Shown piece by piece: positions 1 through 64,000 of a DNA stretch of 64,000 bases. The notes under the pieces are model-generated. The model worked only from the letters and a program-made list of their open reading frames with translations. It had not been told where the DNA came from and ran no database searches. Positions within the stretch are counted from its first letter, which is position 1. The number at the start of each line of letters is the position of its first letter. Position numbers and translations under genes: made by a program. The stretch is from Acidobacteriota bacterium. GTDB lineage: Bacteria > Acidobacteriota > UBA6911 > RPQK01 > JAJDTT01. The stretch spans positions 2,319,443-2,383,442 of the forward strand of contig OZ246889.1 of NCBI GenBank assembly GCA_965231825.1. Direction: 5' to 3'.

Positions 1-78
1 GATGTAGGTGAGGGAAAAGCAGGCAGCCAGGAGCAGGATCCAGAAGGTTTCCCGCCGTGCCTTGTGACTGATAGCCAT
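1..78 (-). CDS. Partial hypothetical membrane protein (N-terminus only; gene continues beyond window start)
   Basis: Reverse-strand ATG at 78 reads MAISHKARRETFWILLLAACFSLTYI with no stop before the window edge. Hydrophobic N-terminus. No clear RBS, and it overlaps the cutA RBS. Confidence 0.25.
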   Translation of the reverse strand, partial: MAISHKARRETFWILLLAACFSLTYI

Positions 79-91
79 AGAGGAGGAGCCT

Positions 92-409
92 ATGACACCG
101 GTTCGAATTGTCTTCTGTACCATCGACAGCGCCGACGCCGCCCGAAAACTGGCCCGGAGGCTGGTTCAGGATCGTCTCGCCGCCTGCGTGAACATTATCG
201 AAAACGTGACCTCGGTTTACAAGTGGGAGGGCCGGATCGAGGAGGATGCCGAGTTCCTGCTGGTGATCAAGACCCAGGAAAACCGGTTGCGGGACTTGAT
301 GGATCGGATCGCGGAACTCCATCCGTACGACGTGCCGGAAATCCTTGGCTGGCCAGTGGAGAAAGGGAGCAAGGCCTACCTGGACTGGGTCGTGGCCGAA
401 ACCGGATAG
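92..409 (+). CDS. cutA: Divalent-cation tolerance protein CutA
   Basis: 105-aa ORF with the CutA1 signature (..ACVNI..YKWEGRIEEDAEFLLVIKT..HPYDVPE). AGGAGG RBS 6 nt upstream of the ATG. Confidence 0.9.
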   Translation: MTPVRIVFCTIDSADAARKLARRLVQDRLAACVNIIENVTSVYKWEGRIEEDAEFLLVIKTQENRLRDLMDRIAELHPYDVPEILGWPVEKGSKAYLDWVVAETG

Positions 410-483
410 GTTTTGCGGAAGAGAGGAACTGGAAGTCGACGCGGGGACGCGGACAGGGCCGAGACCATGACCCGGCGCCGGAA

Positions 484-654
484 CTAATCCGCTTTCTTCT
501 CGATCTCCTTTTCCTGCGTGACCCTCATGGAATCCTTGAAGTTCCGAATTCCCTGACCCAGGCCTTTCCCCAGTTGGGGAAGGCGGCTGGCGCCGAAGAT
601 CACGACCACGATAATGAGAATGATGACCAGTTCCGAAACACCCAAACCACCCAT
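484..654 (-). CDS. tatA: Twin-arginine translocase subunit TatA/E (56 aa; absent from the ORF track because <60 aa)
   Basis: Reverse translation gives [56 protein letters not shown]: a TatA N-terminal TM helix plus amphipathic helix with the G-x-x-FG and LP.LG motifs. Confidence 0.85.
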
Positions 655-754
655 ATCCGGTGACCTCTCAGATATCCAAAATCAAGATTCGATAGTTGGA
701 TCTTAATCCTCCGGTTCCCGCACTGTCAAATCGCCAGGCGCTCCACGACGGGCC

Positions 755-2044
755 TCAAGGACGACTCCTTTGGCCCTGCAGGGTCGCTTCCAGCAGGTCG
801 ACCCGGCGGCCGACCCGCTCCAGAAACAGGGTGTCCGTCTCCGTCTTCCAGAGCCGGCGCCCCGGCGCCTCGCCCGGGGCTTCCAGCGGCTTGGCCTGAC
901 TGTATTTGAGCCGGATGAGCTTCCGGTAGGCGTCGAAGAACTCCGCGGCGTCCTCTTCGGTGTCCCAGACGGAACGGATCCAGAGTGCCAGCCCCCCGTC
1001 GGCGCCCTCGTAGAGTTGCACCGAGTCGCCATCCCAGCCGCTGGCGGCGTCCCGGGCCGGATACTCTTCCAGGAACTCGTCCAGGACCAGCCGGAGCATG
1101 AATTCACCCAGGACGTTCCGGTAGATTCGTTCCCAACGCTCCCCGAGACCGGGCGGAAGTGGCGGGGGCTCCACGTGGGTCGGATCATCCCTCGGCGACT
1201 CGTACTTCTCCGGGTGGAGAATCTGTTCCGTGGATCGGGGCAGATCGGCATAGATTCGGTCCACACCCGTCCATCCGTGCCTTCGGACGTGGTATTGAAG
1301 GAAGCGTGCCCCCTGGACGTAGGGAAAGAGCAACGCTTCCTGAAAAAAGGCGGGAACCTCCCGGAAGACGTCGTAAGTTTGTCGTGCTTCCTCCATCTGG
1401 TCCTTCTGCATCTCGACGATGTCCGGAATGTCCAGGAAGCTCTGGCCCAGCGGCTTCAGAACGTACTCCAGCATGAGTCCCAGGCCCTCCCCCTCCACCA
1501 CTGCGATGTGGGCTTGGGTGGCGTCTTCGTTTCCCTCCACTCCCTCCAGCAGCCGGTCGAGATCGAAGTGCTGGTCCTGAAGCGCATGGGCCAGCTCATG
1601 GGCCATCACCGGCAGCTGATCCTCGACCGGAACCCAGTCGGCGACGTAAAGGGTCCGGGTCTCGGGGTCGTAGTAACCGGCCACCTGTTCGGTGAGTAGC
1701 CGCACCAGTGTCCCGCGATAGTCCAGAGACTCCGGAATCAGGCCCAGCTTCGCCAGCAGGCGCCGGTCGAGCTCGAGTTCCTCGGCCGGATACTCTTCAG
1801 CCATGCGGGCGAGGACGTAGTCGCGGATCTCGCCGCGGCTCCGAACTCCAGTCGCGACGGGTTTCGTGGCCGGAAGGTTGCGGAGAGCGCTGACCCTGGC
1901 CAGAACCGTCTTTGTGGAACGGCGCAACTCGTCCGCTGCCGATTTCGGGCCACCGGCGGCGCCAGGGCAGCCGATCGCCAGAATCCCCGCCCACAGCCAA
2001 CCGAAGCTCCCGCGGCGGTCCGCGATCCTTGCCCTCACCTGAAC
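755..2044 (-). CDS. Secreted HExxH zinc-metallopeptidase-like protein
   Basis: Long ORF containing a VMAHELAHALQDQHF (HExxH) motif. Signal-peptide-like N-terminus (..FGWLWAGILAIGCPGAAGG). A probable GTG start near 2038-2044 abuts the stop of the upstream gene at 2050. The annotated ATG at 2170 would overlap that neighbour by 120 nt. Confidence 0.55.
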   Translation of the reverse strand, partial: VQVRARIADRRGSFGWLWAGILAIGCPGAAGGPKSAADELRRSTKTVLARVSALRNLPATKPVATGVRSRGEIRDYVLARMAEEYPAEELELDRRLLAKLGLIPESLDYRGTLVRLLTEQVAGYYDPETRTLYVADWVPVEDQLPVMAHELAHALQDQHFDLDRLLEGVEGNEDATQAHIAVVEGEGLGLMLEYVLKPLGQSFLDIPDIVEMQKDQMEEARQTYDVFREVPAFFQEALLFPYVQGARFLQYHVRRHGWTGVDRIYADLPRSTEQILHPEKYESPRDDPTHVEPPPLPPGLGERWERIYRNVLGEFMLRLVLDEFLEEYPARDAASGWDGDSVQLYEGADGGLALWIRSVWDTEEDAAEFFDAYRKLIRLKYSQAKPLEAPGEAPGRRLWKTETDTLFLERVGRRVDLLEATLQGQRSRP

Positions 2045-2049
2045 TCCAG

Positions 2050-3531
2050 CTACCTGAATCGGAGAGAGTAGAGGTCCGCGTCCTTCATGACGAACCTCAG
2101 TTGAACCGGTTTGCCGGCAATCCTGCTCAGGGGCTGGTCCGAGGCCGCTCGGAGGTGACTCCGTTCCCACCTCACCGTGTGCTCGATCTCATCTCCCCAG
2201 ATCAGGGGGGACTCCTCCAGGGCGAATCCGGGCAGAGGCTGCCCCTCCTCGTCCTGCAGCTCCAGGCGGATGCTCCCGGCCGCGGAGGTGGCAAAGTTCA
2301 GAACCAGGTTTCCACCCTCGAAGACCAGAGGACGACTGACCCATTCTCCTCCCCTATGGTCCGCGTGGACGGAGACGAAGCCGTCGGTTCTCAGCACCAT
2401 CCGCTCCAGGTGGGCGCTGGGATAGGTGTAGTGGCGCGCCACGTAGAGCGACATCTCGTCGTCCGCGGTGGGGACCACGCCGGCCGAGGGCATGTTGGAA
2501 CGGTGAACCCAATTCCGGGGATTCCGGCCCGGACGGATGAAGGCCTCCATGAAGCGCCGGTCCCAATGGACGCCGTCCCGGCTGCTCATGAAGACCGCGT
2601 CGGAAACTCCCGCAATGGGAATGGTGGGATGGTAGGTCCTCCAGGGAACGAACCTCTTGGGAAGCGCGATTAAAATGTGCGGCGCCCGGAAATAGGGGTG
2701 GGTGCCATTGGTGTAGAGATGCTCTCGGGGAGTGCCGCCGTAGTCGGCCCAGGTTCCGGGCGTCCAGTCCAGAAAGTCCTTCGAAGTCGCGTACTTGATG
2801 CTGCGCACGCCGTCGGCATCCCGGTAGACGGCCGCGTATTGGCTTCGGACCGGATCCCAGAAGGGAACGTTCAAAGAGTCGAACTTGCCGTCCGATATGG
2901 CCGCTTCTTCGCTGGCCAGGCGCCACCGCTTGCCGTCCGCCGAGACGAACGACTTCAGGACGTGATTGGGCCATCCCGGTCCCGCGTTGCCCAACGCCTT
3001 GTAGCGTTCCTCAGGCGGAGCATCCGGATTGTCATCTTTGAACGGCGCGAAGCAGCAGGAGGCCATTCCCTTCCAGACGATGTTGTTGTCGGTGGATCCT
3101 TGGAATTCGACCAGGCCCAGAGAGGGCCGGGTCCACTCGATCCCGTCCCGGCTCTCCAGCAGGCAGGTGACCGATTCGTGTTCGGGGACGACCTTTTCAT
3201 CGGGACTCAACTGCAATTTGTCGGCGTAGTCCTGATGGCTGCTGCCCCGGTAGTAGAGGCGATAGCCGTCACCATCCCGGAAGACGGTGTGGTAGAGGCT
3301 CGTGGTCCCTTCCCACGGCTGGTCGAAGACCACGACCTTGCCGGCGGAACGCGGTCGCTGGAGTCGAAGTTCCAGCCCGTCCATGGATTCGATGAGGAAG
3401 TCGTCGACGAACAGTTCCAGGCGGGAACCGATATTGACCGGTTTTTCGGGTTCGTTCTGCTCGGCGGACCAAACTTCCGCCAGCGAGAGTCCCAGCGCCA
3501 ACGCCGTTGCGACCAACTTGCTCGTCCTCAT
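2050..3531 (-). CDS. Secreted beta-propeller glycoside-hydrolase-like protein (GH43/32/130-like fold, family uncertain)
   Basis: 493 aa with an N-terminal signal peptide (MRTSKLVATALALGLSLAEVWSA). Repeated W/D-rich blade-like segments (FWDPVRSQYAAVYRD, SSRDGVHWDRRF). No precise family could be assigned from sequence alone. Confidence 0.45.
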   Translation of the reverse strand: MRTSKLVATALALGLSLAEVWSAEQNEPEKPVNIGSRLELFVDDFLIESMDGLELRLQRPRSAGKVVVFDQPWEGTTSLYHTVFRDGDGYRLYYRGSSHQDYADKLQLSPDEKVVPEHESVTCLLESRDGIEWTRPSLGLVEFQGSTDNNIVWKGMASCCFAPFKDDNPDAPPEERYKALGNAGPGWPNHVLKSFVSADGKRWRLASEEAAISDGKFDSLNVPFWDPVRSQYAAVYRDADGVRSIKYATSKDFLDWTPGTWADYGGTPREHLYTNGTHPYFRAPHILIALPKRFVPWRTYHPTIPIAGVSDAVFMSSRDGVHWDRRFMEAFIRPGRNPRNWVHRSNMPSAGVVPTADDEMSLYVARHYTYPSAHLERMVLRTDGFVSVHADHRGGEWVSRPLVFEGGNLVLNFATSAAGSIRLELQDEEGQPLPGFALEESPLIWGDEIEHTVRWERSHLRAASDQPLSRIAGKPVQLRFVMKDADLYSLRFR

Positions 3532-3606
3532 GTCCGATCCTCCGGTGATGAAGTAGGCTCGCTGCCCCCGTTTCGGGATTCAGGCTAACTTGGTCCGGGC
3601 AGAGGA

Positions 3607-4294
3607 TCAATCGACACGGGTAATCGTCACTCTGGCGACGGGATTGCGCCAGTCGGACTCGGCCGCGTTGATGTCGCCGATTCCCTGAATCCCGTTGCTG
3701 ATATGGATGAAGCCCTCGGCTTCCGCAGGGTCGTGGACGAAGTGGCTGGCGCAGGGTGGACCCGGTACGAACTCGCAGAGTTCGGAGTTGGCCTCGCTTC
3801 CCGCGTCGTAGGCCGGAGCATGGACCGTCTTTGATCCGGGCGCAGAGAAGAACAGGATCGGCGCCAATGGTATCTGCACGCCGCTGACGGCAAAGAAGCC
3901 GTCGTTGGTCGTCGCCAGTTTGCCGACGACCGAGAGAGACCTGAAACCGCGCACGCTCGTCACCGTTGCCGTGGTGGAATGGCCGGGAGGTATGACTCCA
4001 TAGCCGATTGCGGAATCATGGACTTCCGGCATGGTCATCAGCGATTCCAGCAACGGCACCGGGTCGCCGTCCTCCGCCAGAGCCGCCAACTCGGGGCTGG
4101 CCTCCTCTCCAATCGTAAAGAGGGACGTCGATGCATCGTGAATCACCACCACCGGCGGGGTGATGATTTGATTCCGAGTCAGGTTCCGGATCGTGACGAG
4201 GTAGGTGGACTGAGCGAGGATCGGGGTCCCGCCCGCCACGCCGATTAACATTGCGGCACTGATCAAGGCGATTCGTTTCGTCGTCTCCTTCATA
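3607..4294 (-). CDS. Secreted spondin-N (reeler-like) domain protein, paralog 1
   Basis: Start MKETTKRIALISAAMLIGVAGGTPILAQ (signal peptide), then YLVTIRNLTRNQIITPPVVVIHD...LAALAEDGDP...ATTNDGFFAV...APAYDAGSE, a spondin_N-type pattern. The longer ORF track start at 4653 is non-coding selB debris; AAGGAG-like RBS upstream. Confidence 0.7.
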
Positions 4295-4379
4295 GGGTTC
4301 TCCCTGGTGGTTGACCGGTCTTCATCCCGGGAAAATCGGGTCCGCTCCGACCCGAAATCGCCCCCGGGGAAATAGCCGC

Positions 4380-4610
4380 GCTGAGCCTCAAAATACCACT
4401 CGCCCGTCTTCGTGGCGCCGCGTGACGCTCTCCCGATCCAGATACTCGGGAAACGGGATGTTGTCGAAGAAAAATCGGTAGGGGCTCCCCTTGTGGGTGC
4501 CTTCTTCTTTCCGAAGCGGAGCTCTATGGCGCCAGACGAAGCGTCAGAGGCTGGAAAGCCGCCGACCCGGATCAGTTCGCCTTGTTGGATGAGGGAAAAA
4601 AGACCTTTTC
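4380..4610 (-). pseudogene. Decayed duplicate of the selB 3' end (C-terminal winged-helix region) lying between the two spondin paralogs
   Basis: Nucleotide similarity to 5655-5900: gatcagttcgccttgttggatgagggaaaaaaga vs gaccagatcgccttgttggatcaggaaaaaataga; tcccgatccagatactcgggaaacgggatg vs tcccttccggtccagatactcgagaaacgggatg. Translation FSLIQQGELIRVGG matches the SelB C-terminus [14 protein letters not shown]. The middle is frame-disrupted. Confidence 0.55.
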
Positions 4611-4686
4611 GCAGAAACTGGCAGGGGCCGGCGAAATCGCCGGCCCCTGCCATGAGGGCGGAATCATTCCGCCTCCGTCAGGCGGT

Positions 4687-5385
4687 TCAATCCATCCGAG
4701 TGATCGTCACTCTGGCAACGGGATTGCGCCAGTCTCCATCGGCGGCATTGATGTCGCCGGTGCCCCGAACCCCGTTGCTGATATAAACGAAGCCTTCGGG
4801 TTCGGCCGGATCGTGGAGGTGACTCCCGCAGGGTGGACCCGGAATGAAGTCACACGATTCGGAGTTCGCCTCGCTTCCAGCATCGTAGGCCGGAGCGTTC
4901 AATGTCATGGAGCGGGGCCCCGAGTAGTAAAAGGCCAGTCGGACCGGCAGTTGCACTCTGCTGACGGCGAAGAAAGAGTCATTGGTCGTTGCCAGCATGC
5001 CCACGACCGAAAGCCATCTGTATTTGGGCGAGCTCTCCACCATCACGCTGGCCGATTGACCGGGCGGGATCACCGGCGGGTCGCCGGGACCGAAGGCCAC
5101 CGCGGTGTCGAATACTCCCTCCATTCCCATTGCCGCTTCCATAAGCGGCATGGGGTTTCCCTCTTCCGCCAGCGTCGCCAATTCGGCGCTCGCGGGCTGT
5201 CCGACCGAGAAGAGGGAGGTGGAGCGATCATGAACCACGACCAACGGCGGGGTGATGAGCTGACCCCGGGTCAGGTTGTGGACCGTGACCTGGAAAGTGT
5301 CCCGAGCGAGGCCGGTGGCGCCGGACGCCAGGGCGAGAGACACAATGATGCAGACCATGAACATCGGATTCATCCTGAATTTCAT
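4687..5385 (-). CDS. Secreted spondin-N (reeler-like) domain protein, paralog 2
   Basis: Start MKFRMNPMFMVCIIVSLALASGATGLA (signal peptide, AAGGAG RBS). About 50-55% identical to paralog 1 (FQVTVHNLTRGQLITPPLVVVHD...). The 3' ends are near-identical at nucleotide level (cgtcactctggc.acgggattgcgccagtc). Confidence 0.7.
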   Translation of the reverse strand: MKFRMNPMFMVCIIVSLALASGATGLARDTFQVTVHNLTRGQLITPPLVVVHDRSTSLFSVGQPASAELATLAEEGNPMPLMEAAMGMEGVFDTAVAFGPGDPPVIPPGQSASVMVESSPKYRWLSVVGMLATTNDSFFAVSRVQLPVRLAFYYSGPRSMTLNAPAYDAGSEANSESCDFIPGPPCGSHLHDPAEPEGFVYISNGVRGTGDINAADGDWRNPVARVTITRMD

Positions 5386-5669
5386 CGGATTCTCCTTTAC
5401 GTCATTAAAGTTTTCTCCGCGGGAAGCCCGGAGCCTCCAAACTCGCACTTGGCCCGTAACGCGCCGGTACCTGGCGTCCGTCTGTTTTGGGAGTTGCGCG
5501 GGAAGGAGGTTCGGTGCCGCCCGGCTCGATAAGTCTGCGGCCACATGCTTACCGTTGCACTGTGCACACTTTCAGTTTATGAACTTTTTGCGCTCACTGT
5601 GAATTGGGGACTTGATCCGGGTCAGGAGGGATTTCTTCGGAGCGGCGTCAGCGCATTTTGCGCGGAGGC

Positions 5670-7595
5670 TCAGAGAACGACTCTTCCGTCGCCCTGGCGC
5701 CGGGTGATTCCCTTCCGGTCCAGATACTCGAGAAACGGGATGGCGTACTTGCGGGTGATCCCGAGGGAGTCCTTGAACTCGGGCACCGAAAACGATCGTC
5801 CGGGAGGGAACTTGATCTTGACCTCGTTCTTGAGACGTTGGACTTGGGACGGGGTCAGGACCAATTCACCGCCGACCCGGACCAGATCGCCTTGTTGGAT
5901 CAGGAAAAAATAGACGTCCTCGGTCCGGTCCGGCGGGTGGTGCAGCCGACGCTTCAGCTCCGTGAGGGTCGGAGGCCGGGGGAAGCTCTTCCGGAGAACA
6001 CCCAGAAGGGACTGTTGCACTGCTTCCTGAGCCGGGTTCAGACGGGGTTCCCAACCTCGCCGCATGACGATTGAGCGGTCGATGCGGATCAGATCGCGCT
6101 GCTCCAGCCGCCGTAGCAGGAAATGGAAGTAGTCGATGCGGGCGGAATTCAGGAACCGGTTCCGAAGCTCTTCCTTGGGAACGCCCGCCGCCAGTGGGTT
6201 GCGAGCGTGGCTCTCGTCCAGGTGGGCGAGTATCGACGATTCCAGATTTCGAACAGCTGCCCGCGTCACCGCCAGAGGCGGATCCTGGGGCACCAGGTCG
6301 AATTCCGGAAGCTGCTGCAGGTGCCTGAGAATACGCCCCGCCGGAGTGCCGATCCGGGCAGCCGTTTCGTTGACGTCGATTCCCATTTCCCCTTTGGACC
6401 GCACCAGGAACTCGATCCGAAGCGGATCCGGATCACGGTTTCCGGCTTCGAGCCCCGAATAAAGCGCCTTCGCCGGTAGCAGCTCCCCGGGAAGATTCCG
6501 GGCCCGGTGCCTGGGCGGGACGTCGTCCAACACCACTCCACCTCCGACGGTGACGGGTGGAGAGTCCATCCGGAGAATGAATCGGTCTCCAATCCAGCAC
6601 ACGGTCGGCTGCTCCAGACGGAGTTGAGCCAGGGCCCGTTGGCCGGGTGCCACCGTTTTTCCTTCCAGCGGATACACATGGCCCTGCCATTCTCCGCTGC
6701 CGTGGTGAAACCGGACCGGAGTCCGACGTTTGAGCGGCCGCGGAGCGCTCTCCAGTACCTTGATCGAGGCGTCCAGAGAACGAGTCGGACGTAGACCTCC
6801 GGGTCGGGAAAGGACCATCCCCCGTTTCAGGTCGTCCTTGCCCAAGCCCATGAGATTCAACGCAGTCCGCTGTCCGGCCACGGCCTCGCCGGCCTCCCGG
6901 TTGAAGATTTCGATGCGCCGGACCCTGCCCCCCTTTCCGGAAGGATAGATAGCCACGGCGTCTTCCTTCCGGATGATTCCCGAGGTCAGGGTGCCGGTCA
7001 CCACCGTCCCGAATCCTCGCTTGCTAAAGACCCGGTCCACCGGCAACCGGAACACTCTTTCGTGCCGGGAATCACGGTTTGGCTCCGATTTGGCGGCCTG
7101 CTCGATCAACGCCCTTTTGAGGGACTCCAGGCCGCTCCCCGTAATACTGTCCACGGCGATGACGGGACCGTTCTCGAGGAAGCTGCCCCGCGTCATGGTT
7201 CGAATCTCTTCCCGAACCAGGTTCAGAAGTTCCGGATCCACCGAATCACACTTGGTGAGGACGACGATTCCTCGAGGAATGTTCAGGAGCCGGCAGATGT
7301 GAAAATGCTCCAGCGTCTGCGGCATGATCGATTCGTCGGCGGCGACGATGAGCAGCGCCAGGTCGATTCCCCCGATGCCGGCCAGCATGTTCTTGACCAG
7401 CTTTTCGTGCCCCGGCACGTCGACGAACCCGATGCGGCAGGAGCCCAGGGACATGTGGGCGAAGCCGATGTCGATGGTAATCCCACGCCGCTTTTCTTCC
7501 GCCAGGCGGTCGGCGTCGATTCCCGTCAAGGCTTTCAGGAGGGTGGTCTTGCCATGATCGATGTGACCGGCGGTTCCGACCAGTATGTCTCTCAT
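5670..7595 (-). CDS. selB: Selenocysteine-specific elongation factor SelB
   Basis: [25 protein letters not shown]... GTPase domain, EF-Tu-like beta-barrel domains and C-terminal winged-helix SECIS-binding repeats. Start taken at internal M13 (7595), matching the canonical SelB N-terminus. Confidence 0.9.
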
Positions 7596-7672
7596 TTCCT
7601 GCGACTCCGAATGCAATCGACAGACTAGCAATTTGGGACGCCGAGCGCGCCGGCATTCGGGCGGGCCTCGTT

Positions 7673-7691
7673 TTGACAGGCGCGATAGAAT
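7673..7691 (+). promoter_or_regulatory. Candidate sigma70-type elements upstream of ffh (TTGACA at 7673-7678; TAGAAT at 7686-7691; spacing non-canonical)
   Basis: Hexamers read directly in the selB/ffh divergent intergenic region. The spacing between them is too short for a single promoter, so only one is likely used. Confidence 0.25.
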
Positions 7692-7717
7692 GATGCCGAC
7701 CGTTCGAGGCTGACGAC

Positions 7718-9049
7718 ATGTTCGAAAATTTGTCCTCCCGGCTCCAGAAAATTCTGAAGGACCTCAAGGGGGAGGGGCGCGTCTCCAAGGCGCACCTGAA
7801 TGCCTCTCTGCGCCAGATCCGCATCGCCCTGCTGGAGGCCGACGTCCATTTCGGCGTCGTCAAGTCGTTCATCTCCGGCATCCGGGAAAAGGCCCTGGGG
7901 CAGGAAGTGATGCGCAGCCTTACCCCGGGCCAACAGGTCGTGAAGATCGTCAACGAGGAACTCACTCGCCTCCTTGGATCGGAGGCGGCGGAGTTGGCCA
8001 AGGGAAGTCGGAGGCCGACCGTAATCGTTCTGGTCGGTCTGCAAGGGAGCGGCAAGACCACTACGACAGGGAAAATGGCGCGATGGCTCAAGGCCAAGGA
8101 TGGACGGCCCCTGATGGTGTCGACGGACGTCCGCCGGCCCGCGGCCATCCATCAACTCTCGGTAGTGGGCTCGGCCATCAGGGTCGAGGTGGAGGACCCC
8201 CCGACCCGGGACCCGGTTCGGCGAGCGAAAATGGCTCTGAAACGGGCCCGGAACATGGGGTTCGACCCGTTGCTCGTCGACACCGCAGGCCGTCTCCACG
8301 TGGATGACGCGTCTTTGACCGAGTTGCAGGAGATCGTGGCCGGGGTGGGGGCGCACGAAATTCTCCTGGTCGCCGATGCCATGACGGGTCAGGACGCCGT
8401 CCGCTCGGCCAAGAGCTTCGGAGACCGGCTCGATCTTTCCGGTGTGGTCCTCACCAAGATGGATGGGGACGCCCGCGGCGGAGCAGCTCTCTCGATCCGC
8501 ACCGTCACGGGTCAACCCATCAAATTCATCGGTACCGGTGAGGACTACGGCGCCTTCGAAACCTTTCATCCGGAGCGGATGGCCGGCCGGATCCTGGGCC
8601 AGGGGGACGTCCTCCGCCTCATCGAGAAGGCTCAAGCGGCCGTGACGCCGCAAGACAGCCGGAAGATTCTGGAGAAGATCCAAAGGGATGAATTCACCCT
8701 GGACGATTTCAGGTCCCAACTGCGGCAGCTCCGCAAGCTCGGACCCCTGGAACAGATTCTGGGCATGCTCCCGCAGGGAGGACTGTTCAAGGGGATGGGG
8801 CAAGTCCAGGTCGAAGAAAAGCAACTGGACACCATGGAGGCCATCATCAACTCCATGACCCCCTTGGAGCGGGCAAACCCCAGGATCATCAAGGGTTCCC
8901 GCCGCCGCCGGATCGCCCGCGGCAGCGGCCGGAAGGTGTCCGACGTCAACCGCCTCCTCAAACAGTATCTGCAGACTCGAACCATGATGAAACGGATGCA
9001 ACGGGGCTTTCCGGGCCGGTCGCGCGGACGTTTCAACTTCCCCGTCTAA
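7718..9049 (+). CDS. ffh: Signal recognition particle protein Ffh
   Basis: N domain, SRP54 G domain (GLQGSGKTTT, DTAGR) and M domain. 443 aa. Confidence 0.95.
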   Translation: MFENLSSRLQKILKDLKGEGRVSKAHLNASLRQIRIALLEADVHFGVVKSFISGIREKALGQEVMRSLTPGQQVVKIVNEELTRLLGSEAAELAKGSRRPTVIVLVGLQGSGKTTTTGKMARWLKAKDGRPLMVSTDVRRPAAIHQLSVVGSAIRVEVEDPPTRDPVRRAKMALKRARNMGFDPLLVDTAGRLHVDDASLTELQEIVAGVGAHEILLVADAMTGQDAVRSAKSFGDRLDLSGVVLTKMDGDARGGAALSIRTVTGQPIKFIGTGEDYGAFETFHPERMAGRILGQGDVLRLIEKAQAAVTPQDSRKILEKIQRDEFTLDDFRSQLRQLRKLGPLEQILGMLPQGGLFKGMGQVQVEEKQLDTMEAIINSMTPLERANPRIIKGSRRRRIARGSGRKVSDVNRLLKQYLQTRTMMKRMQRGFPGRSRGRFNFPV

Positions 9050-9091
9050 CGCCTCTTTTTGTTAAGATTGGATTTTGTCGGAGGTGATAGA

Positions 9092-9349
9092 TTGCTGAGA
9101 ATACGTCTAAGTCGACACGGCGCCAAGAAGGATCCTCATTATCGCGTTGTAGTAGCCGAACGCACGAGTCCCAGGGATGGGCGTTTCATTGAAATCCTGG
9201 GGTACTACAATCCAGCTCTCAAACCTGTTCGTCTCAGCTTGAATTTGGAGCGAATCGACCACTGGGTGAAACTGGGTGCTCAGCCTTCAGGAACGGTCAC
9301 GGGCCTGATCAGCAGAGTGCGGCAGCAAGAGCAGCCAGAAGTCAGTTGA
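9092..9349 (+). CDS. rpsP: 30S ribosomal protein S16
   Basis: [44 protein letters not shown] start at 9092 with a GGAGGTGA RBS at 9080-9087. The track ATG at 9059 would add a non-conserved extension. Confidence 0.85.
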
Positions 9350-9425
9350 TGGTCGCGAACAGGCTCGTGCAGGTGCCGTAGCGGCATCGGTCACGGGCTC
9401 CCGGCAGCACTGCCAGGAGGCAACT

Positions 9426-9656
9426 ATGAGAGAGCTTGTCGAGATGATCGCGAAGACGCTGGTTGACGATCCGGAAGAAGTTCGAGTGAGCGAGGTGGTG
9501 GGAGAACAGACCACCGTGCTTGAATTGAGGGTCGCGCAGCATGATCTTGGCAAGGTCATCGGCAGGCAGGGACGAACTGCCCGGGCCATGCGTACTTTGT
9601 TGGGCGCGGCCGGGATGAAGCTGCGCAAGAGATTCGTCCTGGAAATCCTTGAGTAG
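9426..9656 (+). CDS. KH-domain RNA-binding protein (YlqC/UPF0109 family)
   Basis: 76 aa; [35 protein letters not shown] is a KH fold motif. Conserved position between rpsP and rimM. Confidence 0.8.
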
Positions 9657-10172
9657 TTGAGTCAATTCATCGCCATAGCCCTCATCGTCAAGGCGAGGGG
9701 AATACGTGGTGAGGTTGCTGCGGAGGTTCTGACGGACTTCCCGGAGCGGTTCTCCTCTACGACCGGGGTTCGGGTGGCTCTTCCTGACGTGCAGTACCGG
9801 GAGGTCATCGAGTCCGCCCGTTTTCACAAGGGTCGCGTGCTGCTCAAGTTTCGGGGCCGGGAACGACCCGAACAGGTCCGGGAGTTGATTGGGGGGGAGG
9901 TTCAGATCCCGTTGGAGGAGCGCATGCCGCTCCCGGAAGGCTCGTTTTACGAGTCTGATCTCCTGGGTTTGAGAGTCGAGCAAAAGGGGCGCAACCTGGG
10001 GGTGGTCCTCGAATTGTTTCGTACCGGATCCGAAGGCGTGAATCTGGTGATCCGGGACGGGAGCGATCGGGAACTGATGATCCCCCTGGTACGTGCATTG
10101 GTTCGGGATGTGGATCTGGACCGAGGGATCATCCACGTGGATCTTCCGACGGGATTGGCTCCTTCCAGCTAG
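9657..10172 (+). CDS. rimM: 16S rRNA processing protein RimM
   Basis: KARGIRGEV...PRC-barrel C-terminal domain. Conserved synteny rpsP-rimM-trmD-rplS. Confidence 0.85.
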   Translation: MSQFIAIALIVKARGIRGEVAAEVLTDFPERFSSTTGVRVALPDVQYREVIESARFHKGRVLLKFRGRERPEQVRELIGGEVQIPLEERMPLPEGSFYESDLLGLRVEQKGRNLGVVLELFRTGSEGVNLVIRDGSDRELMIPLVRALVRDVDLDRGIIHVDLPTGLAPSS

Positions 10173-10231
10173 CAACTCGTCGCGAAACAGGCTGCGGACC
10201 GCCGGGTCGGTTTGCAGGAGTTCCTTCTGAA

Positions 10232-10936
10232 ATGCAGGTCGACGTCATCACCATTTTCCCTGGGATGTGTCAGGGATTTTTCGATTACGGTATCCTGCAC
10301 CAGGCGATCCGAAAGGGGTTGTTTCGCCTGGAGTTGGTCGACCTCAGGGAATTTACGGCCGACAGGCACCGGACGGTGGACGATCGGCCCTACGGAGGCG
10401 GAGAGGGCATGGTGCTCAAACCCGAACCCCTGTTCCGTGCGGTGGAACGATGCCGCCAGGTTCAGCGGAAGCCTTGGGTCGTGTATCCGAGTCCGCAAGG
10501 ATGCCGGTTCACGCAGGAGAAGGCGGCGGAACTGTCCCGGAAATCCCATCTGACGTTCATATGTGGGCGTTACGAGGGGGTGGATCAGAGAGCGTTGGAT
10601 GATCTGGTGGACGAAGAGATCTCGATGGGCGACTTCGTGGTCACGGGAGGCGAACTGCCGGCCCTGCTGATGGTGGACGCTGTCGTGCGGCTGATCCCGG
10701 GCGTGGTGGGCAAGCAGGCGTCATTGGAGCAGGAGTCGTTTGCCACCGGGTTGTTGGACTATCCTCAGTACACCCGGCCGGCCACTTACCGGGACCGGCC
10801 GGTCCCCGAGGTCCTGCTGTCGGGGAACCATGGAGAGATACGTTCCTGGCGGGAACAACAGGCTCTGAGACGTACTCGGGATCGCAGGCCCGATTTGCTC
10901 GCGCCGGGATCGAGTTCCGGCACGCCGAAAGGATAA
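10232..10936 (+). CDS. trmD: tRNA (guanine37-N1)-methyltransferase TrmD
   Basis: [12 protein letters not shown]...[15 protein letters not shown]...SPQG... SPOUT-family TrmD signature. Confidence 0.95.
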
Positions 10937-10946
10937 GGGTGGAGTC

Positions 10947-11288
10947 ATGAATCCGATACAACTGGTCGAACAGCCGCAGTTGAGGGATGGGATCCCGGAT
11001 TTCGGGCCTGGAGATACGGTGCGGGTCGACTTCAAGATCAGGGAGGGCAACAAGACTCGCGTGCAGTCCTTCGAGGGAGTCGTCATTGCCATTCGCAGAC
11101 GGGGCCTGGGTTCCACCTTCACGGTTCGCAGGATCTCGTTCGGCTACGGCGTGGAGCGCATTTTTCCGTTTCACTCCCCGTTGATCGAGGGCGTGCAGGT
11201 ATTGCGCAGAGGGCGAGTCCGGCGGGCCAAGCTCTACTATCTGCGCCAGCTCAAGGGGAAGAAGGCCAGGATCCGGGAGAAACGCTGA
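10947..11288 (+). CDS. rplS: 50S ribosomal protein L19
   Basis: 113 aa; ..[35 protein letters not shown].. matches the L19 family. Confidence 0.95.
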
Positions 11289-11456
11289 CTGCCCGTGACG
11301 GTATTCGTCGCGGCCTCCCACCGGCGCGAAATTCCGGCGGACAGCGTCGCCCCTCGGCGAATGACGCCTGGCAGGATCGTCCATGGCATCCGGTCCCGGG
11401 AGCGCGTCGCCCGGTTCGGTGCTGAAGCAGAACCTGGCCACTAGGAACGGCGGTTC

Positions 11457-11699
11457 ATGATTCAGAAGGTCCTGTTTGGTCTCTATGTGCTCTATTGCTT
11501 TGAGGTCGGGATCTTTCTCCTCCTGTTTCCCTGGTGGGACCAGTGGAGCCAGAATTCGCTGCTGGATATCTACCCCTGGCTCCGGCTGATCATGCTCAAC
11601 AACTTCGTTCGCGGCGCAGTCTCCGGTCTGGGGCTGGCCAACCTGATTTTGGGGACCTGGGAAATTGTCCATTTTCAGCGATATTTTCCGAAGACATAG
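11457..11699 (+). CDS. Small hypothetical membrane protein (80 aa)
   Basis: Two predicted TM helices (LFGLYVLYCFEVGIFLLLFPWW; AVSGLGLANLILGTW). Lower GC than its neighbours. Overlaps the annotated thiE start. Confidence 0.35.
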   Translation: MIQKVLFGLYVLYCFEVGIFLLLFPWWDQWSQNSLLDIYPWLRLIMLNNFVRGAVSGLGLANLILGTWEIVHFQRYFPKT

Positions 11700-12318
11700 T
11701 CCCCCCTACCTCTACGGCATCTCACATCGCATCGCGTTCCCCGGTTTGTCGCCGGAGGATTATCTGGATCGGATCTTCAAGAGTCCCGCGCACGCCCTGC
11801 AGTGGCGGGAAAAGGACCTCTCGCCGGGGGAGAACCGCACCTGGGTCAAGCACGGTGTCGAGTTGGCGGGCCCCAGCGGAAAAGTGTTTCTGGTCAACAC
11901 CCATGTGGAGCTGGCCCTTCAGGAAGGGGCCGACGGATGCCACTTGACTTCGAAGCAGGATCTGTCCCACGCCATCCGGCTCCGGGAGCGGTATGGGATC
12001 GCGCCGTTTCTCTTGGGCAAGTCGACCCATAGCGGTGGTGACGTGCTGCGGGCGGCGGCGGAGGGAGCCGACTACGTGCTGGTGAGCCCCGTTCTGGCCC
12101 CGCTCTCCAAGGAGTCCCGTGCACCGGCTCTGGGTTTCCCGGCCCTGGAGCGCATCGTCCGTTCCGTCGAAATTCCCGTATTCGCCCTGGGAGGCGTCGT
12201 GGAGTCGGACCTGAACCGTATTGCGGATTGCGGGACTGCCGGCCTGGCCGGGATCACGTGGCTGCAGCAGGCGATCGAGCGGGCGATCGAACGGCCGCAT
12301 CCGAACTCGGAGCTTTGA
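11665..12318 (+). CDS. thiE: Thiamine-phosphate synthase ThiE
   Basis: LQWREKDL...VFLVNTHVELALQEGADGCHL...GKSTHS...GADYVLVSPVLAPLSK...IPVFALGGV matches the ThiE/TenI TIM-barrel family. The exact start is uncertain. Confidence 0.8.
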   Translation: MSIFSDIFRRHSPPYLYGISHRIAFPGLSPEDYLDRIFKSPAHALQWREKDLSPGENRTWVKHGVELAGPSGKVFLVNTHVELALQEGADGCHLTSKQDLSHAIRLRERYGIAPFLLGKSTHSGGDVLRAAAEGADYVLVSPVLAPLSKESRAPALGFPALERIVRSVEIPVFALGGVVESDLNRIADCGTAGLAGITWLQQAIERAIERPHPNSEL

Positions 12319-12371
12319 CGCCGGGAACGAGCTGAAACGGGGTTCCGCGGGACGCAATGGGCGCCCGCCGG

Positions 12372-13439
12372 CTATTCCAGGTCGCCGCCCATCCCCAGAC
12401 GGCATCCCTTGCGGGCGATCTCAGTGGTCTTTTTGGCCTCCTCCAGGGTCAGCCAGTAGTCATCGTCGTCCAGCTGGACCGCCAGCTTCTCCATGGTCTC
12501 CAGGCGCGGTTCGAACTTGAGGACGTTTTCGCAGAACCTCTTCAGGACCTTCCCGATCTCCTTGCCCGAGAGCCGGCGTTGGTTTGCCTTCTCGTCGATG
12601 TTGACCATGACGCCGTCGATGGCTCGCTCGTAGGCATGGAGCAGCTCCCAGTGGGCATGGAACGTCAGCGGACCCTCGTCCTCTCCGTTCCGCCTTTTCT
12701 TCTTCTTTTTCTTGCGCTTCTTGCCGGCCTCCGCCGGCTCCTTTCCCGTCAAGCGAGTCCAGCGTTCTTCCAGCGCTTCGAGGCGATCCTTCGCAATCTC
12801 CAGGAAGACGCGGGTACGCCTGTCCAGTTTCTGCGCTCTTTGGATCTTGGTGTATTCCTTGTCGGTGAAACCGTCTGCCGATTGGGAGGAGGAAACCGCC
12901 GGGGATGCCGGCGTAAACGGCACCAGTCCGTGAGCGATTCCGGGCACAGAGCCGGTGTCCGCCGGAGTGAACCGGCCAAAGAGTTGATCCAGGAGATGCT
13001 TGCGCAGCTTTTCCAGAGATCGGATACAGTCGTCGAAATCGTCCCGGAATTCAAAGGGTAGCGTGAGTTTGAGGTCGTCCATCGCCTCTACGGTGCGCCT
13101 CGCCCGTATTTCCAGGCGTTTCGTCTCCCTGGAGCGGCCGTCCTTCTCGCGGGTCGGGGTTTCCCGGAGAGCGTGTTCGGAGAGGGCTCTCATGTCTGTC
13201 AGCACCTTCAGGACGGACCTGAGGTCCGACTCCTTCGCGGAGGCCGTCAGAAGCTTGGAATTCCGCTCCAGGGCCTTCCGAAACAGTTTCATATGGGACT
13301 TGTAATCGTTCTTACTCCGATAAACGCGCATCTCGTAGAGGGTGAAGACCTGCTCCAGCGGCGGCAGACTTTCGGAGGCTGATCCGGCAGCAAGCGATGC
13401 CAGCAGCATCAGGAACGGAATCTGGAAAACGCAGGGCAT
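12372..13439 (-). CDS. Secreted hypothetical protein with a poly-lysine tract
   Basis: Signal peptide MPCVFQIPFLMLLASLAAGSASE. Charged coiled-coil-like body with a KKRKKKKKKRR run. Sits directly downstream of argS on the same strand (3-nt gap). Confidence 0.5.
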   Translation of the reverse strand: MPCVFQIPFLMLLASLAAGSASESLPPLEQVFTLYEMRVYRSKNDYKSHMKLFRKALERNSKLLTASAKESDLRSVLKVLTDMRALSEHALRETPTREKDGRSRETKRLEIRARRTVEAMDDLKLTLPFEFRDDFDDCIRSLEKLRKHLLDQLFGRFTPADTGSVPGIAHGLVPFTPASPAVSSSQSADGFTDKEYTKIQRAQKLDRRTRVFLEIAKDRLEALEERWTRLTGKEPAEAGKKRKKKKKKRRNGEDEGPLTFHAHWELLHAYERAIDGVMVNIDEKANQRRLSGKEIGKVLKRFCENVLKFEPRLETMEKLAVQLDDDDYWLTLEEAKKTTEIARKGCRLGMGGDLE

Positions 13440-13441
13440 GC

Positions 13442-15400
13442 CTACATTCTTTCCGGAACTTCGATGCCCAGGAGTGCGAGAGACCGCGTCATGGCCCGGA
13501 GCGCCGTATCCGCCACCGCCAGATAACAGGTCTGCTTTCGCGAATCCTTCTGCGAAAGGATGTGGTGGCTGTGGTAGAAAATGTTGAAGATCTGGGCCAG
13601 TGAGAAGGCGTGCTTGGCCAGATAGGACATTTCCAGGGTCTTGAGCGACTGTTCGATGGCGCCTTGGGACCTTCCGGCCTGAAGCAACAACTTCCAGATT
13701 CGTTCGTCCTGAAGCAGATCGGCGAACTGTTCCGGGTCTTCCCTCAGGTTCCTCCGCAGATCCTCCTGCCCGCGATCCACCGTGCCGTCCCCCTGGGACC
13801 GCAGCTTGCGGAAGATGTTGTTGGCACGCACTACGGAATATTGCAGATAGGGTCCGGTCTCTCCCTCAAAGCTCAGGGCCTCCCCGAAGTCGAAGGCGAT
13901 GACCGAGTTGCGGGCAAATTTGAGGAGGAAATACCGCAGGGCGCCAACGGCGATCTGGGTGGCGATCCGCAGACGTGCCTCGCGGGTCAGGTCCGGCTGG
14001 CGGCCGGCCACTTCCAGAAGTGACTTCTCGATGAGCTTGTCCACCAGATCGTCGGCCTTGACCCCCAGTCCCTTGCGTCCGGAGACTTCCACGTAGGGCC
14101 TGGCCCGATCCGGTTCCGAGAGCTCGATCCCCAATTCCTGGCTGCACTTGAGGGAGAGAGCCACCATTTCATAGGAGAAGTGGGTGGAGTGGTCGGCCGG
14201 TGTGTCGTGGCCCAGGCTGCGAAGGCCGTGGACCACCACCCGCTGAAGATAGGATTGGCGAACGTCGATGACGTTGTAGACGCTCTGGCCGCGTCCGAAG
14301 TCCTTCTCGATGTCGGAGGCTCCGTCGGAACTGGTCATCCAAACCTGGTCCCGGTCCGGGTAACGGTGCACGACCCGGTAGCGAAAGTCCTTCTCCAGCA
14401 AGCCGAATTTCCAGAGCTGATAGGCGATGTCCTTGCCGACGTAGGTGACGGTCCCGTCGCTGCGGACGATGATCTTCTCCTCGGGAGCCTGACCGTTGTC
14501 CCCGGGTAGCCGCATCACCCAGCAGCCTCGATTGGGTCCGTCCGAAACGAAGGTGATGGCCTTGCGCTGCTTGAGCTGGTCGAAGGCCTCGTCCCAGAAC
14601 CTCTCCCTCAGGATCTGGCTTTCGCGGGGAAGGACGTCGTAACGGACGCCGATGCGCCACATGGTCCTCAGGTGGGCGTTCACGATTCGCAGGGCAATGT
14701 GCTCGGCCATCCGGCTGGTCTCGCCCTCTCCCTCTTCGATCTCTCGAAGGGTGCGGCGGCGATGTTCGAGGCGCGAGTCCTCTCCCCCGTACCAGTCGCA
14801 GACTTGGGCATACAGATCCCAGCAGTAGTAATCGAAAGGCTCGGGAATCGCCTGGACCTGCTCCAAGCTCATATTCCGCAACTGCCGGAATCCGACCACG
14901 ACGTCGGCGACTTGAACGCCGGTGTCGTCGATGTAGTTCTGGATCTCTACCGAATGACCCCGGGAGCGCAACAGACGGCCGAAGGTGTCTCCCAGGACCG
15001 CGTTCCGGAGATGCCCGATGTGAGCCGCCTTGTTGGGGTTGATATTGGTGTGCTCGACGATGATCTTCGGCCCGCGTGCCGGTTCCGGCGATGCGGAGAG
15101 GGAGTCTTGGAGATCGGCCAGAAATCGATCCCGCTTCAGATAGACATTGACGTAGCCTCCGGCCGCCTCGACCCTGTCCATCCAGGGAGGCGTCCGGAAG
15201 TTGCCGGCGATCTCCAGGGCGATGTCACGGGGAGCTCGCCGCAGGCTCCGGGCCATCTCGAAGGGAAAGGCGAAGGCCAGGTCGCCGAACTCGATTCTCG
15301 GCGGCGATTTGGCGGCGGCGGACCCCAACTCCAAGGAAAACCGCGCGCGCACGAATTCCCGGAACAACGCCTCACTCTGGCGGGCCCGGCGCAGCAACAT
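13442..15400 (-). CDS. argS: Arginine--tRNA ligase
   Basis: Class I HIGH motif (HTNINPNKAAHIGHLRNAVLGD), an Arg-tRNA synthetase N-terminal domain and a DALR anticodon-binding C-terminus. 652 aa. Confidence 0.9.
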   Translation of the reverse strand: MLLRRARQSEALFREFVRARFSLELGSAAAKSPPRIEFGDLAFAFPFEMARSLRRAPRDIALEIAGNFRTPPWMDRVEAAGGYVNVYLKRDRFLADLQDSLSASPEPARGPKIIVEHTNINPNKAAHIGHLRNAVLGDTFGRLLRSRGHSVEIQNYIDDTGVQVADVVVGFRQLRNMSLEQVQAIPEPFDYYCWDLYAQVCDWYGGEDSRLEHRRRTLREIEEGEGETSRMAEHIALRIVNAHLRTMWRIGVRYDVLPRESQILRERFWDEAFDQLKQRKAITFVSDGPNRGCWVMRLPGDNGQAPEEKIIVRSDGTVTYVGKDIAYQLWKFGLLEKDFRYRVVHRYPDRDQVWMTSSDGASDIEKDFGRGQSVYNVIDVRQSYLQRVVVHGLRSLGHDTPADHSTHFSYEMVALSLKCSQELGIELSEPDRARPYVEVSGRKGLGVKADDLVDKLIEKSLLEVAGRQPDLTREARLRIATQIAVGALRYFLLKFARNSVIAFDFGEALSFEGETGPYLQYSVVRANNIFRKLRSQGDGTVDRGQEDLRRNLREDPEQFADLLQDERIWKLLLQAGRSQGAIEQSLKTLEMSYLAKHAFSLAQIFNIFYHSHHILSQKDSRKQTCYLAVADTALRAMTRSLALLGIEVPERM

Positions 15401-15604
15401 GGGCCAATGATATCAGACGTAGGAGGGGCGACATCTTTGTCGTCCACGGGGAGGGGAGTGGCTTTCAGGCGCCCAGTTTTCCGTGTAGCTGGGCGATTCG
15501 GCGGTCAGAAAGTGTAGAGGGGGACTCCGTCCCTGTTTTCCCTGTCGGCGGCAAGGATGCCGCCGCTCCCTTTCCATCTCCCCTCCCATGCTATTGTGTG
15601 CGGG

Positions 15605-16831
15605 ATGGGAACGGACGGCGGCCGGGATCGCATACTCTATTTCGACGCCTTCAATGGTGTGAGCGGAGATATGATTCTGGGCGGATTGCTGGATCTGGGG
15701 CTCCCCTTGGACCATCTTCGGCAGAGTCTCGCTTCATTGCCGCTGGAGCCCTATCGCCTCACCGCCCGCAAGATCGACCGGAACGGGCTCTCAGGGACCG
15801 ATTTCCGGGTCGAGATCGAGAATGGGCGGCACTCCCATGGCCGGACGCCCGGGCAGATCTTCGGGCTGATCGAAGAGAGTGGGCTGGAGGACCCGGTCAA
15901 GGAGATGGCGCTGTCGGTGTTTCGGCGGCTGGCCGGCGCCGAGGCGGCCGTCCATGGAGAATCGGTGGAACACGTTCACTTTCATGAAGTGGGCGCGGTG
16001 GACGCCATCGTGGATATCGTCGGAGCTTGCATCGGATTTCACTACTTCGGCGCTCTCCGTTTTTTCTCGAGTCCGCTGAACCTGGGCAGCGGCACCGTGA
16101 CCTTCTCCCACGGCACCTGGCCCGTGCCCGCACCGGCGACCGCTGAGTTGGTCCGCGGCTATCCCGTGGTCATGGGGGAGGTGCAGGCGGAGCTGACGAC
16201 GCCCACCGGGGCGGCCATCGTCACCACGCTGGCGGCAGCCGGCGCCGCGACGCCCGTCTGGACTCTGGATCGATGGGGCTTCGGGGCCGGAGACCGGGAG
16301 TTGCCCGGAATTCCCAACATGTTGAGGCTGGTTCTGGGCCGTGAAGCCGGTGGAGAACAAGCCTCCCCGGCGGCCGCCGAAGGAGTGCGTGACGAAGAGG
16401 TCCTGGTCCTGGAGGCCGACATCGACGACCTGGATCCCGAAGCCATCGGTTACGTCATGGAGACGGTCCTGGCCCGAGGAGCGCTGGATGTCCGCTGCGT
16501 CCCCCAGCAGATGAAGAAAGGTAGGCCCGGCCACCATCTTTCCGTGCTCTGCCGCCCCCAGGACCGGGATCGCATGATGGGTCTCCTCTTCCGGGAGACG
16601 ACAACCCTGGGGGTTCGTTGGAAGCCGTGGCGGCGCTGGGTCCTGGAACGCGAGTTCCGGGAGGTGGAGACCGGGCACGGAACTGTTCGAGTCAAGGTGG
16701 GACGCTTTCGGGGAGAGCCGGTCACCGTCTGGCCCGAGTACGAAGACCTGAAAAGGATCGCCGAAAGGACCCGTCTTCCGTTGAAGCGTCTGAGACAGAT
16801 GGCGATCCGCGAGGCGACCGAGAGGGAATAG
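15605..16831 (+). CDS. larC: Nickel-pincer cofactor biosynthesis protein LarC (DUF111)
   Basis: ILYFDAFNGVSGDMILGGLLDLG N-terminus, which is the LarC/DUF111 hallmark. Start at internal ATG 15605 (MGTDGG..). Confidence 0.8.
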   Translation: MGTDGGRDRILYFDAFNGVSGDMILGGLLDLGLPLDHLRQSLASLPLEPYRLTARKIDRNGLSGTDFRVEIENGRHSHGRTPGQIFGLIEESGLEDPVKEMALSVFRRLAGAEAAVHGESVEHVHFHEVGAVDAIVDIVGACIGFHYFGALRFFSSPLNLGSGTVTFSHGTWPVPAPATAELVRGYPVVMGEVQAELTTPTGAAIVTTLAAAGAATPVWTLDRWGFGAGDRELPGIPNMLRLVLGREAGGEQASPAAAEGVRDEEVLVLEADIDDLDPEAIGYVMETVLARGALDVRCVPQQMKKGRPGHHLSVLCRPQDRDRMMGLLFRETTTLGVRWKPWRRWVLEREFREVETGHGTVRVKVGRFRGEPVTVWPEYEDLKRIAERTRLPLKRLRQMAIREATERE

Positions 16832-16837
16832 GGGGCC

Positions 16838-18769
16838 ATGTCCAAGACCTTCTACCTCACGACTCCTCTCTACTATGTCAACGACGTGCCCCACGTCGGG
16901 CATACCTACACCACCCTCATCGCCGACACCATCATCCGCTACCGGCGAATGTGCGGCGACGACGTCTCCTTCCTGACCGGCACCGACGAGCACGGTCTCA
17001 AGATCGAGCGGTCGGCCCGGCAACAGGGCATCGAGCCCCAGGAGTTGGTGGACACCTATGCCGGCAAGTTTCGCGACACCTGGGAGCGGCTCGGCTTGAG
17101 CTTCAACGAGTTCATCCGGACGACCCAGGAGCGTCACTATCGCGCCGTGGCCAAGCTCTTCCGGGCAGTCAAGAAGAGTGGAAGCGTCTATCTCGGTCAG
17201 TATCAAGGCAACTATTGCGTCGGTTGCGAGGCCTATGTGGCGGACGGCCGGAACTGTCCCGACTGCGGGCGGCCCACCGAGTTCATGACCGAGGACAGTT
17301 ACTTCTTCAAGCTGTCGGCGTTCCAGGAAAAACTGCTCCGGTTCTACCGGGAGAACCCGGACTTCGTGGTCCCTCGCTCCCGTATGAACGAGGTGGTCCG
17401 TTTCGTCGAAGGGGGTCTTCAGGACCTGAGCATCAGTCGAACCTCGTTTCGCTGGGGCATCCCCGTCCCGGACGACGAGAAGCACATCTTCTACGTCTGG
17501 TTCGACGCCCTCACCGGATATATCTCGGGCATGGGCTACGGCACCGACGACGAGAAGTTCGAGAAGTGGTGGCCGGTAGACGTCCACCTCATCGGCAAGG
17601 ACATCCTTCGCTTTCATGCCGTCTACTGGCCGGCGTTCCTGATGGCGGCCGGGCTGGCCCCTCCCAAGCGGATTCTGAGCCACGGATGGTGGACCATCGA
17701 AGGGGAGAAGATGTCCAAGTCCAAGGGCAACTTCATCACCGCCGCCGAGCTCTCGAACGTGGTCCGGACCGACTACTTCCGCTATTTCCTGCTCCGGGAG
17801 ATCCCTTTGGGTTCCGACGGGAACTTTTCCTTCGACGGGCTGCGAACGCGGGTCAACAGCGACCTGGTCAACGACCTGGGAAATCTGGCCCAACGCACGC
17901 TGAAGATGATCCGCAGCTATTTCGGCGGCGTCATTCCGGACGGAGGTTCTGCGGACGAGCGGGGCCGGGAACTCCAGGATTTCTGCGGCGAGACCGCGCG
18001 GCTCTACCAGGATCGGCTCGGGGACCTCCAGATCAACAAGGCCATGGAGGCGGTCTGGGAGCTGATCAGCCGGGTGAACAAGTACCTGGTGGTGAACGAA
18101 CCCTGGATTTTGGCCAAGGACCCGAACCGCCGGGCGCAGCTGGGGAGTGTTCTGTACCATGCCGCTGAAGCGTTGAGGCTGATCGCTCTGATGCTGGGAC
18201 CCATCGTTCCGGAGGGAGCGGCTGCCATATTGCGCCAACTCGGCATCCGGCGGCCCCTCGAGGATCATCGGATTTCCTCTTTGGATTGGGCCGGGCTGGA
18301 AAGCGGTTCCAGCATCGGGAAATTGGGTCACATTTACCCGCGTTTGGACAAGAAGGAGTTTCGAGTGAAAGTGAAGAATCGACGCGCTCCCGGCGCCGCG
18401 AAAGCGAAGAAGACCGCGGGCGCAGCGGCCGGTGGTCAGGAAAATGCCCGCATCGACATCAAGGAGTTCGCCAAGGTCAGGATGCAGGTGGCCCGGATCG
18501 TGAGCGCCGAATCCATCCCCAAGTCGACCCGCCTCCTCAAGGTCAAGGTGGACCTTGGATCGGAGGTCCGCCAAGTGGTGGCTGGAATCGCCGAGCAGTA
18601 TTCACCGGAGTCTCTCCCGGGCCGTCTGGTCGTCATCGTGACCAATCTCAAACCGGCCAAGCTTATGGGTGTCGAATCCAACGGGATGATCGTGGCGGCT
18701 TCGGACGGAGGAAAACCGGTGCTGGCGACGTTCACCGAAGATGTCCGCCTGGGGTCGGTTCTGACCTGA
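16838..18769 (+). CDS. metG: Methionine--tRNA ligase with C-terminal tRNA-binding (Trbp111-like) domain
   Basis: YYVNDVPHVGHTYTTLIADT (HIGH), KMSKS (KMSKSKGN), and a C-terminal KVDLGSEVRQVVAGIAEQY..NLKPAKLMGVESNGMI domain. Confidence 0.95.
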   Translation: MSKTFYLTTPLYYVNDVPHVGHTYTTLIADTIIRYRRMCGDDVSFLTGTDEHGLKIERSARQQGIEPQELVDTYAGKFRDTWERLGLSFNEFIRTTQERHYRAVAKLFRAVKKSGSVYLGQYQGNYCVGCEAYVADGRNCPDCGRPTEFMTEDSYFFKLSAFQEKLLRFYRENPDFVVPRSRMNEVVRFVEGGLQDLSISRTSFRWGIPVPDDEKHIFYVWFDALTGYISGMGYGTDDEKFEKWWPVDVHLIGKDILRFHAVYWPAFLMAAGLAPPKRILSHGWWTIEGEKMSKSKGNFITAAELSNVVRTDYFRYFLLREIPLGSDGNFSFDGLRTRVNSDLVNDLGNLAQRTLKMIRSYFGGVIPDGGSADERGRELQDFCGETARLYQDRLGDLQINKAMEAVWELISRVNKYLVVNEPWILAKDPNRRAQLGSVLYHAAEALRLIALMLGPIVPEGAAAILRQLGIRRPLEDHRISSLDWAGLESGSSIGKLGHIYPRLDKKEFRVKVKNRRAPGAAKAKKTAGAAAGGQENARIDIKEFAKVRMQVARIVSAESIPKSTRLLKVKVDLGSEVRQVVAGIAEQYSPESLPGRLVVIVTNLKPAKLMGVESNGMIVAASDGGKPVLATFTEDVRLGSVLT

Positions 18770-18790
18770 GCGCCGGCTGGAGATCGTTCA

Positions 18791-19609
18791 GTGTTCGTTG
18801 ACTCCCACGCCCATCTCGATGTCCCTGCCCTGTATTCCGACCTGGAGGGAGTCCTGTCCCGGGCCCGGCAGGCCGGCGTGGAGTCGATTCTGACCATCTG
18901 TTGCCTGGAAGAGAATCGTGATTCCGTCGAGACGACGCTGAAATTGTTGGACCGGTACGATTTCCTCTGGGCGGCCTTTGGCGTACACCCTCACGACGCG
19001 CGTTTCTTTTCGGACGGCATCGCCGCCGAGCTGGCCCATCTGCTGCGTCATCCCCAGGCTCTGGCCTTGGGTGAAATCGGTCTCGACTACCACTATCTGA
19101 ACTCTGATATCGACGCTCAGAGGGAGGCGTTTCTGGCACAGATCGATTTGGCTCAGGCTGCGGGTAAACCCATCGTGATCCACTCCAGGAAGGCCGAGGA
19201 GGACATCTGCTCGATTTTGGAGGAGAAGTACCCGCGTGGGGAGGGGCTCAACGGAGTGGTCCACTGTTTCACGTCCGATGAGCCGACTGCCCAGCGTTGC
19301 CTGAATCGGGGTTTCTTCATTGGTTTAGGGGGAATCCTCACCTTTCGCAAGTCCGATTCGCTCCGAGCGGTGGCGAGCCGTTTGCCGGTGGACCGGATTC
19401 TGATCGAAACCGACTCCCCTTACCTGGCCCCGGTCCCCTTCCGGGGCAAGACCAACGAGCCTGCCCGGGTGGTGGAAGTCGCGCGGGAACTGGGCAGAAT
19501 CCGGGCCATGACCCTGGAACAGGTGGGTGAGCGCACCAGATCCAACTTCGAGAGATTGTTCGGCCTCAGATCTCCGAACGTCCCGGCCGGATTGCCAGTC
19601 TCAAATTGA
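18791..19609 (+). CDS. tatD: TatD-family metal-dependent DNase/hydrolase
   Basis: MFVDSHAHLD... conserved His/Asp/Glu motifs of the TatD family. Immediately downstream of metG, as in many bacteria. Confidence 0.9.
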   Translation: MFVDSHAHLDVPALYSDLEGVLSRARQAGVESILTICCLEENRDSVETTLKLLDRYDFLWAAFGVHPHDARFFSDGIAAELAHLLRHPQALALGEIGLDYHYLNSDIDAQREAFLAQIDLAQAAGKPIVIHSRKAEEDICSILEEKYPRGEGLNGVVHCFTSDEPTAQRCLNRGFFIGLGGILTFRKSDSLRAVASRLPVDRILIETDSPYLAPVPFRGKTNEPARVVEVARELGRIRAMTLEQVGERTRSNFERLFGLRSPNVPAGLPVSN

Positions 19610-19756
19610 CGTTGGTATAGTTTTCACGAGTTCTTGCAGGGAGAGGCCGCGAGCGCGGCCGCAGAGGCGATTTCAGCCCGTCGGACGGTTATGAGAAAAA
19701 GCGGAGAACGGGACGGTTCCGGATTACCCTGCGATCCCCGGCCCGTGTGACCAGGA

Positions 19757-20755
19757 ATGGACGTGCAGATCAGCCGCCGCCTCACTCTGAAAGACATTTT
19801 CCTCCTGGTGAAATCGGATCTCGCCGAGGTGGAGATCCGACTCGATTCGGAGATCCAAAGCGCGATTCCATTGGTCAACGACATCAACCGCTATCTGCAC
19901 ACGAGCGGCGGCAAACGGCTTCGGCCGGCGGTTCTGCTGCTGGCGTCCAAGCTCTGCGGGGCCCGTACCGAAGCGGCGCTTCGGCTGAGCGTGGTCGTGG
20001 AGTTGATCCACGTGGCCACCCTGGTCCACGACGACATCATCGACAACAGCGACGTCCGCCGGGGACGGCCCTCGGTCAACGCCAAGTGGGGCAATCAAAC
20101 TACGGTCCTCATGGGGGACTGGCTCTACATGACCTCCTTCCAGATTGCCATGAAGGAGCGGTCGATGAGGATTTTGGACATCCTCATCGACATCACCCGC
20201 AAGATGGTGGAGGGGGAACTCCTGCAGTTGGAGCAGGAGGGGCGCATGGACGTCACCGAGCGACAGCAGTTGGAGATCAGTCTCTACAAGACGGCCTACC
20301 TTTTCTCCGGTTGCGGCCGCCTGGGAGCGATTCTGGGGAACATGGATCCGGCCCGGGAGGAGGGTCTCGCTCTCTACGGCCGGTCCCTGGGTTTGGCCTT
20401 CCAACTGGTGGACGACCAGCTCGACTATACCTCCGCCCAGAAGGACATGGGCAAGCCGGTCCTCAAGGACCTGGAAGAGGGGAAGATGACGCTCCCCATC
20501 ATCTTCATGCTGCAGCGGGCCCAGCGCGCCGAGACGGACTTTGTCCGGCAGGTGATTCGCCAGCACGATTTCACCGATGCCAACAAGCAGGAGATCCTGA
20601 GCCTGGTCTGGAAGTACGGAGCTTTGGATGAACTGAAGCTGCGAGCCCAGACCTACGCCCAGCAAGCCAAGGAAGCGCTTGCGGTCTTTCCCGATTCCAT
20701 CTACCGGGACGCCCTCCTCCAGGTGCCCGACTTCGTCCTGAATCGAAACAACTGA
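19757..20755 (+). CDS. Polyprenyl diphosphate synthase (IspB/HepT-like, trans-IPPS)
   Basis: First DDxxD (LVHDDIIDNSDVRRG) and second DDxxD (FQLVDDQLD) motifs. 332 aa. Confidence 0.9.
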   Translation: MDVQISRRLTLKDIFLLVKSDLAEVEIRLDSEIQSAIPLVNDINRYLHTSGGKRLRPAVLLLASKLCGARTEAALRLSVVVELIHVATLVHDDIIDNSDVRRGRPSVNAKWGNQTTVLMGDWLYMTSFQIAMKERSMRILDILIDITRKMVEGELLQLEQEGRMDVTERQQLEISLYKTAYLFSGCGRLGAILGNMDPAREEGLALYGRSLGLAFQLVDDQLDYTSAQKDMGKPVLKDLEEGKMTLPIIFMLQRAQRAETDFVRQVIRQHDFTDANKQEILSLVWKYGALDELKLRAQTYAQQAKEALAVFPDSIYRDALLQVPDFVLNRNN

Positions 20756-20784
20756 GGAGGGGCGACAGTCTTGCCCCCCTTTTC
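20756..20784 (+). terminator. Probable rho-independent terminator after the polyprenyl synthase gene
   Basis: GGAGGGGC-gacagtctt-GCCCCCC stem-loop followed by TTTT (20780-20783), immediately after the stop at 20755. Confidence 0.45.
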
Positions 20785-20897
20785 ATAACCGGCCGGGAAC
20801 CGGCGGCTGGGCGGTCCGCACCCCAAAATCCCCTTTTTTCTGCCAGGATTGTGCGTGGCCACAGACGGTGGGAGAGCTCTTCATGTCCTTCTGTTTC

Positions 20898-23246
20898 TCA
20901 GAAAGACGGTGCGGGAATGTCCTCCACCATGATGTTCGGTAGCGGTTCCGGTTCCGGCTTGGGTGTCTCAGACGCCTCTGAGCCTTCTTCTCCAGAATCT
21001 CTTTCTCCGGAGTCCCGTTCATCGGGGACCGCCTCTTCCACCGGTGCAGGAGCTGAAGTGGTCCGGCGGGCGGCGTAGAGTTCCGTCCCGAAGTTTCCCG
21101 GCGGAGTCTTGTCCACGGTCTCCTTCATGAAATCGATCCAGATGGGCAGGGCCAGGGTGCTGCCGTAGACTCTTTTACCCATCGACACCTTGGTGTCATG
21201 TCCCACCCACACGCCGGCGGTCAGCAGCTTGCTGAATCCCACGAACCAGCTGTCGGTACAGTCGTTGGTGGTGCCCGTCTTCCCGGCGACGGGAATGGGC
21301 AGGCTCCGGGCCTTGCGGCCGGTCCCAGTGAGGACCGCGTTTCTCAACAGGTCTACAAGCGCCTCGGCGGTTTTCGGCTTGACGACCTCGTCCACGCCGG
21401 CCTCGTGGCGTTCCAGAAGAACGCCATTCGAGTCCTCCACGCGGTCGATGAAATAGGGGTGGATCCGGACCCCGCCGTTGGGGAAGACGCTGAAGGCGGA
21501 CGTGATCTCCTCCAGCGTGACCTCGCCCGCTCCCAGCGCGGTGGGGAGATAGAGTGGGATTTCCCGGTCGATTCCGAACCGGTGCGCCACTTCGACGACT
21601 CTCTCGACGCCCATGGCGTTGGCCAGACGGAGCGTGGGGACGTTACGGGATTCCGCCAAGGCCTGACGGATGGGGATGCGGCCCTTGTATTTCTCGTCCG
21701 CGTTCTGGGGCCGGTAGGGGCGGCCCAGGCCGTCCAGAAACTGCACCGGGCTGTCCAGGACCGTGTCCTCGGGCGAATAACCGTTTTCCACCGCGGCCAC
21801 GTAGGTGAAGGGCTTGAAGACGGAACCGGGTTGCCTCTCAGCCTGGGTGGCTCGATTGAACTTGCTGTATCGAAAGTCGAACCCCCCAACCATGGCGCGA
21901 ATGGCGCCGGTCCTGCTCTCGATGGCCATCAGCGCCCCCTGGACCTCGGGAACCCGGTCCAGCTTCACTTCGACGGTCCGTTCCTCGCGGTTGATGCTCT
22001 CCAGGGTAAAGGCGCAGACGTCACCTGTCTTGAAGACCTGGTCCAGTCTTTTCTTTCGGGTCCAGTCCACATGCTCGGGCCGGACCGTGGCCCGGTAGCT
22101 GCCGACCTTCACCTCCGCCGTACGCTCATTCGATCGAAGGACGAGGCCGTGAACCATCTGGCCGGGAGAGAAGATCGTGTCCCAGTCGGAACGCCAATAT
22201 CCGTCCAACTTCTTCCCGGCCTCGAGGAGATTCTCTTTGGCGCCGCGCCATCTTCGCCGCTTCTTGTCGAACGCCTTCAATCCGTCACGAAGGGCCCTTT
22301 CTGCTGCCGTCTGAAGGTCGTAGTCCAGAGTCGTGTAAATCTTCAGACCTCTCGTGTGGATCTCCCCGCCGGGGTACCGTTTCTCCAGGTACTGGCGCAC
22401 CCATTCCACGAAATAGGGGGCCGATGCCTGTTGCCGGCCAAATGTCTTCAGGTCCAAGGGCGCCTGCATACTGACTCGCAGCGTCTCCGCGCCGATGAGG
22501 CCCTCCTCGTAGGTCCGCTCCAGCACCCAGTTTCTCCGTTTCAAGGCCCGTTCGGGATGATTGATGGGGGAATATCCTGCGGGATTCGGAAACACGCTGG
22601 CCAGCAGGGCCGCCTCATGCCACTCCAGTTCGTCCATGGTCTTCTGGAAGTAGAACTCGGAAGCGGCCGCCAGTCCGTATCTGCCGTGCCCCATGTACAT
22701 CTGGTTGACGTAGCGGGTGAAGATCTGCTCCTTGGACAGGGTGCGCTCGATCTGGATGGCGAAGATCATGTCCTTGATCTTGCGCATGATCGTCACCTCG
22801 GGACTGGTCAGCAGCAGTTTGCTCAACTGCATGGTGATGGTGGAGGCGCCTTTTCGTTCTCCGTAGGCGATGTTCCGGAAGATTTGGTAGATGAGGCGGG
22901 GGAAGTCGATGCCGGCGTGCCGAAAGAAGTCCGAGTCCTCGGCCGCCAGGATCGTATTCTTCACCGTGTCCGGAATCTTGTCGTAGGTGACGATCTGCCT
23001 CTTTTCCAATGCGTAAATCCCCAGCACCCGCCCGTCCGCCGAATAGACCTCGGAGATGACGTCCGGCCGGGACTGCTGCATTTCCCAGATCTGGGGCAGT
23101 TCAAAGCCCCAGGTGAGGGTCAAGCCGGTGAGGGACCCGGTTACCGCCGCCGCGATGATCAGAACGGCGCAGGTCGCCCAGACCAGAAATCTGCGCCGGC
23201 GGGGAGACGGCTTCTTGCGGGAGGAGGGTCGTTTTCGAGGGGGCAC
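20898..23246 (-). CDS. mrcA: Bifunctional penicillin-binding protein 1A (GT51 transglycosylase + transpeptidase)
   Basis: N-terminal TM, then the GT51 motifs (ILAAEDSDFFRHAGID, RKGASTITMQL). Transpeptidase domain with SxxK/KTGT motifs. Acidic low-complexity C-terminal tail. Confidence 0.9.
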   Translation of the reverse strand: MPPRKRPSSRKKPSPRRRRFLVWATCAVLIIAAAVTGSLTGLTLTWGFELPQIWEMQQSRPDVISEVYSADGRVLGIYALEKRQIVTYDKIPDTVKNTILAAEDSDFFRHAGIDFPRLIYQIFRNIAYGERKGASTITMQLSKLLLTSPEVTIMRKIKDMIFAIQIERTLSKEQIFTRYVNQMYMGHGRYGLAAASEFYFQKTMDELEWHEAALLASVFPNPAGYSPINHPERALKRRNWVLERTYEEGLIGAETLRVSMQAPLDLKTFGRQQASAPYFVEWVRQYLEKRYPGGEIHTRGLKIYTTLDYDLQTAAERALRDGLKAFDKKRRRWRGAKENLLEAGKKLDGYWRSDWDTIFSPGQMVHGLVLRSNERTAEVKVGSYRATVRPEHVDWTRKKRLDQVFKTGDVCAFTLESINREERTVEVKLDRVPEVQGALMAIESRTGAIRAMVGGFDFRYSKFNRATQAERQPGSVFKPFTYVAAVENGYSPEDTVLDSPVQFLDGLGRPYRPQNADEKYKGRIPIRQALAESRNVPTLRLANAMGVERVVEVAHRFGIDREIPLYLPTALGAGEVTLEEITSAFSVFPNGGVRIHPYFIDRVEDSNGVLLERHEAGVDEVVKPKTAEALVDLLRNAVLTGTGRKARSLPIPVAGKTGTTNDCTDSWFVGFSKLLTAGVWVGHDTKVSMGKRVYGSTLALPIWIDFMKETVDKTPPGNFGTELYAARRTTSAPAPVEEAVPDERDSGERDSGEEGSEASETPKPEPEPLPNIMVEDIPAPSF

Positions 23247-23402
23247 AACTGCATTCTACACGACTGGCCCTGTCAGTAACGGGACGGGCGAGTCGGCCGG
23301 GATGTCGGAACGATTGAGTTGACCGAATCCTGATTCACAGCTTTCCCACAGCCGGTCAACAGCATTCCGACAGGCATTGCACAACTGTTCTTCGGACGGG
23401 TC

Positions 23403-24509
23403 TCACTTCGACGCGAAGCGTGTGGCGACGTACTTCCCGGCATCGTTCTCGCTGAGCCGCACCGTGCCCGGGCCGCTCCGGACGTAGAGATCGCCCTTCC
23501 CGGCCTTCTCCAGGCTTTTCCATCGCAAGTAGACCGGCTCGGGACTTCGCTGGCAGCTCACCAGGCAAACGGTCTTGCCCTCCACAATCTGCATCCTGGG
23601 ATCGATGCAGGTGCCGGCCCGGTCGCCGAGTCCGTTGCGCACCACCTGGGCCAGGTGCAGCATGAACTTGTCGTCGGTCTCCAGGCGGTCATGCGCGATG
23701 CCCAGCACCTTGCGGTCGTCGTCCACGCCGATCAGGAGGTCCCCCCCTTCGGTGTTGAGGAATGCGGCAACGGTCTTGAGCGCCGCATGGGTCACGTGCT
23801 TGGGGTCCTTTCGATCCTCCTTCAGGTTCCAGCGGAGGCTCGACTTGAACTCCAGTGTCTTCGACTCCTGGTGCTTTAGCAATTCCTCCGCTCGCCGGTG
23901 CCGCCTGATGTAGTCGTCGAAGAGGAAGTTCTTGAGCGCCTGGCCGAAGTCGGGGTCGTCGGTGATCCGCTTGTAGAGGTCGAAGTTGGTCTCGACGATC
24001 TCCTGGATCTTGTCTTCCACCTTGGGGTCGAACGTCAGCCGCACGTTCTCGCGGGTGTTCACCCGGGCGCTGGCATCGAGGCCCGTGTCCCGGTCCAGGG
24101 CGGACCGGATCTGTTCCAGCGTCACGCGGTGTTCGCTGCCCAGGTTCAGACCGAAGAGCTCCAGGGGCTTGGGCTTCGGAGTGGCCGTGAAGGCGAACGT
24201 CGAGAGGTTGGGGAGCCGGCCGAGAAAACGCGGTTTCACATCGGTCCCATGGTGCTGCTTGAGCTTCTCCCACTTCTTCGGCTGGGTGGCTAGGAGGAAG
24301 TCGAGGACGTCGGCCGGGATCATGCAGAGCCTGCGGTCGTAGGCTTCGGGACGCCGCTTGTGGTAGCCGCCCGGCAAGGGATCATTGCCATATGCCTGCT
24401 GCGATTCCCTCACTGTCGTCGCGTCGCCCGGGCACGCGTCGGGCCCGTAACGCAGCAGCGCGCACTCTATCGCTTCCTCGAAGGCCCGCTCGGATACCTC
24501 CGAGCTCAC
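23403..24509 (-). CDS. Collapsed HsdR-like protein: HsdR N-terminal segment + relic TATP motif + C-terminal AlbA_2/Schlafen-like putative DNA-binding domain
   Basis: The N-terminus SERAFEEAIECALLRYGP...YDRRLCMIPADVLDFLLATQPKKWEKL resembles type I R-subunit N-termini. No PD-(D/E)xK nuclease core and no DEAD/helicase motifs I-II; only FAFTATP remains. The C-terminus ESKTLEFKSSL...TVAAFLNTEGGDLLIGVDDDRKVLGI matches the AlbA_2 domain. The ATG overlaps the hsdS stop (ATGA at 24506-24509). Confidence 0.6.
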   Translation of the reverse strand: MSSEVSERAFEEAIECALLRYGPDACPGDATTVRESQQAYGNDPLPGGYHKRRPEAYDRRLCMIPADVLDFLLATQPKKWEKLKQHHGTDVKPRFLGRLPNLSTFAFTATPKPKPLELFGLNLGSEHRVTLEQIRSALDRDTGLDASARVNTRENVRLTFDPKVEDKIQEIVETNFDLYKRITDDPDFGQALKNFLFDDYIRRHRRAEELLKHQESKTLEFKSSLRWNLKEDRKDPKHVTHAALKTVAAFLNTEGGDLLIGVDDDRKVLGIAHDRLETDDKFMLHLAQVVRNGLGDRAGTCIDPRMQIVEGKTVCLVSCQRSPEPVYLRWKSLEKAGKGDLYVRSGPGTVRLSENDAGKYVATRFASK

Positions 24510-25933
24510 GCGGTCTCCTTCCGGATGTCGATCTTGCCCGTGACAGCCGCAGAGATCAGGGCGGTGCGGAATTCTTTGAGGTGGACGATGGCTTGGCGTA
24601 CCTTCGCGATAAGAGTGTCGACTCTTGCCTTCTCATGAGCCAAGAAAGTTATGGTCGATGTTTGCTCTTTTACCGGCGGAATATTCAGCCAGACTTCTCG
24701 TAGCGAGTCCGAGTAGATGACGTCAATAGTGGTTGCATTGCTCATGAATCGTAGTTGATCGAGCACGATAGAGCATTCCTCGATCTGAATTTCGAGGAAG
24801 CGAGTTAAGATCCGGCGCCGGTCTGGTCGGACCCTCATCAAGCAAGGATGCAGAACGCCCCGCTCGGCCCCATCCGGCAGGATTGCACATCGCCCGATCG
24901 AGCCTTGCGTGGTGATCAATAAGTCACCAGGGAGGACCACAAATGCTCTGAGTTCTGCGAACTTCTCAAGCGAGACGTAGTTTTCACCACTCGAAAAGTC
25001 TCGATCAATCACGCTTCTTTGGTTGTATACCTTAATTTCGCCGGCCTGCATTTCAGAACTCTTGAGCTGACTTCCAAACGGCCCTGTCTTGATAGAGTCC
25101 TTGCTTGCTCTGAGGACGTGTTTCAGTTGCTTCACGTCCCAATGGGCCGGGGTCTGTCCCAACCACTCGATGCCGGAGTCCTTCATGGGGACGTTCGGGT
25201 CGAGGCCCCGGGTGATGGCCCGGGTGATGAGGGCGCTGCGTTTCTCCTGAAGCAACTCGATCAGCCGCTCCTTCCTCGCCACCAGCGCATCGATCCTTTC
25301 CGTTTCGCGGTCGAGGAATTTGACAATGGCGCGTTGTTCGTCTGACGGCGCCATCGGTAAGAGAATGGCTCCAAGAATAGAACCATTCAGATTCCCGAGC
25401 CCAGTTGTGGTTGACGAGAGGAAAATAAGCTGCTCGCGCGCAACCGGGCAGTTCATCAAATACCAGAAGAACCGGGGTAGGTGTTCGGCCGAGACCCTCA
25501 GGCGCTGCATGAAATTGGAGTAGCAGCAGTTCAGGGCTGCAATTGCTTCATCGACAACGGAGGTCTTCCCGATATGGTGTGTGCTTCCACTCGACTTCGC
25601 CACGAGCAGATCTCCCAATAACAGCTTGGCATAGGTCGCTTCGCGAGCGCTGAGTCGCCTTTGAGCTGGTTCTGTAATCCTCCACGCGCCACGCTTGGTT
25701 TGGTCGGTAGACCGCAGGACGATGGTTCCGTCGGCATCGAAGTCTTCACCCCAAACACCGCTGTCATTGCGAACCAGTGACGCCTTAAATGGCTTTGGGT
25801 TCCAATGTGCCGGAATCTTGCCTAGCCACTCGACGCCGGAGTCCCTGTACTTCGAGTAGGAAGGAAAGGGCCGTCGTTGAAGTTCGTCGATCCGATCATT
25901 TCCTTCGGTCACGCGGTCGGTCGCCTCAGTCAC
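24506..25933 (-). CDS. hsdS: Type I restriction-modification specificity subunit HsdS
   Basis: Two target-recognition domains, each preceded by the repeat DSGVEWLG.IPAHW (aa ~45 and ~265). Conserved central and C-terminal coiled regions. TRD DNA is visibly lower in GC. Likely GTG start at 25933 with a GGGAGG RBS; the ATG at 25981 is also possible. Confidence 0.9.
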   Translation of the reverse strand: MTEATDRVTEGNDRIDELQRRPFPSYSKYRDSGVEWLGKIPAHWNPKPFKASLVRNDSGVWGEDFDADGTIVLRSTDQTKRGAWRITEPAQRRLSAREATYAKLLLGDLLVAKSSGSTHHIGKTSVVDEAIAALNCCYSNFMQRLRVSAEHLPRFFWYLMNCPVAREQLIFLSSTTTGLGNLNGSILGAILLPMAPSDEQRAIVKFLDRETERIDALVARKERLIELLQEKRSALITRAITRGLDPNVPMKDSGIEWLGQTPAHWDVKQLKHVLRASKDSIKTGPFGSQLKSSEMQAGEIKVYNQRSVIDRDFSSGENYVSLEKFAELRAFVVLPGDLLITTQGSIGRCAILPDGAERGVLHPCLMRVRPDRRRILTRFLEIQIEECSIVLDQLRFMSNATTIDVIYSDSLREVWLNIPPVKEQTSTITFLAHEKARVDTLIAKVRQAIVHLKEFRTALISAAVTGKIDIRKETA

Positions 25934-26144
25934 CGCTCCCGCCTCCCGTCCGTGCCCGAATCCCAGGCCGCCACGGTCCACCCGCGGGCCAGACCTGGAT
26001 GAACGGGCTCTCCGCGATCAGGCTGTCGCAGACCGGTCCCAGGAAACGGCGCAGCTCCTCACCGACGTCCACGAGGCGATCCGGCCCATCGATGTCGGTC
26101 CCGATCTGCCGCCGCATCTCGCGGATCGCCTTTCGAGGAGTCAT
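25926..26144 (-). CDS. Small hypothetical ORF (72 aa) translationally coupled between abiEi-A and hsdS
   Basis: Its ATG overlaps the abiEi-A stop (ATGA at 26141-26144). Its stop overlaps the proposed hsdS GTG start (GTGACTGA). High-GC, Arg/Gly-rich, no recognisable domain. May be a non-functional relic (for example the stub of a deleted abiEii). Confidence 0.3.
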   Translation of the reverse strand: MTPRKAIREMRRQIGTDIDGPDRLVDVGEELRRFLGPVCDSLIAESPFIQVWPAGGPWRPGIRARTGGGSGD

Positions 26145-26797
26145 GCTGTCAGCACATCGAGTACCGGACCGACGAGCGACTTTGCTCGGCACACGTCGGC
26201 GGCCCGCCAGATCTGGTCGACGCTCGCCTTGCGGTCGCGCAGGGCGTCGCTTAGCGCCTCGATCGCGATGTCCTTGCCGACCAGCCGCCGGAAGCGGAAG
26301 CAGTCCACCACGGTGCGGGCCGGGCTCGTGATACGGACGGGGACCCCCTCGAAGGTCGCGTTCACGACGCCGTAGCGCAGCCTGACCCCGGAGAATCGCA
26401 CCACTCGGATCGGCAGCCCGGGCAGGCGGGGCGTGCGGGCCTTGTGCGGAATGGCGATCCAGACCTCGTGTGGGAGCTGCGTGCCGATCCCGTAGACGCT
26501 CAGGGCCGTCAGCAGGCAGACTACGGCGCTCGGGACCCGGGCGCACACGGCGGCCCGGGTGTAGTGCTCTGTCGGTTCCACGTGGGCGAGGCGGTAGAGC
26601 CCGCGCGCCACTCGCTCGACCGAACCGTCATCCACCAGGCGCCGGAGCGCACGTGAGTGGACGCCCAGAGCGGCCGCGTCGCGCGAACGGAAGAAGGTCT
26701 TGGAGCCGAGCCGCTGCAGGCTAGAGTCACCTGTCGGGGAATATCGCACTGAAATGTCGCCAGATGAATTCAGTTGTTTACCTTTCGATTCATGCAT
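26141..26797 (-). CDS. AbiEi-family (COG5340) antitoxin-like transcriptional regulator, copy A
   Basis: wHTH ..VARGLYRL.., then VVCLLTALSVYGIGTQLPHEVWIAIPHKAR...IRVVRFSG...GVPVRITSPARTVVDCFRFRR.VGKDIAIEAL. Same architecture as AbiEi. Confidence 0.7.
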   Translation of the reverse strand: MHESKGKQLNSSGDISVRYSPTGDSSLQRLGSKTFFRSRDAAALGVHSRALRRLVDDGSVERVARGLYRLAHVEPTEHYTRAAVCARVPSAVVCLLTALSVYGIGTQLPHEVWIAIPHKARTPRLPGLPIRVVRFSGVRLRYGVVNATFEGVPVRITSPARTVVDCFRFRRLVGKDIAIEALSDALRDRKASVDQIWRAADVCRAKSLVGPVLDVLTA

Positions 26798-27010
26798 GCC
26801 ATGAATATAACCGGTGTGAGCTGTCTAGATCAAAATGTCGATAACCATTAATATTTGCCGTCATTATCAGTCATTGGCCGGTTGTCTCGGAAAACAGGGC
26901 CACAATTTCCGTCTCCAGGATGTTCGCCTCGGTCTCCTCACCGGTCTCGCGACTGCGGGCGAGCAGCCGGTCGCGGACGGACGCCGAGATGTTCTTGAGC
27001 GGACGTGTCC

Positions 27011-27612
27011 TCACGACAGAACCGCTTCCATGTACGGCTGCAGGACCGTGCGCGCCCGGCAGACGCTGGCTGCGCGCATGATCTCATCCGGGGTGGCGAG
27101 CCGTTGGCGCAGCACGTCCCGGAGGGCCTCCAGGGCGGTGTCGAGGCCTAACTTGTTGCGGTACCGGAAGCAGTCGACGACCGTCCGGGCCGGCGATGTG
27201 ATGGCAACCGGCACGCCGAGCATTGGGCGGCGGCCGATCCCGTATGTGAGCATCGCCTTCGAGAACCAGACGACCCGAACCTGCGCCGGCACTCGGGCGG
27301 GGCGGCGCGCCTTGCGGTTGATGGCGATCCAGACCTCGTGAGGGGATTCAGTACCGATCTCGTAAACGCGGAGCGCGGTCATCAGGCAGACGATGGCGTG
27401 CGGCACGGCAGCAGCTACCATGGCGACCGTCTCCAGTTCCGTCGGCTCGACCTCGGCCAGCCGGTAAGGGCCGCCGCCGAGGTTCTCAACGGCTCCGGTC
27501 GCAACGAGTCCGCGGAGGCGACGGTAAGGGACACCGAACGGCTCGATGTCTCGCGGCCGGAAAAAGGCACCAATGCCGGCTGCTTCGAGCGCGGCCGCAG
27601 TGAGTTCAGCCA
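27011..27612 (-). CDS. AbiEi-family (COG5340) antitoxin-like transcriptional regulator, copy B
   Basis: About 55% identical to copy A (..GGGPYRLAEVEPTE..IVCLMTALRVYEIGTESPHEVWIAINRKAR..VRVVWFSK..VAITSPARTVVDCFRYRNKLGLDTALEAL..PYMEAVLS). Start taken at ATG 27612 (MAELTAAAL). The track start at 27733 would run through the upstream operator. Confidence 0.7.
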
Positions 27613-27628
27613 TGGATGTATAGTAATT

Positions 27629-27658
27629 TATGTCGGCATATAGGTAATAGTGCCGACA
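27629..27658 (-). promoter_or_regulatory. Perfect inverted repeat ATGTCGGCA-N12-TGCCGACAT just upstream of abiEi-B (candidate autoregulatory operator)
   Basis: Read directly: atgtcggcatataggtaatagtgccgacat, 9-bp arms, AT-rich spacer, within 20 nt of the ATG. Confidence 0.5.
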
Positions 27659-27729
27659 TTTTGTTCTTGCTTTGCTCAGGCCGCCATAGCCGTCGCTTCG
27701 CCTGTTTGCCGTCCAGGGCAGGCGGAGGT

Positions 27730-28158
27730 TCAAGGCGGGGCGAGCGGGTCGACACGCGTGACGGTGTCGATCTGATCGAAGTGCCGGTCTGCCGATAGCA
27801 GCCGATCGATGCCGTGGGCCTCCATCGTTGCGACGTGCAGGGCGTCCCGTGCCGGCAACCCGGGATGCTGCACCAGCAGTTCGACCGCACGGGCCGTCTG
27901 GGGTTCCGTCACCGGCAGGATCTCGTCGCAGATGTCAGTCACGGCCTGGTACACGGTCCGGGCGTCTTCGGGCCGCCTTCGGGGGGCGTGGTAGTGGAGG
28001 ATCTCCTGTAGGACTTCCGTGCTGGTGATCAACCTGGTCCCCTGCTCAGTCGCGGCCAGCAGAGCCCGTCGGCAGGCCTCCCGGTACTGGGCATCACTGC
28101 CCGCGAGGTACATGAACACGTTGGCGTCGACGAAAAGCGAGTCACGCACGCTCGTCAA
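27730..28158 (-). CDS. vapC: PIN-domain toxin VapC
   Basis: LFVDANVFMY..., TSTEVLQEIL, ARDALHVATMEAHGIDRLLSADRHFDQI: PIN-domain acidic residues. 4-nt overlap with the upstream antitoxin gene. Confidence 0.85.
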   Translation of the reverse strand: MTSVRDSLFVDANVFMYLAGSDAQYREACRRALLAATEQGTRLITSTEVLQEILHYHAPRRRPEDARTVYQAVTDICDEILPVTEPQTARAVELLVQHPGLPARDALHVATMEAHGIDRLLSADRHFDQIDTVTRVDPLAPP

Positions 28159-28460
28159 CTGTCCTCGTCACTCCCCAGACCTTCGCTGTTGTGGAGACAG
28201 TCGGTAGCCAGGCCGACCTTCAGCCGGCTGTACTGGCGCTCCCACTCCGGCAGCGATTTCGGCGCTGGGACCGCCCCCTTCGCGTACAGCCTGTCGATGG
28301 CCTCCAGTCGGCGTTGCTGCGCCTCCGGCAGAACGCAGTACTGCACGACGGCCTCCCGCACGACTGCGGCCAACTTCTTCCCTTCGCGTCGTGCAATTCG
28401 CGACACTGCCGCGTACGCTCTCGCATCGAGCGTCACTTGGACTCGCCGTGCACCTCCCAT
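28155..28460 (-). CDS. vapB: Antitoxin VapB (ribbon-helix-helix/CopG-like)
   Basis: MGGARRVQVTLDARAYAAVSRIARREGKKLAAVVREAV is an RHH N-terminus. Coupled to vapC. Start at internal ATG 28460, because the track start at 28481 lies within the promoter -10. Confidence 0.7.
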   Translation of the reverse strand: MGGARRVQVTLDARAYAAVSRIARREGKKLAAVVREAVVQYCVLPEAQQRRLEAIDRLYAKGAVPAPKSLPEWERQYSRLKVGLATDCLHNSEGLGSDEDS

Positions 28461-28461
28461 G

Positions 28462-28545
28462 GCCCGTGATCGTACAGACACATATGATTTGTGTCAACCA
28501 ATGTGACTCGATAAATTTGTGGTGTCAGATATGTGTCAACTCCTG
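28462..28545 (-). promoter_or_regulatory. Near-consensus sigma70 promoter plus direct-repeat operator for vapBC
   Basis: On the coding strand: GTTGACACA...GTTGACACAaatcatatgtgtctgTACGATcacgggccATG. The -35 TTGACA (28492-28497), a 17-nt spacer and the -10 TACGAT (28469-28474) imply a leaderless or very short-leader transcript. GTTGACACA occurs twice (28492-28500 and 28534-28542). Confidence 0.45.
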
Positions 28546-28627
28546 TGAATCACACGAAGGCTGATGGGGAGCGGCGACAGTCTCCGCTCGGTCTGCGTGG
28601 CCCGCAGCCGCCGCAGAAGGGCCGGCG

Positions 28628-30742
28628 TCAAACGCGCATCTCTTCCAGCATCGCCGCGATCTCCTTCTCCACCTGCCGGATGTCGGCCTTGATCTCTTCC
28701 AAGGGACGGGGCGGCCGGTATTCGTAGAAGTAGCGATTGAAGTTGATCTCGTAGCCCACGAGCCCGACCTTTCCGTCCTGGGGGTCCCGGCGCTTCGAAT
28801 CGATCCAGGCGTCGGGAATGTGGGGCCTCACCTCGCGCTCGAAGAACGACTCGACAGCTTCGCTGAGGGGCACGTTCTCCGTGTCGCGGAGCTGCGGATC
28901 GGGCTCGGGCCGGCCCTTCCGGTCCCGGCAGACCGCGGCTTCGGTGTTGCGCTCGGACAGGGCGGAGAGCACAGCCTTCTTGATCGGCGCGGTGAGTTTC
29001 GGCCCGGCAGTTTGCGCTGCCCGGGAGAGCTCGGATTCGAAGTCAGCCCGATCCAGGAAGAGCCGGTCGGGCAGACTCCGGAGGAGGTCGCGGATCGTGG
29101 CCTGCTTCTCACGGCCCGCCCCTTCGTCCTTGGCCTTGGCCGCGCCCCTCTTTCGCGACCGCGCCAGGTTGATGAAGGCGCGCTGGTCGTCGAGCCGCGC
29201 GATCCGCTCGGGGCTGGCCTGGAAATCGAGCCGGAGCGGCCGTTCGACCGTGATCTTGCGGAAACGGAAATGCGTGGCCGGGTAGATGCGGCTGACGACC
29301 ACCTCCCGCTCCTCGCCGTTATCGTCCACGTTGCGGGTCGCGCCGTCCTCGAATTCCGCCAGCAGCCGCAGGATGTCCTCCTTGCGGTCGAACGGGATCT
29401 CCCGGCGCTTGGCTCCCAGGCTCTTTCGCAGCAGGACCCAGAACGACGTGGCGTTGATGAGCTGGACCTTGCCCCGCCGCTCGGGCCGTTTCCGGTTGGT
29501 AAGCACCCAGACGTAAGTGGCGATCCCGGTGTTGTAGAAGAGTTGTTCGGGCAGCGCGATGAGCGCCTCCAGCAGGTCGTTCTCCAGAATCCAGCGCCGG
29601 ATCTCACGCTCGTCGCTGCCGGCATAGCCCGTGAAGAGGGGCGATCCGTTCATGATGATGGCGATTCGGGAGCCGCCCTGTGAGGGTTCCTTGGAGTGCC
29701 CAAGCATGTGGAGGAGGAACAGGAGCTGGCCGTCGCTGATCCGCGGCAGACCCGGTGCGAAACGGCCGGCGGCGCCCCGGTCGTGCTCGGCCCGCACCGC
29801 GTCCTGGTCGCGTTTCCAGTCCTTGCCGTAGGGCGGATTGGCGATCATGTAGTCGAAGCCGGTTCCGGCGTGCCGGTCGTTCGAGAGCGTGCTCCCAAAG
29901 AGTACTCTCTTCGCGTCGCGGCCTTTTTTCGACTTTATGAAGAGGTCCGACTTGCAGATGGCATAGGTCTCCGGGTTCACCTCCTGGCCGAACAGGTGGA
30001 TGTGAGCGCCTGGGTTCACGGGGTTGGCCAGACGCGTGCCCTCTCGTATCTCGCCGAGGGTTGTGTGCTCCTTGGCGATGGTGAGCATGCCGCCTGAGCC
30101 GCAGCAAGGGTCGTAGACGCTTCGCGCAACGCCCTTCTTGCGCAGTTCTTCCTCGTCGCCGGCCAGCATCAGGTCCACCATGAGATGGACCACGTCGCGG
30201 GGCGTGAAGTGCTCGCCGGGATTTTCGTTGAGTGCCTCGTTGAATTTCCGGATGAGCTCCTCGAAGATCGTGCCCATCGTGAAGTTGTCGATGGCATTCG
30301 GATGGAGATTCACCTTCTTGGGGTCGCCGAAGCGCTGCATGACCAGAAAGAGGAGGCCCGCCTCGTCCAGCTTGGAGATGGTGTTGTCGAAGTCGAACTT
30401 CTCCAGCACCTCGCGCATGTTGGGACTGAACCCGGCGATGTAGTTGCGCAGGTTCTGCGCGATGTGTGGCGCGTCGGCGAGCAGCTTCGCGAAGTCGTAA
30501 CGCGAGGTGTTGTAGAAGGCGAATCCGGAGGCGCCTTGAAGCAGTCGGTCGGGGTTTTCGATCCTGCCCGTGTATTTGGCTTGAACCTCCAGCACTTTCG
30601 ACTTGGTGGGGGCCAGTACGCAGTCGAGCCGGCGAAGCACGGTGAGCGGGAGGATCACGTCCTGGTACTTTCCGCGCTTGAAGGTGTCGCGGATCAGGTC
30701 CGCCACCCCCCAGATGAAGCTGGTGATCTCGCTGTGGTTCAT
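28628..30742 (-). CDS. hsdM: Type I restriction-modification N6-adenine DNA methyltransferase HsdM
   Basis: HsdM N-terminal domain (SFIWGVADLIRD), AdoMet motif I (DPCCGSGGML) and motif IV (NPPYG). Start at ATG 30742 (MNHSEITSF). Confidence 0.95.
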   Translation of the reverse strand: MNHSEITSFIWGVADLIRDTFKRGKYQDVILPLTVLRRLDCVLAPTKSKVLEVQAKYTGRIENPDRLLQGASGFAFYNTSRYDFAKLLADAPHIAQNLRNYIAGFSPNMREVLEKFDFDNTISKLDEAGLLFLVMQRFGDPKKVNLHPNAIDNFTMGTIFEELIRKFNEALNENPGEHFTPRDVVHLMVDLMLAGDEEELRKKGVARSVYDPCCGSGGMLTIAKEHTTLGEIREGTRLANPVNPGAHIHLFGQEVNPETYAICKSDLFIKSKKGRDAKRVLFGSTLSNDRHAGTGFDYMIANPPYGKDWKRDQDAVRAEHDRGAAGRFAPGLPRISDGQLLFLLHMLGHSKEPSQGGSRIAIIMNGSPLFTGYAGSDEREIRRWILENDLLEALIALPEQLFYNTGIATYVWVLTNRKRPERRGKVQLINATSFWVLLRKSLGAKRREIPFDRKEDILRLLAEFEDGATRNVDDNGEEREVVVSRIYPATHFRFRKITVERPLRLDFQASPERIARLDDQRAFINLARSRKRGAAKAKDEGAGREKQATIRDLLRSLPDRLFLDRADFESELSRAAQTAGPKLTAPIKKAVLSALSERNTEAAVCRDRKGRPEPDPQLRDTENVPLSEAVESFFEREVRPHIPDAWIDSKRRDPQDGKVGLVGYEINFNRYFYEYRPPRPLEEIKADIRQVEKEIAAMLEEMRV

Positions 30743-30951
30743 GCCGGGTCCGTTGAATTTAACAGATTGCCGGACTTGGATACGGAACAATGAACAGGCA
30801 CTCTGCTCGACCCCGATCCTGACCCTCCGAGGCCAACTCCAAAGACCGGGACGTGTTACCTCTTGTCAACACTGACCGGGCTCCGTCTGTTCGGCGGCGG
30901 GTATTCTGGTGTAGCCTTCGGGAGAATTCTGAAAAAGAGATGGAGGATCTC

Positions 30952-32127
30952 ATGACTTGGAGAACTATTGCCGCAGCAGGTGTGCTGGCGATCGGAGCCA
31001 TTGCCTGCGCAGCTCCTGACGACCCAGGCTCGGCCGATGAGCGTGCGGACACCACGGAGGCGCCCCGCCACGTCAAGGTCTACTTCGAGAAGGGCATGTT
31101 CGGCGGCTGGCCGGCCAACCACGGGATCTGGATCTGGGGTGAGGAGATCCTCGTCGGATTCGGCATGGGCTACTACAAGGATCAGGGATTGCGGCACCAC
31201 ATCGACCGCGAAAAACCGGAGATTCCCATGCTGGCCAGGAGCCTCGACGGCGGCGAGACCTGGGCGTTGGAAGATCCGACGGCCAATGGGCACCTGATCA
31301 CCGAGGGCGGTTATCTGCACGGGGTCACACGGCCGGGTTTGACGATTCCTCCCATGCGCGAGAGCGAGGGCGGCATCGATTTCACCCACCCCGACTTCGC
31401 CCTGACGATCCGCACCAACAGCATTCACGCCGGAATCGGCCGCGTGTTCTACTCCTACGACCGGGGGCGCTCCTGGAACGGTCCCTTCCGGCTGCCCGAT
31501 TTCGACACTCCCGGAATCGCGCCGCGGACCGACTACATCGTCGACGACAAAGACACGTGCACCCTGTTCATCACGGCGGCAAAGCCGAACGGCCTGGAGG
31601 GTCGCCCCCTCTGCGTCCGCACCGCCGACGGCGGAAAGACCTGGAAGTTCCTCTCCTGGATCGCGCCCGAACAGGGGGAGGGTTTTTCCATCATGCCTGC
31701 CTCCGTGCGGCTCAGCGACATGGAGATCCTGGTGACGGTCCGCGATCACGACGGACCTCGACGGTGGATCGCCACGTACCTGTCCACCGACAACGGCGCG
31801 TCGTGGGAATATCTCAACGACGCAGTTCCCGACGCCGGTATTGGAAACCCGCCGGCCATGATCCAGTTGCGGGACGGACGCATCTGTCTGCTCTACGGCT
31901 ACAGGGCCGAGCCCTACAGCATTCGCGCGGTGCTCAGCAGCGACGGCGGCCGGACCTGGGGCGACCACAATACGCTCCGTGACGACGGCGCCAGCCGTGA
32001 CATCGGCTACGTCCGGGCCGTCGAGAGACCGGACGGCAAGGTGGTCGCCGTCTACTACTTCACCGACGAGGCTTCCGGCCCGGAACGGTACATTGGAGCG
32101 ACGATCTGGAGCCCGCCGCCGAAATAG
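30952..32127 (+). CDS. BNR/Asp-box repeat lipoprotein (sialidase-like glycoside hydrolase fold)
   Basis: Lipoprotein signal MTWRTIAAAGVLAIGAIAC. Four Asp-box motifs S-x-D-x-G-x-T-W (SLDGGETW, TADGGKTW, STDNGASW, SSDGGRTW). GGAGG RBS. Confidence 0.7.
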   Translation: MTWRTIAAAGVLAIGAIACAAPDDPGSADERADTTEAPRHVKVYFEKGMFGGWPANHGIWIWGEEILVGFGMGYYKDQGLRHHIDREKPEIPMLARSLDGGETWALEDPTANGHLITEGGYLHGVTRPGLTIPPMRESEGGIDFTHPDFALTIRTNSIHAGIGRVFYSYDRGRSWNGPFRLPDFDTPGIAPRTDYIVDDKDTCTLFITAAKPNGLEGRPLCVRTADGGKTWKFLSWIAPEQGEGFSIMPASVRLSDMEILVTVRDHDGPRRWIATYLSTDNGASWEYLNDAVPDAGIGNPPAMIQLRDGRICLLYGYRAEPYSIRAVLSSDGGRTWGDHNTLRDDGASRDIGYVRAVERPDGKVVAVYYFTDEASGPERYIGATIWSPPPK

Positions 32128-32305
32128 CCTGCAGGTGTCGTCAACGGTCGGTGGCTATGGATAATGTGGGACTTCGCGCGCCGTCCCGCGAGTGTAACTG
32201 AGCTGCCTGAACCGAATGAATGTTTCGGTGGATTGAAATATGGCGAATATCCTGCGCGATCGTCGCGATCTCCGGTGAGAAATGGGGGCTGAAGGAGAGA
32301 TTCTG

Positions 32306-33361
32306 GTGACGGCCGGATCGGGTCCGCGCATCAGATCGATCGCTACGGCGGTTCCGCCCTACCGAATCACCCAGGACGAGGTCAGGGATTTCGGTGCCAG
32401 GTTCTTTGCCGACGATGTCGCGAGTCTGGACCGCCTCCTCGCTGTTTACGAGAACGCAGCGATCGGAGAAGGGTATTGCTGCATGCCCAGAAGCTGGTAC
32501 GGAGAGGCCGGGCATGGCTTCGAGGAGAAGAACCGCCTCTATCTTGAAAACGCGGTGGCGTTGCTGAAAGACGCGGCCATCGAATGCCTGGCCGCCGGCA
32601 ACACCGACCCGGGCGACATCGACCTGATCGTTACCGTCTCGACGACCGGCATCGCGACGCCCAGCCTGGACGCCAGGCTCATGACCGAGCTGCCGTTTCG
32701 CCGCGACGTGCAGAGACTCCCGATCTTCGGTCTGGGATGCGCGGGGGGCGTCCTGGGGCTGGCCCGTGCCGCCGCATGCGCGCGCTCTGCTCCCGGCAGC
32801 CGGGTTCTGTTCCTGGTCGTGGAGCTCTGCACGCTCACGTTCCGCGGCCGTGATCGATCCGTGCGGAACCTGGTCGCCACGGCGCTGTTCCGTGACGGCG
32901 CCGCCGCAGTATTGCTGACGGATGACGGGCCGGGACCGGCGATCTCTTCGTGGGGCGAATACACCTGGCCCGATTCGCTCGACATCATGGGCTGGGACGT
33001 GGCCGATGACGGGTTCGGGGTCGTGTTCTCGCGCAGCATTCCCGACCTCGTGCACTCACACATGCGGAGCGCAACAGAGGAATTTCTTTCGACCCGGAAC
33101 CTGGGCCTTCGGGATATCGACAGCTTCGTCTGCCACCCCGGCGGCGCCAAGGTGCTTGACGCTCTCGAAGAGGCTTTTGGCCTCCCGGCCGGCGGTCTCC
33201 AGCAATCACGGGCGGTATTGCGTGACTACGGCAACATGTCGGCCGCGACCGTGCTGTTCGTACTCGACCGCATCCTCCGGGACCGCACGGCCAATCGACA
33301 TTTGTTGACCAGCCTGGGCCCGGGGTTTTCGGCCGGATTCCTGCTCCTGCAGGCGACGTGA
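32306..33361 (+). CDS. Type III polyketide synthase (chalcone/stilbene synthase family)
   Basis: Active-site Cys (GLGCAGG), CHPGG, GNMSAATVLFVL. GTG start at 32306 with an AAGGAGAG RBS. Confidence 0.9.
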   Translation: MTAGSGPRIRSIATAVPPYRITQDEVRDFGARFFADDVASLDRLLAVYENAAIGEGYCCMPRSWYGEAGHGFEEKNRLYLENAVALLKDAAIECLAAGNTDPGDIDLIVTVSTTGIATPSLDARLMTELPFRRDVQRLPIFGLGCAGGVLGLARAAACARSAPGSRVLFLVVELCTLTFRGRDRSVRNLVATALFRDGAAAVLLTDDGPGPAISSWGEYTWPDSLDIMGWDVADDGFGVVFSRSIPDLVHSHMRSATEEFLSTRNLGLRDIDSFVCHPGGAKVLDALEEAFGLPAGGLQQSRAVLRDYGNMSAATVLFVLDRILRDRTANRHLLTSLGPGFSAGFLLLQAT

Positions 33362-33377
33362 TGCGTCTCTTTTTCCC

Positions 33378-33911
33378 ATGAGCGCGCTGCACCTGGTCGT
33401 CGGATTTCTCGTTCTTCAGCGTCTCGTGGAGCTGGCCATCGCACAGCGCAACCATCGGGCGCTGGCGTCTAAGGGGGCGATCGAGTACGGACGGCGGCAC
33501 TATCCCGTGCTTGTCGCGGTGCACGCCGGCTGGCTGCTGGCGCTGCTTGGCACCATCGATCCGCAGACGCCGGTGTCGATCCCCCTGCTCGCCGTCTTCG
33601 TCCTGCTGGAGTGCGGGCGGGTGTGGGTGGTCGTGACCCTGGGTTCGCGATGGACCACTCGCATCCTGGTCGTCCCCGGCGCCAAACGCATTCGGAGCGG
33701 ACCGTACCGCTACCTCAACCACCCGAACTACCTGATCGTGTGCGGCGAGATCGCCGTGGTGCCGCTGATGTTCGGCGCATGGACACTGGCAGTGATCGCG
33801 TCCGTGTTGAACTTTCTGGCGCTCCGCACGCGCATCCGGATCGAGAACAAGGCCCTGGCGGAGGTCTACGGCGAGGACCAGGGCGAAGTTTCAGCGATGG
33901 ACAGAAGATAG
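33378..33911 (+). CDS. Isoprenylcysteine carboxyl methyltransferase (ICMT)-family membrane methyltransferase
   Basis: 177 aa, multi-TM, C-terminal RIRIENKALAEVYGE motif typical of the ICMT/PEMT family. 17 nt downstream of the PKS, matching the srsA-srsB (alkylresorcinol) pairing. Confidence 0.75.
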   Translation: MSALHLVVGFLVLQRLVELAIAQRNHRALASKGAIEYGRRHYPVLVAVHAGWLLALLGTIDPQTPVSIPLLAVFVLLECGRVWVVVTLGSRWTTRILVVPGAKRIRSGPYRYLNHPNYLIVCGEIAVVPLMFGAWTLAVIASVLNFLALRTRIRIENKALAEVYGEDQGEVSAMDRR

Positions 33912-34074
33912 CGCCCTGATTTCAAAAGGATGAGTCACGAACCCGACCCCGCTGCCGAATGTAAGGCGTAATCGATATCATTGATGTATTGACACGTTCT
34001 TTTTTCGAACATCCGCCGGCCAGGACTGAGATGGATGCGCCCTCGTTTTTCAGAGACTCGACGGAGGTGAAACC

Positions 34075-35634
34075 GTGCAACCGAAAATGACCAAACGCCA
34101 ATTCCTGCAATCCATCGGCGCCGTCTCCGGGGTTGCCGCCATGTATCGGAGCATGAACGCGCTGGGCATGGCCAGTCCGACTACGGCCGGGACGGCCCAG
34201 TTCCAGTTGACGCCGCAGTCGGGCTACGGAACGAAAGTCGTCATCTTGGGGGCCGGCATTTCCGGTCTCGTCGCCGCCTACGAACTGTCGAAGGCGGGTT
34301 TCGACTGCACGGTCCTGGAGGCCACCGGCCGCGCCGGCGGGCGCAACCTCACGGCTCGGGGCGGGGACGTGATCCGGGAGGAGGACAGCCGGCAATGGGT
34401 GGACTTCGACGCAGAAGACCATCTCTATTTGAACCTCGGTCCGGCCCGCCTGCCGCACCACCACGCGACCATACTCGGGTATTGCCGGAAATTCGGAGTC
34501 GACCTCGAGGTCTTCACCAACGACAACCGGGCGGCTTTCTTCCACAACCAGGATCGCTTCGATGGTCCGGTCGTGGCCCGGCAGGTGATGACGGATACCC
34601 GCGGGTATATTGCCGAACTCCTGGCCAAGGCGGTGAACCGAAATGCCCTGGACAGTGAGTTGACCGGCGAGGACAAGGAATTGATGCTTGACCTGCTCCG
34701 GAGCTATGGCGACCTGGACCCGGATGATTTCTACGCGGGCACGAGCCGCGGCGGGCATCTGGGGCCGCACGTCCATGCCGGTCTGGCGCCGGGAGAGGCC
34801 AACGACCCCCTCGATCTGAGTCAACTGCTCCGGTCGGACTTCTGGCAGTACAAGCTCCATTTCAGCCAATTCCTCGATCAGAACCCCACTCTGCTACAGC
34901 CTGTCGGCGGAATGGACGCTATTGTGGCCGCCTTCGAAGAGCGGGTGGAGCCTCTCATCGCATACCGGAGCATCGTCACGTCGATTCGGAAAACGACGGA
35001 CGGAGTTCGCATCGTCTTCCGGCGACGACGCGGTAGAAGGAGAGTCCTGGAGGCGGACTACGCAATTTGCGCCATACCGGCGCCGGTCCTGAGGGACATC
35101 CCCAACGACTTTTCGCCTGAGACGCAAGCGGCGATCGAGTCGATCGAGTTCACCAACGCGGTCAAGATCGGATTCCAGGCTCAGCGGCGTTTCTGGGAGG
35201 AAGACCACGCCATCTATGGCGGCATTTCGTGGACCGACCAGGACATTACGCAGATCTGGTATCCGGCCTACGGCTATCATCGTGAAAAGGGAATCGTCCT
35301 CGGGGCCTATATCTGGGATCCCGAGCCCGGGCTGCGCTACTCGGAAATGACACCGTCCGAACGCTTGCAGGCCGCCGTCGACGAGGGTGAGCTCATCCAC
35401 CCCGGCTATGCCACGGAACTGGAATCGGGCGTGAGCCGCGCCTGGTCCAAGGTCCGGTTCCAGCGGGGGGGGGTGGCCGGAGAGCTACAAGCCGCCGGAG
35501 CAACTCCGAGAGCCCGATGGAAGGATCTATTTCGCCGGCGATCAACTGAGCGCCTTGCCCGGTTGGCAGGAAGGGGCTGCCCTGGCGGCGCAGGCCGCAG
35601 TGGCCGCGATCCACGAACGGGTCATGATGGCCTG
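34075..35634 (+). CDS. Flavin-containing amine oxidase (MAO/L-amino-acid oxidase family) with Tat-like signal; +1 frameshift in a G9 run
   Basis: KRQFLQSIGAVSGVAAM signal, then VVILGAGISGLVAAYEL...EATGRAGGR (FAD GxGxxG). After the G9 tract (35465-35473) the conserved C-terminus ..PDGRIYFAGDQLSALPGWQEGAALAAQAAVAAIHERVMMA* is in the +1 frame and ends at 35634. The track ORF to 35916 is read-through. GTG start with a GGAGGTGA RBS. Confidence 0.7.
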
Positions 35635-35688
35635 AAAGACCGCGCTGGCGGGTACGCTGCAATCACTGCGCAAGCCGCTTTCTCGGAA

Positions 35689-36153
35689 CTACTGGTCGTG
35701 GAAGGTGGTCAGTTCCATGATCTCGTAGTGCTTGGTCCCGCCGGGGGTTCGGATCTGGACCTCGTCCCCCTCTTCCCGGTTCATCAGGCTGCGGCCGATG
35801 GGAGAAGTGGTGGAGATCTTGCCGGCCTTGACGTCCGACTCCTCGCTGGTGACCAGCCGGTAGGTCACCTCGGTTTCGGTGTCCAGGTCGAAAAGGACCA
35901 CGGTGGACCCGTATGAGACCCGGTCGGTGGGGATCTTGCTCAAATTGATGAGGGAGAATTTGGCCAGTCGTGTTTGCAGATGGGAAAGTTGGGCCTGGAC
36001 GTAGGATTGCCGCTCTTTGGCGGTCTGGTACTCGGCGTTTTCCCGGAGGTCACCCAGTTGCAACGCTTTCTTGAGCGCTGCGGGAAGCTCCTCCCGCAAC
36101 TCCCGCTCCAGCTTCCGGACTTCCGCTTCCAGCTTGGCCTTGGCCTCCTTCAT
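35689..36153 (-). CDS. greA: Transcription elongation factor GreA
   Basis: N-terminal coiled-coil, then the FKBP-like C-domain (..YGSTVVLFDLDTETEVTYRLV...PIGRSLMNREEGDEV). Confidence 0.95.
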   Translation of the reverse strand: MKEAKAKLEAEVRKLERELREELPAALKKALQLGDLRENAEYQTAKERQSYVQAQLSHLQTRLAKFSLINLSKIPTDRVSYGSTVVLFDLDTETEVTYRLVTSEESDVKAGKISTTSPIGRSLMNREEGDEVQIRTPGGTKHYEIMELTTFHDQ

Positions 36154-37580
36154 AACCCTGCCGCCTCCCCTGCGATAACAAGAATCTGGGCCGGGTAGAT
36201 CCCCACGTAGAGGGTGCCGGCGGCCATAACTAGTATCACGATCCGCGCCGCCAACGGCACCGGAACAGGATCCGGCGGCGAGGAGGCTTCCTTCATGAAC
36301 ATCAGGACGATGAGCTGCAAGTAGTAGTAGAGTCCCACGGCCGAGGCCAGCACCGCCAGAATCACCAGGGCGACCAGGTCCGCCTCGACGGCGGCCGAGA
36401 AGAGGAAGAGCTTTCCGTAGAATCCGGCCGTCGGCGGGATGCCGATCAGGGAAAGCAGGAAGATGGTCAGGGAGACGCTCAGGAGCGGATGGCGGTAGCC
36501 GATCCCCCGGAAGTCCTCGAGCTTAGTGAACTGCTCGTTCCGGCGGGAGAAGACCTGCACCACGGCGAACGCTCCCAGTGTCATGAGGGAGTAGGCCGCC
36601 AGATAAAAAAGTACCCCCTGGGCGCCTCGAGGACTGTTGGCGATGACGCCGAGCAGGATGTAACCGGCGTGGGCGATGGAGGAGTAGGCCAGGAGGCGTT
36701 TGACATCGGTTTGGGTCAGGGCCGCCACGTTGCCGATGATCATGGTCGCCGCGCAAGCGATCCAGAGCAGGTATTGCCATTGGTCGGCGCTCGCAGGGAA
36801 GACCTGGTGAAGAAGGCGCAGGAGAGTGATCAGGACGGCCGCCTTGGAGCCCACGGCCAAGTGGGCGGTGATGGGCACGGGGGCTCCCTGGTAGACGTCC
36901 GGAGTCCAGACGTGCAACGGCGCCAGGGCCGCCTTGAAGCCGAATCCCACCAGCAGCAGTCCCAGGCCCAACAGGAACGTGGCCGTGTCCGCCTGCCCCT
37001 GGGTCGCCGTTTCGGCGATCCGTGAATATTGGGTCGAGCCCGTTGCGCCGTACAAGAGCGCAATCCCGTAGAGCATGAACGCCGTGGAGAAAGCGCCCAG
37101 CAGGAAGTATTTGAGAGCCGACTCGTTCGACCTGGGATCCCCCCGGCGATAACCGGCCAGGACGTAGCTGGAGATGGAAAGGATCTCCAGCCCCAGAAAG
37201 GTCATGATGAGATCGGCGCTCACGGCCATGAGCGACATCCCCACCGTCGACATCAGCAGGAGAGGGAAGTATTCGCCGTGCCGCAGTCGCTCCCGCTTCA
37301 GGTAGGAGACCGAAATCAGGGCAACCGTCGCGCTGGAGACCAGGAACAGGATCCTGGCGCCGCTGCCCAACGGGTCCATGGACACCATGCCGAAGAAGGC
37401 GGGGCCATGATCGTTCCATTGGAGTACAACGCCGGCCAGCGCTGCGGCCAGGGTCAGCGAAGCGGCATATCCCAGTCGAGCCTGGTGGCGAGACGGAAGA
37501 AGGGGGATGGCCAACATGAGCAGAATGCCGGCTACGGCCAGAAGGATCTCCGGGAGCAGGGCGGTGGGGTTAAGGGACAT
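36150..37580 (-). CDS. nuoN: NADH-quinone oxidoreductase subunit N
   Basis: 14-TM antiporter-like subunit with the NuoN/ND2 family pattern. Last gene of nuoJKLMN. Confidence 0.9.
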   Translation of the reverse strand: MSLNPTALLPEILLAVAGILLMLAIPLLPSRHQARLGYAASLTLAAALAGVVLQWNDHGPAFFGMVSMDPLGSGARILFLVSSATVALISVSYLKRERLRHGEYFPLLLMSTVGMSLMAVSADLIMTFLGLEILSISSYVLAGYRRGDPRSNESALKYFLLGAFSTAFMLYGIALLYGATGSTQYSRIAETATQGQADTATFLLGLGLLLVGFGFKAALAPLHVWTPDVYQGAPVPITAHLAVGSKAAVLITLLRLLHQVFPASADQWQYLLWIACAATMIIGNVAALTQTDVKRLLAYSSIAHAGYILLGVIANSPRGAQGVLFYLAAYSLMTLGAFAVVQVFSRRNEQFTKLEDFRGIGYRHPLLSVSLTIFLLSLIGIPPTAGFYGKLFLFSAAVEADLVALVILAVLASAVGLYYYLQLIVLMFMKEASSPPDPVPVPLAARIVILVMAAGTLYVGIYPAQILVIAGEAAGL

Positions 37581-39105
37581 TGCTTCGGACTACCTGTGCT
37601 TGCTTTACCTGGTCCAGCCGGTCCACCAGCAGTTGAATGCTGCCGTCCATGGTTCTCAGAAAGGTGCCGGAGCCGATCCCCATCCAGAGCGAAAGCGCGA
37701 TGGCCGGAATCAGCATCGCCCCCTCCCGGAAGCTCAGGTCCGGCAGCCGGCGGTTCGCTTCCTTCCCGACCCGTCCCATGAAGACCCGCTGGTACATCCA
37801 GAGCATGTATGCCGCCGAAAGAATCACTCCGCAGACGGCAACGGCGGCGGCCGGAACATTGGTGAGAAAGGTCCCCTGGAGAATCAGGAACTCGCCCACG
37901 AACCCGCCGAGGCCGGGCAGCCCGATGCTACCCAGCAGGACGATGAAGAAGCAGGCCGAGTAGCGCGGCATGGAATGGGCCAGCCCCCCGAACTCGTCGA
38001 TCCGTCGGGTATGACGGCGGTCGTAGAGGATCCCCACCAGCAGAAACAGGGCTCCGGTGGAGACTCCGTGATTGAGCATCTGGTAGGCCGCCCCCTCCAT
38101 GGACTGGAAGCTGAAGGAGAAGATTCCCAGCACCACGAAGCCCAGGTGGCTGACGGAAGAGTAGGCCACGAGCCGCTTCAGGTCGGGCTGAACCATGGCC
38201 ACGAGAGCGCCGTAGATGATGCCGATCAGCGCCAGGATGCAGATCGCCGGCGCCAACTGCGCCGATGCCCAGGGGAAGAGGGGCAGACAGAAACGCAGGA
38301 TCCCGTAGGCCCCCATTTTGAGCAGGACCCCGGCCAGGATCACGGAAGCGGCCGTGGGGGCTTCCGTGTGGGCGTCCGGCAACCAGGTGTGCAGCGGAAA
38401 GACGGGAATCTTGACGGCGAACGCCACGAAGAACAGGCCGAAGAGAAGGGTTTCGACTCCCGGGGAAAGAACCACCTCGCCCCGTTGCAGGATCCCGATC
38501 ATGTCGACCAGATCGAAGTTGCCGGTTCCCATCAGGAAATAGAGGATGACGATCCCCGCCAACATCAGCAGCGAACCCGCCATGGTGTAGATGAAAAACT
38601 TCACCGCGGCGTAGATCCGCCGGCTCGACCCCCAGATCCCGATCAGGAAATACATGGGAATCAGGGAGACCTCCCAGAAGACGTAGAAAAGGATCAGGTC
38701 CAGAGCCAGGAAGACGCCCAGGATCCCCACCTCCAACAGCAGGATGGAGGCCAGGTAGAGCTTGAGCTTGTCCTTCAGATTCCAACTGGACAACAGGGCC
38801 AAGGGGATCAGGACGGTGGTCAGGAGCACCAGGAGCAGGCTGATCCCGTCCAGTCCCAGGTAGTACTGGACTCGAAACCCGGCAGCCTGGAACCAGTCGG
38901 CCTGCTCCACCATCTGGAAGGCTCCAGTCTGGTTGTCAAAATTCCTGAAGAGAACCACCGACCAGAGAAACGCCGCCAGGGATGCGATCAGCGCGGCCCA
39001 TTTCAGGAGTCGTTCTCGTCCCGGCGGGAGCAGGCAGACCACGGCTGCTCCGATCGTCGGAATCAACAGCATCAGGCTAAGAGGAGACGTAGCCAAGGGC
39101 ATCAA
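37570..39105 (-). CDS. nuoM: NADH-quinone oxidoreductase subunit M
   Basis: NuoM/ND4 family (..GIDGISLLLVLLTT.., WLPDAHTEAPTAASVILAGVLLKMG). Confidence 0.95.
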   Translation of the reverse strand: MMPLATSPLSLMLLIPTIGAAVVCLLPPGRERLLKWAALIASLAAFLWSVVLFRNFDNQTGAFQMVEQADWFQAAGFRVQYYLGLDGISLLLVLLTTVLIPLALLSSWNLKDKLKLYLASILLLEVGILGVFLALDLILFYVFWEVSLIPMYFLIGIWGSSRRIYAAVKFFIYTMAGSLLMLAGIVILYFLMGTGNFDLVDMIGILQRGEVVLSPGVETLLFGLFFVAFAVKIPVFPLHTWLPDAHTEAPTAASVILAGVLLKMGAYGILRFCLPLFPWASAQLAPAICILALIGIIYGALVAMVQPDLKRLVAYSSVSHLGFVVLGIFSFSFQSMEGAAYQMLNHGVSTGALFLLVGILYDRRHTRRIDEFGGLAHSMPRYSACFFIVLLGSIGLPGLGGFVGEFLILQGTFLTNVPAAAVAVCGVILSAAYMLWMYQRVFMGRVGKEANRRLPDLSFREGAMLIPAIALSLWMGIGSGTFLRTMDGSIQLLVDRLDQVKQAQVVRSNVP

Positions 39106-41036
39106 TCGATCACGCTATAGAGATACAAGAAGACGAGCGCGGCCCCGGTCACGATCCAGGCCGCGTAAGTGCGGGTGTTCCCGCTCTGCATCCGGGTCGC
39201 CACGCCGCTCCATCGCCGAAACAGGGAGGCGGTGCCGTTGACCGCCCCATCCACGATGCCTACGTCGACGGCTCTCCACAAGACGCGCCTGGACAGTGCC
39301 TTGAGACCGCCGACCACGAACCGGGAATAGGCCTGATCGATCCGGAACTGGTGCAGGAGCGTGCCGTGGAGCCCCGGATACCGGTCCGCCAGCCGCCGGG
39401 GAAGAGACTGGTCCCCAGCGTAGAGGCGGTAGGCCAGGCCGGCGCCCAAAAGGCTGATGGCCAGCGCCACGCCGCCTGCCAGCAACTCCAGACTGTGGGA
39501 GGCGTGACTCGCCGAGACGCCGTGGTCATAGGAGTACCGGAACACGGGCGCCAGAAAGCGGTCCAGACGGTGATCGCCCAGGTAGGCCGGCAGACCGGCG
39601 ATTCCGGCGACCGCCGCCGCTCCGGCCAGAATGGTCAGCGGCGCGGTGACCGCAGTTCCCGCTTCCGAGCCGGATTTCCCGTGGCCGTGGCCGGGCGTAC
39701 CGTAAAAGGCCAGGAACATGAGTCGGCACATGTAGAAGGCGGTGAGGCCGGCCACCACCAGGCCCGCCACCCAGAAGACCGGATGTCCCAGGGGACCGTC
39801 GAGCGTTCGCCATAGGATCTCGTCTTTGGAGAAGAACCCGGACAAGGGGAAAATCCCGGCCAGGGCCGCGGTCCCCACCCACATGGTCCAACAGGTCACT
39901 CTCAGGGAGTTCTTCAGTCCTCCCATGCGGAACAGGTCGAGCTCGTGGTGAAGCCGCAGCAGGACGCTGCCCGCCCCCAGGAAGAGCAGGGCCTTGAAAA
40001 AGGCGTGGGTGAAGAGGTGAAAGATCCCGGTGCTGAAGGCTCCCACACCCAGCGCCATGAACATGTAGCCCAGTTGACTGATGGTGGAGTAGGCCAGGAC
40101 CTTCTTGATGTCCCGCTGGACCAGCGCCGTCAGGGCCGCCAGGAGCGCCGTCAAGACACCGACGACGGCGATCAGGAGGAGCACGTCGGGCGCCCGGCTG
40201 TAGAGGGCGGCCGAGCGCACCACCAGGTAGACGCCGGCGGTCACCATGGTGGCGGCGTGGATCAGGGCGCTCACCGGAGTGGGGCCCTCCATGGCGTCCG
40301 GCAGCCAGACTTGAAGCGGGATTTGGGCGCTCTTGCCGGTCGCCCCCAGAAACAGGAGCAGAGTGATTGCCGCCAGAACGGTGAAGCCGCTCTCGGGTTG
40401 GGGATGGGTCCGGCTCACGATTTCGAAGAGGGATCCGAACTCCAGAGTGCCGAAGGTCTTGAAAATCAGGAAAACACCCAGGAGAAAACAGGCGTCCCCC
40501 ACCCGATTCACGACGAAGGCCTTCTTGGCCGCATCCCCGGCGCTCTTCCGTTCAATGTAGTAGCCGATCAAGAGATAGGAGCAGAGGCCCACGCCTTCCC
40601 AGCCCACGAACAGCAGCAGGTAGTTCCCCGCCATCACCAGCAGGGACATCATGAACACGAAGAGGTTGAGATAGGCGAAATAACGGTACAGACCCGTCTC
40701 GCCCTCCATGTAGGCCGTGGAGTAGACGTGAATCAGGAACCCGACTCCCGTGATGACCAGGAGCATGATCATGGAGAGAGGGTCCAGCAGGAAGCTGCAC
40801 TCGGCGGTGAAGGTTCCCGCCTGAATCCAGGTGAAGAGGCGGTGGACGATCTGCTGCTCCGGTGCCGGCAGCCGGATGAACTCGGCGAAGACGGCCAGCA
40901 GGAACAGGAAGCTGGCTCCGGTAGCCGTGCAGCCGACACTGGAGACGATGCGAGCCGGCAGCCGCTTCCCGACCAGGCCGTTGAACAGGAAGCCGGCGAG
41001 GGGTGGGGCCAGAGCCAACCAGAAGTACTCGATCAT
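39102..41036 (-). CDS. nuoL: NADH-quinone oxidoreductase subunit L
   Basis: NuoL/ND5 family with a long C-terminal amphipathic-helix region. Start at ATG 41036 (MIEYFWLALAPPLAG). The track extension to 41186 would overlap nuoK. Confidence 0.95.
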   Translation of the reverse strand: MIEYFWLALAPPLAGFLFNGLVGKRLPARIVSSVGCTATGASFLFLLAVFAEFIRLPAPEQQIVHRLFTWIQAGTFTAECSFLLDPLSMIMLLVITGVGFLIHVYSTAYMEGETGLYRYFAYLNLFVFMMSLLVMAGNYLLLFVGWEGVGLCSYLLIGYYIERKSAGDAAKKAFVVNRVGDACFLLGVFLIFKTFGTLEFGSLFEIVSRTHPQPESGFTVLAAITLLLFLGATGKSAQIPLQVWLPDAMEGPTPVSALIHAATMVTAGVYLVVRSAALYSRAPDVLLLIAVVGVLTALLAALTALVQRDIKKVLAYSTISQLGYMFMALGVGAFSTGIFHLFTHAFFKALLFLGAGSVLLRLHHELDLFRMGGLKNSLRVTCWTMWVGTAALAGIFPLSGFFSKDEILWRTLDGPLGHPVFWVAGLVVAGLTAFYMCRLMFLAFYGTPGHGHGKSGSEAGTAVTAPLTILAGAAAVAGIAGLPAYLGDHRLDRFLAPVFRYSYDHGVSASHASHSLELLAGGVALAISLLGAGLAYRLYAGDQSLPRRLADRYPGLHGTLLHQFRIDQAYSRFVVGGLKALSRRVLWRAVDVGIVDGAVNGTASLFRRWSGVATRMQSGNTRTYAAWIVTGAALVFLYLYSVID

Positions 41037-41038
41037 GG

Positions 41039-41350
41039 TCAGCCCTGAAGCCTGTTGACGGAATCGATGTCCAGAGACTGGGAGTGCCGGTCGAGACCCA
41101 GGATCAGCGCCAGTCCCACCGCCGCCTCCGCCGCGGCCACGGTCATGACGAAGAAGACGAAGATGTGGGCGTCCACTTGGTTCCACGTCCGCGCGTAGGC
41201 CAGAAACGTGAGGTTGACGGCGTTGAGCATCAATTCCACCGACATGAACATGGTGATGACGTTGCGTCTGACGATGAAGCCGGCGACCCCGATGACGAAG
41301 AGGACCGCGCCCAGCGCCAGGTAGTGAGTGGCAGGGATCATACCCATCAC
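41039..41350 (-). CDS. nuoK: NADH-quinone oxidoreductase subunit K
   Basis: 103 aa, 3 TM; ..SVELMLNAVNLTF..VAAAEAAVGLALI.. matches NuoK/ND4L. Confidence 0.95.
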   Translation of the reverse strand: MMGMIPATHYLALGAVLFVIGVAGFIVRRNVITMFMSVELMLNAVNLTFLAYARTWNQVDAHIFVFFVMTVAAAEAAVGLALILGLDRHSQSLDIDSVNRLQG

Positions 41351-41846
41351 TCGGGACGATGCTTGACCAGGACGACGGCGCCCAGAATGGCCACCAGGAT
41401 CAAAATGGAGGTGACCTCGAAGGGCAGCAGATAGTCCTGGAAGAGAATCTGGGCGATCTCTTTCGGACCCTCGCCTGATCCGATCGGGTCAACTGATCCG
41501 CGGGGACGCGACGCCGGGAAGACACGAAGCAGAACAAACGCCAGGAAGGCGGCTGCCGGCAATGCGGCCAAGGCCGTCTTCTTGAACCGGTCGGGACCGA
41601 ACCTCTCCGACTTCGGATCCACAAGCATGATCACGAACAGGAACAGGACCATGATGGCCCCGGCGTAAACGATGACCTGCAGAGCGGCGACGAGGGCGGC
41701 TCCCAACTGAAAGTAGAGGATGGCCAAGGCACCGAAGCAGACGATCAGGGAGAATGCGCTGTGGACGGCGCGCTGCTGGAGAACGACCAAAAGGGCGGAG
41801 CCGACGGCTACGGCTGCAAAAACGTAAAAGACGATCTGCTCCACAC
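41347..41846 (-). CDS. nuoJ: NADH-quinone oxidoreductase subunit J
   Basis: VEQIVFYVFAAVAVGSALLVV... is the NuoJ/ND6 pattern. GTG start at 41846 with a GGGGGAG RBS. The track ORF to 42159 is a non-coding extension. Confidence 0.85.
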
Positions 41847-41872
41847 TTGGCTCCCCCGCTTGCGGAGAATGA

Positions 41873-41901
41873 ATCTTAGTGAAGGGCCCGAATGGTGTCA
41901 A
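41873..41901 (-). promoter_or_regulatory. Near-consensus sigma70 promoter for nuoJKLMN (-35 TTGACA, 17 nt, -10 TAAGAT)
   Basis: Minus strand reads cgttcgTTGACAccattcgggcccttcacTAAGATtcattctccgcaagcgggggagccaagtGTG. No nuoA-I genes lie upstream in this window. Confidence 0.4.
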
Positions 41902-42183
41902 CGAACGGACCCGAAATCGGGCTGCGGCGAGTTCCTCATTTTCCTTACGATACGGTAAGGTGCTGATAGGGCTTGTCCGGCAGGAGGACACAGTCGATGC
42001 GGGCACGGCGATGGGTACGTCGGGCGTGGAACATTTGGGCACGGCAGCCGTTTGGTTGGAGGCATCAGTCTCGTTGTGGGAGATGAGCGACCATGCCCGC
42101 GCCAGGAAGGGTTCGGCCCAATGCGATCTCGACGATCTGAAACGAGTCTTGGGGGTCATCCGCGGAAGTCTGGAGAATCAGGA

Positions 42184-44166
42184 GTGATCTTACCTCGGCT
42201 GGGGCTCATTCTGGTCGTCCTGTTGGGCTCGTTCTGCACACCCGAGCCCAGGCGTCCCGGGTTCAAGGTCGTGGTCCTGGGCTTCGACGGCGTGGACCCC
42301 GACCTGGTGGATCGATGGATCGAGGAGCTTCCCACCATCCGCCGCCTGGGAGAGCAGGGGACGCTGACCAACCTGGGAACGACCAACCCCCCCGAGTCCC
42401 CGGTGGCCTGGGCCAGTTTCGCCACCGGACTCAATCCGGGCCGCCACGGGATCTTCGACTTTCTCCGGCGGGACCCTGTCACCTACATGCCCGACATTGG
42501 ACTCGTGAAGGTGGAGAAGCCTCGTTTCCTGTTCAAGACCATCCCCATCCGCGGAGCCCGATTGACCAACAACCGCAAAGGCGTCCCCTTCTGGGAGCAC
42601 CTGGATCGCGCCGGAATCGTCACCGCCAATCTGCGGCTTCCCCTGGAGTTTCCGGCCCGGTCCCTGGACCATGGGACCACGCTGTCGGGGCTGGGGGTGC
42701 CCGATGTCCGGGGGACCTGGGGGACCTACTTCTACCTCTCCACCGACGTGAGCCGCTGGGATCTGCAGGATACGGAGTTCGGCGGCCGGGTGATCCGCCT
42801 GGAAGGGGAGGACGGCCGTTTTCAAGCGCAGATCGACGGACCCGCGGACCCCAGGGAGGAGGACCTGGTCCGGCTGACGATCCCGCTGTCGGTGGAGTTG
42901 GACCCGCAGTCGACCTCCCTGACGCTCAGGCTCCAGGATCAGGAAGAGGAAGTCGGCGAGGGACAGTGGAGCGACTGGTTCCGTTTCGTCTTCTCCGCGG
43001 GGCCGCTGGTCAAGATCCGGGGAATCAGCCGTTTCTACGTGCTGGAGACCTTTCCCGAAGTGCGGCTCTACCTGATGCCCATCAGCCTCGATCCGGCCGA
43101 TCCGGTCCTGCCTCTCTCGACTCCGGCCGAATACTCGGAAGACCTCGTTGCCCAACTCGCCCCGTTCAAGACTCTCGGCTGGGTCCATGAGACCTGGGGA
43201 CTGAACGAGGAGCAAATCGACGAGCAGGTCTTTCTGGAGGACCTCTTCCGCAACATGAACCACTTGGAGCGGCTCCTGATGCACGAACTGGACCGAGGTC
43301 AGGCCTCCCTGTATACGGCCGTCTTCACGGCCACCGATAGCGCCGCCCACATGTTCTACCGTTTCATCGATCCCCACCATCCCCGTTACGACGAGGAGGG
43401 CGCTCAGGCCTACGGCAGAGCCCTGTTGAACGTCTACCGGAAAATGGACTCCATCCTTTCCCGGGTCCTGGAGCACCTGGATCCCCAGGATCTGCTGCTG
43501 GTCGTTTCCGACCATGGGTTTCACTCCTGGCGCAAGGAATTCAACACCAACAGCTGGCTCCTGGAGAATGGCTACCTGCGCTTCAAGGACGGGCAGGCCG
43601 AGACCGAAATGAAACGGATGGAGCAGGTGTATCGCGGCGGCAGCTTCTTCCCCAACGTGGACTGGAGCCGGACTCGAGCCTATGCCCTGGGCCTGGGCCA
43701 TATCTATGTGAACCTGAGGGGGCGGGAAGGTCAGGGAATCGTCGAACCGGGCCGTGACTATATGGATCTGATTCGGGAAATATCTCGGGATATTCTCGAG
43801 TACCGGGACCCGGAAACCGGGGAGACCGTATTGCAGAACGCTTATTTCAGGGACGAGATCTACTCCGGTGATGAGATCGAGCATGCCGGAGACATCCAAC
43901 TCAGCTTCCGTTCCGGCTACCGGACTTCTTGGCAGACGGCCTTGGGCGCGGTGCCGGAGCACGTCCTCGTCGCCAACCTTAGAAAATGGAGCGGCGACCA
44001 CTGTGCTTCCGATTTTTCGGATACTGAGGGTTTTGCGGTCTCAACTCGCGTCATCGTTTCGGACAATCCGCACATCATGGATGTGGCGCCGACGCTGTAC
44101 CGCTTGTTTCAGGTCGAGAATCCCGAACCCCTGGACGGCCGCGCCTGGTCATTCGAATCGCCATGA
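42184..44166 (+). CDS. Alkaline-phosphatase-superfamily enzyme (type I phosphodiesterase/nucleotide pyrophosphatase-like), secreted
   Basis: Signal-like N-terminus (VILPRLGLILVVLLGSFC), VVVLGFDGVDPDLV metal-binding N-terminal motif and a LLLVVSDHGFHSW core. GTG start with an AGGAG RBS; the track start at 42052 is upstream non-coding. Confidence 0.7.
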   Translation: MILPRLGLILVVLLGSFCTPEPRRPGFKVVVLGFDGVDPDLVDRWIEELPTIRRLGEQGTLTNLGTTNPPESPVAWASFATGLNPGRHGIFDFLRRDPVTYMPDIGLVKVEKPRFLFKTIPIRGARLTNNRKGVPFWEHLDRAGIVTANLRLPLEFPARSLDHGTTLSGLGVPDVRGTWGTYFYLSTDVSRWDLQDTEFGGRVIRLEGEDGRFQAQIDGPADPREEDLVRLTIPLSVELDPQSTSLTLRLQDQEEEVGEGQWSDWFRFVFSAGPLVKIRGISRFYVLETFPEVRLYLMPISLDPADPVLPLSTPAEYSEDLVAQLAPFKTLGWVHETWGLNEEQIDEQVFLEDLFRNMNHLERLLMHELDRGQASLYTAVFTATDSAAHMFYRFIDPHHPRYDEEGAQAYGRALLNVYRKMDSILSRVLEHLDPQDLLLVVSDHGFHSWRKEFNTNSWLLENGYLRFKDGQAETEMKRMEQVYRGGSFFPNVDWSRTRAYALGLGHIYVNLRGREGQGIVEPGRDYMDLIREISRDILEYRDPETGETVLQNAYFRDEIYSGDEIEHAGDIQLSFRSGYRTSWQTALGAVPEHVLVANLRKWSGDHCASDFSDTEGFAVSTRVIVSDNPHIMDVAPTLYRLFQVENPEPLDGRAWSFESP

Positions 44167-45086
44167 GATGCCTGGTCACGGGTGGGACCGGCTTCCTGGG
44201 GAGCGTTCTGGTGCGCAGGCTCCGGGAACGGGGGCACGACGTGACGGTCGCTTCCAGATCCCGGGGTCAGGACGTGACCCGCATCCGGACCTTGGAACCC
44301 GGCTTCCGGGACGTCGAGGCGGTGTTTCATCTGGCCGCCCTGGTCCAGTCCCGGCCCGGCCCCTTCCTGAGGGTCAACGTGGATGGATTGAGAAACGTCC
44401 TGGAACTGGCTCGGCGCCACCGGGTTGCCAGGATGGTCCACGTTTCTTCGTTCACCATCTTCGGTCCCAGCGGTGACGGAACCCATACCGAGGAACGGAT
44501 TCCGGACCGTAACCGATTCTTCCACGGGTACGATCAGAGCAAATACGAGGCCTTTCGACTGGCCTGCCGGTGGAAGAACCGGCTTCCCATGAACACGGTC
44601 TTTCCCACTGTCGTGTACGGCCCCGGGCCGATGACGGAGGGGAACCTGCTGGTGCGGCTCCTTCGGCGGTGGAAGAAGCTGCGGGTGGCGGCACTGCCCG
44701 GCCGCGGGGCCCCCTGCTGGAACTTCGTCTACGTGGACGACGTCGCCGAAGGCCTGGTTCGATGCCTGGGTGCCGACCCTGGGGAGGATTTTGTCCTGGG
44801 AGGAGAAAACCGGACGCTCCGGGATCTGTATGCGACCTTCCGAAGGGTCGCAGACGTGCCGATCGTTTCCCTGGGTCTTCCGGATAGGCTGTTTCACGCC
44901 GGCGCCCGGTTGGAGGACTGGAGCGCGCGGCTGCGTGGGGCCTCGCCGTTGCTGGTCCCCTCAACGGCCGAGTTCTTTCTCCGGAACTGGCGATTCTCCT
45001 CGGGCAAGGCCCGCACCCATCTGGGCTACTCGGCCCGCTCCCTGGAGGAGGGCCTGAGCCGTACGAACCGGTGGCTGGGGTCATGA
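44163..45086 (+). CDS. NAD-dependent epimerase/dehydratase (SDR family)
   Basis: MRCLVTGGTGFLGSVLVRRL (TGxxGxxG Rossmann) and a catalytic YxxxK region (YDQSKYEA). Confidence 0.85.
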   Translation: MRCLVTGGTGFLGSVLVRRLRERGHDVTVASRSRGQDVTRIRTLEPGFRDVEAVFHLAALVQSRPGPFLRVNVDGLRNVLELARRHRVARMVHVSSFTIFGPSGDGTHTEERIPDRNRFFHGYDQSKYEAFRLACRWKNRLPMNTVFPTVVYGPGPMTEGNLLVRLLRRWKKLRVAALPGRGAPCWNFVYVDDVAEGLVRCLGADPGEDFVLGGENRTLRDLYATFRRVADVPIVSLGLPDRLFHAGARLEDWSARLRGASPLLVPSTAEFFLRNWRFSSGKARTHLGYSARSLEEGLSRTNRWLGS

Positions 45087-46414
45087 GAGACAGAGGCGAG
45101 GACCTGAGGCAGTTGGAACATGTGCTGCCCCTGGCCTTCGCCTTTCTCCTTCCCTACGTGGACTACGGGCTGATCCTGCTCCTGAGCCTCTTTTCGTTCT
45201 TCTACGCCGCGTTCATCTCGCCCCGTTGGATCCGCGTGACGACGCGGGCCTCTGAACGGGAAGCGGGATTCTCCCCCGGCAAGCTCTACTACGCCTTCGG
45301 CATCATGATGCTGCTTCTCCTGTTTCGCGAACACCTTCACGTCGCGGCGGCCGTTTGGGCCGTTCTGGCAGTGGGTGACTCGGTTTCCAATCTGGCGGGA
45401 CGGCGGTGGCCGTGGGCCCCACTCCCTTACAATCGGGAGAAGAGCCTGGGCGGCTCCATCGGCTTCTTCATGGGGGCGGCCGTGGGTTCCTGGACCCTCC
45501 TGGTCTGGAACCTGCCGCAATCGGACGGAAGTTCCAGTCTCAAGCTGGCCGCATGCTGTCTTTTCGGTTCCCTGGTCTGCACGTTGGCCGAGTCGCTGCC
45601 GAACCTGGTGGACGACAATCTGGTCATCGTGGTGGCCGGCGCCGGGATCTTCCCGCTGCTCCTGGGCGCGCCCGACCTGATTCCCGAGCTTGCCGAGCCC
45701 TGGTCCCACGCGGTTGGAATCAACTTCCTCCTGGCCGGCCTCAGCGTGATGGTGGGTTGGATCTCCTGGCGCGGCGCCGCTGCCGGTCTGGTTCTGGGGA
45801 TCGGCGTCTACCTGTCGACGGGAGCCGCGGGCTATGCCGTCCTCTGCGTCTTTTTCTTCCTGGGCGGGTTCAGCACCTGGTTGGGGAAGGCTCGGAAAGA
45901 GGCTCTGGGAGTCGCGGAAGAGAATCTCGGACAGAGAGGCGTGGCCAATGTTCTGTCCAAGGGACTGGTCGCGGGCATCCTGGCGCTGCTGTTTTTCTGG
46001 ACCGACAGTACGGTGGCGCGGGTGGCCTACACCGGCGCCCTGGCCGCCGCCACCCTGGACACGGTCGCCACCGAGATCGGGCAATGGTTGGGAAAGGCTC
46101 CCCGGGATCTCCGATCCTTCAGACCAGTTGCGGTGGGGACTCCCGGAGCCGTTTCACTTGCGGGCACGCTGGCGGGATCGGTTGCGGCCCTGGCGGTCTC
46201 TTCGGTTCCGGTCCTGTGGAGCTGGGTCCCCGTGTCGGCACTGCCGGCGTTGGTGGCCGGAGCCGTTGCGGGGAATGCCGTCGAGTCTTGGACGGCCGGC
46301 ACCGGCCGGGACGCCCCGGGCCGGCACCAGGTGCTCAACTTGTACAATACGTTGGTGGGAGCCTGGGCCAGCGGCGGAATCTGGATCCTTTTCTGTTCTC
46401 CGGCGACCCCTTGA
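45071..46414 (+). CDS. Polytopic membrane protein: CTP-dependent polyprenol/phytol-kinase-like N-terminal half fused to a DUF92 (TMEM19-like) C-terminal half
   Basis: N-half has NREKSLGGSIGFFMGAAVGS (CDS/dolichol-kinase-type C-motif). C-half has repeated G/A-rich TM helices typical of DUF92 (VSLAGTLAGSVAALAV). 16-nt overlap with the epimerase. Confidence 0.5.
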   Translation: MAGVMRDRGEDLRQLEHVLPLAFAFLLPYVDYGLILLLSLFSFFYAAFISPRWIRVTTRASEREAGFSPGKLYYAFGIMMLLLLFREHLHVAAAVWAVLAVGDSVSNLAGRRWPWAPLPYNREKSLGGSIGFFMGAAVGSWTLLVWNLPQSDGSSSLKLAACCLFGSLVCTLAESLPNLVDDNLVIVVAGAGIFPLLLGAPDLIPELAEPWSHAVGINFLLAGLSVMVGWISWRGAAAGLVLGIGVYLSTGAAGYAVLCVFFFLGGFSTWLGKARKEALGVAEENLGQRGVANVLSKGLVAGILALLFFWTDSTVARVAYTGALAAATLDTVATEIGQWLGKAPRDLRSFRPVAVGTPGAVSLAGTLAGSVAALAVSSVPVLWSWVPVSALPALVAGAVAGNAVESWTAGTGRDAPGRHQVLNLYNTLVGAWASGGIWILFCSPATP

Positions 46415-46507
46415 GAATTGGATCGACGCCGATGGATTCACGACGAAACGGAATCGCCGCCGGTTGCCCGTGCTTTCCGGGTTTCGAAGTCAAGCACCCG
46501 CCGCGTC

Positions 46508-47434
46508 ATGCCTGAACCAATCGTCCGCTACTTCAGGTTCATTCGGCCATTCACCCTGCTGGTGCCGGCTCTGGGAATGGTCTGCGCCGCCCTCATGGGG
46601 CTCTCGGTGGATCCGCAAGGAGTGTCCGACTGGAGCGCGGGTGGCGAAGGGATCTTCTTGAGGATCCTGGCCGGCGCCGTTCTGGCGGCGTCGCTGAACG
46701 CCTTTTCCAACGGCCTCAACCAGATCTTCGACCTGGAGATCGACCGGATAAACAAGCCTCACCGCCTGTTGCCGTCGGGGCGCATCTCCATGCTGGAAGC
46801 CTGGTGCCTGAGCCTGGTCTTCCTGGCCATCGCCCTGCTTCTGGCCGCCTGGATCAATCTCCAGTGTTTCTTCATCGTTCTTGGAGGCGCCTTGGGAACC
46901 TGTCTCTACTCGGTGCCTCCAGCGCGGACCAAGTCCCGAGGCATCTGGGCCAACCTGACCATCGCCGTGGTCCGGGGAACGCTGCTCCCGGTGGCCGGTT
47001 GGTCCACCGTGAAGCATGTGCTGCAGCCGGAGCCCTGGGTTCTCGGGGCGATCCTGGGAATATTTTTTTTGGGAGCCGTCACCACGAAGGACTTCTCCGA
47101 CGTGGAGGGGGACCGCCGGGGAGGCTGCCGGACGCTTCCCGTCATCTATGGCGTACAGCGGTCGATCCGGATCATCGCGCCATTCTTCGTCCTGCCATTT
47201 CTGGCCCTTGTTCCCGGCACGGTTTTCGGGTTCCTGTCCGGGCAACCGTCACTGCTGGTGATTCTGGGGCTGCTGCTCGCCGGTTGGGGCGGCCGGATCA
47301 TCCTCCTGCTCGTCAGGTCCTCTCGGGAATGGGAAGGAAAAGTGGACTGGGAGAACCATCCCAGTTGGCGGCAGATGTATCTCCTGACCCTGATGGCCCA
47401 GGTCGGTTTGGCCTTGGCCTATCTGCTGCGTTGA
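46508..47434 (+). CDS. UbiA-family aromatic/lipid prenyltransferase
   Basis: NAFSNGLNQIFDLEIDRINKPHRLLPSG (first Asp-rich motif plus RxLPSG), a second motif TKDFSDVEGDRRGG, and 8-9 TM helices. Confidence 0.8.
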   Translation: MPEPIVRYFRFIRPFTLLVPALGMVCAALMGLSVDPQGVSDWSAGGEGIFLRILAGAVLAASLNAFSNGLNQIFDLEIDRINKPHRLLPSGRISMLEAWCLSLVFLAIALLLAAWINLQCFFIVLGGALGTCLYSVPPARTKSRGIWANLTIAVVRGTLLPVAGWSTVKHVLQPEPWVLGAILGIFFLGAVTTKDFSDVEGDRRGGCRTLPVIYGVQRSIRIIAPFFVLPFLALVPGTVFGFLSGQPSLLVILGLLLAGWGGRIILLLVRSSREWEGKVDWENHPSWRQMYLLTLMAQVGLALAYLLR

Positions 47435-47523
47435 AGCAGGTCTCGCGCGGTTGATGTGCGTCTGCTGCCGGCTGGCAGACCGGCGCGGCGTCGTAGTAGA
47501 CTGGGCTCGAAAACGATGGACCC

Positions 47524-48507
47524 ATGGGCAAGATCCAAGTCCTTTTGAACGGCCTGCAGCACCGGGTGGAATTGGGCCGCAGCGTAGCGGATCTGGTTCA
47601 GGACCTGGAGCTTGACGGGGGCCGGGTCGCGGTCGAGATCAATGAACAGATCGTCGGCCGCGCCCGATGGGCCGAGCAGGAAATCCAAAGCGGCGATCGG
47701 ATCGAAATCGTCCATTTCGTGGGAGGAGGGGCCGTGGAAGACACGCTGACCATAGCCGGACGGGAGTATCGCTCCCGATTGCTGGTGGGAACGGGGAAAT
47801 ACGCGACCTTCGGCCAGATGGAGCAGGCCTTGGAGGCCAGTGGGGCCGAGCTGGTCACGGTGGCCGTGCGGCGCGTCAATGTGACCGACAGGACTCGGGA
47901 ATCCCTCCTGGACTACATCGACCCCAATCGCTACCAACTGTTGCCCAACACCGCCGGCTGCTATACGGCGGCCGAAGCGATCCGATACGCCCGGCTGGGA
48001 CGGGAGGCGGGCCTGTCGAATCTGGTCAAGCTGGAGGTGATCGGAGACGAGCGCACGCTTTTTCCCGACAACGAAGCCTTGCTGAAAGCCACGCACGTGC
48101 TGGTCGAGGAAGGATTCGTGGTGCTCCCCTACACCAACGACGACCCCATCGTCTGCAAGCGGCTGGAGGATGCGGGAGCGGCGGCGGTGATGCCGCTGGG
48201 AGCCCCCATCGGTTCGGGCCTCGGCATCCAGAACCCCAACAACATCCGCATCATCCTGGAGTTCGCCTCGGTTCCGGTCATCGTCGACGCCGGCGTCGGG
48301 ACCGCTTCCGACGCCACGCTGGCCATGGAGCTGGGGGTGGACGGTGTTCTCATGAACACCGGGATAGCGGGCGCCAAGGATCCGGTGTCCATGGCCAGGA
48401 GCATGAGGCTGGCCGTGGAGTCGGGGCGCCTGGCGTATAAGGCGGGGCGGATACCCCGCAAGCTCTACGCCACGGCAAGCAGTCCCCTGGAGGGCGTGCT
48501 GAGTTAG
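47524..48507 (+). CDS. thiG: ThiS-ThiG in-frame fusion (sulfur-carrier domain + thiazole synthase)
   Basis: The N-terminal 68 aa [10 protein letters not shown]...[14 protein letters not shown] is ThiS. It is followed without a stop by [24 protein letters not shown]...KLEVIGD...[14 protein letters not shown] (ThiG). An internal GTG at 47734 could also give free ThiG. Confidence 0.85.
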
Positions 48508-48594
48508 CCCGAGACCGGTTTTCCCCAAGATCTCACCAGTCGCGTCAATGCCGACACGTTTTCCCAAAGTGGCGTACCTCAGGAAAGGAATCCG

Positions 48595-49686
48595 GTGAAG
48601 ACGGTTCAGGTCAACCTTCCCGGCCGCAGCTATGACATCCTGATCGGTCCCGGTCTCCTGGCCGAGGTCCCGAGGCTGCTGAGCGACCGCAAGCCGACCG
48701 GGAGGCTGTTTCTGGTCTCCAATCCCACGGTCCACGAACTCTACGGCGAGCAGCTCATGCAGGGTCTCGCGGACTCCGGGTTCCACGTGTCGGAGATTCT
48801 GGTACCGGACGGTGAATCCCACAAGACACTCCAAACCGTCGAGGAGATCTACGGACAGCTCGTGAGCGGGGGTGCGGATCGCTCGTCGGCGCTTGTCGCC
48901 CTGGGTGGCGGCGTGACTGGAGATATCGCGGGATTTGCCGCCGCCACCTTCATGCGCGGAATTCCGTACATCCAGATCCCGACGACGGTGGTGGCTCAGG
49001 TGGACAGTTCAGTCGGAGGCAAGACCGGAGTCAATCATGGTCTGGCCAAGAACATGGTCGGCTCCTTCTGGCAACCGAGCCTGGTCTGCATCGATCCCGA
49101 GACCCTCCTCTCGTTGCCCCGGCGGGAGTATCAATCCGGACTCTATGAAGTGTTCAAGTACGGCCTCATCCGGGACGCCGAATTCTTCGATTGGCTGAAC
49201 GCGTCGTTGGAAGAGATCCAGGCCCGGAAGGCCTCCGTGACGGAGCAGCTGATCCGGCGGTGTTGCCAGATCAAGGCTGAGGTCACCGCCCAGGACGAAC
49301 GCGAATCGGATCTGCGGAGAATACTGAACCTGGGACACACCTTCGCTCACGGACTGGAATCCGCCGTCCGATTTCAGGGGGTGACCCACGGGGAAGCCGT
49401 GGGCTATGGAATGATGGCCGCCGCTCATCTCTCCCATTGGCGCACGGGTCTTTCACGGGAGTCACGCGACCGGGCAGTGCAGGCGATCCGGGAGATCGGG
49501 CCTCTGCCTAAGATCGATACGGTGCCCACGGGCCGCGTCGTGGAGGCTATGAAGAGGGACAAGAAACGCCGGAATCAACGCACCGTCGTGGTATTGCTGG
49601 CGGCGATCGGGATCACCCGAATCCGGGACGACATTCCAGACCAGGACTTGGCGCGGGCCTGGGACCGAGTGAAGCAAGGGAAATAG
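48595..49686 (+). CDS. aroB: 3-dehydroquinate synthase
   Basis: GGGVTGDIAGFAAATFMRGIPYIQIPTT, metal-binding His residues and LNLGHTFAH match the AroB family. Confidence 0.85.
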   Translation: MKTVQVNLPGRSYDILIGPGLLAEVPRLLSDRKPTGRLFLVSNPTVHELYGEQLMQGLADSGFHVSEILVPDGESHKTLQTVEEIYGQLVSGGADRSSALVALGGGVTGDIAGFAAATFMRGIPYIQIPTTVVAQVDSSVGGKTGVNHGLAKNMVGSFWQPSLVCIDPETLLSLPRREYQSGLYEVFKYGLIRDAEFFDWLNASLEEIQARKASVTEQLIRRCCQIKAEVTAQDERESDLRRILNLGHTFAHGLESAVRFQGVTHGEAVGYGMMAAAHLSHWRTGLSRESRDRAVQAIREIGPLPKIDTVPTGRVVEAMKRDKKRRNQRTVVVLLAAIGITRIRDDIPDQDLARAWDRVKQGK

Positions 49687-49726
49687 CGGCCGCCGGGAAT
49701 CGCCGCCGCGGGTTCCAGGGATTCAA

Positions 49727-50446
49727 ATGGAGGACAGGGAATCGGGGCGGATCCGCCGGATGTTCGGCCGGATTGCTCCCCGATACGACCGGGCCAACCG
49801 CCTTCTCTCGCTGTCCGTGGACCGGCGCTGGAGGCGGGTGGCGCGGCGCGAGCTGGAACGCCGGCTGCCGTCGGACCCGCGGATATTGGACCTTTGCACG
49901 GGAACCGGAGACCTTGCTCTGGAACTCGCCAGTGTGGGTTCGGTGGTGGCGTGTGACTTCTCTCATCCCATGTTGGTTTTGGGTCAGGGGAAGGCATCGC
50001 GTTCCGCAAACGGCCGCCGCATTGCGTTCGCCGAGGGGGACGCGCTGAAACTCCCCTTTCCGGAGCGGTCTTTCGATGCCGTCAGCATCGCCTTCGGGTT
50101 AAGGAATCTGGAAAGCTACCGCCAGGGTCTGGCCGAAATGCATCGGGTGCTCCGGCCCGGAGGCATGTTGGCCATCCTGGAGTTTACGCTCCCCACTTTG
50201 CCGCTGTTGAGGTCGCTGTACCTGTTTTATTTCGTGCGTATCCTGCCTCGACTCGGCGGTTGGATTTCAGGACACGGTCAAGCCTACGATTATCTCTCCC
50301 GGTCAGTGAGGCAGTTTCTCCCTCCCGAGGATCTGGACCGTTTGCTGGAGCGAGCAGGGTTCCGGGAGGTCCGCCACCGAACTCTCTCGGCCGGAATCGC
50401 ATGCCTTCACCTGGGCCGAAAATCGAGATCGGGCGGCTGCCGGTAA
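49727..50446 (+). CDS. ubiE: Demethylmenaquinone/ubiquinone C-methyltransferase UbiE/MenG
   Basis: MFGRIAPRYDRANRLLSLSVDRRWRR... is the UbiE N-terminus. SAM motif LDLCTGTGD. 239 aa. Confidence 0.9.
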   Translation: MEDRESGRIRRMFGRIAPRYDRANRLLSLSVDRRWRRVARRELERRLPSDPRILDLCTGTGDLALELASVGSVVACDFSHPMLVLGQGKASRSANGRRIAFAEGDALKLPFPERSFDAVSIAFGLRNLESYRQGLAEMHRVLRPGGMLAILEFTLPTLPLLRSLYLFYFVRILPRLGGWISGHGQAYDYLSRSVRQFLPPEDLDRLLERAGFREVRHRTLSAGIACLHLGRKSRSGGCR

Positions 50447-50457
50447 AGATCGCGCCG

Positions 50458-51696
50458 TCACAGTTTCATCTCCGGAAAGAGGAGCCGCCAACCCAGTTGA
50501 GTCGGCGGAAAGCTGCGTAGTCCCGATCGGATGGCATCCGCGTCATATCGGACTCTGGCCATGTCCGACAGATGAAGACTCAAAGGGCCCCCGCGGATCG
50601 TCTCTCCGTTCACACTCAGGTTGGAAAGCCAGAGTCCTCCGACGATCTGGGCACGGTCTCTCAGAATGACGCTTCCGCCACCCAGATGGAGCAGGATTCC
50701 CCGGAACCGGACATCTCCCTGCAGGATCAGGTTCCCCCGGGCGATGACGACGCCCGTCACCGCTCCCGACAGGGTTCCTCCCTCCGGAAGATGGACGATC
50801 CCGGTGGCCGGCGAGAGGGTCGGCAGCTGATCCTGGAAATGCCTCCAGAAGACGGCTTGGAAAAGGGAACGATAACGAGGGTCCTCACGGTATGACTCAG
50901 TCGAGTCCCGAATGGAAGGTTCCGGTCCGGCACCGCGGATCCGGCCCGCTTGGGCCGGATTGAGGTTTCGCAGAAACTCGGTGCCGAGTCCATCGCCTCC
51001 CAGGGAAAGGAAGCGAACCCCCGGTTCCCGGTGTCCACCGTCCAGTAGAAATTGGCTTCCCCCCCAATGGAAGTCTCCGTCGTCTCCCGCCAGGGTGAGT
51101 GCGCTCCGGAGTCGAAATGCTGTCTCCTGGAGAAGGCGGGATTCAATCAGAGTCACGCTGTTGCGAGTCGAAGCCAGGAAGGGGCTCCGTAGTTTGAGAG
51201 GAGCCACGCCCATGCTCCGGACCAGAACCACTCCGTCCCGGTCCTGGTGGGCCGGCTCCTCCGGGTTGTTGGAAAACCTCAAGTAGAAACGCCCTCCTCC
51301 CGGATCCGGGTAACCGTTGGGCAGCAGCGGGCTTCGGCCCCGCGCCGGGAGTCCGTCATCGCGGTCGGGTGTCCAACTCTCCGGATCCAAACGGCGAGCC
51401 GCCGAATAGGGGAGGGGATTTCTCCATTCGGGCAGATCGGTTCCGGAGAAGGAACCGTCGGGACCGGAAAGGAGTTCTTCGACATCGATCAGGGGAAGAA
51501 GGCCGCGAGCGAATTCAATTCCGTTCTGGGCCAGGACCATGCTGTAGAGTCGCGCCTCGACCCCTTGGAGCAGCCTCCACTGGATCAGGTTCTGTACGCT
51601 CAGGGTCCAGACCAGAGTCGCCACCAGAGCCGTCGTGAGCAGGGCGGCCAGCAGGGCAAGTCCTGCCTCCGATGCCGGTTTTCGGGGGTCATTCAT
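50458..51696 (-). CDS. GspK/PilX-like minor pseudopilin
   Basis: N-terminus MNDPRKPASEAGLALLAALLTTALVATLV (pseudopilin-like hydrophobic segment lacking Glu5, as in GspK). Large periplasmic body. Last gene of the pseudopilin operon. Start at internal ATG 51696, which gives an 8-nt overlap with the upstream gene. Confidence 0.55.
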   Translation of the reverse strand: MNDPRKPASEAGLALLAALLTTALVATLVWTLSVQNLIQWRLLQGVEARLYSMVLAQNGIEFARGLLPLIDVEELLSGPDGSFSGTDLPEWRNPLPYSAARRLDPESWTPDRDDGLPARGRSPLLPNGYPDPGGGRFYLRFSNNPEEPAHQDRDGVVLVRSMGVAPLKLRSPFLASTRNSVTLIESRLLQETAFRLRSALTLAGDDGDFHWGGSQFLLDGGHREPGVRFLSLGGDGLGTEFLRNLNPAQAGRIRGAGPEPSIRDSTESYREDPRYRSLFQAVFWRHFQDQLPTLSPATGIVHLPEGGTLSGAVTGVVIARGNLILQGDVRFRGILLHLGGGSVILRDRAQIVGGLWLSNLSVNGETIRGGPLSLHLSDMARVRYDADAIRSGLRSFPPTQLGWRLLFPEMKL

Positions 51697-52295
51697 CCCG
51701 GGGAGGGAAGAGGTTGGGCCGGTAGTTTCGAAGCGTGTAGTGGATCGTTTCAACGGTCTCTCCGTCCCCTTTCCAGTGCATCAGGTCGGGACTGACGGCG
51801 CCGGTGAGGCGAAGTTTCAGCAACCGTCCTCCCATCAGAATTTCCCACTGCCGGATCTGTTTCAGGACGGATTGAAAGCTCCCCGCGCCGCTTTTGAGTT
51901 GCAAATGGTCCGTCCGGCAGCGGAGCGACATACTTTCGAAATTGCCCTCGACCCGCCCGTCGGGAAACCCGTCCTCCCCATCCAGGTCGGACTCGAGCTG
52001 GAGGATCCCGGACTGGATCAGGATCCCATCCCCGTCCCGGTCCCACTCCCGGTTGCCTGCTCCCAGGATCCATCCGCCCAGCAGGATCGGGGCCAGGATC
52101 AGGTTCCGGTCCCGTTCCATCAAGCGTGTGAGATTGGTGACAGTGGTCTGAACCTGGTCGAACACTCCCAGGGAAAGGGAGAAAAGGAGTGCGGAGGCAG
52201 CGGTAGCCAGAAGGGACTCGATCAGGCTGAATCCCCGTTCCCCCTCTTTCCTCTCGGCCCCGCGGGATTCCGCCAGCGAATCAATCGGGCTCATT
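51689..52295 (-). CDS. GspJ/PilW-like minor pseudopilin
   Basis: Prepilin-type N-terminal cleavage/methylation motif ...ERG|FSLIESLLATAASALLFSL. Confidence 0.6.
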
Positions 52296-52308
52296 CGGGC
52301 GCCTCCTT

Positions 52309-52629
52309 TCAGGGTAGCGATCGCAGCACCTCCCAACTTGTGGCGTTCTCTTCCTCGGCGCCGGAGACGTTCAGGCGCCACAACGACGGGCCGTCCGGCA
52401 CCGGGACGATCCTTTCCCCTTCCGGCTCCCGGGAGCGGGCCTCTTCGCACCGGTTCCACCTTTGCAGAACCTCCTGGCGCCGTTTTTCCATGATCGCGTA
52501 GTTGCCCAGAGTCAGGGCCAAGGTCTGGATCAAGGCAAGGATGGCGACTGTCAATATCGTTGTGGCCATCAGGTGCTCCAGAAAGGCGAATCCCTTCTCG
52601 GCGCTGTCCCCGGCTATCCTCTCTGCCAT
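52309..52629 (-). CDS. GspI/PilV-like small minor pseudopilin
   Basis: ...AEKG|FAFLEHLMATTILTVAILAL prepilin motif. 106 aa. Confidence 0.6.
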   Translation of the reverse strand: MAERIAGDSAEKGFAFLEHLMATTILTVAILALIQTLALTLGNYAIMEKRRQEVLQRWNRCEEARSREPEGERIVPVPDGPSLWRLNVSGAEEENATSWEVLRSLP

Positions 52630-53084
52630 CGAATCCTCCCGGCCGGCGAGATCACGATGCGGATCTTTCCGGCGGAATTGCCCAGGACGAACGTCCCGCC
52701 AGGAGCGGCGGTCCCTCGGGAATGGAAGGATATGTCGCGGTTTGGCCTCCGGACGACCCGGACCCCCCTGGGGAGGTTCATCCAGTGTCCAGCCTCTTCC
52801 CCCTCCGGTGCGATGGTGGCGCTTCCCGCGTCGGTTGAGATTCGGATCTGTACGGTCAGATTCCGCCCGACGGCCTCCATACGCCCCTGCTCCAGGAGGG
52901 AGAGAAAGAGATGAGATCCCTGCGACAGCCTCCAGTGATCCCGCACCTGCTGATAGGCCGGCCATGCCAGCGAGGCCAGAAAGCCGATGAGCAGGCAGGT
53001 CAACGTGACTTCCAACAACTGATAGCCGTGAACATTCCCGCGTGCTCGGGATCCGGTTCGGACACGCGCCTTTCCGGCAGCCAC
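52614..53084 (-). CDS. GspH/FimT-like minor pseudopilin
   Basis: ...NVHG|YQLLEVTLTCLLIGFLASLAW prepilin motif. 156 aa. Confidence 0.6.
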   Translation of the reverse strand: MAAGKARVRTGSRARGNVHGYQLLEVTLTCLLIGFLASLAWPAYQQVRDHWRLSQGSHLFLSLLEQGRMEAVGRNLTVQIRISTDAGSATIAPEGEEAGHWMNLPRGVRVVRRPNRDISFHSRGTAAPGGTFVLGNSAGKIRIVISPAGRIRWQRG

Positions 53085-53242
53085 TCCGGTGAAACGAGTC
53101 GGAAGCAGGTTCGCGGAAGTCTCCGGCAGACGTTTCAGCGGTACTGCGTTGGTAGCGATGGTCCCACCCCTTTCCGTGTGTTGCCTTCACGAAACTCAAA
53201 CGATCCCCACCGGAAAAGTATGAAGGTGTCTTCGGGGAGCAC

Positions 53243-53366
53243 GGAAAATGAGGAAAGAGGAAAGAGGAGAGAGAAAAGAGTGAAGAAGCCGTAGCTGCCG
53301 CAGGGGGTGAGGAGCCGGCTGCCAACTCCTCTCTCTTTACTTTTTCCTCTTTCCTCTTTCCTCTCC
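53243..53366 (-). terminator. Long GA/CT-rich inverted repeat (18-bp perfect stem) + U-tract: probable tsaE terminator
   Basis: Arm 53250-53285 (gaggaaagaggaaagagg...) pairs with arm 53328-53366 (cctctttcctctttcctc...). The second arm encodes the tsaE C-terminal GEERGKRKK and stop. On the minus-strand RNA the stem is followed by AUUUUCC. Confidence 0.45.
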
Positions 53367-53795
53367 GAAGTGGATCTCCAGCAGGCGCTCGTCGCTCACC
53401 GGATCCACCAGGATTCGGATACGGACAGGGTCGTCCACGGGCAAGTCGAGCTTTTCGCCCCATTCGATGATGACAACGGCTTCCCGCTCCAGGATCTCCT
53501 CGATGCCGATGGAATGGAAGTCGTCCGCTCCCTCCAGGCGGTACAGGTCGACATGGTAGATGCGGCCGCGAGCCGACGGGTATTCGTTGATCAGGGTGAA
53601 GGAGGGACTTCGAACCAGGGTGAGATCTTCGACCTCCAGACCGGCTGCCAAGGCCTGGGTGAAGACCGTCTTGCCGGCGCCCAGCTCGCCGGAGAGCAGG
53701 ACCACTCGCGGAGGTTGCAGCGTCTCACCCAGCCTGAAGCCGATCCGCCGTGTCTCCTCTTCGCTGCCGGAGCGAAGGACCTGCCTAGCCTGCAT
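53337..53795 (-). CDS. tsaE: tRNA threonylcarbamoyladenosine biosynthesis ATPase TsaE
   Basis: Walker A (SGELGAGKT), ..PSFTLINEY...IYHVDLYRLEGADD.. matches the YjeE/TsaE family. Confidence 0.9.
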   Translation of the reverse strand: MQARQVLRSGSEEETRRIGFRLGETLQPPRVVLLSGELGAGKTVFTQALAAGLEVEDLTLVRSPSFTLINEYPSARGRIYHVDLYRLEGADDFHSIGIEEILEREAVVIIEWGEKLDLPVDDPVRIRILVDPVSDERLLEIHFGEERGKRKK

Positions 53796-55476
53796 GGCCC
53801 ATCGGGTCGTTGCGCCGCTCTCCATGGCCGCGCAGTTGGAGGAACGCCGATCCCAATTGATCGAGGATGTCTCCGGCCGTCAGCGAGTCCATGCCCCGAT
53901 GTTGGGCCGCGAGATCGCCGGCCAGGGAATGAAGGTAGACGGCGGAGACGACGGCGTCGGTCGTCTGCGATGGAGAGACGCGGGCCTGGGCCCGGGACTG
54001 GCCCAGAAACGAGGTGATCACGCCGGTAAGGACGTCGCCGCTTCCTGCGGTGGCCATTCCCGGGTTTCCCAGCGGGCAGGCGTAGACTTGCCCGTCCGGC
54101 GACGCCACCAGGGTCCGGAACCCCTTGAGCACGAGCCAGAGGTTCCGGTCCCGGGCGAATTCGCGGGCGACGGAGATCCCGTTCTCGGTGATTTGCGGAA
54201 CGGAGTGGGCTGTCAGGCGGGCAAACTCCCCCGGGTGGGGAGTGACGACCAGGGGTTGGCCCTTCAGGTTGACCAACTCGTGGGCCTGGCCGGCATAGGC
54301 GTTCAAGGCGTCGGCATCCAGGACCACGGGAACCTCGGCCTCCCGGGTCAGCCGGCGAACCACGTCGACGGTTTCCTTCTCCGTGGTCAGGCCCGGTCCC
54401 AGCCCGGCGGCGTCCTTGCCCTCCAGTAGTTCCAGGATGCGATCGATTCCGGACGAGGCCAAGGTTCCAGCGGGCGTGGAGGGGACCCCTTCGGTCATGA
54501 TCTCAGGTTGGAAGGAGGCTATCAGGGGTTGGACGGCGCCGGGGGCCACGCCCGTCACCAAGCCGGACCCGGACCTCAACGCGGCCCGGGAGGCCAAAGC
54601 GGCGGCCCCGGTCTTGCCCCGGCTCCCCGCAATGATCGCCACGTGACCGAATGTGCCCTTGTGAGAGAAGGACTTCCGGGCCGGCAGGACCGCCCGAATC
54701 CGGTCTGGCATCATCAGGTTCAGGAAGTGGTCCGGTGTATCCAGCACCTGGGGCGGGGTTCCGATGGGAGTGACGTAAATCTGTCCGAACGTCTCTGGTT
54801 CCCGGTGAAGAATGTGGGCGATCTTGGGGGCCGTGAAGGTGACGGTGGAGTGCGCCCGGACCGATGGTCCGATGGACCGGATGCCGTCGGAGGGTGTCCC
54901 CGTGGGGATGTCCACGGCCAGCACGAAGGCGCCGCTGCCGTTGATGTCCCGGACCACCTGCGCCAGCAGTCCGGTAACGGGACGTCCGAGCCCGGTTCCC
55001 AAGAGGGCGTCCACCAGGATCCGGGAGCTGCCGAGGATGGGCGCAACCTCCGCCCACTCTTCCCGGGAGGTCACGGACGCCACCTCTCCACCGGATTTCC
55101 GGTAGGCATTCAATTGGACTGCGGCGTCTCCCCGCATCCGGTCGGGACGGCAGAGCAGGACCACCGTCGGAGAAGATTCACGGCGCGCCAATTGGCGCGC
55201 CAGGACCAGACCGTCGCCGCCGTTGTTCCCTTTGCCGCAGAGAATCACGGTGGAGCGGCCGGCGAGCCGTTCCCCGAAGTGGAATTTCAGGATCTGGTAC
55301 AGGTTCAGCCCGGCATTTTCCATCAACAGCAGGCTGGGGAGTCCGCAGTCCCGGGTGGTGAGCCGATCGACGGTCCCCATCTGGGACGCGGTCAGTATTT
55401 TGACCCGGGATCGGACCTCTCCAGCAAGGAACACCGGCGGCTTCAGATGGTTGAACCCGGAACCCTGTGGAAGCAT
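53785..55476 (-). CDS. nnr: Bifunctional NAD(P)H-hydrate repair enzyme Nnr (epimerase + ADP-dependent dehydratase)
   Basis: YjeF_N (ILCGKGNNGGDGLVLAR) + YjeF_C (GHVAIIAGSRGKTGAAALA, carbohydrate-kinase fold). Conserved neighbour of tsaE. Confidence 0.9.
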   Translation of the reverse strand: MLPQGSGFNHLKPPVFLAGEVRSRVKILTASQMGTVDRLTTRDCGLPSLLLMENAGLNLYQILKFHFGERLAGRSTVILCGKGNNGGDGLVLARQLARRESSPTVVLLCRPDRMRGDAAVQLNAYRKSGGEVASVTSREEWAEVAPILGSSRILVDALLGTGLGRPVTGLLAQVVRDINGSGAFVLAVDIPTGTPSDGIRSIGPSVRAHSTVTFTAPKIAHILHREPETFGQIYVTPIGTPPQVLDTPDHFLNLMMPDRIRAVLPARKSFSHKGTFGHVAIIAGSRGKTGAAALASRAALRSGSGLVTGVAPGAVQPLIASFQPEIMTEGVPSTPAGTLASSGIDRILELLEGKDAAGLGPGLTTEKETVDVVRRLTREAEVPVVLDADALNAYAGQAHELVNLKGQPLVVTPHPGEFARLTAHSVPQITENGISVAREFARDRNLWLVLKGFRTLVASPDGQVYACPLGNPGMATAGSGDVLTGVITSFLGQSRAQARVSPSQTTDAVVSAVYLHSLAGDLAAQHRGMDSLTAGDILDQLGSAFLQLRGHGERRNDPMGHAG

Positions 55477-55546
55477 CTTAATATGGTGAAGGAAGTTAGC
55501 AGAGATGCGGCGCAGATGGAAAGGCGGTGACGGTTCCGGCGCGTTC

Positions 55547-55576
55547 TTGGCAGATCTGCCAGGCTATGGATATACT
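55547..55576 (+). promoter_or_regulatory. Candidate promoter for the M48 peptidase (-35 TTGGCA, 18 nt, -10 TATACT) overlapping a 14-bp perfect palindrome TGGCAGATCTGCCA
   Basis: Read directly from the nnr / M48-peptidase divergent intergenic region. The palindrome is at 55548-55561. Confidence 0.4.
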
Positions 55577-55611
55577 GAATGTCAGACCCCAACTCTCATG
55601 AGGGCGCTACC

Positions 55612-56673
55612 ATGATCAAAAGAACCAGAATTCCAATGAGTCTCTTGACGATCGTCCTGGTGCTTCTGCTGAACGTGCCGACGCGTTCCGGACGTAAGCA
55701 CGAGGATGTGGAAAATATCGGCAACCGGAATATCAACGGGAAGGTGGCCCTGATCTTCCCCAACTTCATATCGCTGGAGAAGGAAATCCAAATTGGAGCC
55801 CAGTACGCCCAGCAGATCGAGCAGACGGCCCGATTGGTGGAAGATCCCGTCGTGAACGAGTACGTCGACGGGTTGGGCCAACTTATCGTGAAGAACTCGG
55901 ATGCGAAAGTTCCCTTCGTGATCCGCGTGCTCGATTCCGAGGAGGTGAACGCCTTCGCCCTTCCCGGCGGTTACTTCTTTGTGAACAAGGGGCTGATCCT
56001 GGAGGCCGAGGACGAGGCCGAGCTGGCCGGAGTCATGGCCCATGAGATCGCCCACGTGACGGCTCGGCATGCCACCGAGAGGATGACCAAGGGCAACCTC
56101 ATGCAGTTTGCGGCCCTGCCGGCCCTGATTCTCACCGGCGGCTGGACTCAGTATGCGCTCTATCAGGGGCTGGGGCTGGGGATGAACCTGGCGGTTCTGG
56201 GCATTACCCGAAAGTCGGAGGCCGAAGCCGATCAGTTGGGGACCCAGTATCTCTGGAACACGGGATACGATCCGCAGGGATTCATCTCCTTCTTCGAGAA
56301 GATGCAGGCCAAGGACAAGAGCCGTCCCGGCAAATTCGCCAGCTTCTTCCGGACTCACCCCTCCTTCGAGAACCGCATCGCCAAGGTGAACGAGGAGATC
56401 TCCTATCTGCCTCCCAAGGACGAGTACGTGGTCAGCACGTCGGAGTTCGACCGGGTGAAGGCGCGGCTGATTCAGATGGATCGAGCGGAGATCCGCCCTG
56501 GACAGGGCGGAACCAAGAGTGGTGCTGCCCGACCCACGTTGAAGCGCCGGACCAACGACCGGGACGATCGGGAAGAGCCTACCTTGAAGGGAGATCGTCC
56601 GACGTTGAAACGGCCTTCCCTGAAGAGGCAGCGTCCGAGCGAGTCCGAATCCGAGTCTGAGTCCGAGAATTGA
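55612..56673 (+). CDS. M48-family zinc metallopeptidase (BepA/YcaL-like) with low-complexity C-terminal tail
   Basis: Signal/TM (MIKRTRIPMSLLTIVLVLLL), HEIAH zinc motif and a downstream EAEADQLG. Tail has PTLKR repeats and SESESESE. Confidence 0.85.
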   Translation: MIKRTRIPMSLLTIVLVLLLNVPTRSGRKHEDVENIGNRNINGKVALIFPNFISLEKEIQIGAQYAQQIEQTARLVEDPVVNEYVDGLGQLIVKNSDAKVPFVIRVLDSEEVNAFALPGGYFFVNKGLILEAEDEAELAGVMAHEIAHVTARHATERMTKGNLMQFAALPALILTGGWTQYALYQGLGLGMNLAVLGITRKSEAEADQLGTQYLWNTGYDPQGFISFFEKMQAKDKSRPGKFASFFRTHPSFENRIAKVNEEISYLPPKDEYVVSTSEFDRVKARLIQMDRAEIRPGQGGTKSGAARPTLKRRTNDRDDREEPTLKGDRPTLKRPSLKRQRPSESESESESEN

Positions 56674-56944
56674 CGGCACGTATTCCGGCGTCTCCGGCAA
56701 ATCCCGCGTAGCGCCGGTCGAATGCCACAACCACCTTCAGCGCCGGCTACCGGGACAGTCCTCCCCCGATGGCCGGCGCTTTGAGTTGGTACCCCACCTC
56801 CAGGTTGTTGAAACAATCTTCCCGTGTCGTTCGTACACCATAGGGATGAGTCCTTGAGTCCTTGGTGCGTGGTACAGTCCAGGCTGATTGTGCGGGGGGC
56901 TTTGCCACGGTCCGTCTAGTCCAGCAACCTTTCCAGGAGATGCC

Positions 56945-58630
56945 ATGAAGAGCGTCAAGGGAATTATTCTTCCGATCTTTCTCGTTATTGCGGTGCCCTT
57001 CTTGCGGGCTGTTCCCCAGGAAAAATCGACCTCTGATCAGACCGCTCCCAAGATGCCGAAGATCGACCGGCCCGAGTCATGGGCGGATCGGATGCGCCGT
57101 GAGAGGCCGGTCCGGGAGTTGAGCGTCAAGGACGCCATCCGGCTGGCGTTGGTCAATAACCTGGAGATCGCCATCGAGGACTACAATGAGGATTTGAACC
57201 GCCAGTGGATCTTCGGAACCCGGGGTTTTTACGATCCGAGGCTCCGGTTCGAGGTCGGCTGGGCGGCCACCGAGAATCCGGCTCGGTCCATTTTGGACGC
57301 GGGCCAGGGAATTCCGGTGAACACTACGGATCGGATCTACTTCGACACGTCGCTGGTGCAGAATCTGCCAAACGGCAGCAGCGTCGCCTTGAACTTCAAC
57401 AACAACCGCTTCAGCACCAACAGCGCCTTCTCCTTCATGAACCCCTCTTTCGGATCCAACTTCGCCGTGTCCCTGCGCCAGCCGCTGATGAGGGGATTTC
57501 GACAGACTCAGACCAGGCGTCAGCTCAAGCTCTACAACCTGGAGACCGAGATCAACGACAGCCAGTTTCAACAGAAGGTGTCGGAGATCGTCCAGCAGGT
57601 GCAGAACCAGTACTGGGAGCTGGTGTTCGCCATCGAGAGCTACGAGGCCATTCGCAAGTCCATGGAACTGGCCATTATTCAGCACGAGAACAACCAGAAA
57701 CGGGTCCAGATCGGAGTCATGGCGCCCATCGAGATCACTGCCTCCCGAGCCGAGGTGGCTACGCGCGAGCAGGAGATGATCCAGTCGGAGGTTCAGATCA
57801 TCACCTCCCAGAACGGACTCAAGCGGTATCTGGCCCCGGACCCGACGGCGCCCATCTGGAATCTGACCCTGATCCCGACTCAGCTTCCCCGGGTCCAGGA
57901 TTTGGCGATCACCATGGACGAGGCCATTGCCAGGGCCATGGAGCGGCGTCCCGAGTTGGAACAGAATCGGTTGCTCCGGGAACAGGTCGAGGTGGACCGG
58001 GAATACTACCGGCGGGAAGGAAGGCCCACCGTGGACCTGGTGGCGAGCCTGACCAACACCGGACGGGCCGGGGAGGTCTTCGGGAGCGAATTCGTGGATA
58101 GCGATGGAGACGGCGTTCCCGACATGCGATTGGAGAACGTGCCTCAGACGTCGAGTCCTTTCTTCGGCAGTTTCGGGAATTCGTGGGGCCAGGTCTTCGG
58201 ATTCAACTACATGAACTACACTCTGGGCGTCAGCGTGGAGATTCCCCTGAAGAACCGGGCCAACGACGCGGAGCGAGCGAGAATCCTGATCCGGGACCGC
58301 CGGCTGGCCAGCCAACTGAAGAACCAGCAGCAGATGGTCATCGTGGAAGTTCGCAATGCCTACGAGAGCATCGCCACCCAGAGGAAGCGCCTGGAAGCAG
58401 CCGGGGTTGCGCGCCAGCTCTCGGAGGCCCAGTTGGAGGGCGAAAACAAGCGTTTCCAGGCCGGCCTGTCCACCAACTTCGAAGTGCTCCGGTATCAGAG
58501 GGACCTGAGTCAGGCGCAGGTGCAGGAACTGAGGGCTCGGGTGGACTACCAGCAGGCCGTGACCGACCTGGAGAAGGCCATGTACACCATCGTCGACAAC
58601 AATGACATCGTACTGGCCCGCCGTGATTAG
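56945..58630 (+). CDS. TolC-like outer-membrane efflux protein (OEP family)
   Basis: Signal peptide MKSVKGIILPIFLVIAVPFLRA. Two OEP repeats with coiled-coil segments (..LSVKDAIRLALVNNLEIAIEDYNEDL.. / ..LELAIIQHENNQ..). No adjacent RND/ABC partner in the window. Confidence 0.8.
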   Translation: MKSVKGIILPIFLVIAVPFLRAVPQEKSTSDQTAPKMPKIDRPESWADRMRRERPVRELSVKDAIRLALVNNLEIAIEDYNEDLNRQWIFGTRGFYDPRLRFEVGWAATENPARSILDAGQGIPVNTTDRIYFDTSLVQNLPNGSSVALNFNNNRFSTNSAFSFMNPSFGSNFAVSLRQPLMRGFRQTQTRRQLKLYNLETEINDSQFQQKVSEIVQQVQNQYWELVFAIESYEAIRKSMELAIIQHENNQKRVQIGVMAPIEITASRAEVATREQEMIQSEVQIITSQNGLKRYLAPDPTAPIWNLTLIPTQLPRVQDLAITMDEAIARAMERRPELEQNRLLREQVEVDREYYRREGRPTVDLVASLTNTGRAGEVFGSEFVDSDGDGVPDMRLENVPQTSSPFFGSFGNSWGQVFGFNYMNYTLGVSVEIPLKNRANDAERARILIRDRRLASQLKNQQQMVIVEVRNAYESIATQRKRLEAAGVARQLSEAQLEGENKRFQAGLSTNFEVLRYQRDLSQAQVQELRARVDYQQAVTDLEKAMYTIVDNNDIVLARRD

Positions 58631-58709
58631 TCGGCTGCTCGAACAGCGCCATCTCCCGTCGGTCCCGGGAAACGCGGATTCTTCCGAGCTGCGCGTATAA
58701 TTGCGGGAG

Positions 58710-59525
58710 ATGGATTGGATCGCAGTCGTGCCGGCCCTGGCCGGATTGGTGGTCGGAAGCTTTCTCAACGTCTGCATTCATCGTCTCCCGCGCCGGGAGT
58801 CGGTCATCCGGCCCCGTTCCCGCTGTCCCAACTGCTCGAAACCGATATCGGCCGGGGACAACATTCCGGTCTTGAGCTTCTTGCTCCTCAAGGGCCGCTG
58901 CCGCTCCTGCCACCGGCGCATCTCGCTCCAATACCCGCTGGTGGAGGCCGCGACCGCAGTTCTCTTTGTTGCCGCTTGGATGCGGTTTGGCTGGTCCTCG
59001 AGCTTCATCGTCTGCTGCCTTTTCCTGGCGTTGATCCTGACCCTCTCGGTCGTCGACCTCTACCATCGAATCCTGCCCGATGTCCTGACGCTGGGAGGTT
59101 TGGCGGCCGGCGTCGTCCTGTCGCCCCTTCAAGATCCGGGTTTCTTCCACTGGGAGGCGGGGCCGGCGTCGCTCCCGGCCTGGAACCACCTGGGGTTCTC
59201 TCTCCTGGGAGCCGGGCTGGGGGGCGGCTTCCTGTGGCTGATCGCCACCCTCTACCGCCGTTTTTCGGGTGTCGACGGGATGGGATTCGGCGACGTCAAG
59301 ATGACCGCCATGCTGGGCGCATTCCTGGGCTGGAGGTGTGCCTGGCTAAGTGTCTTCCTGGGTTCGGTGCTGGGGGCCGTCGCCGGCGCCATCTACATGC
59401 GGGCCCGCTCCAAGGGCAGGAGCTACCCGTTGCCGTTCGGCACCTTTCTGGGTGTCGCCGCGGCTGCGTCGGCCCTTTGGGGGCCCGGGATTCTACGCTG
59501 GTATTTCTCCAATTCGCCTTCCTGA
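58710..59525 (+). CDS. pilD: Prepilin peptidase (A24 family, PilD/GspO)
   Basis: N-terminal CxxC...CxxC zinc motifs (RCPNCSKPI...GRCRSCHRRI). Catalytic DGMGFGDVKM. 8 TM. A consensus TATAAT lies at 58696-58701 with a GGGAG RBS. Confidence 0.9.
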   Translation: MDWIAVVPALAGLVVGSFLNVCIHRLPRRESVIRPRSRCPNCSKPISAGDNIPVLSFLLLKGRCRSCHRRISLQYPLVEAATAVLFVAAWMRFGWSSSFIVCCLFLALILTLSVVDLYHRILPDVLTLGGLAAGVVLSPLQDPGFFHWEAGPASLPAWNHLGFSLLGAGLGGGFLWLIATLYRRFSGVDGMGFGDVKMTAMLGAFLGWRCAWLSVFLGSVLGAVAGAIYMRARSKGRSYPLPFGTFLGVAAAASALWGPGILRWYFSNSPS

Positions 59526-59535
59526 CGAACGCGTG

Positions 59536-60819
59536 ATGCGGATCAGCAACACGCCTTTCCGGGTCAACGGGCGGGAATACCGGCCTCCGGCCAAGCCGCT
59601 GGTGGTGGTCTGCATCGATGGATGCGGACCCGACTACCTGGAGGTCTCCAGGAGCCGGGGCTGCATGCCGCACCTGGACGGTCTGGCCGCAGGCGGGTTC
59701 GAGTCCGTGGTCCGGGGCGCTCTGCCCTCCTTCACGAACGTGAACAATGCGGCCATCGTCTCCGGGGTCCCACCGTCCGTGACCGGTATCAGCGGCAACT
59801 TCTTTCTCGATCCCGGGACCGGGCGGGAACTGATGATGAACTCATCCCGCTACGTCCGGTGCGAAACGATTCTGGCGGCGGCGTCTCGTGCCGGCAGAAA
59901 GGTGGCCATGGTGACGGCCAAAGAGAAACTCCGGGATCTGCTCACGAAAGGGCTGAAGGGAATCGCGTTTTCTTCCGAGCGAGCTGCCGTCGCCTCTATC
60001 GAGACCCACGGCATCGCGAACCTGGAAGACCTGGTGGGCAGGCCACAGCCGGAGATCTACAGCGCCGACGCCAGCCTCTTCGTGCTGGCGGCCGGGGCCA
60101 GACTCGTCCAGAGGAATCTAGCCGATTTTCTCTTCCTCTCCCTATCGGACTACATGCAGCACAAGTATCCTCCCGAGTCTTCCCGGTCGCTGGAATTCCA
60201 CCAGGCGCTGGACCGGGAGATCGGCGCACTGCTGGAGACCGGCGCCCGGGTTGGAGTGACCGCGGATCACGGAATGAATTCCAAGTCCCGGACCGACGGG
60301 AGCCCCAACGTCGTCTACCTCAAATCGCTGTTGAGAGATCGTTTCGGAGAGGCGGTTCGAGTGGTCTGTCCCATCACGGACCCCTACGTCGTTCACCACG
60401 GCTCTCTGGGTTCGGCGGTCATGGTGCACGTGACCGAACCGCTCAAGGCCGCTGCCGTGGCCGCTTGGATCCGCCGGCTGCCCGGCATCGACCAAGTCTA
60501 CGACCGCACTGCGGCGTCGAGAGAACTGGAACTGCCGGCCGATCGCATCGGCGACCTGGTCGTGATGGCGGACGCGGGCGTTGTCATCGGAAGGACCCCT
60601 GCCGACCATGATTTGAGCGTCCTGAACGAACCTCTTCGATCTCACGGCGGGCGCCATGAACAGATGGTCCCCATGCTGCTTTCCGAGCCCTTGAGCGACG
60701 AGTATGAGGCCCGGGCGGCCGAGGGAGCCCGGAATTTCCACATTTTCGACTACCTCTGCAACGGCGTTCGAGAGGCAAGAGTAAAGCTCCCTCACCGGTC
60801 CGGTCCGCCGGACGCCTAG
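59536..60819 (+). CDS. Phosphonoacetate-hydrolase-like (PhnA) alkaline-phosphatase-superfamily enzyme
   Basis: VVVCIDGCGPDYL, SFTNVNNAAIVSGVPPSVTGISGNFFLD and TADHGM follow the PhnA / type I phosphodiesterase pattern. Start at ATG 59536 (MRISNTPF). Confidence 0.75.
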   Translation: MRISNTPFRVNGREYRPPAKPLVVVCIDGCGPDYLEVSRSRGCMPHLDGLAAGGFESVVRGALPSFTNVNNAAIVSGVPPSVTGISGNFFLDPGTGRELMMNSSRYVRCETILAAASRAGRKVAMVTAKEKLRDLLTKGLKGIAFSSERAAVASIETHGIANLEDLVGRPQPEIYSADASLFVLAAGARLVQRNLADFLFLSLSDYMQHKYPPESSRSLEFHQALDREIGALLETGARVGVTADHGMNSKSRTDGSPNVVYLKSLLRDRFGEAVRVVCPITDPYVVHHGSLGSAVMVHVTEPLKAAAVAAWIRRLPGIDQVYDRTAASRELELPADRIGDLVVMADAGVVIGRTPADHDLSVLNEPLRSHGGRHEQMVPMLLSEPLSDEYEARAAEGARNFHIFDYLCNGVREARVKLPHRSGPPDA

Positions 60820-60895
60820 GAGAAACAGGCATCGAGTCCCTCCGGCTCCGTCATCCTCAACGGGACCATCTCCCCTGCCGAGCCTGCTGGGCGCA

Positions 60896-60968
60896 ACCGG
60901 CCCGCCTCTCCTCACTCTTTTTTCTTTCCTCTCTTCTCTTTCCTCATCTTCGCGTTTTTCCCTTCCCC
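60896..60968. repeat. ~70-nt polypyrimidine (CT) / polypurine tract; second copy of a GA-rich ~45-nt motif also present at 53250-53290
   Basis: + strand reads cctctcctcactcttttttctttcctctcttctctttcctcatcttcgcgtttttcccttcccc. Its reverse complement contains ATGAGGAAAGAG...AAAAGAGTGAGG, matching 53247-53286 ATGAGGAAAGAG...AAAAGAGTGAAG. Confidence 0.5.
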
Positions 60969-61007
60969 AGCGTTTGGTGCAGATAGGAAACCCAATAACC
61001 AAAGGAG

Positions 61008-61322
61008 GTGCACATGCGAAAGAGTTTCTTGTTCTTGACCTTGCTGATGGCCACGCCCTGGCTCTGGTGTCCGGATGCCGCGGCTGCGGACAAGCTGGAT
61101 TTGAATCAGGCGACCGTGGAAGAGTTGGACAGTCTCCCAGGTGTCGGACCGGCGATCGCCAGACGAATCGTGGCGTTCCGGGAGAAAAATGGGGCCTTCA
61201 AGAGGATCGAGGACCTGATGAACGTCCGGGGCATCGGGGAGAAGACCTTTCTGAGGCTCAGAGACCGGATCATGGTCAACGCCCCTTCCTCTGCTCCGAA
61301 GGAGCAGGCGAAGCGTCAGTAG
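61008..61322 (+). CDS. comEA: Competence protein ComEA (helix-hairpin-helix DNA-binding)
   Basis: Signal peptide, then LDLNQATVEELDSLPGVGPAIARRIVAFREKNGAFKRIEDLMNVRGIGEKTF (tandem HhH). Confidence 0.9.
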   Translation: MHMRKSFLFLTLLMATPWLWCPDAAAADKLDLNQATVEELDSLPGVGPAIARRIVAFREKNGAFKRIEDLMNVRGIGEKTFLRLRDRIMVNAPSSAPKEQAKRQ

Positions 61323-61413
61323 CAGGCCGCCGCTCCACACCCCTGGCGTATCTTGTCGGCATTTTTCGCGAGATACGTCTCTGCGGACGCCGTCCTATTC
61401 GGTCCTTCATGAG

Positions 61414-61458
61414 AGTCCCGCGCGGCATCGGTCCCGGTGCCGCGCGGGACTTTCGGTT
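61414..61458 (+). terminator. Rho-independent terminator after comEA
   Basis: 13-bp perfect stem GTCCCGCGCGGCA / TGCCGCGCGGGAC with a 10-nt loop, followed by TTTCGGTT. Confidence 0.55.
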
Positions 61459-61472
61459 AAACTGGCGGCCGC

Positions 61473-63113
61473 ATGAGAGTCGAGCGTCTCGACCGCCGCC
61501 GGTTGCCGGGGCAGAGTCGACTTTTTCTCCAGTACCTGTACGATTTCGACCAGGTGGCACCGCTCTATCCGGCCGGACCGGCGCACACCAGTCCGGAGGC
61601 TCTGGAACAAAGAGCCGAGGCCGCGCGCGGACGGGACTCCCGGTTGCCCCGCGAGACTCTCGTCCGGATTCTCCACGATTTCAATGCCCGGGTGGGCTCC
61701 GGGCCCTCGACCGGCGAAAATATCGAGAAGCTGCGGGATTCGGGGACCGTGGCCGTGGTCACGGGCCAACAACTGGGCCTCTTCGGTGGACCGGCTCTCT
61801 CCGTCTACAAGGCGTTGACCGCCGTGAGCCTGGCCCGGTCGCTGGAGGCGCAAGGGTGTCCGGCGGTTCCCGTTTTCTGGCTTCCTTCCGATGACTCCGA
61901 TTTTCTGGAGACCCGCTCTACCGCCTTCATTGATCCGCAAGGATCGCTGCTTCGGCTGGGCTATTCCGGTCCCTCCCCACCTTCAGCAACCATGGCAGGC
62001 ACGGTTTCGCTGGAATCGGTGGGTGATCTTCTGAAGAGGCTCCAGGATGGCGCTCCCACTTCCGAGTTTCAGGAAGCGATCCTTGGAACCCTCGAATCGG
62101 CCTTCAAGCCCGGCACACCCTTTACCGATGCCCAGGGCCGCTGGCTCGCCCGGCTCTTTCGTAACCAGGGGCTCATTCTCTTCGACGCGCTCCACCCCGG
62201 ATACAAGGGCGCCTTGAGACCGGTGTTCGAGACAGCGGTCCTGGAGCGGAAACGCCTGATCCGCTCCCTGCGGAGGCGTGGGCAGAAGCTGGAGGCGGAT
62301 GGTTACCGGGTACAAGTGCCCGTGGACAGATCCGAGTCGCTCCTCTTCTGGCTCGAGGAGAGACGGCGTTACAAGTTGGAGTATCGATCCGGAGCCTATC
62401 GGAGCCGCGGAAGCCGCTCTCTCCGGCTGCGGCCGGAAGAGCTGCTGGAGCGGATACGAACCGGAACTGGTGAGTTCGGTCCCAACGTCTTATTGCGGCC
62501 CATCATTCAGGACCATCTTTTCCCGACCGTAGCTTACGTGGGAGGGCCGGCGGAGGTTGCCTATTTCAGCCAGATCGGCGCCATCAGTCCCTACTGGAAT
62601 ATCAAATGCTGTGTGTTCCCCAGGGTCGGGGTCACCGTAGTGGACCGGAAGTCCCAGCGGTTGCTGAAAAAGCACTCGCTGGATCTGGTCGAGCTGCTCA
62701 CCCTGGGAGCCTCCCGAATCACCCAACGTGTCGCCAGGGCAGGAGCTTCAAAGCACGTTCTGGAAGAGTTCGACCGGATCTCGGACGTGGTCCGGGAGAG
62801 CTTGACTCGGCTCCAGGGGGACATTGTCCGCGTTGACCCGAGTCTCGGCAAAATGGTTCCCAGGGCTTGGAAACGAGTCTTTTATCAGATGGACCGGGTG
62901 GAAAATCGATTCCTGGAAAACTATCGAAATCGCGACCGCGTCGCCGGTCGTCATCTGGACTATATCCATACCCGTCTTCATCCCGAGGAGAAGCTGCAGG
63001 AACGGGTCGTCAACTTCAATCAGTTCCTGATGGAAGAGGGCCCCGGGTTCATCGATGGCCTGTTGGAAGCGATCGACCCCTTCTGTATGGGCCACCAGGT
63101 GATCCATGTGTGA
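61473..63113 (+). CDS. bshC: Bacillithiol biosynthesis cysteine-adding enzyme BshC
   Basis: LFLQYLYD..., VTGQQLGLFGGPALSVYKAL, VPVFWLPSDDSD: BshC/DUF1022 hallmarks. 546 aa. Confidence 0.85.
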   Translation: MRVERLDRRRLPGQSRLFLQYLYDFDQVAPLYPAGPAHTSPEALEQRAEAARGRDSRLPRETLVRILHDFNARVGSGPSTGENIEKLRDSGTVAVVTGQQLGLFGGPALSVYKALTAVSLARSLEAQGCPAVPVFWLPSDDSDFLETRSTAFIDPQGSLLRLGYSGPSPPSATMAGTVSLESVGDLLKRLQDGAPTSEFQEAILGTLESAFKPGTPFTDAQGRWLARLFRNQGLILFDALHPGYKGALRPVFETAVLERKRLIRSLRRRGQKLEADGYRVQVPVDRSESLLFWLEERRRYKLEYRSGAYRSRGSRSLRLRPEELLERIRTGTGEFGPNVLLRPIIQDHLFPTVAYVGGPAEVAYFSQIGAISPYWNIKCCVFPRVGVTVVDRKSQRLLKKHSLDLVELLTLGASRITQRVARAGASKHVLEEFDRISDVVRESLTRLQGDIVRVDPSLGKMVPRAWKRVFYQMDRVENRFLENYRNRDRVAGRHLDYIHTRLHPEEKLQERVVNFNQFLMEEGPGFIDGLLEAIDPFCMGHQVIHV

Positions 63114-63810
63114 AGGAGTGGAAGTTCTCGCGGTAGGGGCGCATCCTGACGACATCGAGTTGGGTTGCGGCGGGACGCTGCTTCGCCTGAAGTCCCTGGG
63201 TCACCGCACAGGCGTCGTGGATCTGACACAGGGCGAGTTGGGAACCCGCGGTACGATCGAGACCCGGGCCCGCGAAGCCCGTCGCGCGGCTGCTCTTTTG
63301 GGTCTGGACTTCCGGGTGAACCTGGGTTTGAGGGACGGGAACGTGACTGTCGATGAAGAGAGTCGTCTGCAGTTGATTCGAGTGATCCGGCAGTACCGGC
63401 CCAAGCTCGTCCTGACTCACTCCAAATGGGGCCATCCGGACCACGGCAAGGCAACAGTTCTGGTAGAGGAAGCGGTGCATCATGCCGGCCTGGCGGCCAT
63501 CAAGACGCCTCAGCAGCGTTTCCGTCCGCGGCGGATCGCCTACTGGACCCATTTCGATCAGCCGGTCGTACCCGACGTCGGAGTGGACATTACGGGCTAC
63601 TACGAGCAGAAGGAGTGCGCTTTGGAGGCCTTTGCGTCCCAGTTGTATCGTTCGGACTCGAGCGAGCCCGCCACCTATCTCAGCGATCCACGGTTCCTGG
63701 AACGGATCCGGAGTTTTCACACGCACGTGGGGAGTCTAGTAGGATGCTCCTTGGCGGAGGGTTTCCTCATGTCCCGCCCCCCCCGGATCGGGGACCTGAC
63801 CGATTGCTGA
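63106..63810 (+). CDS. bshB: Bacillithiol biosynthesis deacetylase BshB (PIG-L/LmbE family)
   Basis: AVGAHPDDIELGCGGTLL (PIG-L signature) and HPDH. 8-nt overlap with bshC. Confidence 0.9.
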   Translation: MCEGVEVLAVGAHPDDIELGCGGTLLRLKSLGHRTGVVDLTQGELGTRGTIETRAREARRAAALLGLDFRVNLGLRDGNVTVDEESRLQLIRVIRQYRPKLVLTHSKWGHPDHGKATVLVEEAVHHAGLAAIKTPQQRFRPRRIAYWTHFDQPVVPDVGVDITGYYEQKECALEAFASQLYRSDSSEPATYLSDPRFLERIRSFHTHVGSLVGCSLAEGFLMSRPPRIGDLTDC

Positions 63811-63879
63811 GTTGAACGCCCCGCGGCTCCCGGCCAGTTCCGGTGGGCCGCGTCGGGGACGACACCGAGATGTTCGATC

Positions 63880-64000
63880 GCCAGTCTCAAGTCTACGGCA
63901 ACCTCCTTCAGGCAGCGGATATCGCCGTCGCCTTTCTGGCCTTGACCCTGGCCTATTTCTCCCGATCCTTGCTTGTGGAATGGGCGCCGGCCTCGATCGC
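63880..64000 (+). CDS. Partial: N-terminus of a putative polyprenyl-phosphate glycosyl-phosphotransferase (WbaP/sugar-transferase family)
   Basis: MFDRQSQVYGNLLQAADIAVAFLALTLAYFSRSLL... is the typical N-terminal TM region of EPS sugar transferases. Truncated by the window end. Confidence 0.35.

Follow-up and report, generated by a model that had tools for sequence, protein, structure and literature searches.

The standard route to gene duplication in bacteria is illegitimate or short-homology recombination, after which the paralogs diverge. In the textbook tandem duplication with a junction pseudogene, the 3' fragment of one gene is copied together with the gene downstream, yielding adjacent direct repeats; the fragment, startless and promoterless, decays, both full-length paralogs are kept and diverge, and later loss proceeds via deletion or inter-repeat recombination. 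The Acidobacteriota locus analysed here resembles this scheme in each of these respects, with a fragment derived from selB, the gene of the selenocysteine-specific elongation factor, and a downstream gene encoding a spondin-domain protein. It differs in being unusually old for a recognisable junction relic, predating a radiation in which the flank-gene dS rises to ~0.44, and in that the relic holds an insert of 98-142 nt and the leaders and post-gene segments of the two units can no longer be aligned. We consider an old in-situ tandem duplication of the selB tail and the spondin gene, followed by relic decay and later deletions in relatives, to be the probable origin of the arrangement. The type of event is ordinary and well documented here, making this a tidy case of genome evolution that reveals neither a new mechanism nor a new kind of system.

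The protein families involved provide the points of reference. Bacterial SelB comprises an EF-Tu-like GTPase, a domain 2, a beta-barrel and a C-terminal winged-helix domain (Pfam PF09107, SelB-wing_3) that constitutes its SECIS-binding end. Spondin_N (Pfam PF06468) is the domain of animal F-spondin and mindin, to which the bacterial spondin family NF038123 is only distantly related.

Direct repeats and paralogs at the selB locus

The window, that is, the whole stretch of 64,000 nt analysed (contig OZ246889.1, positions 2,319,443 to 2,383,442), carries the locus on its minus strand in the order selB (7631-5670), leader A (5669-5386, 284 nt), spondin-domain paralog A (5385-4687, 232 aa), a post-A segment (4686-4613) with a hairpin at 4652-4619, a selB-tail relic (4612-4388), leader B (4387-4294, 94 nt) and spondin-domain paralog B (4293-3607, 228 aa). 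A conserved 493-aa gene without a family match (3531-2050) follows downstream and serves as the right-hand synteny anchor in all relatives. The selB gene encodes 653 aa from a TTG start, relatives being called at 639-641 aa, and displays all the domains expected of bacterial SelB, each above its cutoff (GTP_EFTU 115.8, GTP_EFTU_D2 49, Beta-barrel_SelB 58.2, SelB-wing_2 40.8 and SelB-wing_3 66.8 bits).

An earlier, sequence-only reading of this DNA had proposed a tandem duplication of the selB 3' tail plus spondin gene, with a decaying selB fragment left between the paralogs, and had named an alignment of the two intervals and an inspection of orthologous loci as checks. Both checks, together with the SelB-wing_3 signature of the fragment described below, bear the proposal out. 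BLASTN of 3600-4690 against 4680-6000 returns three collinear direct matches on the minus strand, at offsets of 1077-1310 nt, so that adjacent homologous units lie in the same orientation. Two of the matches connect the relic with the last ~245 nt of selB and 10 nt past its stop (5915-5660), which form the 5' part of duplication unit 1: 4604-4559 pairs with 5915-5869 (89% over 47 nt, E 2e-12), and 4460-4378 with 5742-5660 (78% over 83 nt, E 1e-15), the latter covering the last 70 nt of selB, the stop codon and 10 nt beyond. The third match joins the coding sequences of the paralogs (4219-3604 and 5311-4684, 70% over 632 nt, E 5e-84). A repeat search of the window recovers the same repeat families (D1, D2, D3 and D5).

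Both paralogs match NF038123 from end to end at ~128 bits, far above its cutoff of 40 bits (A, 128.9 bits over positions 2-205 of 206; B, 127.6 bits over positions 1-205), and both are ~230 aa long with an N-terminal hydrophobic leader, which in A forms a signal-like segment. Against Spondin_N, with a gathering cutoff of 24 bits, the match is marginal for A (24.1 bits) and below the cutoff for B (18.3 bits). The sequence-only reading was thus right in recognising two same-strand spondin paralogs, whereas B spans 3607-4293 rather than 3607-4294 and the protein identity is 58% rather than 50-55%. Its description of the 3'-end DNA as near-identical does not hold either, as the actual identity is 81% over 134 nt. 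The excess similarity of these ends is explained by amino-acid conservation, with 77% identity at the protein level and only 56% at 4-fold sites; gene conversion was rejected as its cause, since the 4-fold identity there is no higher than elsewhere. Comparison with orthologs gives dN/dS ratios of 0.16-0.33 for A and 0.15-0.24 for B, and both genes are under purifying selection. The B protein is identical to database protein P0018. A search for sequence relatives in the PDB found none, a scan of JGI metagenomes found no close relatives (best match 48%), and a literature search on the function of bacterial spondin-domain proteins returned nothing.

The intergenic segments have distinct features. 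Leader A contains a sigma-70-like site at 5603-5574 and a core of ~125 nt (about 5471-5595); an alignment of 8 A leaders displays high conservation of this core in every A-carrying genome. Leader B shares homology over its first 10 nt with the 10 nt that follow the selB stop; an alignment of 10 regions upstream of B displays this leader as conserved in relatives, and in B-only genomes it adjoins the intact selB stop directly. The hairpin after A consists of a perfect 16-bp GC-rich stem (arms 4619-4634 and 4637-4652), and the RNA fold of 4600-4690 reaches -52.8 kcal/mol (z -6.1). It is terminator-like but lacks a U-tract (tail AGUUUCUG) and was not called by the terminator scan. The segment that holds it is retained after A in all A-bearing relatives.

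A dead selB fragment between the paralogs

The relic is ~225 nt long and matches the selB tail in its two blocks only. Its local alignment with the selB tail scores 41, while dinucleotide shuffles score 10.2±1.5 and none of 500 came as high; together with the BLASTN matches this upholds the earlier claim of nucleotide-level homology. The translation reads FSLIQQGELIRVGG in one frame and NIPFPEYLDRESVTRRHEDGRVVF, followed by a stop, in another. Block 1 (4612-4559) translates as (K)GLFSLIQQGELIRVGG. Block 2 (4460-4388), derived from the last 24 codons of selB, yields the peptide NIPFPEYLDRESVTRRHEDGRVVF, which scores 27.2 bits with SelB-wing_3 (cutoff 23.2) and matches positions 26-46 of the 47-position model; its stop at 4390-4388 falls at the same position as that of SelB. 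The sequence-only reading had already matched the translated frame to the SelB C-terminus. The orthologous relic of the related locus L016 reaches 57.3 bits with the same model. Similarity, collinearity and the stop at the homologous position hence all mark 4612-4388 as SelB-derived sequence.

Unlike SelB, the relic is a fragment only: it contains no GTPase, beta-barrel or other winged-helix domain, no start codon and no upstream selB sequence, and its block 2 is out of frame with block 1. The two blocks are separated by a middle segment of 98 nt (4558-4461) that is not selB-like and replaces part of the SelB coding sequence. This segment is common to the relics of L012 and L016 and has no other match in the fetched loci or in the window, where it is single copy. 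With its missing start codon, frameshift, deletions and 98-nt foreign insert, the relic is clearly dead, a piece of pseudogene rather than a SelB paralog. A literature search on selB-tail relics returned nothing.

The relic poses a practical risk for annotation, as it falls within an open frame that runs on into paralog B. The resulting 348-aa ORF (3607-4653) could be miscalled, and the relic itself could be misannotated as a second, partial selB.

Locus states in related genomes and age of the probable duplication

We compared 12 related Acidobacteriota loci, which share the synteny rplS-trmD-rimM-KH-rpsP-ffh followed, divergently, by selB-spondin-493aa-DUF8575-tatA. At the same syntenic site these relatives are A-only, B-only or A+B. 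L012 (OY764083.1), an independent chromosome-level MAG, has the same A-relic-B layout as the window at 96.9% identity. In L016, selB is followed by the beginning of leader A, a stub of A, the orthologous relic, which contains the same foreign insert, and then leader B and B; the L016 relic differs from that of the window by large indels. In L010, a truncated first copy follows the start of leader A, and after it come the hairpin, traces of the relic and B, and in L011 A is followed by the hairpin and B; the relic is almost wholly deleted in both, with B intact. Among the A-only loci, L003 retains, besides the hairpin, the relic's 5' edge together with the final 57 nt of B and its spacer, and L001, L004, L013 and L014 retain ~10 nt of the relic edge along with B's last bases and spacer. 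The selB tails of B-only loci have relic-type states at -15, -10 and in the +1..+14 flank.

Every branch of the clade therefore bears scars of the full A-relic-B layout, and all single-copy loci within it either have deletion scars or are explicable as repeat collapse. From these locus states, the scars and the independently assembled layout of L012, it follows that the A-relic-B arrangement is ancestral to the clade and not an assembly artefact. The latter possibility, a false expansion or mis-join across the repeat that the sequence-only reading had listed as a potential refutation, is practically negligible: nothing was found in its favour, the units are only ~70-89% identical and thus differ far too much for an assembler to mix them up, L012 shows this layout too, at 97% identity, and both the orthologous relic of L016 and a 2.4-kb Logan contig with A then B speak against it.

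The event is old, predates the radiation of the clade and is not specific to the window genome. In the neighbor-joining (NJ) tree, A and B each form a monophyletic clade with 100% bootstrap and are nearest to each other, grouping apart from P0022, P0025, P0028 and all other homologs. P0010 and P0011, two A-type homologs encoded on marine contigs, fall with A (92% bootstrap); the contig of P0010 is not syntenic. The A-B dS of 0.76-0.85 lies above the deepest flank-gene divergence of ~0.44, which places the A/B split before the radiation, but this dating is loose, as B orthologs reach a dS of 0.76 (window versus L009), equal to that of A versus B, and synonymous sites are noisy or near saturation. 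Paralog A of the window nests inside crown clade I, at odds with its flanking genes, indicating that alleles at the locus were moved by recombination. The 493-aa gene of L013 groups with that of L010.

Such a junction relic, still identifiable throughout a radiation of uncultured Acidobacteriota, makes the locus a clean and datable example, in which the relatives display every intermediate of the later resolution: A-only loci with a B stub, B-only loci and partial deletions.

Origin and later reshaping of the arrangement

According to the explanation we favour, a segment of ~1.1-1.3 kb, reaching from ~245 nt before the selB stop through the spondin-domain gene, would have been duplicated in tandem in the ancestor of the clade. 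Unit 1 would then have become intact selB with paralog A, and unit 2 the promoterless, startless selB piece with paralog B. The relic, which shows no function of its own, has decayed, gaining a frameshift, deletions and the 98-142-nt foreign insert; both spondin genes were retained under purifying selection and diverged to 58% protein identity. Related lineages appear to have resolved the locus later by deletion. In clade I the relic and B were probably deleted, leaving the relic edge and the B stub; in part of clade II, A was probably lost, most simply when the selB tail recombined with the relic, a route that leaves no scar; L016, L010 and L011 would represent intermediate deletions. The ancestral layout is kept most completely in the window and in L012, a close relative.

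Several observations run counter to a simple duplication. The sequence-only reading had regarded the two leaders as homologous with indels, whereas no homology is detectable apart from ~10 nt following the stop and from the RBS (local score 9, shuffles 8.9±1.4). Likewise, nothing detectable after B corresponds to the 75-nt hairpin segment that follows A, only TGAACC being common after both stops. The sequence following the first copy is thus not homologous to that following the second, and the boundary of the unit we infer is not clean. In addition, at 78-89% identity to selB the relic blocks have diverged less than naively expected of neutral sequence of the age of A and B (dS ~0.8). Explaining this would require ascertainment of the best-preserved blocks, a slowly evolving selB partner or gene conversion from time to time. 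The grouping of P0010 and P0011 with A, the search outside the clade described below and the placement of the window's paralog A likewise count against this explanation.

These same observations lend some weight to a different origin, which we regard as unlikely: the fusion of two diverged haplotypes, an A-type (selB, long leader, A, hairpin) and a B-type (selB, short leader, B). Illegitimate or Campbell-type recombination after DNA transfer would have joined them head-to-tail, trapping the B-type selB tail as the relic. Non-homologous leaders and 3' flanks, relic blocks less diverged than A is from B, and B-only genomes in which leader B directly follows an intact selB with relic-type last bases would all be expected from such a fusion; dS values near 0.8, however, would render neutral leaders unalignable in any case. 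The gene-tree incongruence, with the A of the window placed within the crown of clade I and L013 grouping with L010 in its 493-aa gene, shows that alleles at the locus are mobile. In the selB of the window, the clade-diagnostic sites switch from B-clade-like to A-clade-like over the last ~15-90 nt, a signal that comprises 3-6 sites. Against a fusion, A and B are closest to one another in the tree. The scars, moreover, occur in every branch, including all A-only genomes and L010, so a fusion would have to be as old as the clade and would be hard to tell from a duplication. We keep fusion as a rival because no single-copy, pre-duplication state is found beside selB outside the clade; our search there found no single spondin gene next to selB, and none of P0022, P0012 and P0010, the homologs from the outgroup, adjoins it. 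A recent horizontal origin of the relic from a B-only lineage is retained only as a rival: the relic is about equally similar to all selB tails (76-89%), and the diagnostic-site patterns are suggestive but concern very few sites.

Less probable still is that the relic was kept for a function, be it as promoter or 5' UTR of B, as an RNA element or as a small SelB-like winged-helix peptide. In favour of a function, B is subject to purifying selection (dN/dS 0.15-0.24) and is located downstream of a very stable hairpin, so that it may require a promoter of its own, and in B-only genomes any promoter specific to B would have to lie within the 3' coding part of selB. The promoter scan, however, found no sigma-70-like site in the relic or leader B. 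Between the window and L016, the identity of the relic and leader B amounts to 83-89%, which could be taken as conservation, but 4-fold sites of the flanking genes in the same pair are 77-87% identical; there is no excess, and constraint on the relic was rejected on these grounds. The large indels between the window and L016, and the near-total deletion of the relic in L010 and L011 with B intact, argue in the same direction. The broken reading frame without a start codon speaks against a peptide, and an Rfam scan of 3400-6000, covering the relic, its middle segment and the leaders, gave no match above sub-threshold noise. Overall, we found no evidence of relic functionality.

A further and more tentative proposal concerns the later history of the locus. 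The selB tail and the relic might have acted as a direct-repeat pair that repeatedly reshaped it, such that selB of B-only genomes now ends in relic-descended sequence after recombination excised A. If true, part of a pseudogene fragment would have been recruited back into a gene of an essential pathway. Combined with the exchange of A alleles between lineages, this would amount to a reversible-looking switching of copy number and alleles of a secreted pair, anchored on a housekeeping 3' end.

The locus is also of relevance to surveys of selenium traits, as L012, the closest relative of the window, carries only selB stubs at this site.

Layout and homology of the two units

Every gene of interest is encoded on the minus strand. 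selB (7631-5670), with the full SelB domain set by Pfam, is followed by a 284-nt leader (leader A, 5386-5669), paralog A (5385-4687, 232 aa) and a 75-nt segment in which repeat search found a perfect 16-bp GC hairpin (arms 4619-4634 and 4637-4652). Next come a selB-like fragment (the relic, 4612-4388), a 94-nt leader B (4294-4387), paralog B (4293-3607, 228 aa) and a conserved 493-aa gene (3531-2050). RNA folding of 4600-4690 yields -52.8 kcal/mol (z -6.1). Both paralogs match NCBIfam NF038123, "spondin domain-containing protein", at ~128 bits each (cutoff 40), and Pfam Spondin_N marginally (A 24.1 bits, B 18.3 bits; cutoff 24).

The sequence-only reading proposed that the selB tail and a spondin gene were duplicated in tandem, leaving a decaying selB fragment between the paralogs. 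Collinear matches, the relic and the loci of relatives support and extend this proposal. The two intervals align significantly by BLASTN in three collinear, direct matches between unit B (relic plus B) and unit A (selB tail plus A). These link the two coding sequences (4219-3604 with 5311-4684, 70% over 632 nt, E 5e-84), the selB end with its stop codon and 10 nt past it (4460-4378 with 5742-5660, 78% over 83 nt, E 1e-15), and the [14 protein letters not shown] region (4604-4559 with 5915-5869, 89% over 47 nt, E 2e-12). A separate repeat search of the window recovered the same repeat families.

Local alignment of the relic with the selB tail scores 41, a value reached by 0/500 dinucleotide shuffles (10.2±1.5). 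Translated, the relic gives FSLIQQGELIRVGG in one frame, while another frame gives NIPFPEYLDRESVTRRHEDGRVVF followed by a stop; the latter peptide exceeds the Pfam SelB-wing_3 gathering score (27.2 vs 23.2 bits), and the stop codon (4390-4388) occupies the position homologous to the selB stop. Between block 1 (4559-4612) and block 2 (4388-4460), alignment detected no selB similarity in the 98-nt middle segment (4461-4558). The relic lacks a start codon, its frame is broken, and it has suffered deletions and taken up a foreign insert; judged by its sequence, it is a dead piece of selB. Its identity between the window and the related locus L016 (83-89%) equals the 4-fold-site identity of flanking genes in the same two genomes (77-87%), so selection need not be invoked to explain why it persists; in all likelihood the relic is inert. 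The non-selB segment measures 142 nt in L016 (3645-3786), and within the window and the loci compared it matches nothing but the L012 and L016 orthologs of the relic.

A and B share 58% protein identity. Each is monophyletic with 100% bootstrap, and they are mutual nearest relatives. Orthologs of A give dN/dS values of 0.16-0.33 and those of B 0.15-0.24, indicating that both are maintained genes. The dS between A and B (0.76-0.85) lies above the deepest flank-gene dS (~0.44), which agrees with a split older than the clade radiation; dS is noisy in spondin genes, with window B vs L009 B likewise at 0.76. The 3' ends, previously described as near-identical, are 81% identical. Gene conversion as the source of this higher identity was rejected, as 4-fold-site identity is just 56%, pointing to amino-acid conservation instead.

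Locus states and scars among relatives

Homologs were placed by inspecting their genomic context and by scanning GTDB species genomes. Close homologs in the protein search are of a 232-aa A-type (74-96% to A) and a 228-aa B-type (80-100% to B). Their hosts are uncultured Acidobacteriota, and they share a single syntenic location: rplS-trmD-rimM-KH-rpsP-ffh, then divergently selB-spondin-493aa-DUF8575-tatA. The comparison of single-copy with duplicated arrangements, suggested by the earlier reading, gave A-only loci (L001/L002, L003, L004, L013, L014), B-only loci (L005-L008, L009, L015, L017), loci with both (window, L012, L011) and intermediates (L016, L010). In flank-gene trees, taken as a species tree proxy, clade I comprises the A-only genomes and clade II the B-only genomes, L016 and the window, with L010 outside both.

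The single-copy loci are not pristine. After A's hairpin, L003 carries the relic 5' edge, B's last 57 nt (ending in DWRNPVARVTITRID and a stop) and B's downstream spacer; in the other A-only genomes, ~10 nt of relic edge are fused to B's last bases and the spacer. L016 has intact selB, ~100 nt from the start of leader A, a short A N-terminal stub, the orthologous relic with the same non-selB middle segment (peptide at 57.3 bits on SelB-wing_3), leader B and B. L010 retains the leader A start, a truncated first copy, hairpin, relic traces and B, and L011 displays A, hairpin, RBS and B. These scars indicate that every branch descends from an A-hairpin-relic-leader-B ancestor, a layout that the window keeps almost intact. 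The truncated copy of L010 (5443-5811) is 77% identical to B over its C-terminal 66 aa, against 52% in a match to A that extends over 132 aa; following the leader A start with a more B-like C-terminus, it may be chimeric or gene-converted.

B-only loci show no scar, leader B directly following intact selB. Their selB ends have relic-type states at -15 and -10 and a true-tail type at -34, and the +1..+14 flank is relic-type (64% vs 37% identity). Such tail states are what one would expect if the selB tail had recombined with the relic, a possible route suggested by very few sites. By their sequences, the A-only and intermediate loci would be plain deletions with identifiable endpoints. Window paralog A nests in the clade I crown (94% bootstrap; concerning L004, L013 and L003) though its flanks are clade II, and L013 has a 493-aa gene that clusters with that of L010 (100%). 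These conflicts indicate that homologous recombination swapped alleles between lineages.

Origin of the tandem state

The locus is supported as an old tandem duplication with a surviving junction relic, resolved differently across the clade, and duplication in situ is its probable origin. Fusion of two already diverged haplotypes appears unlikely. It would account for the non-homologous leaders and 3' flanks of A and B, and for relic blocks better preserved than A vs B; an outgroup with a single spondin copy adjoining selB was also not found. Leader homology, claimed earlier, did not hold up (score 9 vs 8.9±1.4 for shuffles): apart from the RBS and the 10 nt that follow the stop codon, none was detectable. 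However, at dS near 0.8 leaders evolving neutrally should no longer align in any case, and the scars are universal, hence any fusion must be as old as the clade. An assembly artefact is ruled out, since L012 (OY764083.1), a separate chromosome-level MAG that aligns collinearly to window 690-5765 (96.9% identity), shows the same A-relic-B layout. The locus is a good textbook-style example, though of an ordinary kind of event.

Leaders and minor observations

A sigma-70-like site (5603-5574) sits in the ~125-nt core of leader A, which is almost invariant across A-carrying genomes; paralog A is probably driven by this predicted promoter of its own. Conservation of the core (5471-5595, minus) exceeds that of adjoining coding DNA. 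It contains TTCACA-N18-TAAACT and the palindrome TGTGCACA, matched no Rfam family, and may constitute a promoter plus operator or 5'-UTR element. The promoter scan revealed no such site in the relic or leader B. Leader B (4294-4387) harbors nested GC-rich inverted repeats (CCCGGGG…GGGTCGGAGCGGACCC…CCCGGG), kept in the window, L012, L016, L010 and L009; a 39-nt deletion upstream of B in L005, L008, L015 and L017 takes out most of them.

Sequence search gave no relative of solved structure for bacterial spondin-domain proteins, and we found no literature on their function. At an unrelated locus, the genome holding L017 has an extra distant spondin-domain paralog (L024, OZ253580.1, 3.96 Mb; 47% to A), which means that some of these genomes carry more than one copy of the family.

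In L012, the closest relative (97%), collinearity reaches only to window 5765 and selB is absent from the locus (3300-4000). Just its last ~96 nt, with an in-frame TAA, are left upstream of leader A, preceded at some distance by an unrelated gene that encodes a large repetitive protein. Breaks have thus occurred twice at the 3' end of selB, which may have been lost or relocated in the L012 lineage.

A 348-aa open frame (3607-4653, minus) begins just past A's hairpin, crosses relic block 1 and leader B, and continues into paralog B; gene calling could mistake it for a protein with an N-terminal extension. Because relatives differ there by non-triplet indels, the frame is probably open by chance, in DNA that is GC-rich.

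Follow-up and report, generated by a model that had tools for sequence, protein, structure and literature searches.

A type I restriction-modification gene block of an Acidobacteriota bacterium is probably a recently degraded copy of a widespread hsdM–abiEi–abiEii–hsdS–hsdR::AlbA_2 cassette

The gene block described here lies within a 64-kb window (the whole stretch of 64,000 nucleotides that was analysed, from an Acidobacteriota bacterium) and, as judged by sequence comparison, would derive by recent degradation from a widespread cassette of five genes, hsdM–abiEi–abiEii–hsdS–hsdR::AlbA_2, a reading to which we would give a probability of about 85%. As hsdR and abiEii-A are intact at the orthologous locus of a sister Acidobacteriota genome (L003), the present state of the block would be the product of three deletions and not of design. 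Most likely it now encodes a methylation-only M+S enzyme, a VapBC pair that looks intact, two AbiEi proteins that regulate their own expression and an HsdR remnant that is probably still translated.

Results

Organization of the block

Re-examination of the gene calls placed all genes of the block on the minus strand at the coordinates given below, in the order hsdM, vapB/vapC, abiEi-B, abiEi-A, a 72-aa ORF, hsdS and a 368-aa HsdR remnant; Pfam, PADLOC and homology searches showed that a preliminary description of this DNA had the gene order and domain assignments correct. The flanking genes it had named were also found, mrcA (a class A PBP with Transgly and Transpeptidase domains) on the left and a BNR-repeat protein on the right. 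The same description had the late genes stitched together by ATGA or GTGA overlaps, and their translational coupling is upheld by the overlaps as read in the sequence: abiEi-A overlaps the 72-aa ORF by ATGA (26144–26141) and hsdS overlaps the remnant by GTGA (24509–24506), but the 72-aa ORF and hsdS share 8 nt (GTGACTGA, assuming that hsdS starts at GTG 25933) and not GTGA. A tblastn search with the full-length HsdR and AbiEii of the cassette family detected no further copy of either in the 64-kb window, confirming the earlier view that it holds no intact R subunit or AbiEii toxin, and PrrC-like ABC-ATPase and anticodon-nuclease domains were absent from every ORF of the block when Pfam and PADLOC profiles were used.

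The hsdM gene (28628–30742, minus strand) is apparently intact and encodes a type I m6A methyltransferase subunit of 704 aa; its realistic start is ATG 30742, the longest ORF extending to 30790. HsdM matches N6_Mtase (E 3e-53) and HsdM_N (E 2e-23) in Pfam, and its match to PADLOC MTase_I (E 1e-263) is full length. It shares 91% amino-acid identity with HsdM of L003 (tblastn) and is 83% identical over its full length to HsdM of a canonical cassette (L001), the DPCCGSGG and NPPY motifs being visible in this alignment. The specificity gene hsdS (24506–25933, minus strand; about 475 aa) is full length: PADLOC Specificity_I was matched with E 5e-107 over protein residues 40–490 and profile positions 5–441 of 448, with the two target-recognition domains and conserved spacers of a type I HsdS. 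A GC profile agreed with the low GC content noted previously for its target-recognition DNA (0.52–0.57 for hsdS against 0.60–0.71 for neighbouring DNA). The first half of hsdS has 91% nucleotide identity to hsdS of L006, and the second recognition domain is unique among the compared loci. HsdM and HsdS would together form a methylation-only M2S1 enzyme.

Next in order are vapB (28155–28460, minus strand; start ATG 28460), which encodes a putative RHH-type antitoxin of 101 aa, and vapC (27730–28158, minus strand), which encodes a PIN-domain toxin of 142 aa. VapC gave a Pfam PIN match with E 2.3e-17 (64 bits against a cut-off of 23.6) and is 97% identical to VapC of L003. VapB scored 18.9 bits with RHH_1, just under the Pfam cut-off of 20.5, and its position upstream of the PIN gene, with a TTGA overlap, and its 101-aa size fit an antitoxin; identity to the L003 orthologue is 86%. 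The near-consensus promoter claimed for this pair (28469–28551, minus strand) was recovered by a promoter scan, TTGACA-17-TACGAT at 28497–28469 matching at 10/12 positions, and a search for direct and inverted repeats found repeated GTGTCAAC/GACACA elements in the same region which, from their pattern, could be operators. VapBC would be an ordinary type II toxin–antitoxin pair with its own promoter.

Two abiE modules follow. abiEi-B (27011–27613, minus strand) encodes an AbiEi antitoxin/regulator of 200 aa, now without a toxin partner, that matches PADLOC AbiEi (E 3e-60), had no match in the Pfam profile search and is 95% identical to the L003 copy. Just upstream sits a perfect 9-nt inverted repeat, ATGTCGGCA-N12-TGCCGACAT, a putative AbiEi-type operator (27630–27659) that was found by a repeat search and that recurs 5' of abiEi genes in many loci across phyla. 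The preliminary description had missed the stub that comes next, 45 codons of abiEii-B (26877–27014, minus strand) with a GTGA overlap on the abiEi-B stop, in which the first 27 aa match the AbiEii N-terminus (BLASTP E 3e-4) and the later sequence diverges. In L004 and L005 the abiEi-B orthologue is followed by an intact abiEii-B, and the start of the stub matches the full-length AbiEii-B of L004. As the stub is identical in L003, truncation of AbiEii-B is an older event.

The second regulator gene, abiEi-A (26141–26797, minus strand), encodes an AbiEi antitoxin/regulator of 218 aa, likewise now without a toxin partner, that matches AbiEi_4 and AbiEi_1 in Pfam and AbiEi in PADLOC (E 6e-68) and is 55% identical to AbiEi-B; its L003 copy, with 98.8% nucleotide identity, retains its toxin. 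A promoter-like site recognized by its pattern (26804–26865, minus strand; TTGATC-18-TATATT at 26833–26804) adjoins a degenerate AbiEi-type palindrome found by the repeat search (26834–26865) and is likely to be the transcript start not only for abiEi-A but for the AbiEii stub, hsdS and the remnant as well. Both AbiEi proteins most likely repress their own promoters via the conserved inverted repeats. The 72-aa ORF (25926–26144, minus strand), whose nature had also escaped the preliminary description, is a collapsed abiEii-A in which the N-terminal 8 residues of AbiEii are fused in frame to the last 64: it matches AbiEii residues 258–315 with E 1e-22 (BLASTP), and residues 259–317 were the only part of AbiEii detected in the window by tblastn. 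The whole nucleotidyltransferase domain is gone from it (the Pfam AbiEii domain covers residues 40–264 of the intact protein), neither AbiEii stub matches a Pfam or PADLOC profile and, directly downstream of abiEi, where the nucleotidyltransferase (PF08843) of an AbiE toxin would lie, there are stubs only.

The last gene, the hsdR remnant, is an ORF of 368 aa (23403–24509, minus strand). Alignment to the intact L003 hsdR bears out the idea of a collapsed hsdR and divides the minus-strand ORF into three pieces: part 1 (24223–24509) is HsdR residues 1–95; part 2 (24157–24222) is 22 codons of the first helicase domain, residues 488–509; and part 3 (23403–24156) is residues 928–1178, in which the end of the C-terminal helical region (~95 residues) is followed by the Schlafen/AlbA_2 domain (about 23454–23867). 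Pfam HSDR_N, which the earlier assignment of an HsdR N-terminus would have led one to expect, did not match the remnant because only residues 1–95 survive and the model matches at 143–230, but the assignment to HsdR itself stands, as the remnant is 83% identical to HsdR residues 1–99 and 98% identical to residues 927–1178 and its origin is thus proven by homology. The PD-(D/E)xK nuclease and SF2 motor of a type I HsdR are not present, those regions being deleted. SLFN_AlbA_2 (PF04326) was matched at remnant residues 215–352 (E 1e-19; 71.6 bits against a cut-off of 25.3), with the motif residues E215-SKTL-E220-F-K222, AAFLN (248–252) and GVDD (D264). The remnant starts with a GTG that overlaps the hsdS stop and has AAGGAG 5 nt upstream; this strong Shine–Dalgarno sequence and the coupling to hsdS make it probable that the remnant is still translated, although the product would be unable to translocate or cut DNA.

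Three in-frame deletions relative to the sister locus

L003 shares both flanks with the window, including mrcA, and gene-by-gene identity is mostly 90–99%, nucleotide identity being 84% for the hsdR 5' end, 90% for hsdM, 94% for mrcA and 99% for abiEi-A. The preliminary description had looked to synteny in related genomes for a full-length hsdR and an abiEii, and both are there: at the orthologous site of L003 hsdR::AlbA_2 (1178 aa) and abiEii-A (322 aa) are intact. Against L003 the window has lost 753, 1176 and 1254 nt in three deletions, the length of each being divisible by three, and around them the two loci are collinear with no other gaps. The abiEii-A deletion (753 nt, 251 codons, L003 positions 4915–5667) shows a CGCGAxAT microhomology, hsdR deletion 1 (1176 nt, residues 96–487) shows weak microhomology and hsdR deletion 2 (1254 nt, residues 510–927) has CTTCGG at both ends. 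Together they removed the AbiEii (40–264), HSDR_N (143–230), SWI2_SNF2/ResIII (302–543) and T1R_D3-like (about 678–735) domains. It should be noted that if the deletions were independent the chance of all three being in frame is ~1/27, an observation that counts against the degraded-copy reading.

On this reading the course of events, as comparison with related loci shows, begins with gain of the vapBC pair after hsdM in the lineage of this Acidobacteriota genome, followed by gain of a second abiE module, which truncated the first abiEii. The three in-frame deletions then occurred in the window's own lineage, taking the nucleotidyltransferase domain of AbiEii-A, the nuclease and most of the first helicase domain of HsdR and, with hsdR deletion 2, the remaining motor and the greater part of the helical domain. 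With them went both restriction and abortive infection by AbiE.

The parent cassette

The parent cassette, hsdM–abiEi–abiEii–hsdS–hsdR::AlbA_2 with an HsdR of 1178 aa, is widely distributed: at least 150 species-level genomes from many phyla have it, as do more than 500 metagenome stretches. L001 is an example, with the order hsdM(705)–AbiEi(218)–AbiEii(319)–hsdS–HsdR and an HsdR that carries HSDR_N, ResIII, T1R_D3-like and AlbA_2 domains. HsdR::AlbA_2 is an uninterrupted ORF of at least 1150 aa in 69 of the 75 assessable GTDB species-representative loci. Decay of the kinds seen in the window is also met elsewhere, six GTDB loci having an HsdR with a frameshift or truncation. The canonical arrangement, with abiEi and abiEii between hsdM and hsdS, is found in most assessable GTDB loci; abiEi without abiEii occurs in nine loci and C-terminal stubs of AbiEii in four. 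In a metagenome scan anchored on HsdM, in which loci were picked via HsdM alone and so blind to the state of HsdR, a full HsdR with tail was present in about 30 of the 34 assessable loci. As AlbA_2 stands on an intact HsdR in most loci, it is the native tail of this HsdR family.

Constraint on the HsdR remnant and alternative readings

On the branch that belongs to the window alone, 18 synonymous changes but 2 non-synonymous ones are counted in the tail of the remnant (omega 0.035; binomial P 7e-10 against neutrality). The absence of any sign of relaxed constraint speaks against plain decay, which would therefore need very young deletions: for a remnant that evolved neutrally from the deletion onwards, the deletion falls in the last 5–10% of the window branch. 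These counts leave two options, deletions of very recent date or a tail that still has a use. The second option leads to an alternative that we consider improbable but worth setting out, namely that the remnant is a streamlined functional protein in which the end of the helical region and the AlbA_2 nuclease are kept by selection. Besides the substitution pattern, it would account for three deletions that are in frame and leave the start codon, the Shine–Dalgarno sequence and the coupling to hsdS in place, and for the presence in the protein collection of seven different in-frame collapsed alleles that retain both the tail and an HsdR N-terminus, the 3' breakpoint being at residues 899–927 in five of them. 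However, that set was drawn by a search with the tail itself and therefore tail-less alleles could not appear in it. In the HsdM-anchored sample intact HsdR is the norm, one locus is collapsed and also frameshifted, three loci (two near-identical) have an HsdR simply without the tail, and nothing suggests that the tail is kept preferentially. Two assemblies with one shared collapse junction gave an omega of 0.17 for the remnant, but L083, one of the two, is a 5x-coverage assembly in which the remnant is oddly more diverged than the flanks. Also against this alternative, only about half of the AbiEii-deletion stubs of other loci show coupling.

What such a protein might do is suggested by its tail, in which E-x4-E-x-K, AAFLN and the aspartate of GVDD show invariance or conservation of at least 90% across 81 homologues and whose family profile aligns to the SLFN11 nuclease lobe; in a preprint that defines the motif (10.64898/2026.05.29.728809) a prokaryotic Schlafen domain with it is described as cleaving tRNA upon activation. 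A contact of the C-terminal helical domain of HsdR with the methylase has been proposed (PMC5248579). The remnant, its translation coupled to that of hsdS, might then serve in abortive infection by cleaving RNA, either alone or docked on the M2S1 methylase, although we think this doubtful. At L002 and L084 a remnant occurs where neither hsdM nor hsdS is intact, so that docking on the methylase would not seem to be required, and the AlphaFold2 model of the window's remnant is poor (pLDDT 56.6) with a disordered N-terminal third.

Far less credible is the claim of the preliminary description that the block is a novel defence module, purpose-built from a methylation-only type I system, orphan AbiEi regulators and AlbA_2 in the R position. 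The present gene content as identified by Pfam and PADLOC fits it, and no description of an HsdR–Schlafen fusion or of an hsdM–abiE–hsdS–hsdR::AlbA_2 cassette was found in the literature searched, but the claim is not supported, as the intact cassette already has the AlbA_2 tail, the position of abiEi and the gene order, from which the block inherited them, deletion junctions have been mapped at the borders of the parts taken for orphans, and the orthologous locus of L003 carries both a full hsdR and abiEii-A. That the deletions are assembly artefacts or a mixed-population consensus, with the genes intact in the real genome, is very improbable indeed: the window comes from a single 5.17-Mb contig, its protein cluster has no other member and related long-read assemblies (L001, L083) contain frameshifts, but three clean multiple-of-three deletions, two of them at clear microhomologies, in sequence otherwise collinear with L003 and gap-free would be an unusual type of error, and comparable collapsed alleles occur in unrelated assemblies.

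Discussion

On the reading that we prefer, a recent degradation of the cassette, the result for the window is mainly a correction: the block is a young wreck of a common cassette, and annotation pipelines should count it neither as a new system nor as active restriction or AbiE. The parent cassette is the more interesting object, a type I operon with an AbiE pair translationally chained between hsdM and hsdS and with an HsdR that bears a Schlafen-type nuclease domain with its catalytic motif intact.

Toxin–antitoxin pairs embedded in type I operons have precedents. DarTG2 is nested in, and co-regulated with, a type I operon in the RRDM island of enteropathogenic Escherichia coli (PMC12255303), and Mycobacterium tuberculosis vapC21 adjoins hsdS.1 and hsdM, whose expression is altered by its deletion (PMC7517352). 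The block resembles these islands in its arrangement but differs from them in that the nested modules are AbiE (type IV) and VapBC, in that the candidate regulator is AbiEi and not RptR, and in that it became methylation-only through recent deletions, whose positions are given by comparison with a sister genome. The M. tuberculosis type I system is not known to have an hsdR either. AbiE systems of Streptococcus agalactiae and M. tuberculosis (Rv2827c–Rv2826c) are bicistronic, with overlapping abiEi and abiEii genes and autoregulation by AbiEi via inverted repeats in the promoter (PMC3985639, PMC7319586). The two abiEi genes of the window likewise have an upstream inverted repeat, perfect for abiEi-B and degenerate for abiEi-A, but both toxins are gone, reduced to the 45-codon stub and the 72-aa fusion, and unlike described AbiE systems the abiE of the cassette family is translationally chained to hsdS and hsdR.

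The preprint cited above (10.64898/2026.05.29.728809) describes an exchange of Schlafen modules among Argonaute, NACHT and restriction-modification systems, and tRNA cleavage on activation; in Poribacteria, Schlafen–ATPase (‘Schlatpase’) modules are found as fusions with a type I specificity subunit. No mention of an HsdR–AlbA_2 fusion was found in the sections consulted. The SLFN-pAgo and ‘Schlatpase’ proteins, as presented there, share with the tail the same Pfam domain, the E-x4-(D/E)-x-K motif and the Schlafen box, but the AlbA_2 of the window and cassette lacks a GHKL ATPase partner and is joined to the HsdR C-terminus, not to HsdS. Among plasmid AlbA_2 domains the nearest are less than 40% identical, with DUF262 or N6-methylase proteins as their fusion partners.

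A functional parallel for the intact cassette may be EcoprrI–PrrC, in which a tRNA-directed nuclease is wired into a type IC restriction-modification locus as a guardian of restriction (PMC12707154). The HsdR of the intact cassette similarly bears a Schlafen-like nuclease domain, which by analogy could have a back-up role comparable to that of PrrC. The resemblance to PrrC/RloC is one of functional analogy only: PrrC is a separate ABC-ATPase plus nuclease protein encoded between hsd genes, the candidate nuclease here has the unrelated AlbA_2 fold and is a C-terminal fusion on HsdR, and the restriction enzyme that it would guard is destroyed in the window. Were the remnant an RNA-cleaving effector as considered above, the intact cassette could by extension be seen as a type I enzyme whose motor subunit has a built-in tRNA nuclease as a back-up, much like PrrC. 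Should the tail prove to be an RNase, it would represent a second, independent solution to the PrrC idea of restriction backed by translation shut-off, and the window and L003 form a natural before-and-after pair with which this may be tested.

Gene content of the block

The block at 23403–30790 carries eight reading frames on the minus strand, as the preliminary description had stated, and the domains that it assigned to hsdM, the PIN protein, the two AbiEi proteins, hsdS and AlbA_2 were all recovered by Pfam and PADLOC profile searches. These genes, all on the minus strand, are hsdM (28628–30742; N6_Mtase and HsdM_N domains, with a PADLOC MTase_I match of E 1e-263 across the entire protein), vapB (28155–28460) for a small ribbon-helix-helix protein (RHH_1, 18.9 bits, slightly below the Pfam cut-off), vapC (27730–28158) for a PIN toxin, abiEi-B (27011–27613) and abiEi-A (26141–26797), whose AbiEi products are 55% identical, a 72-aa ORF, hsdS (24506–25933; PADLOC Specificity_I, full length) and the gene for a 368-aa protein (23403–24509) with a Schlafen/AlbA_2 domain at residues 215–352. 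Genes for a class A penicillin-binding protein and a BNR-repeat protein flank the block, hsdS is lower in GC (0.52–0.57 versus 0.60–0.71) and the near-consensus promoter proposed for vapB matches 10 of 12 consensus positions, again in agreement with that description. Its ATGA and GTGA overlaps are present at 26144–26141 and 24509–24506 respectively, but the small ORF and hsdS overlap by 8 nt (GTGACTGA).

Comparison with the orthologous locus

The block had been proposed as a novel defence module, a methylation-only type I system carrying orphan AbiEi proteins and AlbA_2 in the R position, with synteny suggested as a check for full-length hsdR and abiEii at the orthologous locus. Both genes are intact in the sister Acidobacteriota locus (L003; OY764083.1, a MAG chromosome), and the block instead derives from a widespread cassette and was disarmed recently. 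L003 is collinear with the window on either side of the block (nucleotide identity 94% for mrcA, 90% for hsdM, 93–97% for vapBC, 96% for abiEi-B and 98.8% for abiEi-A) and has the order hsdM, vapB, vapC, abiEi-B, a stub of abiEii-B (45 codons, the same in L003 and the window), abiEi-A, abiEii-A (322 aa, Pfam AbiEii domain at 40–264), hsdS and hsdR::AlbA_2 (1178 aa). Exact alignment reveals three deletions in the window: 753 nt (251 codons) of abiEii-A, bounded by two CGCGAxAT motifs; 1176 nt (392 codons) of hsdR, covering HsdR residues 96–487; and 1254 nt (418 codons) of hsdR, covering residues 510–927 and bounded by two CTTCGG motifs. From this alignment the 72-aa ORF is the collapsed AbiEii-A, its first 8 residues joined in frame to its last 64 (BLASTP E 1e-22 against AbiEii residues 258–315). 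The HsdR deletions take away the nuclease core, most of the helical domain and all but 22 codons of the two helicase domains, and the 368-aa protein is what remains. As no second HsdR or AbiEii of the cassette's families occurs in the 64-kb window, the reported absence of an intact R subunit and AbiEii toxin holds; because its HsdR is not intact the window has no complete type I system, and because its toxin is not intact it has no AbiE system. Loss of abiEii-A is young, since abiEi-A is 98.8% identical to an L003 copy that still carries the toxin.

The abiEii-A deletion and the first hsdR deletion could alternatively represent a single patch replacement that brought in hsdS, as the block between the two junctions diverges more from L003. 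Higher divergence of the hsdR 5' end is, however, also seen between other genome pairs, and hsdS is itself a mosaic with that of the close relative L006 (91% identity over the first half, the second recognition domain being unique in the set). Such mosaicism is usual for specificity genes. Outside the block, a window stretch of ~210 bp (15578–15786) matches L003 three times at ~393 bp spacing (about 19825–20750; copies from about 19825 to 20033, 20218–20426 and 20611–20750), which suggests that the segment is repeated in tandem in the sister genome, and L003 has ~1.4 kb extra (13452–14838) just past mrcA relative to window 20755–20866.

The parent cassette

A database search gave 1175 relatives of the 368-aa protein. 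Its last 250 residues are 70–93% identical to proteins of many phyla, and when aligned several relatives have the N-terminus and this C-terminal tail in common with internal gaps that differ. The parent arrangement is found in L001, one of the related loci: hsdM (705 aa), abiEi (218 aa), abiEii (319 aa), hsdS and then an HsdR with HSDR_N, ResIII/SWI2_SNF2 and T1R_D3-like domains followed by AlbA_2. Scanning species-representative genomes with the tail as query gave 80 loci, 75 of them assessable in being free of contig-end cuts, and in 69 of these 75 the tail lies inside an uninterrupted ORF of at least 1150 aa (commonest length exactly 1178 aa). Thus AlbA_2 belongs natively to the C-terminus of HsdR in this family and is not, as previously thought, an effector that has taken over the R position. 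Against NCBIfam the remnant had no named match and full-length HsdR matched only below the cut-off. As the species-representative scan was tail-anchored, metagenome contigs were scanned with HsdM, and about 30 of the 34 sufficiently long loci have the full HsdR and tail in a single frame; one has a collapsed and frameshifted HsdR, and in three, two of them nearly identical, HsdR ends just before the tail. These tail-less proteins (1019–1028 aa; L099 18249–21335, L130 9240–12299 and L131 7786–10845) stop at the exact boundary at which AlbA_2 begins in other members, which identifies the tail as a discrete module whose presence is optional. In several loci the hsdR frame is 1237–1355 aa long, open ~60–180 codons upstream of the usual start (L024, L032, L033, L035, L044 with the ORF from 6686, L039 from 6710, also L015 and L053), and L024 has additional HsdR N-terminal fragments further upstream (5362–5574 and 6209–6337); such sequences may represent extended N-termini of HsdR or debris from hsdS/hsdR shuffling.

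HsdM identity to L003 is 68–93% and HsdR-tail identity to the window 78–98% (GTDB loci L003–L082 and metagenome loci L085–L164), with hosts among Acidobacteriota, Gemmatimonadota, Chloroflexota, Gammaproteobacteria, Spirochaetota, Actinomycetota and Binatia MAGs, and the cassette is abundant in environmental metagenomes (at least 549 confirmed stretches). This unusual likeness across phyla points to extensive horizontal transfer. AlbA_2 domains found on plasmids are only distant ones, fused to DUF262 or N6-methylase proteins. Those of Sinorhizobium, Haloquadratum and Pseudoalteromonas (H6, H8 and H9; 31–36% identity) lie within genes annotated as DUF262 protein or N-6 DNA methylase, so that fusion to restriction-type enzymes seems to be a recurring theme.

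Only the window and its closest relatives (L003–L008) have vapBC after hsdM. In L004 and L005, which lack abiEi-A, abiEi-B is accompanied by an intact abiEii-B, and in the window, L003, L006 and L007 a second abiE module took the place of most of abiEii-B. Decay elsewhere includes abiEi without abiEii immediately before hsdS (nine loci), AbiEii surviving only as a C-terminal stub downstream of hsdM (four), one frameshift within hsdR (four) and 5'-truncation of hsdR (two). The ~2.5 kb of additional sequence between abiEii-B and hsdS in L005 (3487–6027) is another sign that the hsdM–hsdS gap collects cargo. After the L001 cassette (12015–14836) lie a GmrSD-type (DUF262/DUF1524) gene, an HTH gene and an RHH–PIN pair with 73% nucleotide identity to the window vapBC; related islands thus carry this vapBC module at different positions.

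Constraint on the HsdR remnant

Sequence constraint on the tail raises the question of whether the remnant retains a function, which we regard as unlikely. Over 250 codons, with L004–L008 as outgroups, the window branch of the tail has 18 synonymous and 2 non-synonymous changes (omega 0.035; binomial P 7e-10 against neutrality), and under neutral evolution of the remnant after the deletion, the deletion must fall within the last 5–10% of that branch. Also preserved in the tail are E215-x4-E220-x-K222, the Schlafen box and the GVDD aspartate; at least 90% of 81 homologues share these Schlafen motif residues, which align with the SLFN11 nuclease lobe. A preprint (10.64898/2026.05.29.728809) describes a prokaryotic Schlafen domain with an E-x4-(D/E)-x-K motif that cleaves tRNA once activated, and Schlafen–ATPase modules fused to a type I specificity subunit, and the HsdR C-terminal helical domain is proposed to contact the methylase (PMC5248579). 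Against this, the searches that recovered seven in-frame collapsed alleles from the protein collection used the tail itself as query, and tail-anchored searches are by design biased on tail retention; the HsdM-anchored scan (mostly intact HsdR, one collapsed and three tail-less loci) did not support preferential retention. Nor did the deletions of the family follow a rule of staying in frame or preserving coupling, AbiEii stubs in other loci being coupled in only half of cases (4 independent stubs coupled, 4 uncoupled). Two collapsed alleles adjoin a Fic gene at loci where neither hsdM nor hsdS is intact, and the AlphaFold2 model of the remnant (81-sequence alignment) has a mean pLDDT of 56.6, with residues 1–68 and 90–114 below 50, and is therefore too poor for fold searches. 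L002 and L083 share one collapse junction and give a remnant omega of 0.17, a weak guide to post-collapse constraint as L083 is a 5x-coverage assembly whose remnant is more diverged than its flanks.

A Fic/DOC gene (386–403 aa, winged-helix C-terminus) lies directly upstream of collapsed HsdR::AlbA_2 in three loci (L002 8808–11131, L083 4712–7032 and L084 6844–9011), overlapping the remnant by 4 nt in L002 and L084 and separated from it by 77 nt according to the gene calls in low-coverage L083. The two collapse breakpoints differ, as do the two genomic contexts; hsdM is missing from L002 and L083 and survives as a fragment in L084, and no more than a remnant of hsdS is present in any of the three.

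Predicted operation and relation to known systems

The intact HsdM and HsdS should make a methylation-only M2S1 enzyme, and VapBC, equipped with a separate promoter that contains palindromic elements, resembles a typical type II pair. Upstream of abiEi-B lies a perfect ATGTCGGCA-N12-TGCCGACAT repeat, of which a degenerate copy adjoins a promoter-like site upstream of abiEi-A, and numerous loci from different phyla carry this repeat ahead of their abiEi genes. Known AbiEi proteins autoregulate via inverted repeats (PMC3985639, PMC7319586). As abiEi, abiEii, hsdS and hsdR are joined by 4-nt overlaps in the intact cassette, AbiEi probably also sets hsdS and hsdR expression, which would explain the frequent survival of abiEi after toxin loss. 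In the remnant, the GTG start still overlaps the stop codon of hsdS and has AAGGAG 5 nt ahead of it; judging from these signals, the remnant is probably translated.

Type I operons are already known to harbour nested toxin–antitoxin or abortive-infection genes, such as prrC in the EcoprrI operon (PMC12707154), DarTG2 in the type I operon of an enteropathogenic E. coli island (PMC12255303) and vapBC adjoining hsdM and hsdS in M. tuberculosis (PMC7517352). The literature searched held no description of AbiE in a type I operon with a Schlafen-type domain on HsdR, and as far as we have found the parent cassette, with AbiE chained within the operon and this domain on its HsdR, is an undescribed variant. 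The interest, moderate overall, lies in the parent cassette and the constraint signal in the tail and not in the architecture of the window itself.

Follow-up and report, generated by a model that had tools for sequence, protein, structure and literature searches.

An hsdR gene reduced by two in-frame deletions to an N-terminal stub, a motif III island and its native Schlafen/AlbA_2 module in an acidobacterial type I restriction-modification operon

The question raised by this locus was whether the short gene directly after hsdS encodes a new kind of fused defence protein or is what remains of a type I restriction subunit. The window, a 64-kb stretch (64,000 nucleotides) of DNA from an Acidobacteriota bacterium, contains a 368-aa ORF at 23403..24509; the ORF list indicated that the gene reported there by the original prediction is real, and its strand was corrected to minus. 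Using the ORF list, tblastn, and blastn against five relatives (L001-L005), we divided the encoded protein into an N-terminal stub, a motif III island and a C-terminal helical/SLFN_AlbA_2 module. These comparisons established the origin of the gene, its breakpoints and the loss of its catalytic parts. We regard it as a decay intermediate of hsdR whose only selected function, if any, is to keep the operon expressed, with a probability of about 0.8.

L001-L005, which are Acidobacteriota or Terriglobia MAG chromosomes, were collinear with the window on both sides (88-94% nucleotide identity in the flanks) and had the same gene order, hsdM...hsdS-hsdR-PBP1A, with hsdM and an RHH/PIN/AbiEi cassette upstream and, downstream, the PBP gene along with other collinear genes. 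All five carried an intact 1178-aa hsdR between hsdS and the PBP gene. When the parent HsdR was searched against the window by tblastn, three collinear pieces were found, corresponding to parent aa 1-99, 486-579, and 927-1178. In blastn with L001, nt 2-294 of the window gene matched parent nt 2-294 (84% identity), nt 288-369 matched parent nt 1464-1545 (93%), and nt 349-1107 matched parent nt 2779-3537 (95%); the window gene was composed of parent nt 1-297, 1464-1545, and 2779-3537. The junctions were read from a three-way nucleotide alignment of the window with the left and right parental sites of L001-L004. Junction 1 (24213..24221, minus strand) is a microhomology of GGCCGGCTC, encoding Gly-Arg-Leu at both parental sides, and marks a deletion of 1176 nt (392 codons). 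Junction 2 (24151..24161, minus strand) is a microhomology of GAGC(T/G)CTTCGG, encoding E-L/R-F-G, and marks a deletion of 1254 nt (418 codons). Both deletions were in frame and each lay at a microhomology of 9-11 nt, which is a classic signature of short-repeat-mediated deletion; they may have arisen by replication slippage or illegitimate recombination. The parental right side of junction 2 lies within an inverted repeat, CGAAGCGC-N7-GCGCTTCG. A hairpin hot spot at this junction was considered from the 8-10 bp inverted repeat and was rejected, as the 80-nt DNA fold was not exceptional (z = -1.06).

The two hsdR deletions removed the PD-(D/E)xK core, Walker A, DEAH, RecA domain 2, and most of the helical domain. 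Parent aa 100-489, which include the HSDR_N core (aa 143-230) and the start of SWI2_SNF2/ResIII at aa 302, were missing from the window, in agreement with the earlier observation that the nuclease core and helicase motifs I-II are absent. The gene still encodes parent aa 1-99, a motif III island of 20 aa, and the final 252 aa. Since the nuclease and the ATPase were lost, the remnant is unable to translocate or cut DNA; it is hsdR by descent, yet it fails the defining nuclease and SF2 motor features of HsdR. One of the two readings first offered for this gene, an internally deleted hsdR, was therefore borne out: compared with the intact orthologues at syntenic loci, the gene has two in-frame deletions flanked by microhomology.

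The retained 5' end of hsdR (aa 1-96; 24222..24509, minus strand) is the segment with 84% nucleotide identity to L001, and aa 1-99 of the remnant were 83% identical to aa 1-99 of the full-length 1178-aa HsdR in tblastn. The proposed HsdR-like N-terminus was thereby upheld, though Pfam HSDR_N gives no score. The remnant starts with GTG, which overlaps the hsdS stop codon as GTGA, and an AAGGAG Shine-Dalgarno sequence is located upstream. The overlap had been recognized correctly but read as ATGA, which is the arrangement in the intact relative L001, where hsdR starts with ATG. From the GTGA overlap, the remnant is probably co-translated with hsdS. The helicase motif III island (PNLSTFAFTATPKPKPL; 24162..24212, minus strand) lies within the stretch 93% identical to nt 1464-1545 of L001 hsdR, and FAFTATP (aa 105-111), previously noted as a lone trace of motif III, is a genuine piece of that motif. 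T115P was the sole window-unique change in the island. In the AF2 model, pLDDT was below 50 in the island, and aa 1-113, the island included, were largely of low confidence.

The next segment, the C-terminal helical region of HsdR (aa about 120-214, parent about 930-1024; 23868..24150, minus strand), showed 95% nucleotide and 98% amino acid identity to L001, and helices were modeled at aa 124-211 with pLDDT of about 70-87. The SLFN_AlbA_2 domain (aa 215-352; 23454..23867, minus strand), with E215-x4-E220-x-K222 and GGDLLIGVDDD, matched Pfam PF04326 (E=1e-19; 71.6 bits, where the cutoff is 25.3), and the model had an alpha/beta AlbA_2 fold at aa 236-363. A PDB sequence search with the remnant matched SLFN11 and a Schlafen N-domain chain, and the fold search with the model gave DIP2311 (3lmm), the SAMD9 DNA-binding domain, and SLFN13/11/14 (hits 3lmm, 7ksp, 5yd0, and 7fex). 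The AlbA_2 assignment of the original prediction was confirmed by both the Pfam score and the fold search. A check for residual RecA-like folds, which it had also proposed, detected none in the fold search of the AF2 model, in which the matches were AlbA_2/Schlafen structures only. On the 368-aa protein, Pfam gave no match to HSDR_N, ResIII, SWI2_SNF2, or DEAD, and only SLFN_AlbA_2 scored; NCBIfam and PADLOC gave no match for the remnant and no defence-system model. In phmmer, ESKTLEFK (aa 215-222) was aligned on ESQLVEFK of SLFN11, so that E215, E220, and K222 correspond to E209, E214, and K216, which are essential for the tRNase activity of SLFN11 (PMC9482658). The ExxxxEFK motif was also kept in distant HsdR-AlbA_2 proteins. 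The 368-aa protein is a bona fide PF04326 member, with putative nucleic-acid binding or cleavage activity.

To place the remnant among its relatives, the 368-aa sequence was used as a query, and 1175 homologous proteins were obtained. Most aligned only to the last 68% of the query, with 70-93% identity, and a few short proteins held both query ends with different junctions. A scan of one genome per species revealed a relative encoded at 151 loci, and 80 of these were retained. At most of the 80, the N- and C-terminal matches were part of one unbroken ORF of approximately 1178 aa, the former lying about 2.78 kb upstream of the latter. From these loci, 55 uninterrupted ORFs of 1150-1215 aa were taken, and the SLFN_AlbA_2 C-terminus was present in every one. 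The HsdR of L001 contained HSDR_N (aa 143-230), SWI2_SNF2/ResIII/DEAD (302-543), a T1R_D3-like region (678-735), and SLFN_AlbA_2 (1025-1162), and the whole protein matched TIGR00348 (hsdR) and PADLOC REase_I. The closest solved structure of the parent by sequence was EcoR124I HsdR (2w00). Distant HsdR proteins of 1141-1329 aa, with 32-40% identity, had the same architecture including AlbA_2. The native architecture of the parent subfamily is a PD-(D/E)xK nuclease, an SF2 motor, a helical domain, and a C-terminal Schlafen/AlbA_2 domain, the last being an addition to the textbook HsdR.

Because AlbA_2 was found in the full-length ORFs and in distant homologues, it is native to this HsdR subfamily and was not captured. 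The alternative, that a foreign AlbA_2 module was acquired by an hsdR fragment or that a distinct DNA-sensing partner was recruited to the methyltransferase, was suggested by the domain composition of the 368-aa protein and nothing else. It is scarcely credible, given that HsdR runs without a break into AlbA_2 in the 55 full-length ORFs and the distant homologues, and that the last 252 aa of the window protein share 98% identity with the end of the intact HsdR of the syntenic L001. Both forms of this proposal came from the original prediction and had to be abandoned: the 1178-aa parent natively ends in this module, and the gene is orthologous to hsdR by position and sequence rather than an independent partner of an M2S1 enzyme. 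The possibility that the C-terminal module is an unusually conserved mobile cassette was also rejected, as the 55 full-length copies were about 75-97% identical over the whole protein, with the lowest conservation at aa 31-60 and in the linker at aa 871-930. The HsdR-Schlafen subfamily has spread horizontally, its C-terminus being 75-98% identical across MAGs labeled with at least eight phylum-level groups.

The remnant is the final gene of a minus-strand operon that starts with hsdM (28628..30739). This gene appears intact (Pfam HsdM_N and N6_Mtase, E=3e-53 and 2e-23) and belongs to a block with 92% nucleotide identity to L001. It is followed on the same strand by a cassette inserted into the operon (26141..28481), in which Pfam identified RHH (28155-28481), PIN (27730-28158), an AbiEi-like paralogue (27011-27733), and AbiEi (26141-26797), each on the minus strand; the cassette is also present in L001 and L085. 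The hsdS gene (24506..25933, minus strand; Pfam Methylase_S, NCBIfam PRK09737) likewise appears intact, with a probable GTG start at 25933, and when it was compared with those of L001-L005, the conserved regions aligned and the TRDs differed. Between abiEi and hsdS, L001 has a 322-aa AbiEii-like ORF (L001 positions 4900-5868), and the counterpart in L085 scores as PF08843 AbiEii in Pfam. The window retains a 72-aa in-frame remnant of this abiEii toxin gene (25926..26144, minus strand), which still overlaps the probable hsdS start. Relative to L001 it has a 753-nt deletion with the microhomology CGCGA, the third in-frame deletion of the operon. An intact AbiE pair was not found; AbiEi is present and the AbiEii nucleotidyltransferase toxin is reduced to the 72-aa remnant. 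On the 3' side of the hsdR remnant is a 782-aa ORF (20898-23246), and no terminator-like site was found in the 156 nt between the two; in L085, which is syntenic, the corresponding protein contains Transgly and Transpeptidase (class A PBP). The 64-kb window contained no second hsdR and no complete type I R-M set, as hsdM and hsdS look intact and hsdR is disabled. The operon retains hsdM and hsdS but has no functional restriction subunit, and the locus acts, at most, as an HsdM/HsdS methyltransferase.

The parent was a full-length type I restriction subunit of the approximately 1178-aa HsdR-AlbA_2 subfamily, and the two microhomology-mediated deletions stripped it of nuclease and motor in this lineage. 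On the favored reading, the remnant is a recent decay intermediate and not a selected new protein, and the deletion in abiEii is probably one more step in this disarming or decay. Decay is supported by the intact hsdR in most of the 80 loci and in L001-L005, the third deletion within the same operon, the change of the start codon from ATG to GTG relative to L001, the unique T115P in the motif III island, and the low AF2 confidence over much of aa 1-113 together with the absence of a RecA-like fold. An assembly artefact, in which a full-length hsdR exists but was collapsed, was also considered, as the window comes from a metagenome-style long contig (5.17 Mb in the cluster record). This explanation is very improbable, since three clean in-frame deletions at short direct repeats do not resemble the errors made by assemblers of long or short reads, an assembly cannot collapse at repeats of 5-11 nt, the window contains zero Ns, and its flanks are collinear with the relatives.

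More weight has to be given to the possibility that the 368-aa product is a functional mini-protein, in which the helical and Schlafen module is fused to the hsdS-coupled start and serves as a putative effector, docked on M2S1 or free. Its proposed role would be that of a nucleic-acid-binding or nuclease effector kept after selection against DNA restriction. Several features of the gene argue for this reading and against decay. The reading frame survived both hsdR deletions without a frameshift or stop codon, and all three deletions of the operon were multiples of 3, for which the chance is about 1/27 if frames are random; the Shine-Dalgarno sequence, the overlapping start, and the catalytic-type residues E215, E220, and K222 were kept. 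On the window branch, the C-terminal 245 codons had 10 synonymous changes and 1 non-synonymous change, with no relaxation. The N-terminal stub had 7 synonymous and 4 non-synonymous changes and resembled the intact relatives. Very recent deletions would likewise be expected to show the ratio of 10:1, and the preserved frame may reflect selection for translational coupling, selection against polarity (abiEii being upstream of hsdS), or the chance of about 1/27. The shared junction of L081 and L082 was tried as a post-deletion dN/dS test and was rejected: the two are 98% identical overall, with a C-terminus 6.5% divergent and flanks divergent by 0.3% or less. Because the C-terminus is a recombination tract, their dN/dS of 0.13 reflects divergence between intact alleles and not purifying selection after the deletion, which counts against a functional mini-protein. 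L082 had only 5x coverage and carries indels.

The fate of hsdR in other genomes bears on the same choice. In the syntenic L085 and L086, hsdS is fragmented and hsdR carries several out-of-frame deletions that leave ORFs of 168 and 336 aa, with an interruption of hsdM as well in L086. This decay, independent of that in the window, supports the decay reading, and the out-of-frame loss in a sister lineage speaks against a selected mini-protein. In unrelated genomes, internal-deletion variants had different junctions and mostly formed clusters of 1-2 member sequences (P0017 had five). The operon context was read in four variant lineages, and two of them, L081/L082 and L084, had heavily degraded operons: no recognizable hsdM or hsdS was found at the L081 and L082 variant loci, and the L084 context comprised only an hsdM stub and a Fic gene. 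Such differing junctions, small clusters, and degraded operons favor decay. For a functional mini-protein, it is unfavorable that no clade other than L081/L082 has a common deletion allele, and that several variants lie in operons without hsdM and/or hsdS. Among the points in its favor, L083 retains hsdM, AbiEi/AbiEii, and hsdS beside a 547-aa hsdR variant, thus pairing an intact hsdM and hsdS with a shortened protein, and at least seven independent in-frame variants hold both the N- and C-terminal parts.

The right-hand breakpoints of these variants cluster in the linker before the module. They lay at parent aa 899-931, a variable linker preceding the retained module, in at least 10 independent remnants and elsewhere in only two; one of the clustered remnants, P0210, is an in-frame hsdM-hsdR fusion. 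This clustering, which counts against decay, could reflect selection for the retained module, but it is partly an ascertainment effect, as the query and the ranking used to find variants favor proteins keeping parent aa 927-1178. The overall pattern of variants is as expected for recurrent, transient decay of a widely transferred defence gene, and a functional mini-protein in the window is, on all of this evidence, unlikely. The "C-terminal only" proteins of 258-640 aa were considered as a short-protein family and rejected, as 106 of the top 120 hits were fragments collinear with the C-terminus, which, judging by the names of their records, seem to derive from contig ends or low-coverage long-read assemblies.

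A broader and rather doubtful idea is that this HsdR subfamily has a built-in Schlafen-type nuclease as a second, possibly RNA-directed or abortive, effector, and that the window protein is one of the functional mini-effectors kept by lineages shedding DNA restriction. If so, in-frame deletions ending at parent aa about 899-931 would repeatedly yield a "mini-HsdR" that is coupled in translation and functions either together with the M2S1 methyltransferase or on its own. Decay remains our preferred reading, and under it the gene is a degenerate representative of a familiar type, mostly the result of ordinary gene decay. The annotation of the locus should be corrected to hsdM/hsdS with a disabled hsdR; neither a novel fusion protein for defence nor a recruited sensor should be annotated here.

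Compared with type I HsdR, the window gene has the same position directly after hsdS, the same overlapping start, and three segments orthologous to the full-length protein, but its product differs in having no PD-(D/E)xK core, Walker A/DEAH, RecA domain 2, or most of the helical domain. The locus resembles solitary type I methyltransferases after hsdR loss in its apparently intact hsdM and hsdS and disabled hsdR, and it resembles pseudogene decay by short-repeat deletion in the direct repeats of 5-11 nt that flank its deletions. It differs from both in that all three deletions are in frame and the remnant encodes a complete folded domain. The natural series from intact through in-frame-deleted to out-of-frame-decayed hsdR illustrates how type I systems are disarmed via short-repeat deletions while the methyltransferase is kept.

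The remnant shares its Pfam score, fold, and E-x4-E-x-K motif with Schlafen/AlbA_2 proteins (SLFN11/13/14, SAMD9, and DIP2311), whereas in this gene the domain forms the end of a restriction subunit and its activity is putative. Many bacterial AlbA_2 proteins or SLFN-pAgo carry a GHKL/HATPase_c_4 or helicase partner domain, which the remnant does not have. In the EcoprrI system, a type I R-M enzyme keeps the latent tRNA anticodon nuclease PrrC silent (PMC2610378). Conceptually only, the HsdR-Schlafen proteins are similar in having a potential RNase-type module physically tied to a type I R-M enzyme; PrrC differs in that it consists of an ABC ATPase and an ACNase domain, is encoded by a separate gene, and has no sequence or domain kinship with the HsdR-fused Schlafen domain. 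By this analogy, a PrrC-like role is an attractive possibility for the intact parent family, not for the remnant. The large HsdR subfamily with a Schlafen/AlbA_2 C-terminus and an intact nuclease-type E-x4-E-x-K is the more interesting by-product of this analysis and a good experimental target for what the Schlafen domain adds to a restriction motor; its clustered, often in-frame reduction to the Schlafen tail is also of interest. In the literature searched, we found no description of a fusion of HsdR or type I restriction with AlbA_2/Schlafen. A preprint has linked Schlafen-ATPase modules with type I S subunits in Poribacteria.

The intact HsdR-Schlafen gene, encoding 1178 aa, was approximately 75–97% identical over its length among the related loci L001–L080 (for example, L001 7223–10759). 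According to the MAG labels, its carriers belonged to Acidobacteriota, Gemmatimonadota/Longimicrobiales, Chloroflexota/Dehalococcoidia, Gammaproteobacteria, Spirochaetota, Actinomycetota, Binatia, and Deltaproteobacteria. The C-terminus of HsdR-Schlafen showed 75–98% identity across MAGs of all labelled groups compared, and such similarity between these groups implies a recent horizontal spread of the gene. Several isolate names (COS, SB0665, and Plut) hinted at a possible origin in sponge or coral holobionts.

Among independent remnants of hsdR, the breakpoints on the right-hand side of the deletion or truncation were clustered at aa 899–931 of the full-length parent, just before ...LSRIIEALNERFG|LNLG. 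This cluster was drawn from thirteen proteins found in the homologue search with the 368-aa window remnant (P0001, P0003, P0010, P0013, P0017, P0030, P0048, P0051, P0061, P0109, P0115, P0126, and P0210), the last of which consisted of the N-terminus of hsdM fused in-frame to the C-terminus of hsdR at the same spot. Selection, a hot spot, or ascertainment may have caused the clustering. In two internal-deletion variants, L081 (8001–9131) and L082 (8001–9032), the mini-hsdR junction was identical. The C-terminal 263 codons of the two genes differed by 6.5% at the nucleotide level with a dN/dS of 0.13, and their flanks by no more than 0.3%, the L082 sequence being of low coverage (5x) and containing indels. 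Judged from this comparison, the Schlafen end had been replaced by a recombination tract. In L085 and L086, syntenic sister genomes of the window, hsdS and hsdR (8181–11011) had decayed by multiple out-of-frame deletions, independently of the decay in the window, and hsdM of L086 was additionally interrupted by an opposite-strand gene of 378 aa.

An in-frame AbiEii toxin gene remnant of 72 aa was present on the minus strand of the window (25926–26144). Comparison with L001 4900–5868, from a syntenic Acidobacteriota chromosome, indicated that 753 nt had been deleted at the microhomology CGCGA; the antitoxin-like AbiEi genes were retained alongside the remnant, and its stop still overlapped the probable hsdS start. 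The insert between hsdM and hsdS (26141–28481, minus strand) comprised two AbiEi-like paralogues, with approximately 65% nucleotide identity to one another, together with an RHH and a PIN gene forming a VapBC-like pair, and this cassette was conserved in the syntenic relatives L001 and L085. When hsdS of the window (24506–25933) was compared with those of L001–L005, the genes were alignable only in the conserved central and terminal regions, and TRD1 of the window was shared with L004 alone. Target-recognition domains have therefore been swapped among these close relatives.

Several other architectures were observed. The hsdR ORF of L022, L030, L031, L035, and L044 (start at approximately 6671) encoded 1355 aa with an N-terminal extension of approximately 177 aa; the N-terminal stub of hsdR was present in additional copies upstream in L022 and L031, and a second, partial copy of the Schlafen tail lay downstream in L035 (14820–15370). 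The distant HsdR-AlbA_2 protein P0158 (1329 aa) had an extra C-terminal Peptidase_S24 (LexA-like) domain behind the Schlafen domain. A large group of proteins of approximately 430 aa (P0177, P0187, and many of approximately 420–435 aa) possessed a C-terminal AlbA_2 domain with an intact ExxxxEFK motif and approximately 45% identity to that of the window remnant, and their N-terminal 270 aa had no match in Pfam. In P0224, TPR repeats took the place of this N-terminal region.

Follow-up and report, generated by a model that had tools for sequence, protein, structure and literature searches.

Two abiEi genes lie in tandem in a 64-kb stretch of Acidobacteriota DNA (64,000 nucleotides, hereafter the window), and each is preceded by an inverted repeat. 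Are these repeats operators for the proteins encoded behind them, and do both of them still work? A sequence-only reading had proposed that they are operators, on the premise that AbiEi proteins autorepress through inverted repeats in their own promoters. This premise is published, as AbiEi and Rv2827c bind inverted repeats overlapping their own promoters and repress them (PMC3985639, PMC7319586). From the comparisons described below, we consider it very probable that the repeats are operators through which the AbiEi proteins encoded just downstream repress their own promoters. The genes of the locus are all on the minus strand, and the features that we discuss are collected in Table 1.

Table 1. 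Genes, predicted operators and promoter elements of the locus (positions in the window; upstream and downstream distances refer to the start codon of the gene concerned).
Feature	Position	Strand	Remarks
hsdM	28628..30790	-	Pfam N6_Mtase, HsdM_N; first gene of the operon hosting the abiE cassettes
Operator B (site B)	27630..27659		predicted; ATGTCGGCA-N12-TGCCGACAT; -46 to -17 relative to the abiEi-B ATG
-35 position in the operator B spacer	27644..27649	-	TATTAC in the window; TTGnnn in 55 of 60 homologues
-10 hexamer TACTAT, abiEi-B promoter	27620..27625	-	6 nt from the ATG at 27613
abiEi-B	27011..27613	-	200 aa; predicted wHTH antitoxin/repressor; ATG at 27613
abiEii-B remnant ORF	26871..27014	-	~29 initial abiEii-B codons, joined to what looks like ~20 terminal codons of a second hsdM
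Operator A-O1 (site A)	26835..26864		predicted; coding strand ATGACGGCA-N12-TATCGACAT; -67 to -38
-35 TTGATC, abiEi-A promoter	26828..26833	-	conserved as TTGAyn in the A-type alignment
-10 TATATT, abiEi-A promoter	26804..26809	-	6 nt from the ATG at 26797; A-type alignment has a conserved TATgcT/TATATT, 6-7 nt from the ATG or GTG
Operator A-O2	26754..26783		predicted; inside the abiEi-A coding region, +15 to +44; AGGTAAACA-N12-TGGCGACAT
abiEi-A	26141..26797	-	218 aa; ~20-aa N-terminal extension carrying O2
abiEii-A remnant	25926..26144	-	in-frame 753-bp internal deletion; nucleotidyltransferase core gone
hsdS	24506..25981	-	Pfam Methylase_S; next gene after the abiEii-A remnant

The identification of both genes as abiEi held. 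abiEi-A matched Pfam AbiEi_4 (PF13338) at 8.2e-13 and AbiEi_1 (PF09407) at 1.3e-4, the latter with 22.7 bits against a cutoff of 22.2, and the proteins of abiEi-B and abiEi-A are 57% identical. When abiEi-B was searched directly against Pfam, no threshold-level match was obtained (PF09407 at 0.0088, below the cutoff); most of its close homologues (82-85% identical) carry a precomputed PF13338. The abiEi-B family comprises 3155 database proteins at E<=1e-10, with about 70% identity between phyla, and many of its members are listed with PF13338 and with source names such as 'AbiEi family antitoxin'. An AlphaFold model of AbiEi-B, built from a 12-sequence alignment, reached a pLDDT of only 49 and was too poor for a fold search, so a sequence profile was used instead; the B-family profile matched 6Y8Q, which is AbiEi of S. 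agalactiae, and 9HLO at E=1.1e-4 over residues 20-166, spanning both domains. NCBIfam returned nothing above threshold for abiEi-A, abiEi-B or the AbiEii relatives. In related loci, a full-length AbiEii gene (PF08843, 1e-40 to 1e-45) follows the B-type and the A-type genes.

We then compared the two repeats with each other and with the rest of the window. On the plus strand, site B reads ATGTCGGCA (27630-27638), spacer tataggtaatag and TGCCGACAT (27651-27659). The 9-bp inverted repeat is perfect, as had been claimed, its spacer is 12 nt long, and the site lies one nucleotide away from the interval 27629-27658 first assigned to it. Site A, on the same strand, reads ATGTCGATA, spacer accattaatatt and TGCCGTCAT, with the spacing of site B and three mismatches to it; the 8-mers originally quoted at 26836-26863 are exact, and the full site extends over 26835-26864. 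The half-site TGWCGGCA had been pointed out as common to both, and both sites fit a single paired pattern with a 12-nt gap. A motif search for this half-site, suggested earlier as a check, was unremarkable within the window (9 matches vs 4.7 expected; 4 of 100 shuffles reached 9), and the half-site by itself was dropped as evidence. The paired site ATGTCGGCA-N12-TGCCGACAT, in contrast, occurred with at most three mismatches only at A and B in the whole 64 kb, where 0 sites were expected, and 100 dinucleotide-preserving shuffles of the window yielded no match to the paired pattern at this threshold. Since the single half-site is unremarkable, it is the pairing that carries the signal. Homologous loci supplied a position-weight matrix, and a scan with it gave 35.7 bits for site B, 18.6 for site A and 13.0 for a further site at 26754-26783 (O2), while the best background site in the 64 kb scored 7.2 bits. 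These top three scores all fall at the 5' ends of the two abiEi genes.

For comparison, 80 genome loci encoding abiEi-B relatives (483 kb) were examined, and the same inverted repeat was found upstream of almost all of these relatives. With at most three mismatches there were 99 sites in the 483 kb, where by our own arithmetic about one would be expected by chance. Most of them are found no more than about 130 nt in front of an abiEi start. Some ten are elsewhere, and several of these precede a second, downstream abiEi copy. Seventy B-type loci, including Acidobacteriota, Latescibacterota, Spirochaetia, Gemmatimonadota, Planctomycetota and Proteobacteria, gave the consensus AA-ATGTCGGCA-cTTGc...TA.g-TGCCGACAT-tta.TAccaT-N6-ATG, in which the half-sites are nearly invariant and the spacer and flanks variable, and which the half-sites of site B match fully. 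The distance from the end of the repeat to the start codon is 15-19 nt in 62 of 71 loci and exactly 16 nt in 35. Among 60 B-type loci, TTG occupies spacer positions 2-4 in 55, and TAnnnT follows the repeat in 57, at the same offset as in the window in 46 and 6-7 nt before the start in 45; a Shine-Dalgarno-like 4-mer before the start was seen in none of the 60. Both abiEi promoters of the window look leaderless. Many loci carry a second copy of the repeat 44-67 bp upstream of the first, and, measured from a conserved FFR codon, the repeat positions cluster around two values, -100 and -160.

The repeat is also present in loci without hsdM within 3 kb. A Methylomagnum plasmid, for example, carries a stand-alone, PGAP-annotated abiEi/abiEii pair (46% protein identity) with the repeat TTGTCGGCG-N12-TACCGACGT upstream, TTGACA inside the spacer and 19 nt between the repeat and the ATG. 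Across these loci the repeat is seen to travel with abiEi, independently of hsdM. Taken together, this phylogenetic footprinting strongly backs the operator reading, which the recurrence of half-sites, spacing and start-codon distance across many phyla bears out.

At abiEi-B, the repeat and its surroundings make it very likely that AbiEi has an operator at site B and that this operator overlaps a leaderless promoter. The window is one of the five exceptions among the 60 B-type loci in which the TTG of the spacer is missing. The spacer region reads ctattacctata in the window and cttggttttata in L006, the closest relative, which keeps cTTGgttttata at the -35 position. Because this conserved -35 TTG has been lost, the abiEi-B promoter in the window may be weak or dead. 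The half-sites of operator B are identical in the window, L001 and L006, and the spacer between them differs at up to 6 of 12 positions. The dN/dS of abiEi-B is 0.10-0.23 against its relatives, irrespective of whether the toxin gene is kept. Given a dN/dS of 0.1-0.2 and half-sites that are invariant despite toxin loss, abiEi-B and operator B appear to be still under selection as a regulator-operator pair after the loss of the cognate toxin.

The arrangement at abiEi-A is different and was studied in a further 80 metagenome loci, retrieved with an A-type alignment; the tandem B-A order itself is common to nine related loci from Acidobacteriota and Vicinamibacterales genomes. In the A-type layout, O1 is followed by a -35 of the form TTGAyn, a 17-18-nt spacer, the -10, 6-7 nt, the ATG or GTG, and then O2 at +15 to +44. 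The hexamers proposed earlier for the window (TTGATC and TATATT) are correct in sequence, in the position of the -10 and in the 18-nt spacer between them, while the -35 lies at 26828-26833 and not at 26829-26834. This pair is one of only two sigma-70-like matches in 2.9 kb, where 0.3 would be expected. O2 lies within the N-terminal extension of about 20 codons that sets the A-type proteins apart, and well-formed O2 sites occupy the corresponding position in L082, L084-L086, L088, L096, L015 and L021. In the window its right half, TGGCGACAT, is near consensus and its left half is degenerate; the start-to-start distance between O1 and O2 is 81 bp, the same as in L082. Counted from the FFR codon, O1 and O2 stand at -169 and -88 in the window and in L001, L006, L075, L082, L084-L088 and L095. 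By these FFR-codon offsets, the position of O2 therefore corresponds approximately to that of the proximal operator of B-type genes. The extension evolves fast as a protein (dN 0.13 vs 0.02 for the remainder of abiEi-A), and a constraint on the K-x-R-Q...A-D peptide, instead of selection on the DNA, could be partly responsible for the conservation of O2. The proposal that site A is an operator is supported by the comparative data, with the amendments that O1 deviates at three highly conserved positions and that the partner site O2 in the coding region had been overlooked.

Both abiEi genes have lost their toxin partners. Related loci usually show the order hsdM-abiEi-abiEii-hsdS, with abiEii overlapping the abiEi stop, and hsdM is upstream of abiEi in most of them. 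In the window, a vapBC-like RHH/PIN pair lies between hsdM and abiEi-B. Behind abiEi-B, tblastn recovered AbiEii residues 1-29 only; the tail of the remnant ORF resembles the hsdM ends that precede A-type cassettes, the A cassette follows, and collinearity with L004 ends at 26935. The abiEii-A remnant begins with an ATGA overlap with the abiEi-A stop, and its retained 3' end overlaps the hsdS start. Its deletion was defined relative to L006 (93% identical over 4.4 kb), where the full-length abiEii-A matches PF08843 at 2.4e-40; the junction is at 26116-26123, with 8 bp of microhomology. No hsdR was recognised in the window: in the ORF behind hsdS (23403-24509) an AlbA_2 domain is all that was identified, and the flanking genes are unrelated. 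That this ORF holds an hsdR remnant was considered and rejected, its N-terminal 214 aa being without a Pfam match. As read from its sequence, the locus is what remains of a chimeric type I restriction-modification operon that has degenerated and lost both of its AbiEii toxin genes by deletion. Because both abiEii genes are truncated, abiEi-A and abiEi-B would be orphan antitoxins of AbiE descent, with no toxin left to regulate. Transcripts of hsdS probably arise at the abiEi-A promoter, by read-through, or in both ways.

The mechanism that we propose starts from AbiEi as a winged-helix antitoxin that would also repress its own promoter. Each operator would consist of two 9-bp half-sites of the consensus A-T/C-GTCGGCA with centres 21 bp apart and, since 21 bp amounts to two helical turns, a pair of AbiEi molecules would be placed on one side of the double helix. 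In analogy to the S. agalactiae protein, we assumed that each half-site takes one monomer. AbiEi binding, repression, the transcription start sites and the stoichiometry at these sites are points that we infer. At abiEi-B, the promoter would be built into the operator, with the -35 in the 12-nt spacer and the proximal half-site between the -35 and the -10. The mRNA would have no leader, since the -10 is only 6 nt from the ATG, and bound AbiEi would exclude RNA polymerase, resulting in negative autoregulation. At abiEi-A, a second leaderless promoter would lie between the upstream O1 and the downstream O2, and occupation of both sites would leave this promoter clamped or looped. Since both A sites have been weakened by mutation, abiEi-A is probably either poorly repressed or ruled by whichever AbiEi is the more abundant.

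How much of this applies to site A is the main point on which the readings diverge. It may be that only site B works, and that O1 and O2 are decaying relics of a two-operator promoter with no useful AbiEi binding. This would fit the three mismatches of O1, which fall at positions conserved in 90-99% of 181 sites elsewhere, the different damage of O1 in the closest relatives (ATGCCGGCA/TATCGACAA in L006 and ATGTCGTCA/TGCCAACAT in L001), the absence of a recognisable O1 from L011 and L072 in the A-type alignment, the lost left half of O2 and the deletion of abiEii-A in the window. However, O1 still scores far above the best background site (18.6 vs 7.2 bits), its position and 12-nt spacing are exactly kept across A-type loci, and weak and strong repeats coexist by design in the M. 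tuberculosis Rv2827c promoter (PMC7319586). We regard decay to a relic as somewhat unlikely and lean slightly towards a site A that is still functional. The relic reading touches site A only and is compatible with operator function at site B. O1 might also be an activator site and not a repressor site: its centre is near -52, where class I/II activators typically bind, and it ends 1 nt before the -35 without overlapping the core promoter. The characterised AbiEi proteins, however, are all repressors (PMC3985639, PMC7319586), the same family and half-site take an occluding position at B-type promoters, and the paired O2 downstream of the start suggests repression by clamping or looping, all of which makes activation improbable.

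Two further explanations concern the repeats as a class. Folded as RNA, site B would give a stem of 9 bp (-14.4 kcal/mol, z = -5.2). The site is located a short way downstream from where the upstream genes converge, and in many loci the repeat comes directly after hsdM, as might be expected of an RNA or DNA hairpin, for instance a terminator or stabiliser of the upstream hsdM/vapBC transcript. But no U-tract follows the stem, a terminator scan of the region found no terminator-like sites, and site A does not fold (z = +1.4). The variation among the 181 distinct sites is mostly one-sided, breaking the pairing and yet remaining near the consensus; at position 2 of the half-site, one-sided changes number 57 and symmetric ones 16. 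Even so, symmetric changes were observed 46 times, twice the frequency in shuffles (mean 21.8, maximum 36). Moreover, the 'loop' holds a conserved TTG at a fixed distance from the -10 box, the distance to the start codon is fixed, and sites also occur without an upstream same-strand gene and inside a coding region. The one-sided variation and the failure of site A to fold thus argue for protein recognition over a hairpin, and we rejected the hairpin or terminator reading as barely credible. Binding by another factor, or a role of the repeat in recombination or as the boundary of a mobile abiE cassette inserting between hsdM and hsdS, we hold to be highly improbable. Such a cassette would account for abiE in the same place in type I restriction-modification operons of many phyla, for the repeat at its upstream edge and for a recombination junction just upstream of site A in the window. 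Against it, the downstream edge has no matching repeat, no recombinase is linked, the repeat is in fixed register with promoter hexamers and start codon, and it is also found at stand-alone abiE pairs outside restriction-modification operons. Further, hsdM is as conserved as abiEi across the loci, suggesting that the moving unit is the entire operon and not the cassette.

The preferred reading, AbiEi operators at both genes, resembles the two systems studied so far, with differences in geometry. In S. agalactiae, AbiEi binds two 23-bp repeats that lie 3 bp apart and have perfect 11-bp cores (N27) (Dy et al. 2014, PMC3985639); the repeats cover the -35, the -10 and +1, and repression occurs without the toxin (PMC3985639). 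The structure of this protein, 6Y8Q, was reported by Beck et al. 2020 (PMC7319586). As in the loci related to ours, the gene of a two-domain wHTH antitoxin lies upstream of a DUF1814/AbiEii toxin gene, and inverted repeats are located at its own promoter, P(abiE), with the -35 adjoining or overlapping the distal repeat. In contrast to the 23-bp repeats there, the sites here have 9-bp half-sites with a 12-nt gap, 21 bp from centre to centre, and a GTCGGCA core where S. agalactiae has TGTTGCTTTTA. A ribosome-binding site is present on the mRNA in S. agalactiae, while the promoters here look leaderless, and the similarity between the proteins is remote (E=1e-4). In M. tuberculosis, Rv2827c binds at its own promoter to 23-bp repeats that form two pairs, have gaps of 13 bp and are bound with graded affinity (Beck et al. 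2020, PMC7319586). This, too, is an AbiEi-family repressor with two repeat pairs of unequal quality over about 130 bp around the promoter, and the two-pair layout resembles the distal and proximal sites of many B-type loci as well as O1 and O2 of the A-type loci. The differences are the 23-bp repeats and 13-bp gaps and their location entirely upstream of the start codon, whereas in the A-type clade one operator is inside the coding region. A looser parallel is provided by the C proteins of type II restriction-modification systems, small HTH regulators with palindromic operators overlapping their own, often leaderless, promoter. Here, too, an HTH regulator with an operator at its own promoter would sit inside a restriction-modification operon; C proteins, however, are an unrelated family of Xre-type dimers, and the abiE cassette normally also encodes a toxin.

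Most likely, then, the sites represent a known kind of control, AbiEi autoregulation, in a form that is unusually well conserved across many phyla. In the literature library that we searched, nothing was found that describes this motif or an abiE cassette located between hsdM and hsdS, and a full-text search for the motif gave unrelated primer matches only. With only the S. agalactiae and M. tuberculosis operators studied so far, both of different geometry, the comparison provides a precise and testable operator consensus (A-T/C-GTCGGCA, inverted, with a 12-nt gap) and a promoter layout for a large environmental AbiEi clade. abiE cassettes routinely sit between the hsdM and hsdS of type I restriction-modification operons in many phyla, and this embedding leads to the testable idea that they gate the expression of the specificity subunit. 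A more far-reaching version, which we put forward tentatively and consider unlikely, is that AbiEi and its operator-embedded leaderless promoter control hsdS from within the operon in the manner of a C protein, along with any restriction genes that follow it, and were kept here for this role after the loss of both toxins. If this were true, the window would be a case of a role in hsdS control outliving the toxin-antitoxin function; abiEi-B and a perfect operator would have been kept though both toxins are deleted, and the in-frame deletion in abiEii-A would have left intact precisely the 3' stretch shared with the hsdS start. For annotation, the motif would show where the leaderless abiEi genes truly begin, and it flags operator remnants within coding sequence.

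A remaining question is whether the two proteins have separate specificities. The expectation that each copy may have its own operator holds for position and probably not for specificity, as A-type and B-type operators share the single consensus A-T/C-GTCGGCA. With this shared consensus, cross-recognition of the operators by AbiEi-A and AbiEi-B is more likely than private specificities. Separate specificities were set aside on this ground and because L007 and L070 have a changed O1 without a changed recognition helix. Elsewhere in the family, symmetric variant operators do occur: ACGTTGACA/TGTCAACGT in L077, where the recognition helix is TRGRLRRML, and ATCTCGGCA-N13-TGCCGGGAT in L110 and L113, where it is SYDELRRLV. 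The numbers are small, and this pairing of variant operators with altered recognition helices is no more than suggestive of recognition by the protein.

Many A-type homologues, the abiEi paralogues with an N-terminal extension of about 20 codons, carry a well-formed O2 site at the position equivalent to that in abiEi-A, which argues that the sequence encoding this extension also serves as a predicted operator. At operator B, upstream of abiEi-B, the half-sites and flanks do not differ between the window and its closest relative, L006, while the 12-nt spacer reads ctattacctata in the window versus cttggttttata in L006. These five clustered differences have removed the conserved -35 TTG from the window operator.

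Features at the abiE locus and its surroundings
Feature	Position	Description
ORF downstream of hsdS	23403-24509	368 aa; sole domain a C-terminal AlbA_2/Schlafen
abiEii-A remnant	25926-26144	deletion junction 26116-26123
O2	26754-26783	third AbiEi-type site; within first 45 nt of abiEi-A coding region
Fusion ORF	26871-27014	47 codons; first ~29 codons of abiEii-B plus tail resembling hsdM C-terminus
Operator B spacer	27639-27650	12 nt
Direct repeat, copy 1	28486-28509	24 nt
Direct repeat, copy 2	28528-28551	24 nt

Both partner toxin genes are present only as remnants. With L006 as the reference, abiEii-A lacks 753 bp internally and in frame, with an 8-bp microhomology at the junction; the nucleotidyltransferase core was lost, but the 3′ end, within which hsdS begins, was retained. 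The fusion ORF, which is common to the window, L006 and a further homologous locus, L001, resembles a scar left by a deletion joining two type I R-M/abiE operons. No recognisable hsdR was found within the locus, and the N-terminal 214 aa of the ORF downstream of hsdS had no match in Pfam; this ORF may represent a restriction subunit that was truncated or replaced.

Two adjoining elements closely precede the RHH/PIN (vapBC-like) pair: a direct repeat of 24 nt (GATnTGTGTCAAC..TGTGAnTC) and a strong sigma-70-like promoter on the minus strand (TTGACA-17-TACGAT; region 28469-28551). Given this position beside the promoter and directly before the pair, the repeat is probably the operator of the RHH antitoxin.

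In type I R-M operons of many phyla, abiEi-abiEii cassettes lie between hsdM and hsdS (L001-L160; for example L004, L017, L026 and L052), with hsdS beginning either within the 3′ end of abiEii or right next to it. A stand-alone annotated abiEi/abiEii pair (46% identity) on Methylomagnum ishizawai plasmid pRS11DPr2 shares the 9-12-9 operator (L161:2395-2424), whose spacer there contains TTGACA; this pair is a candidate system in a cultured organism that is open to experiment.
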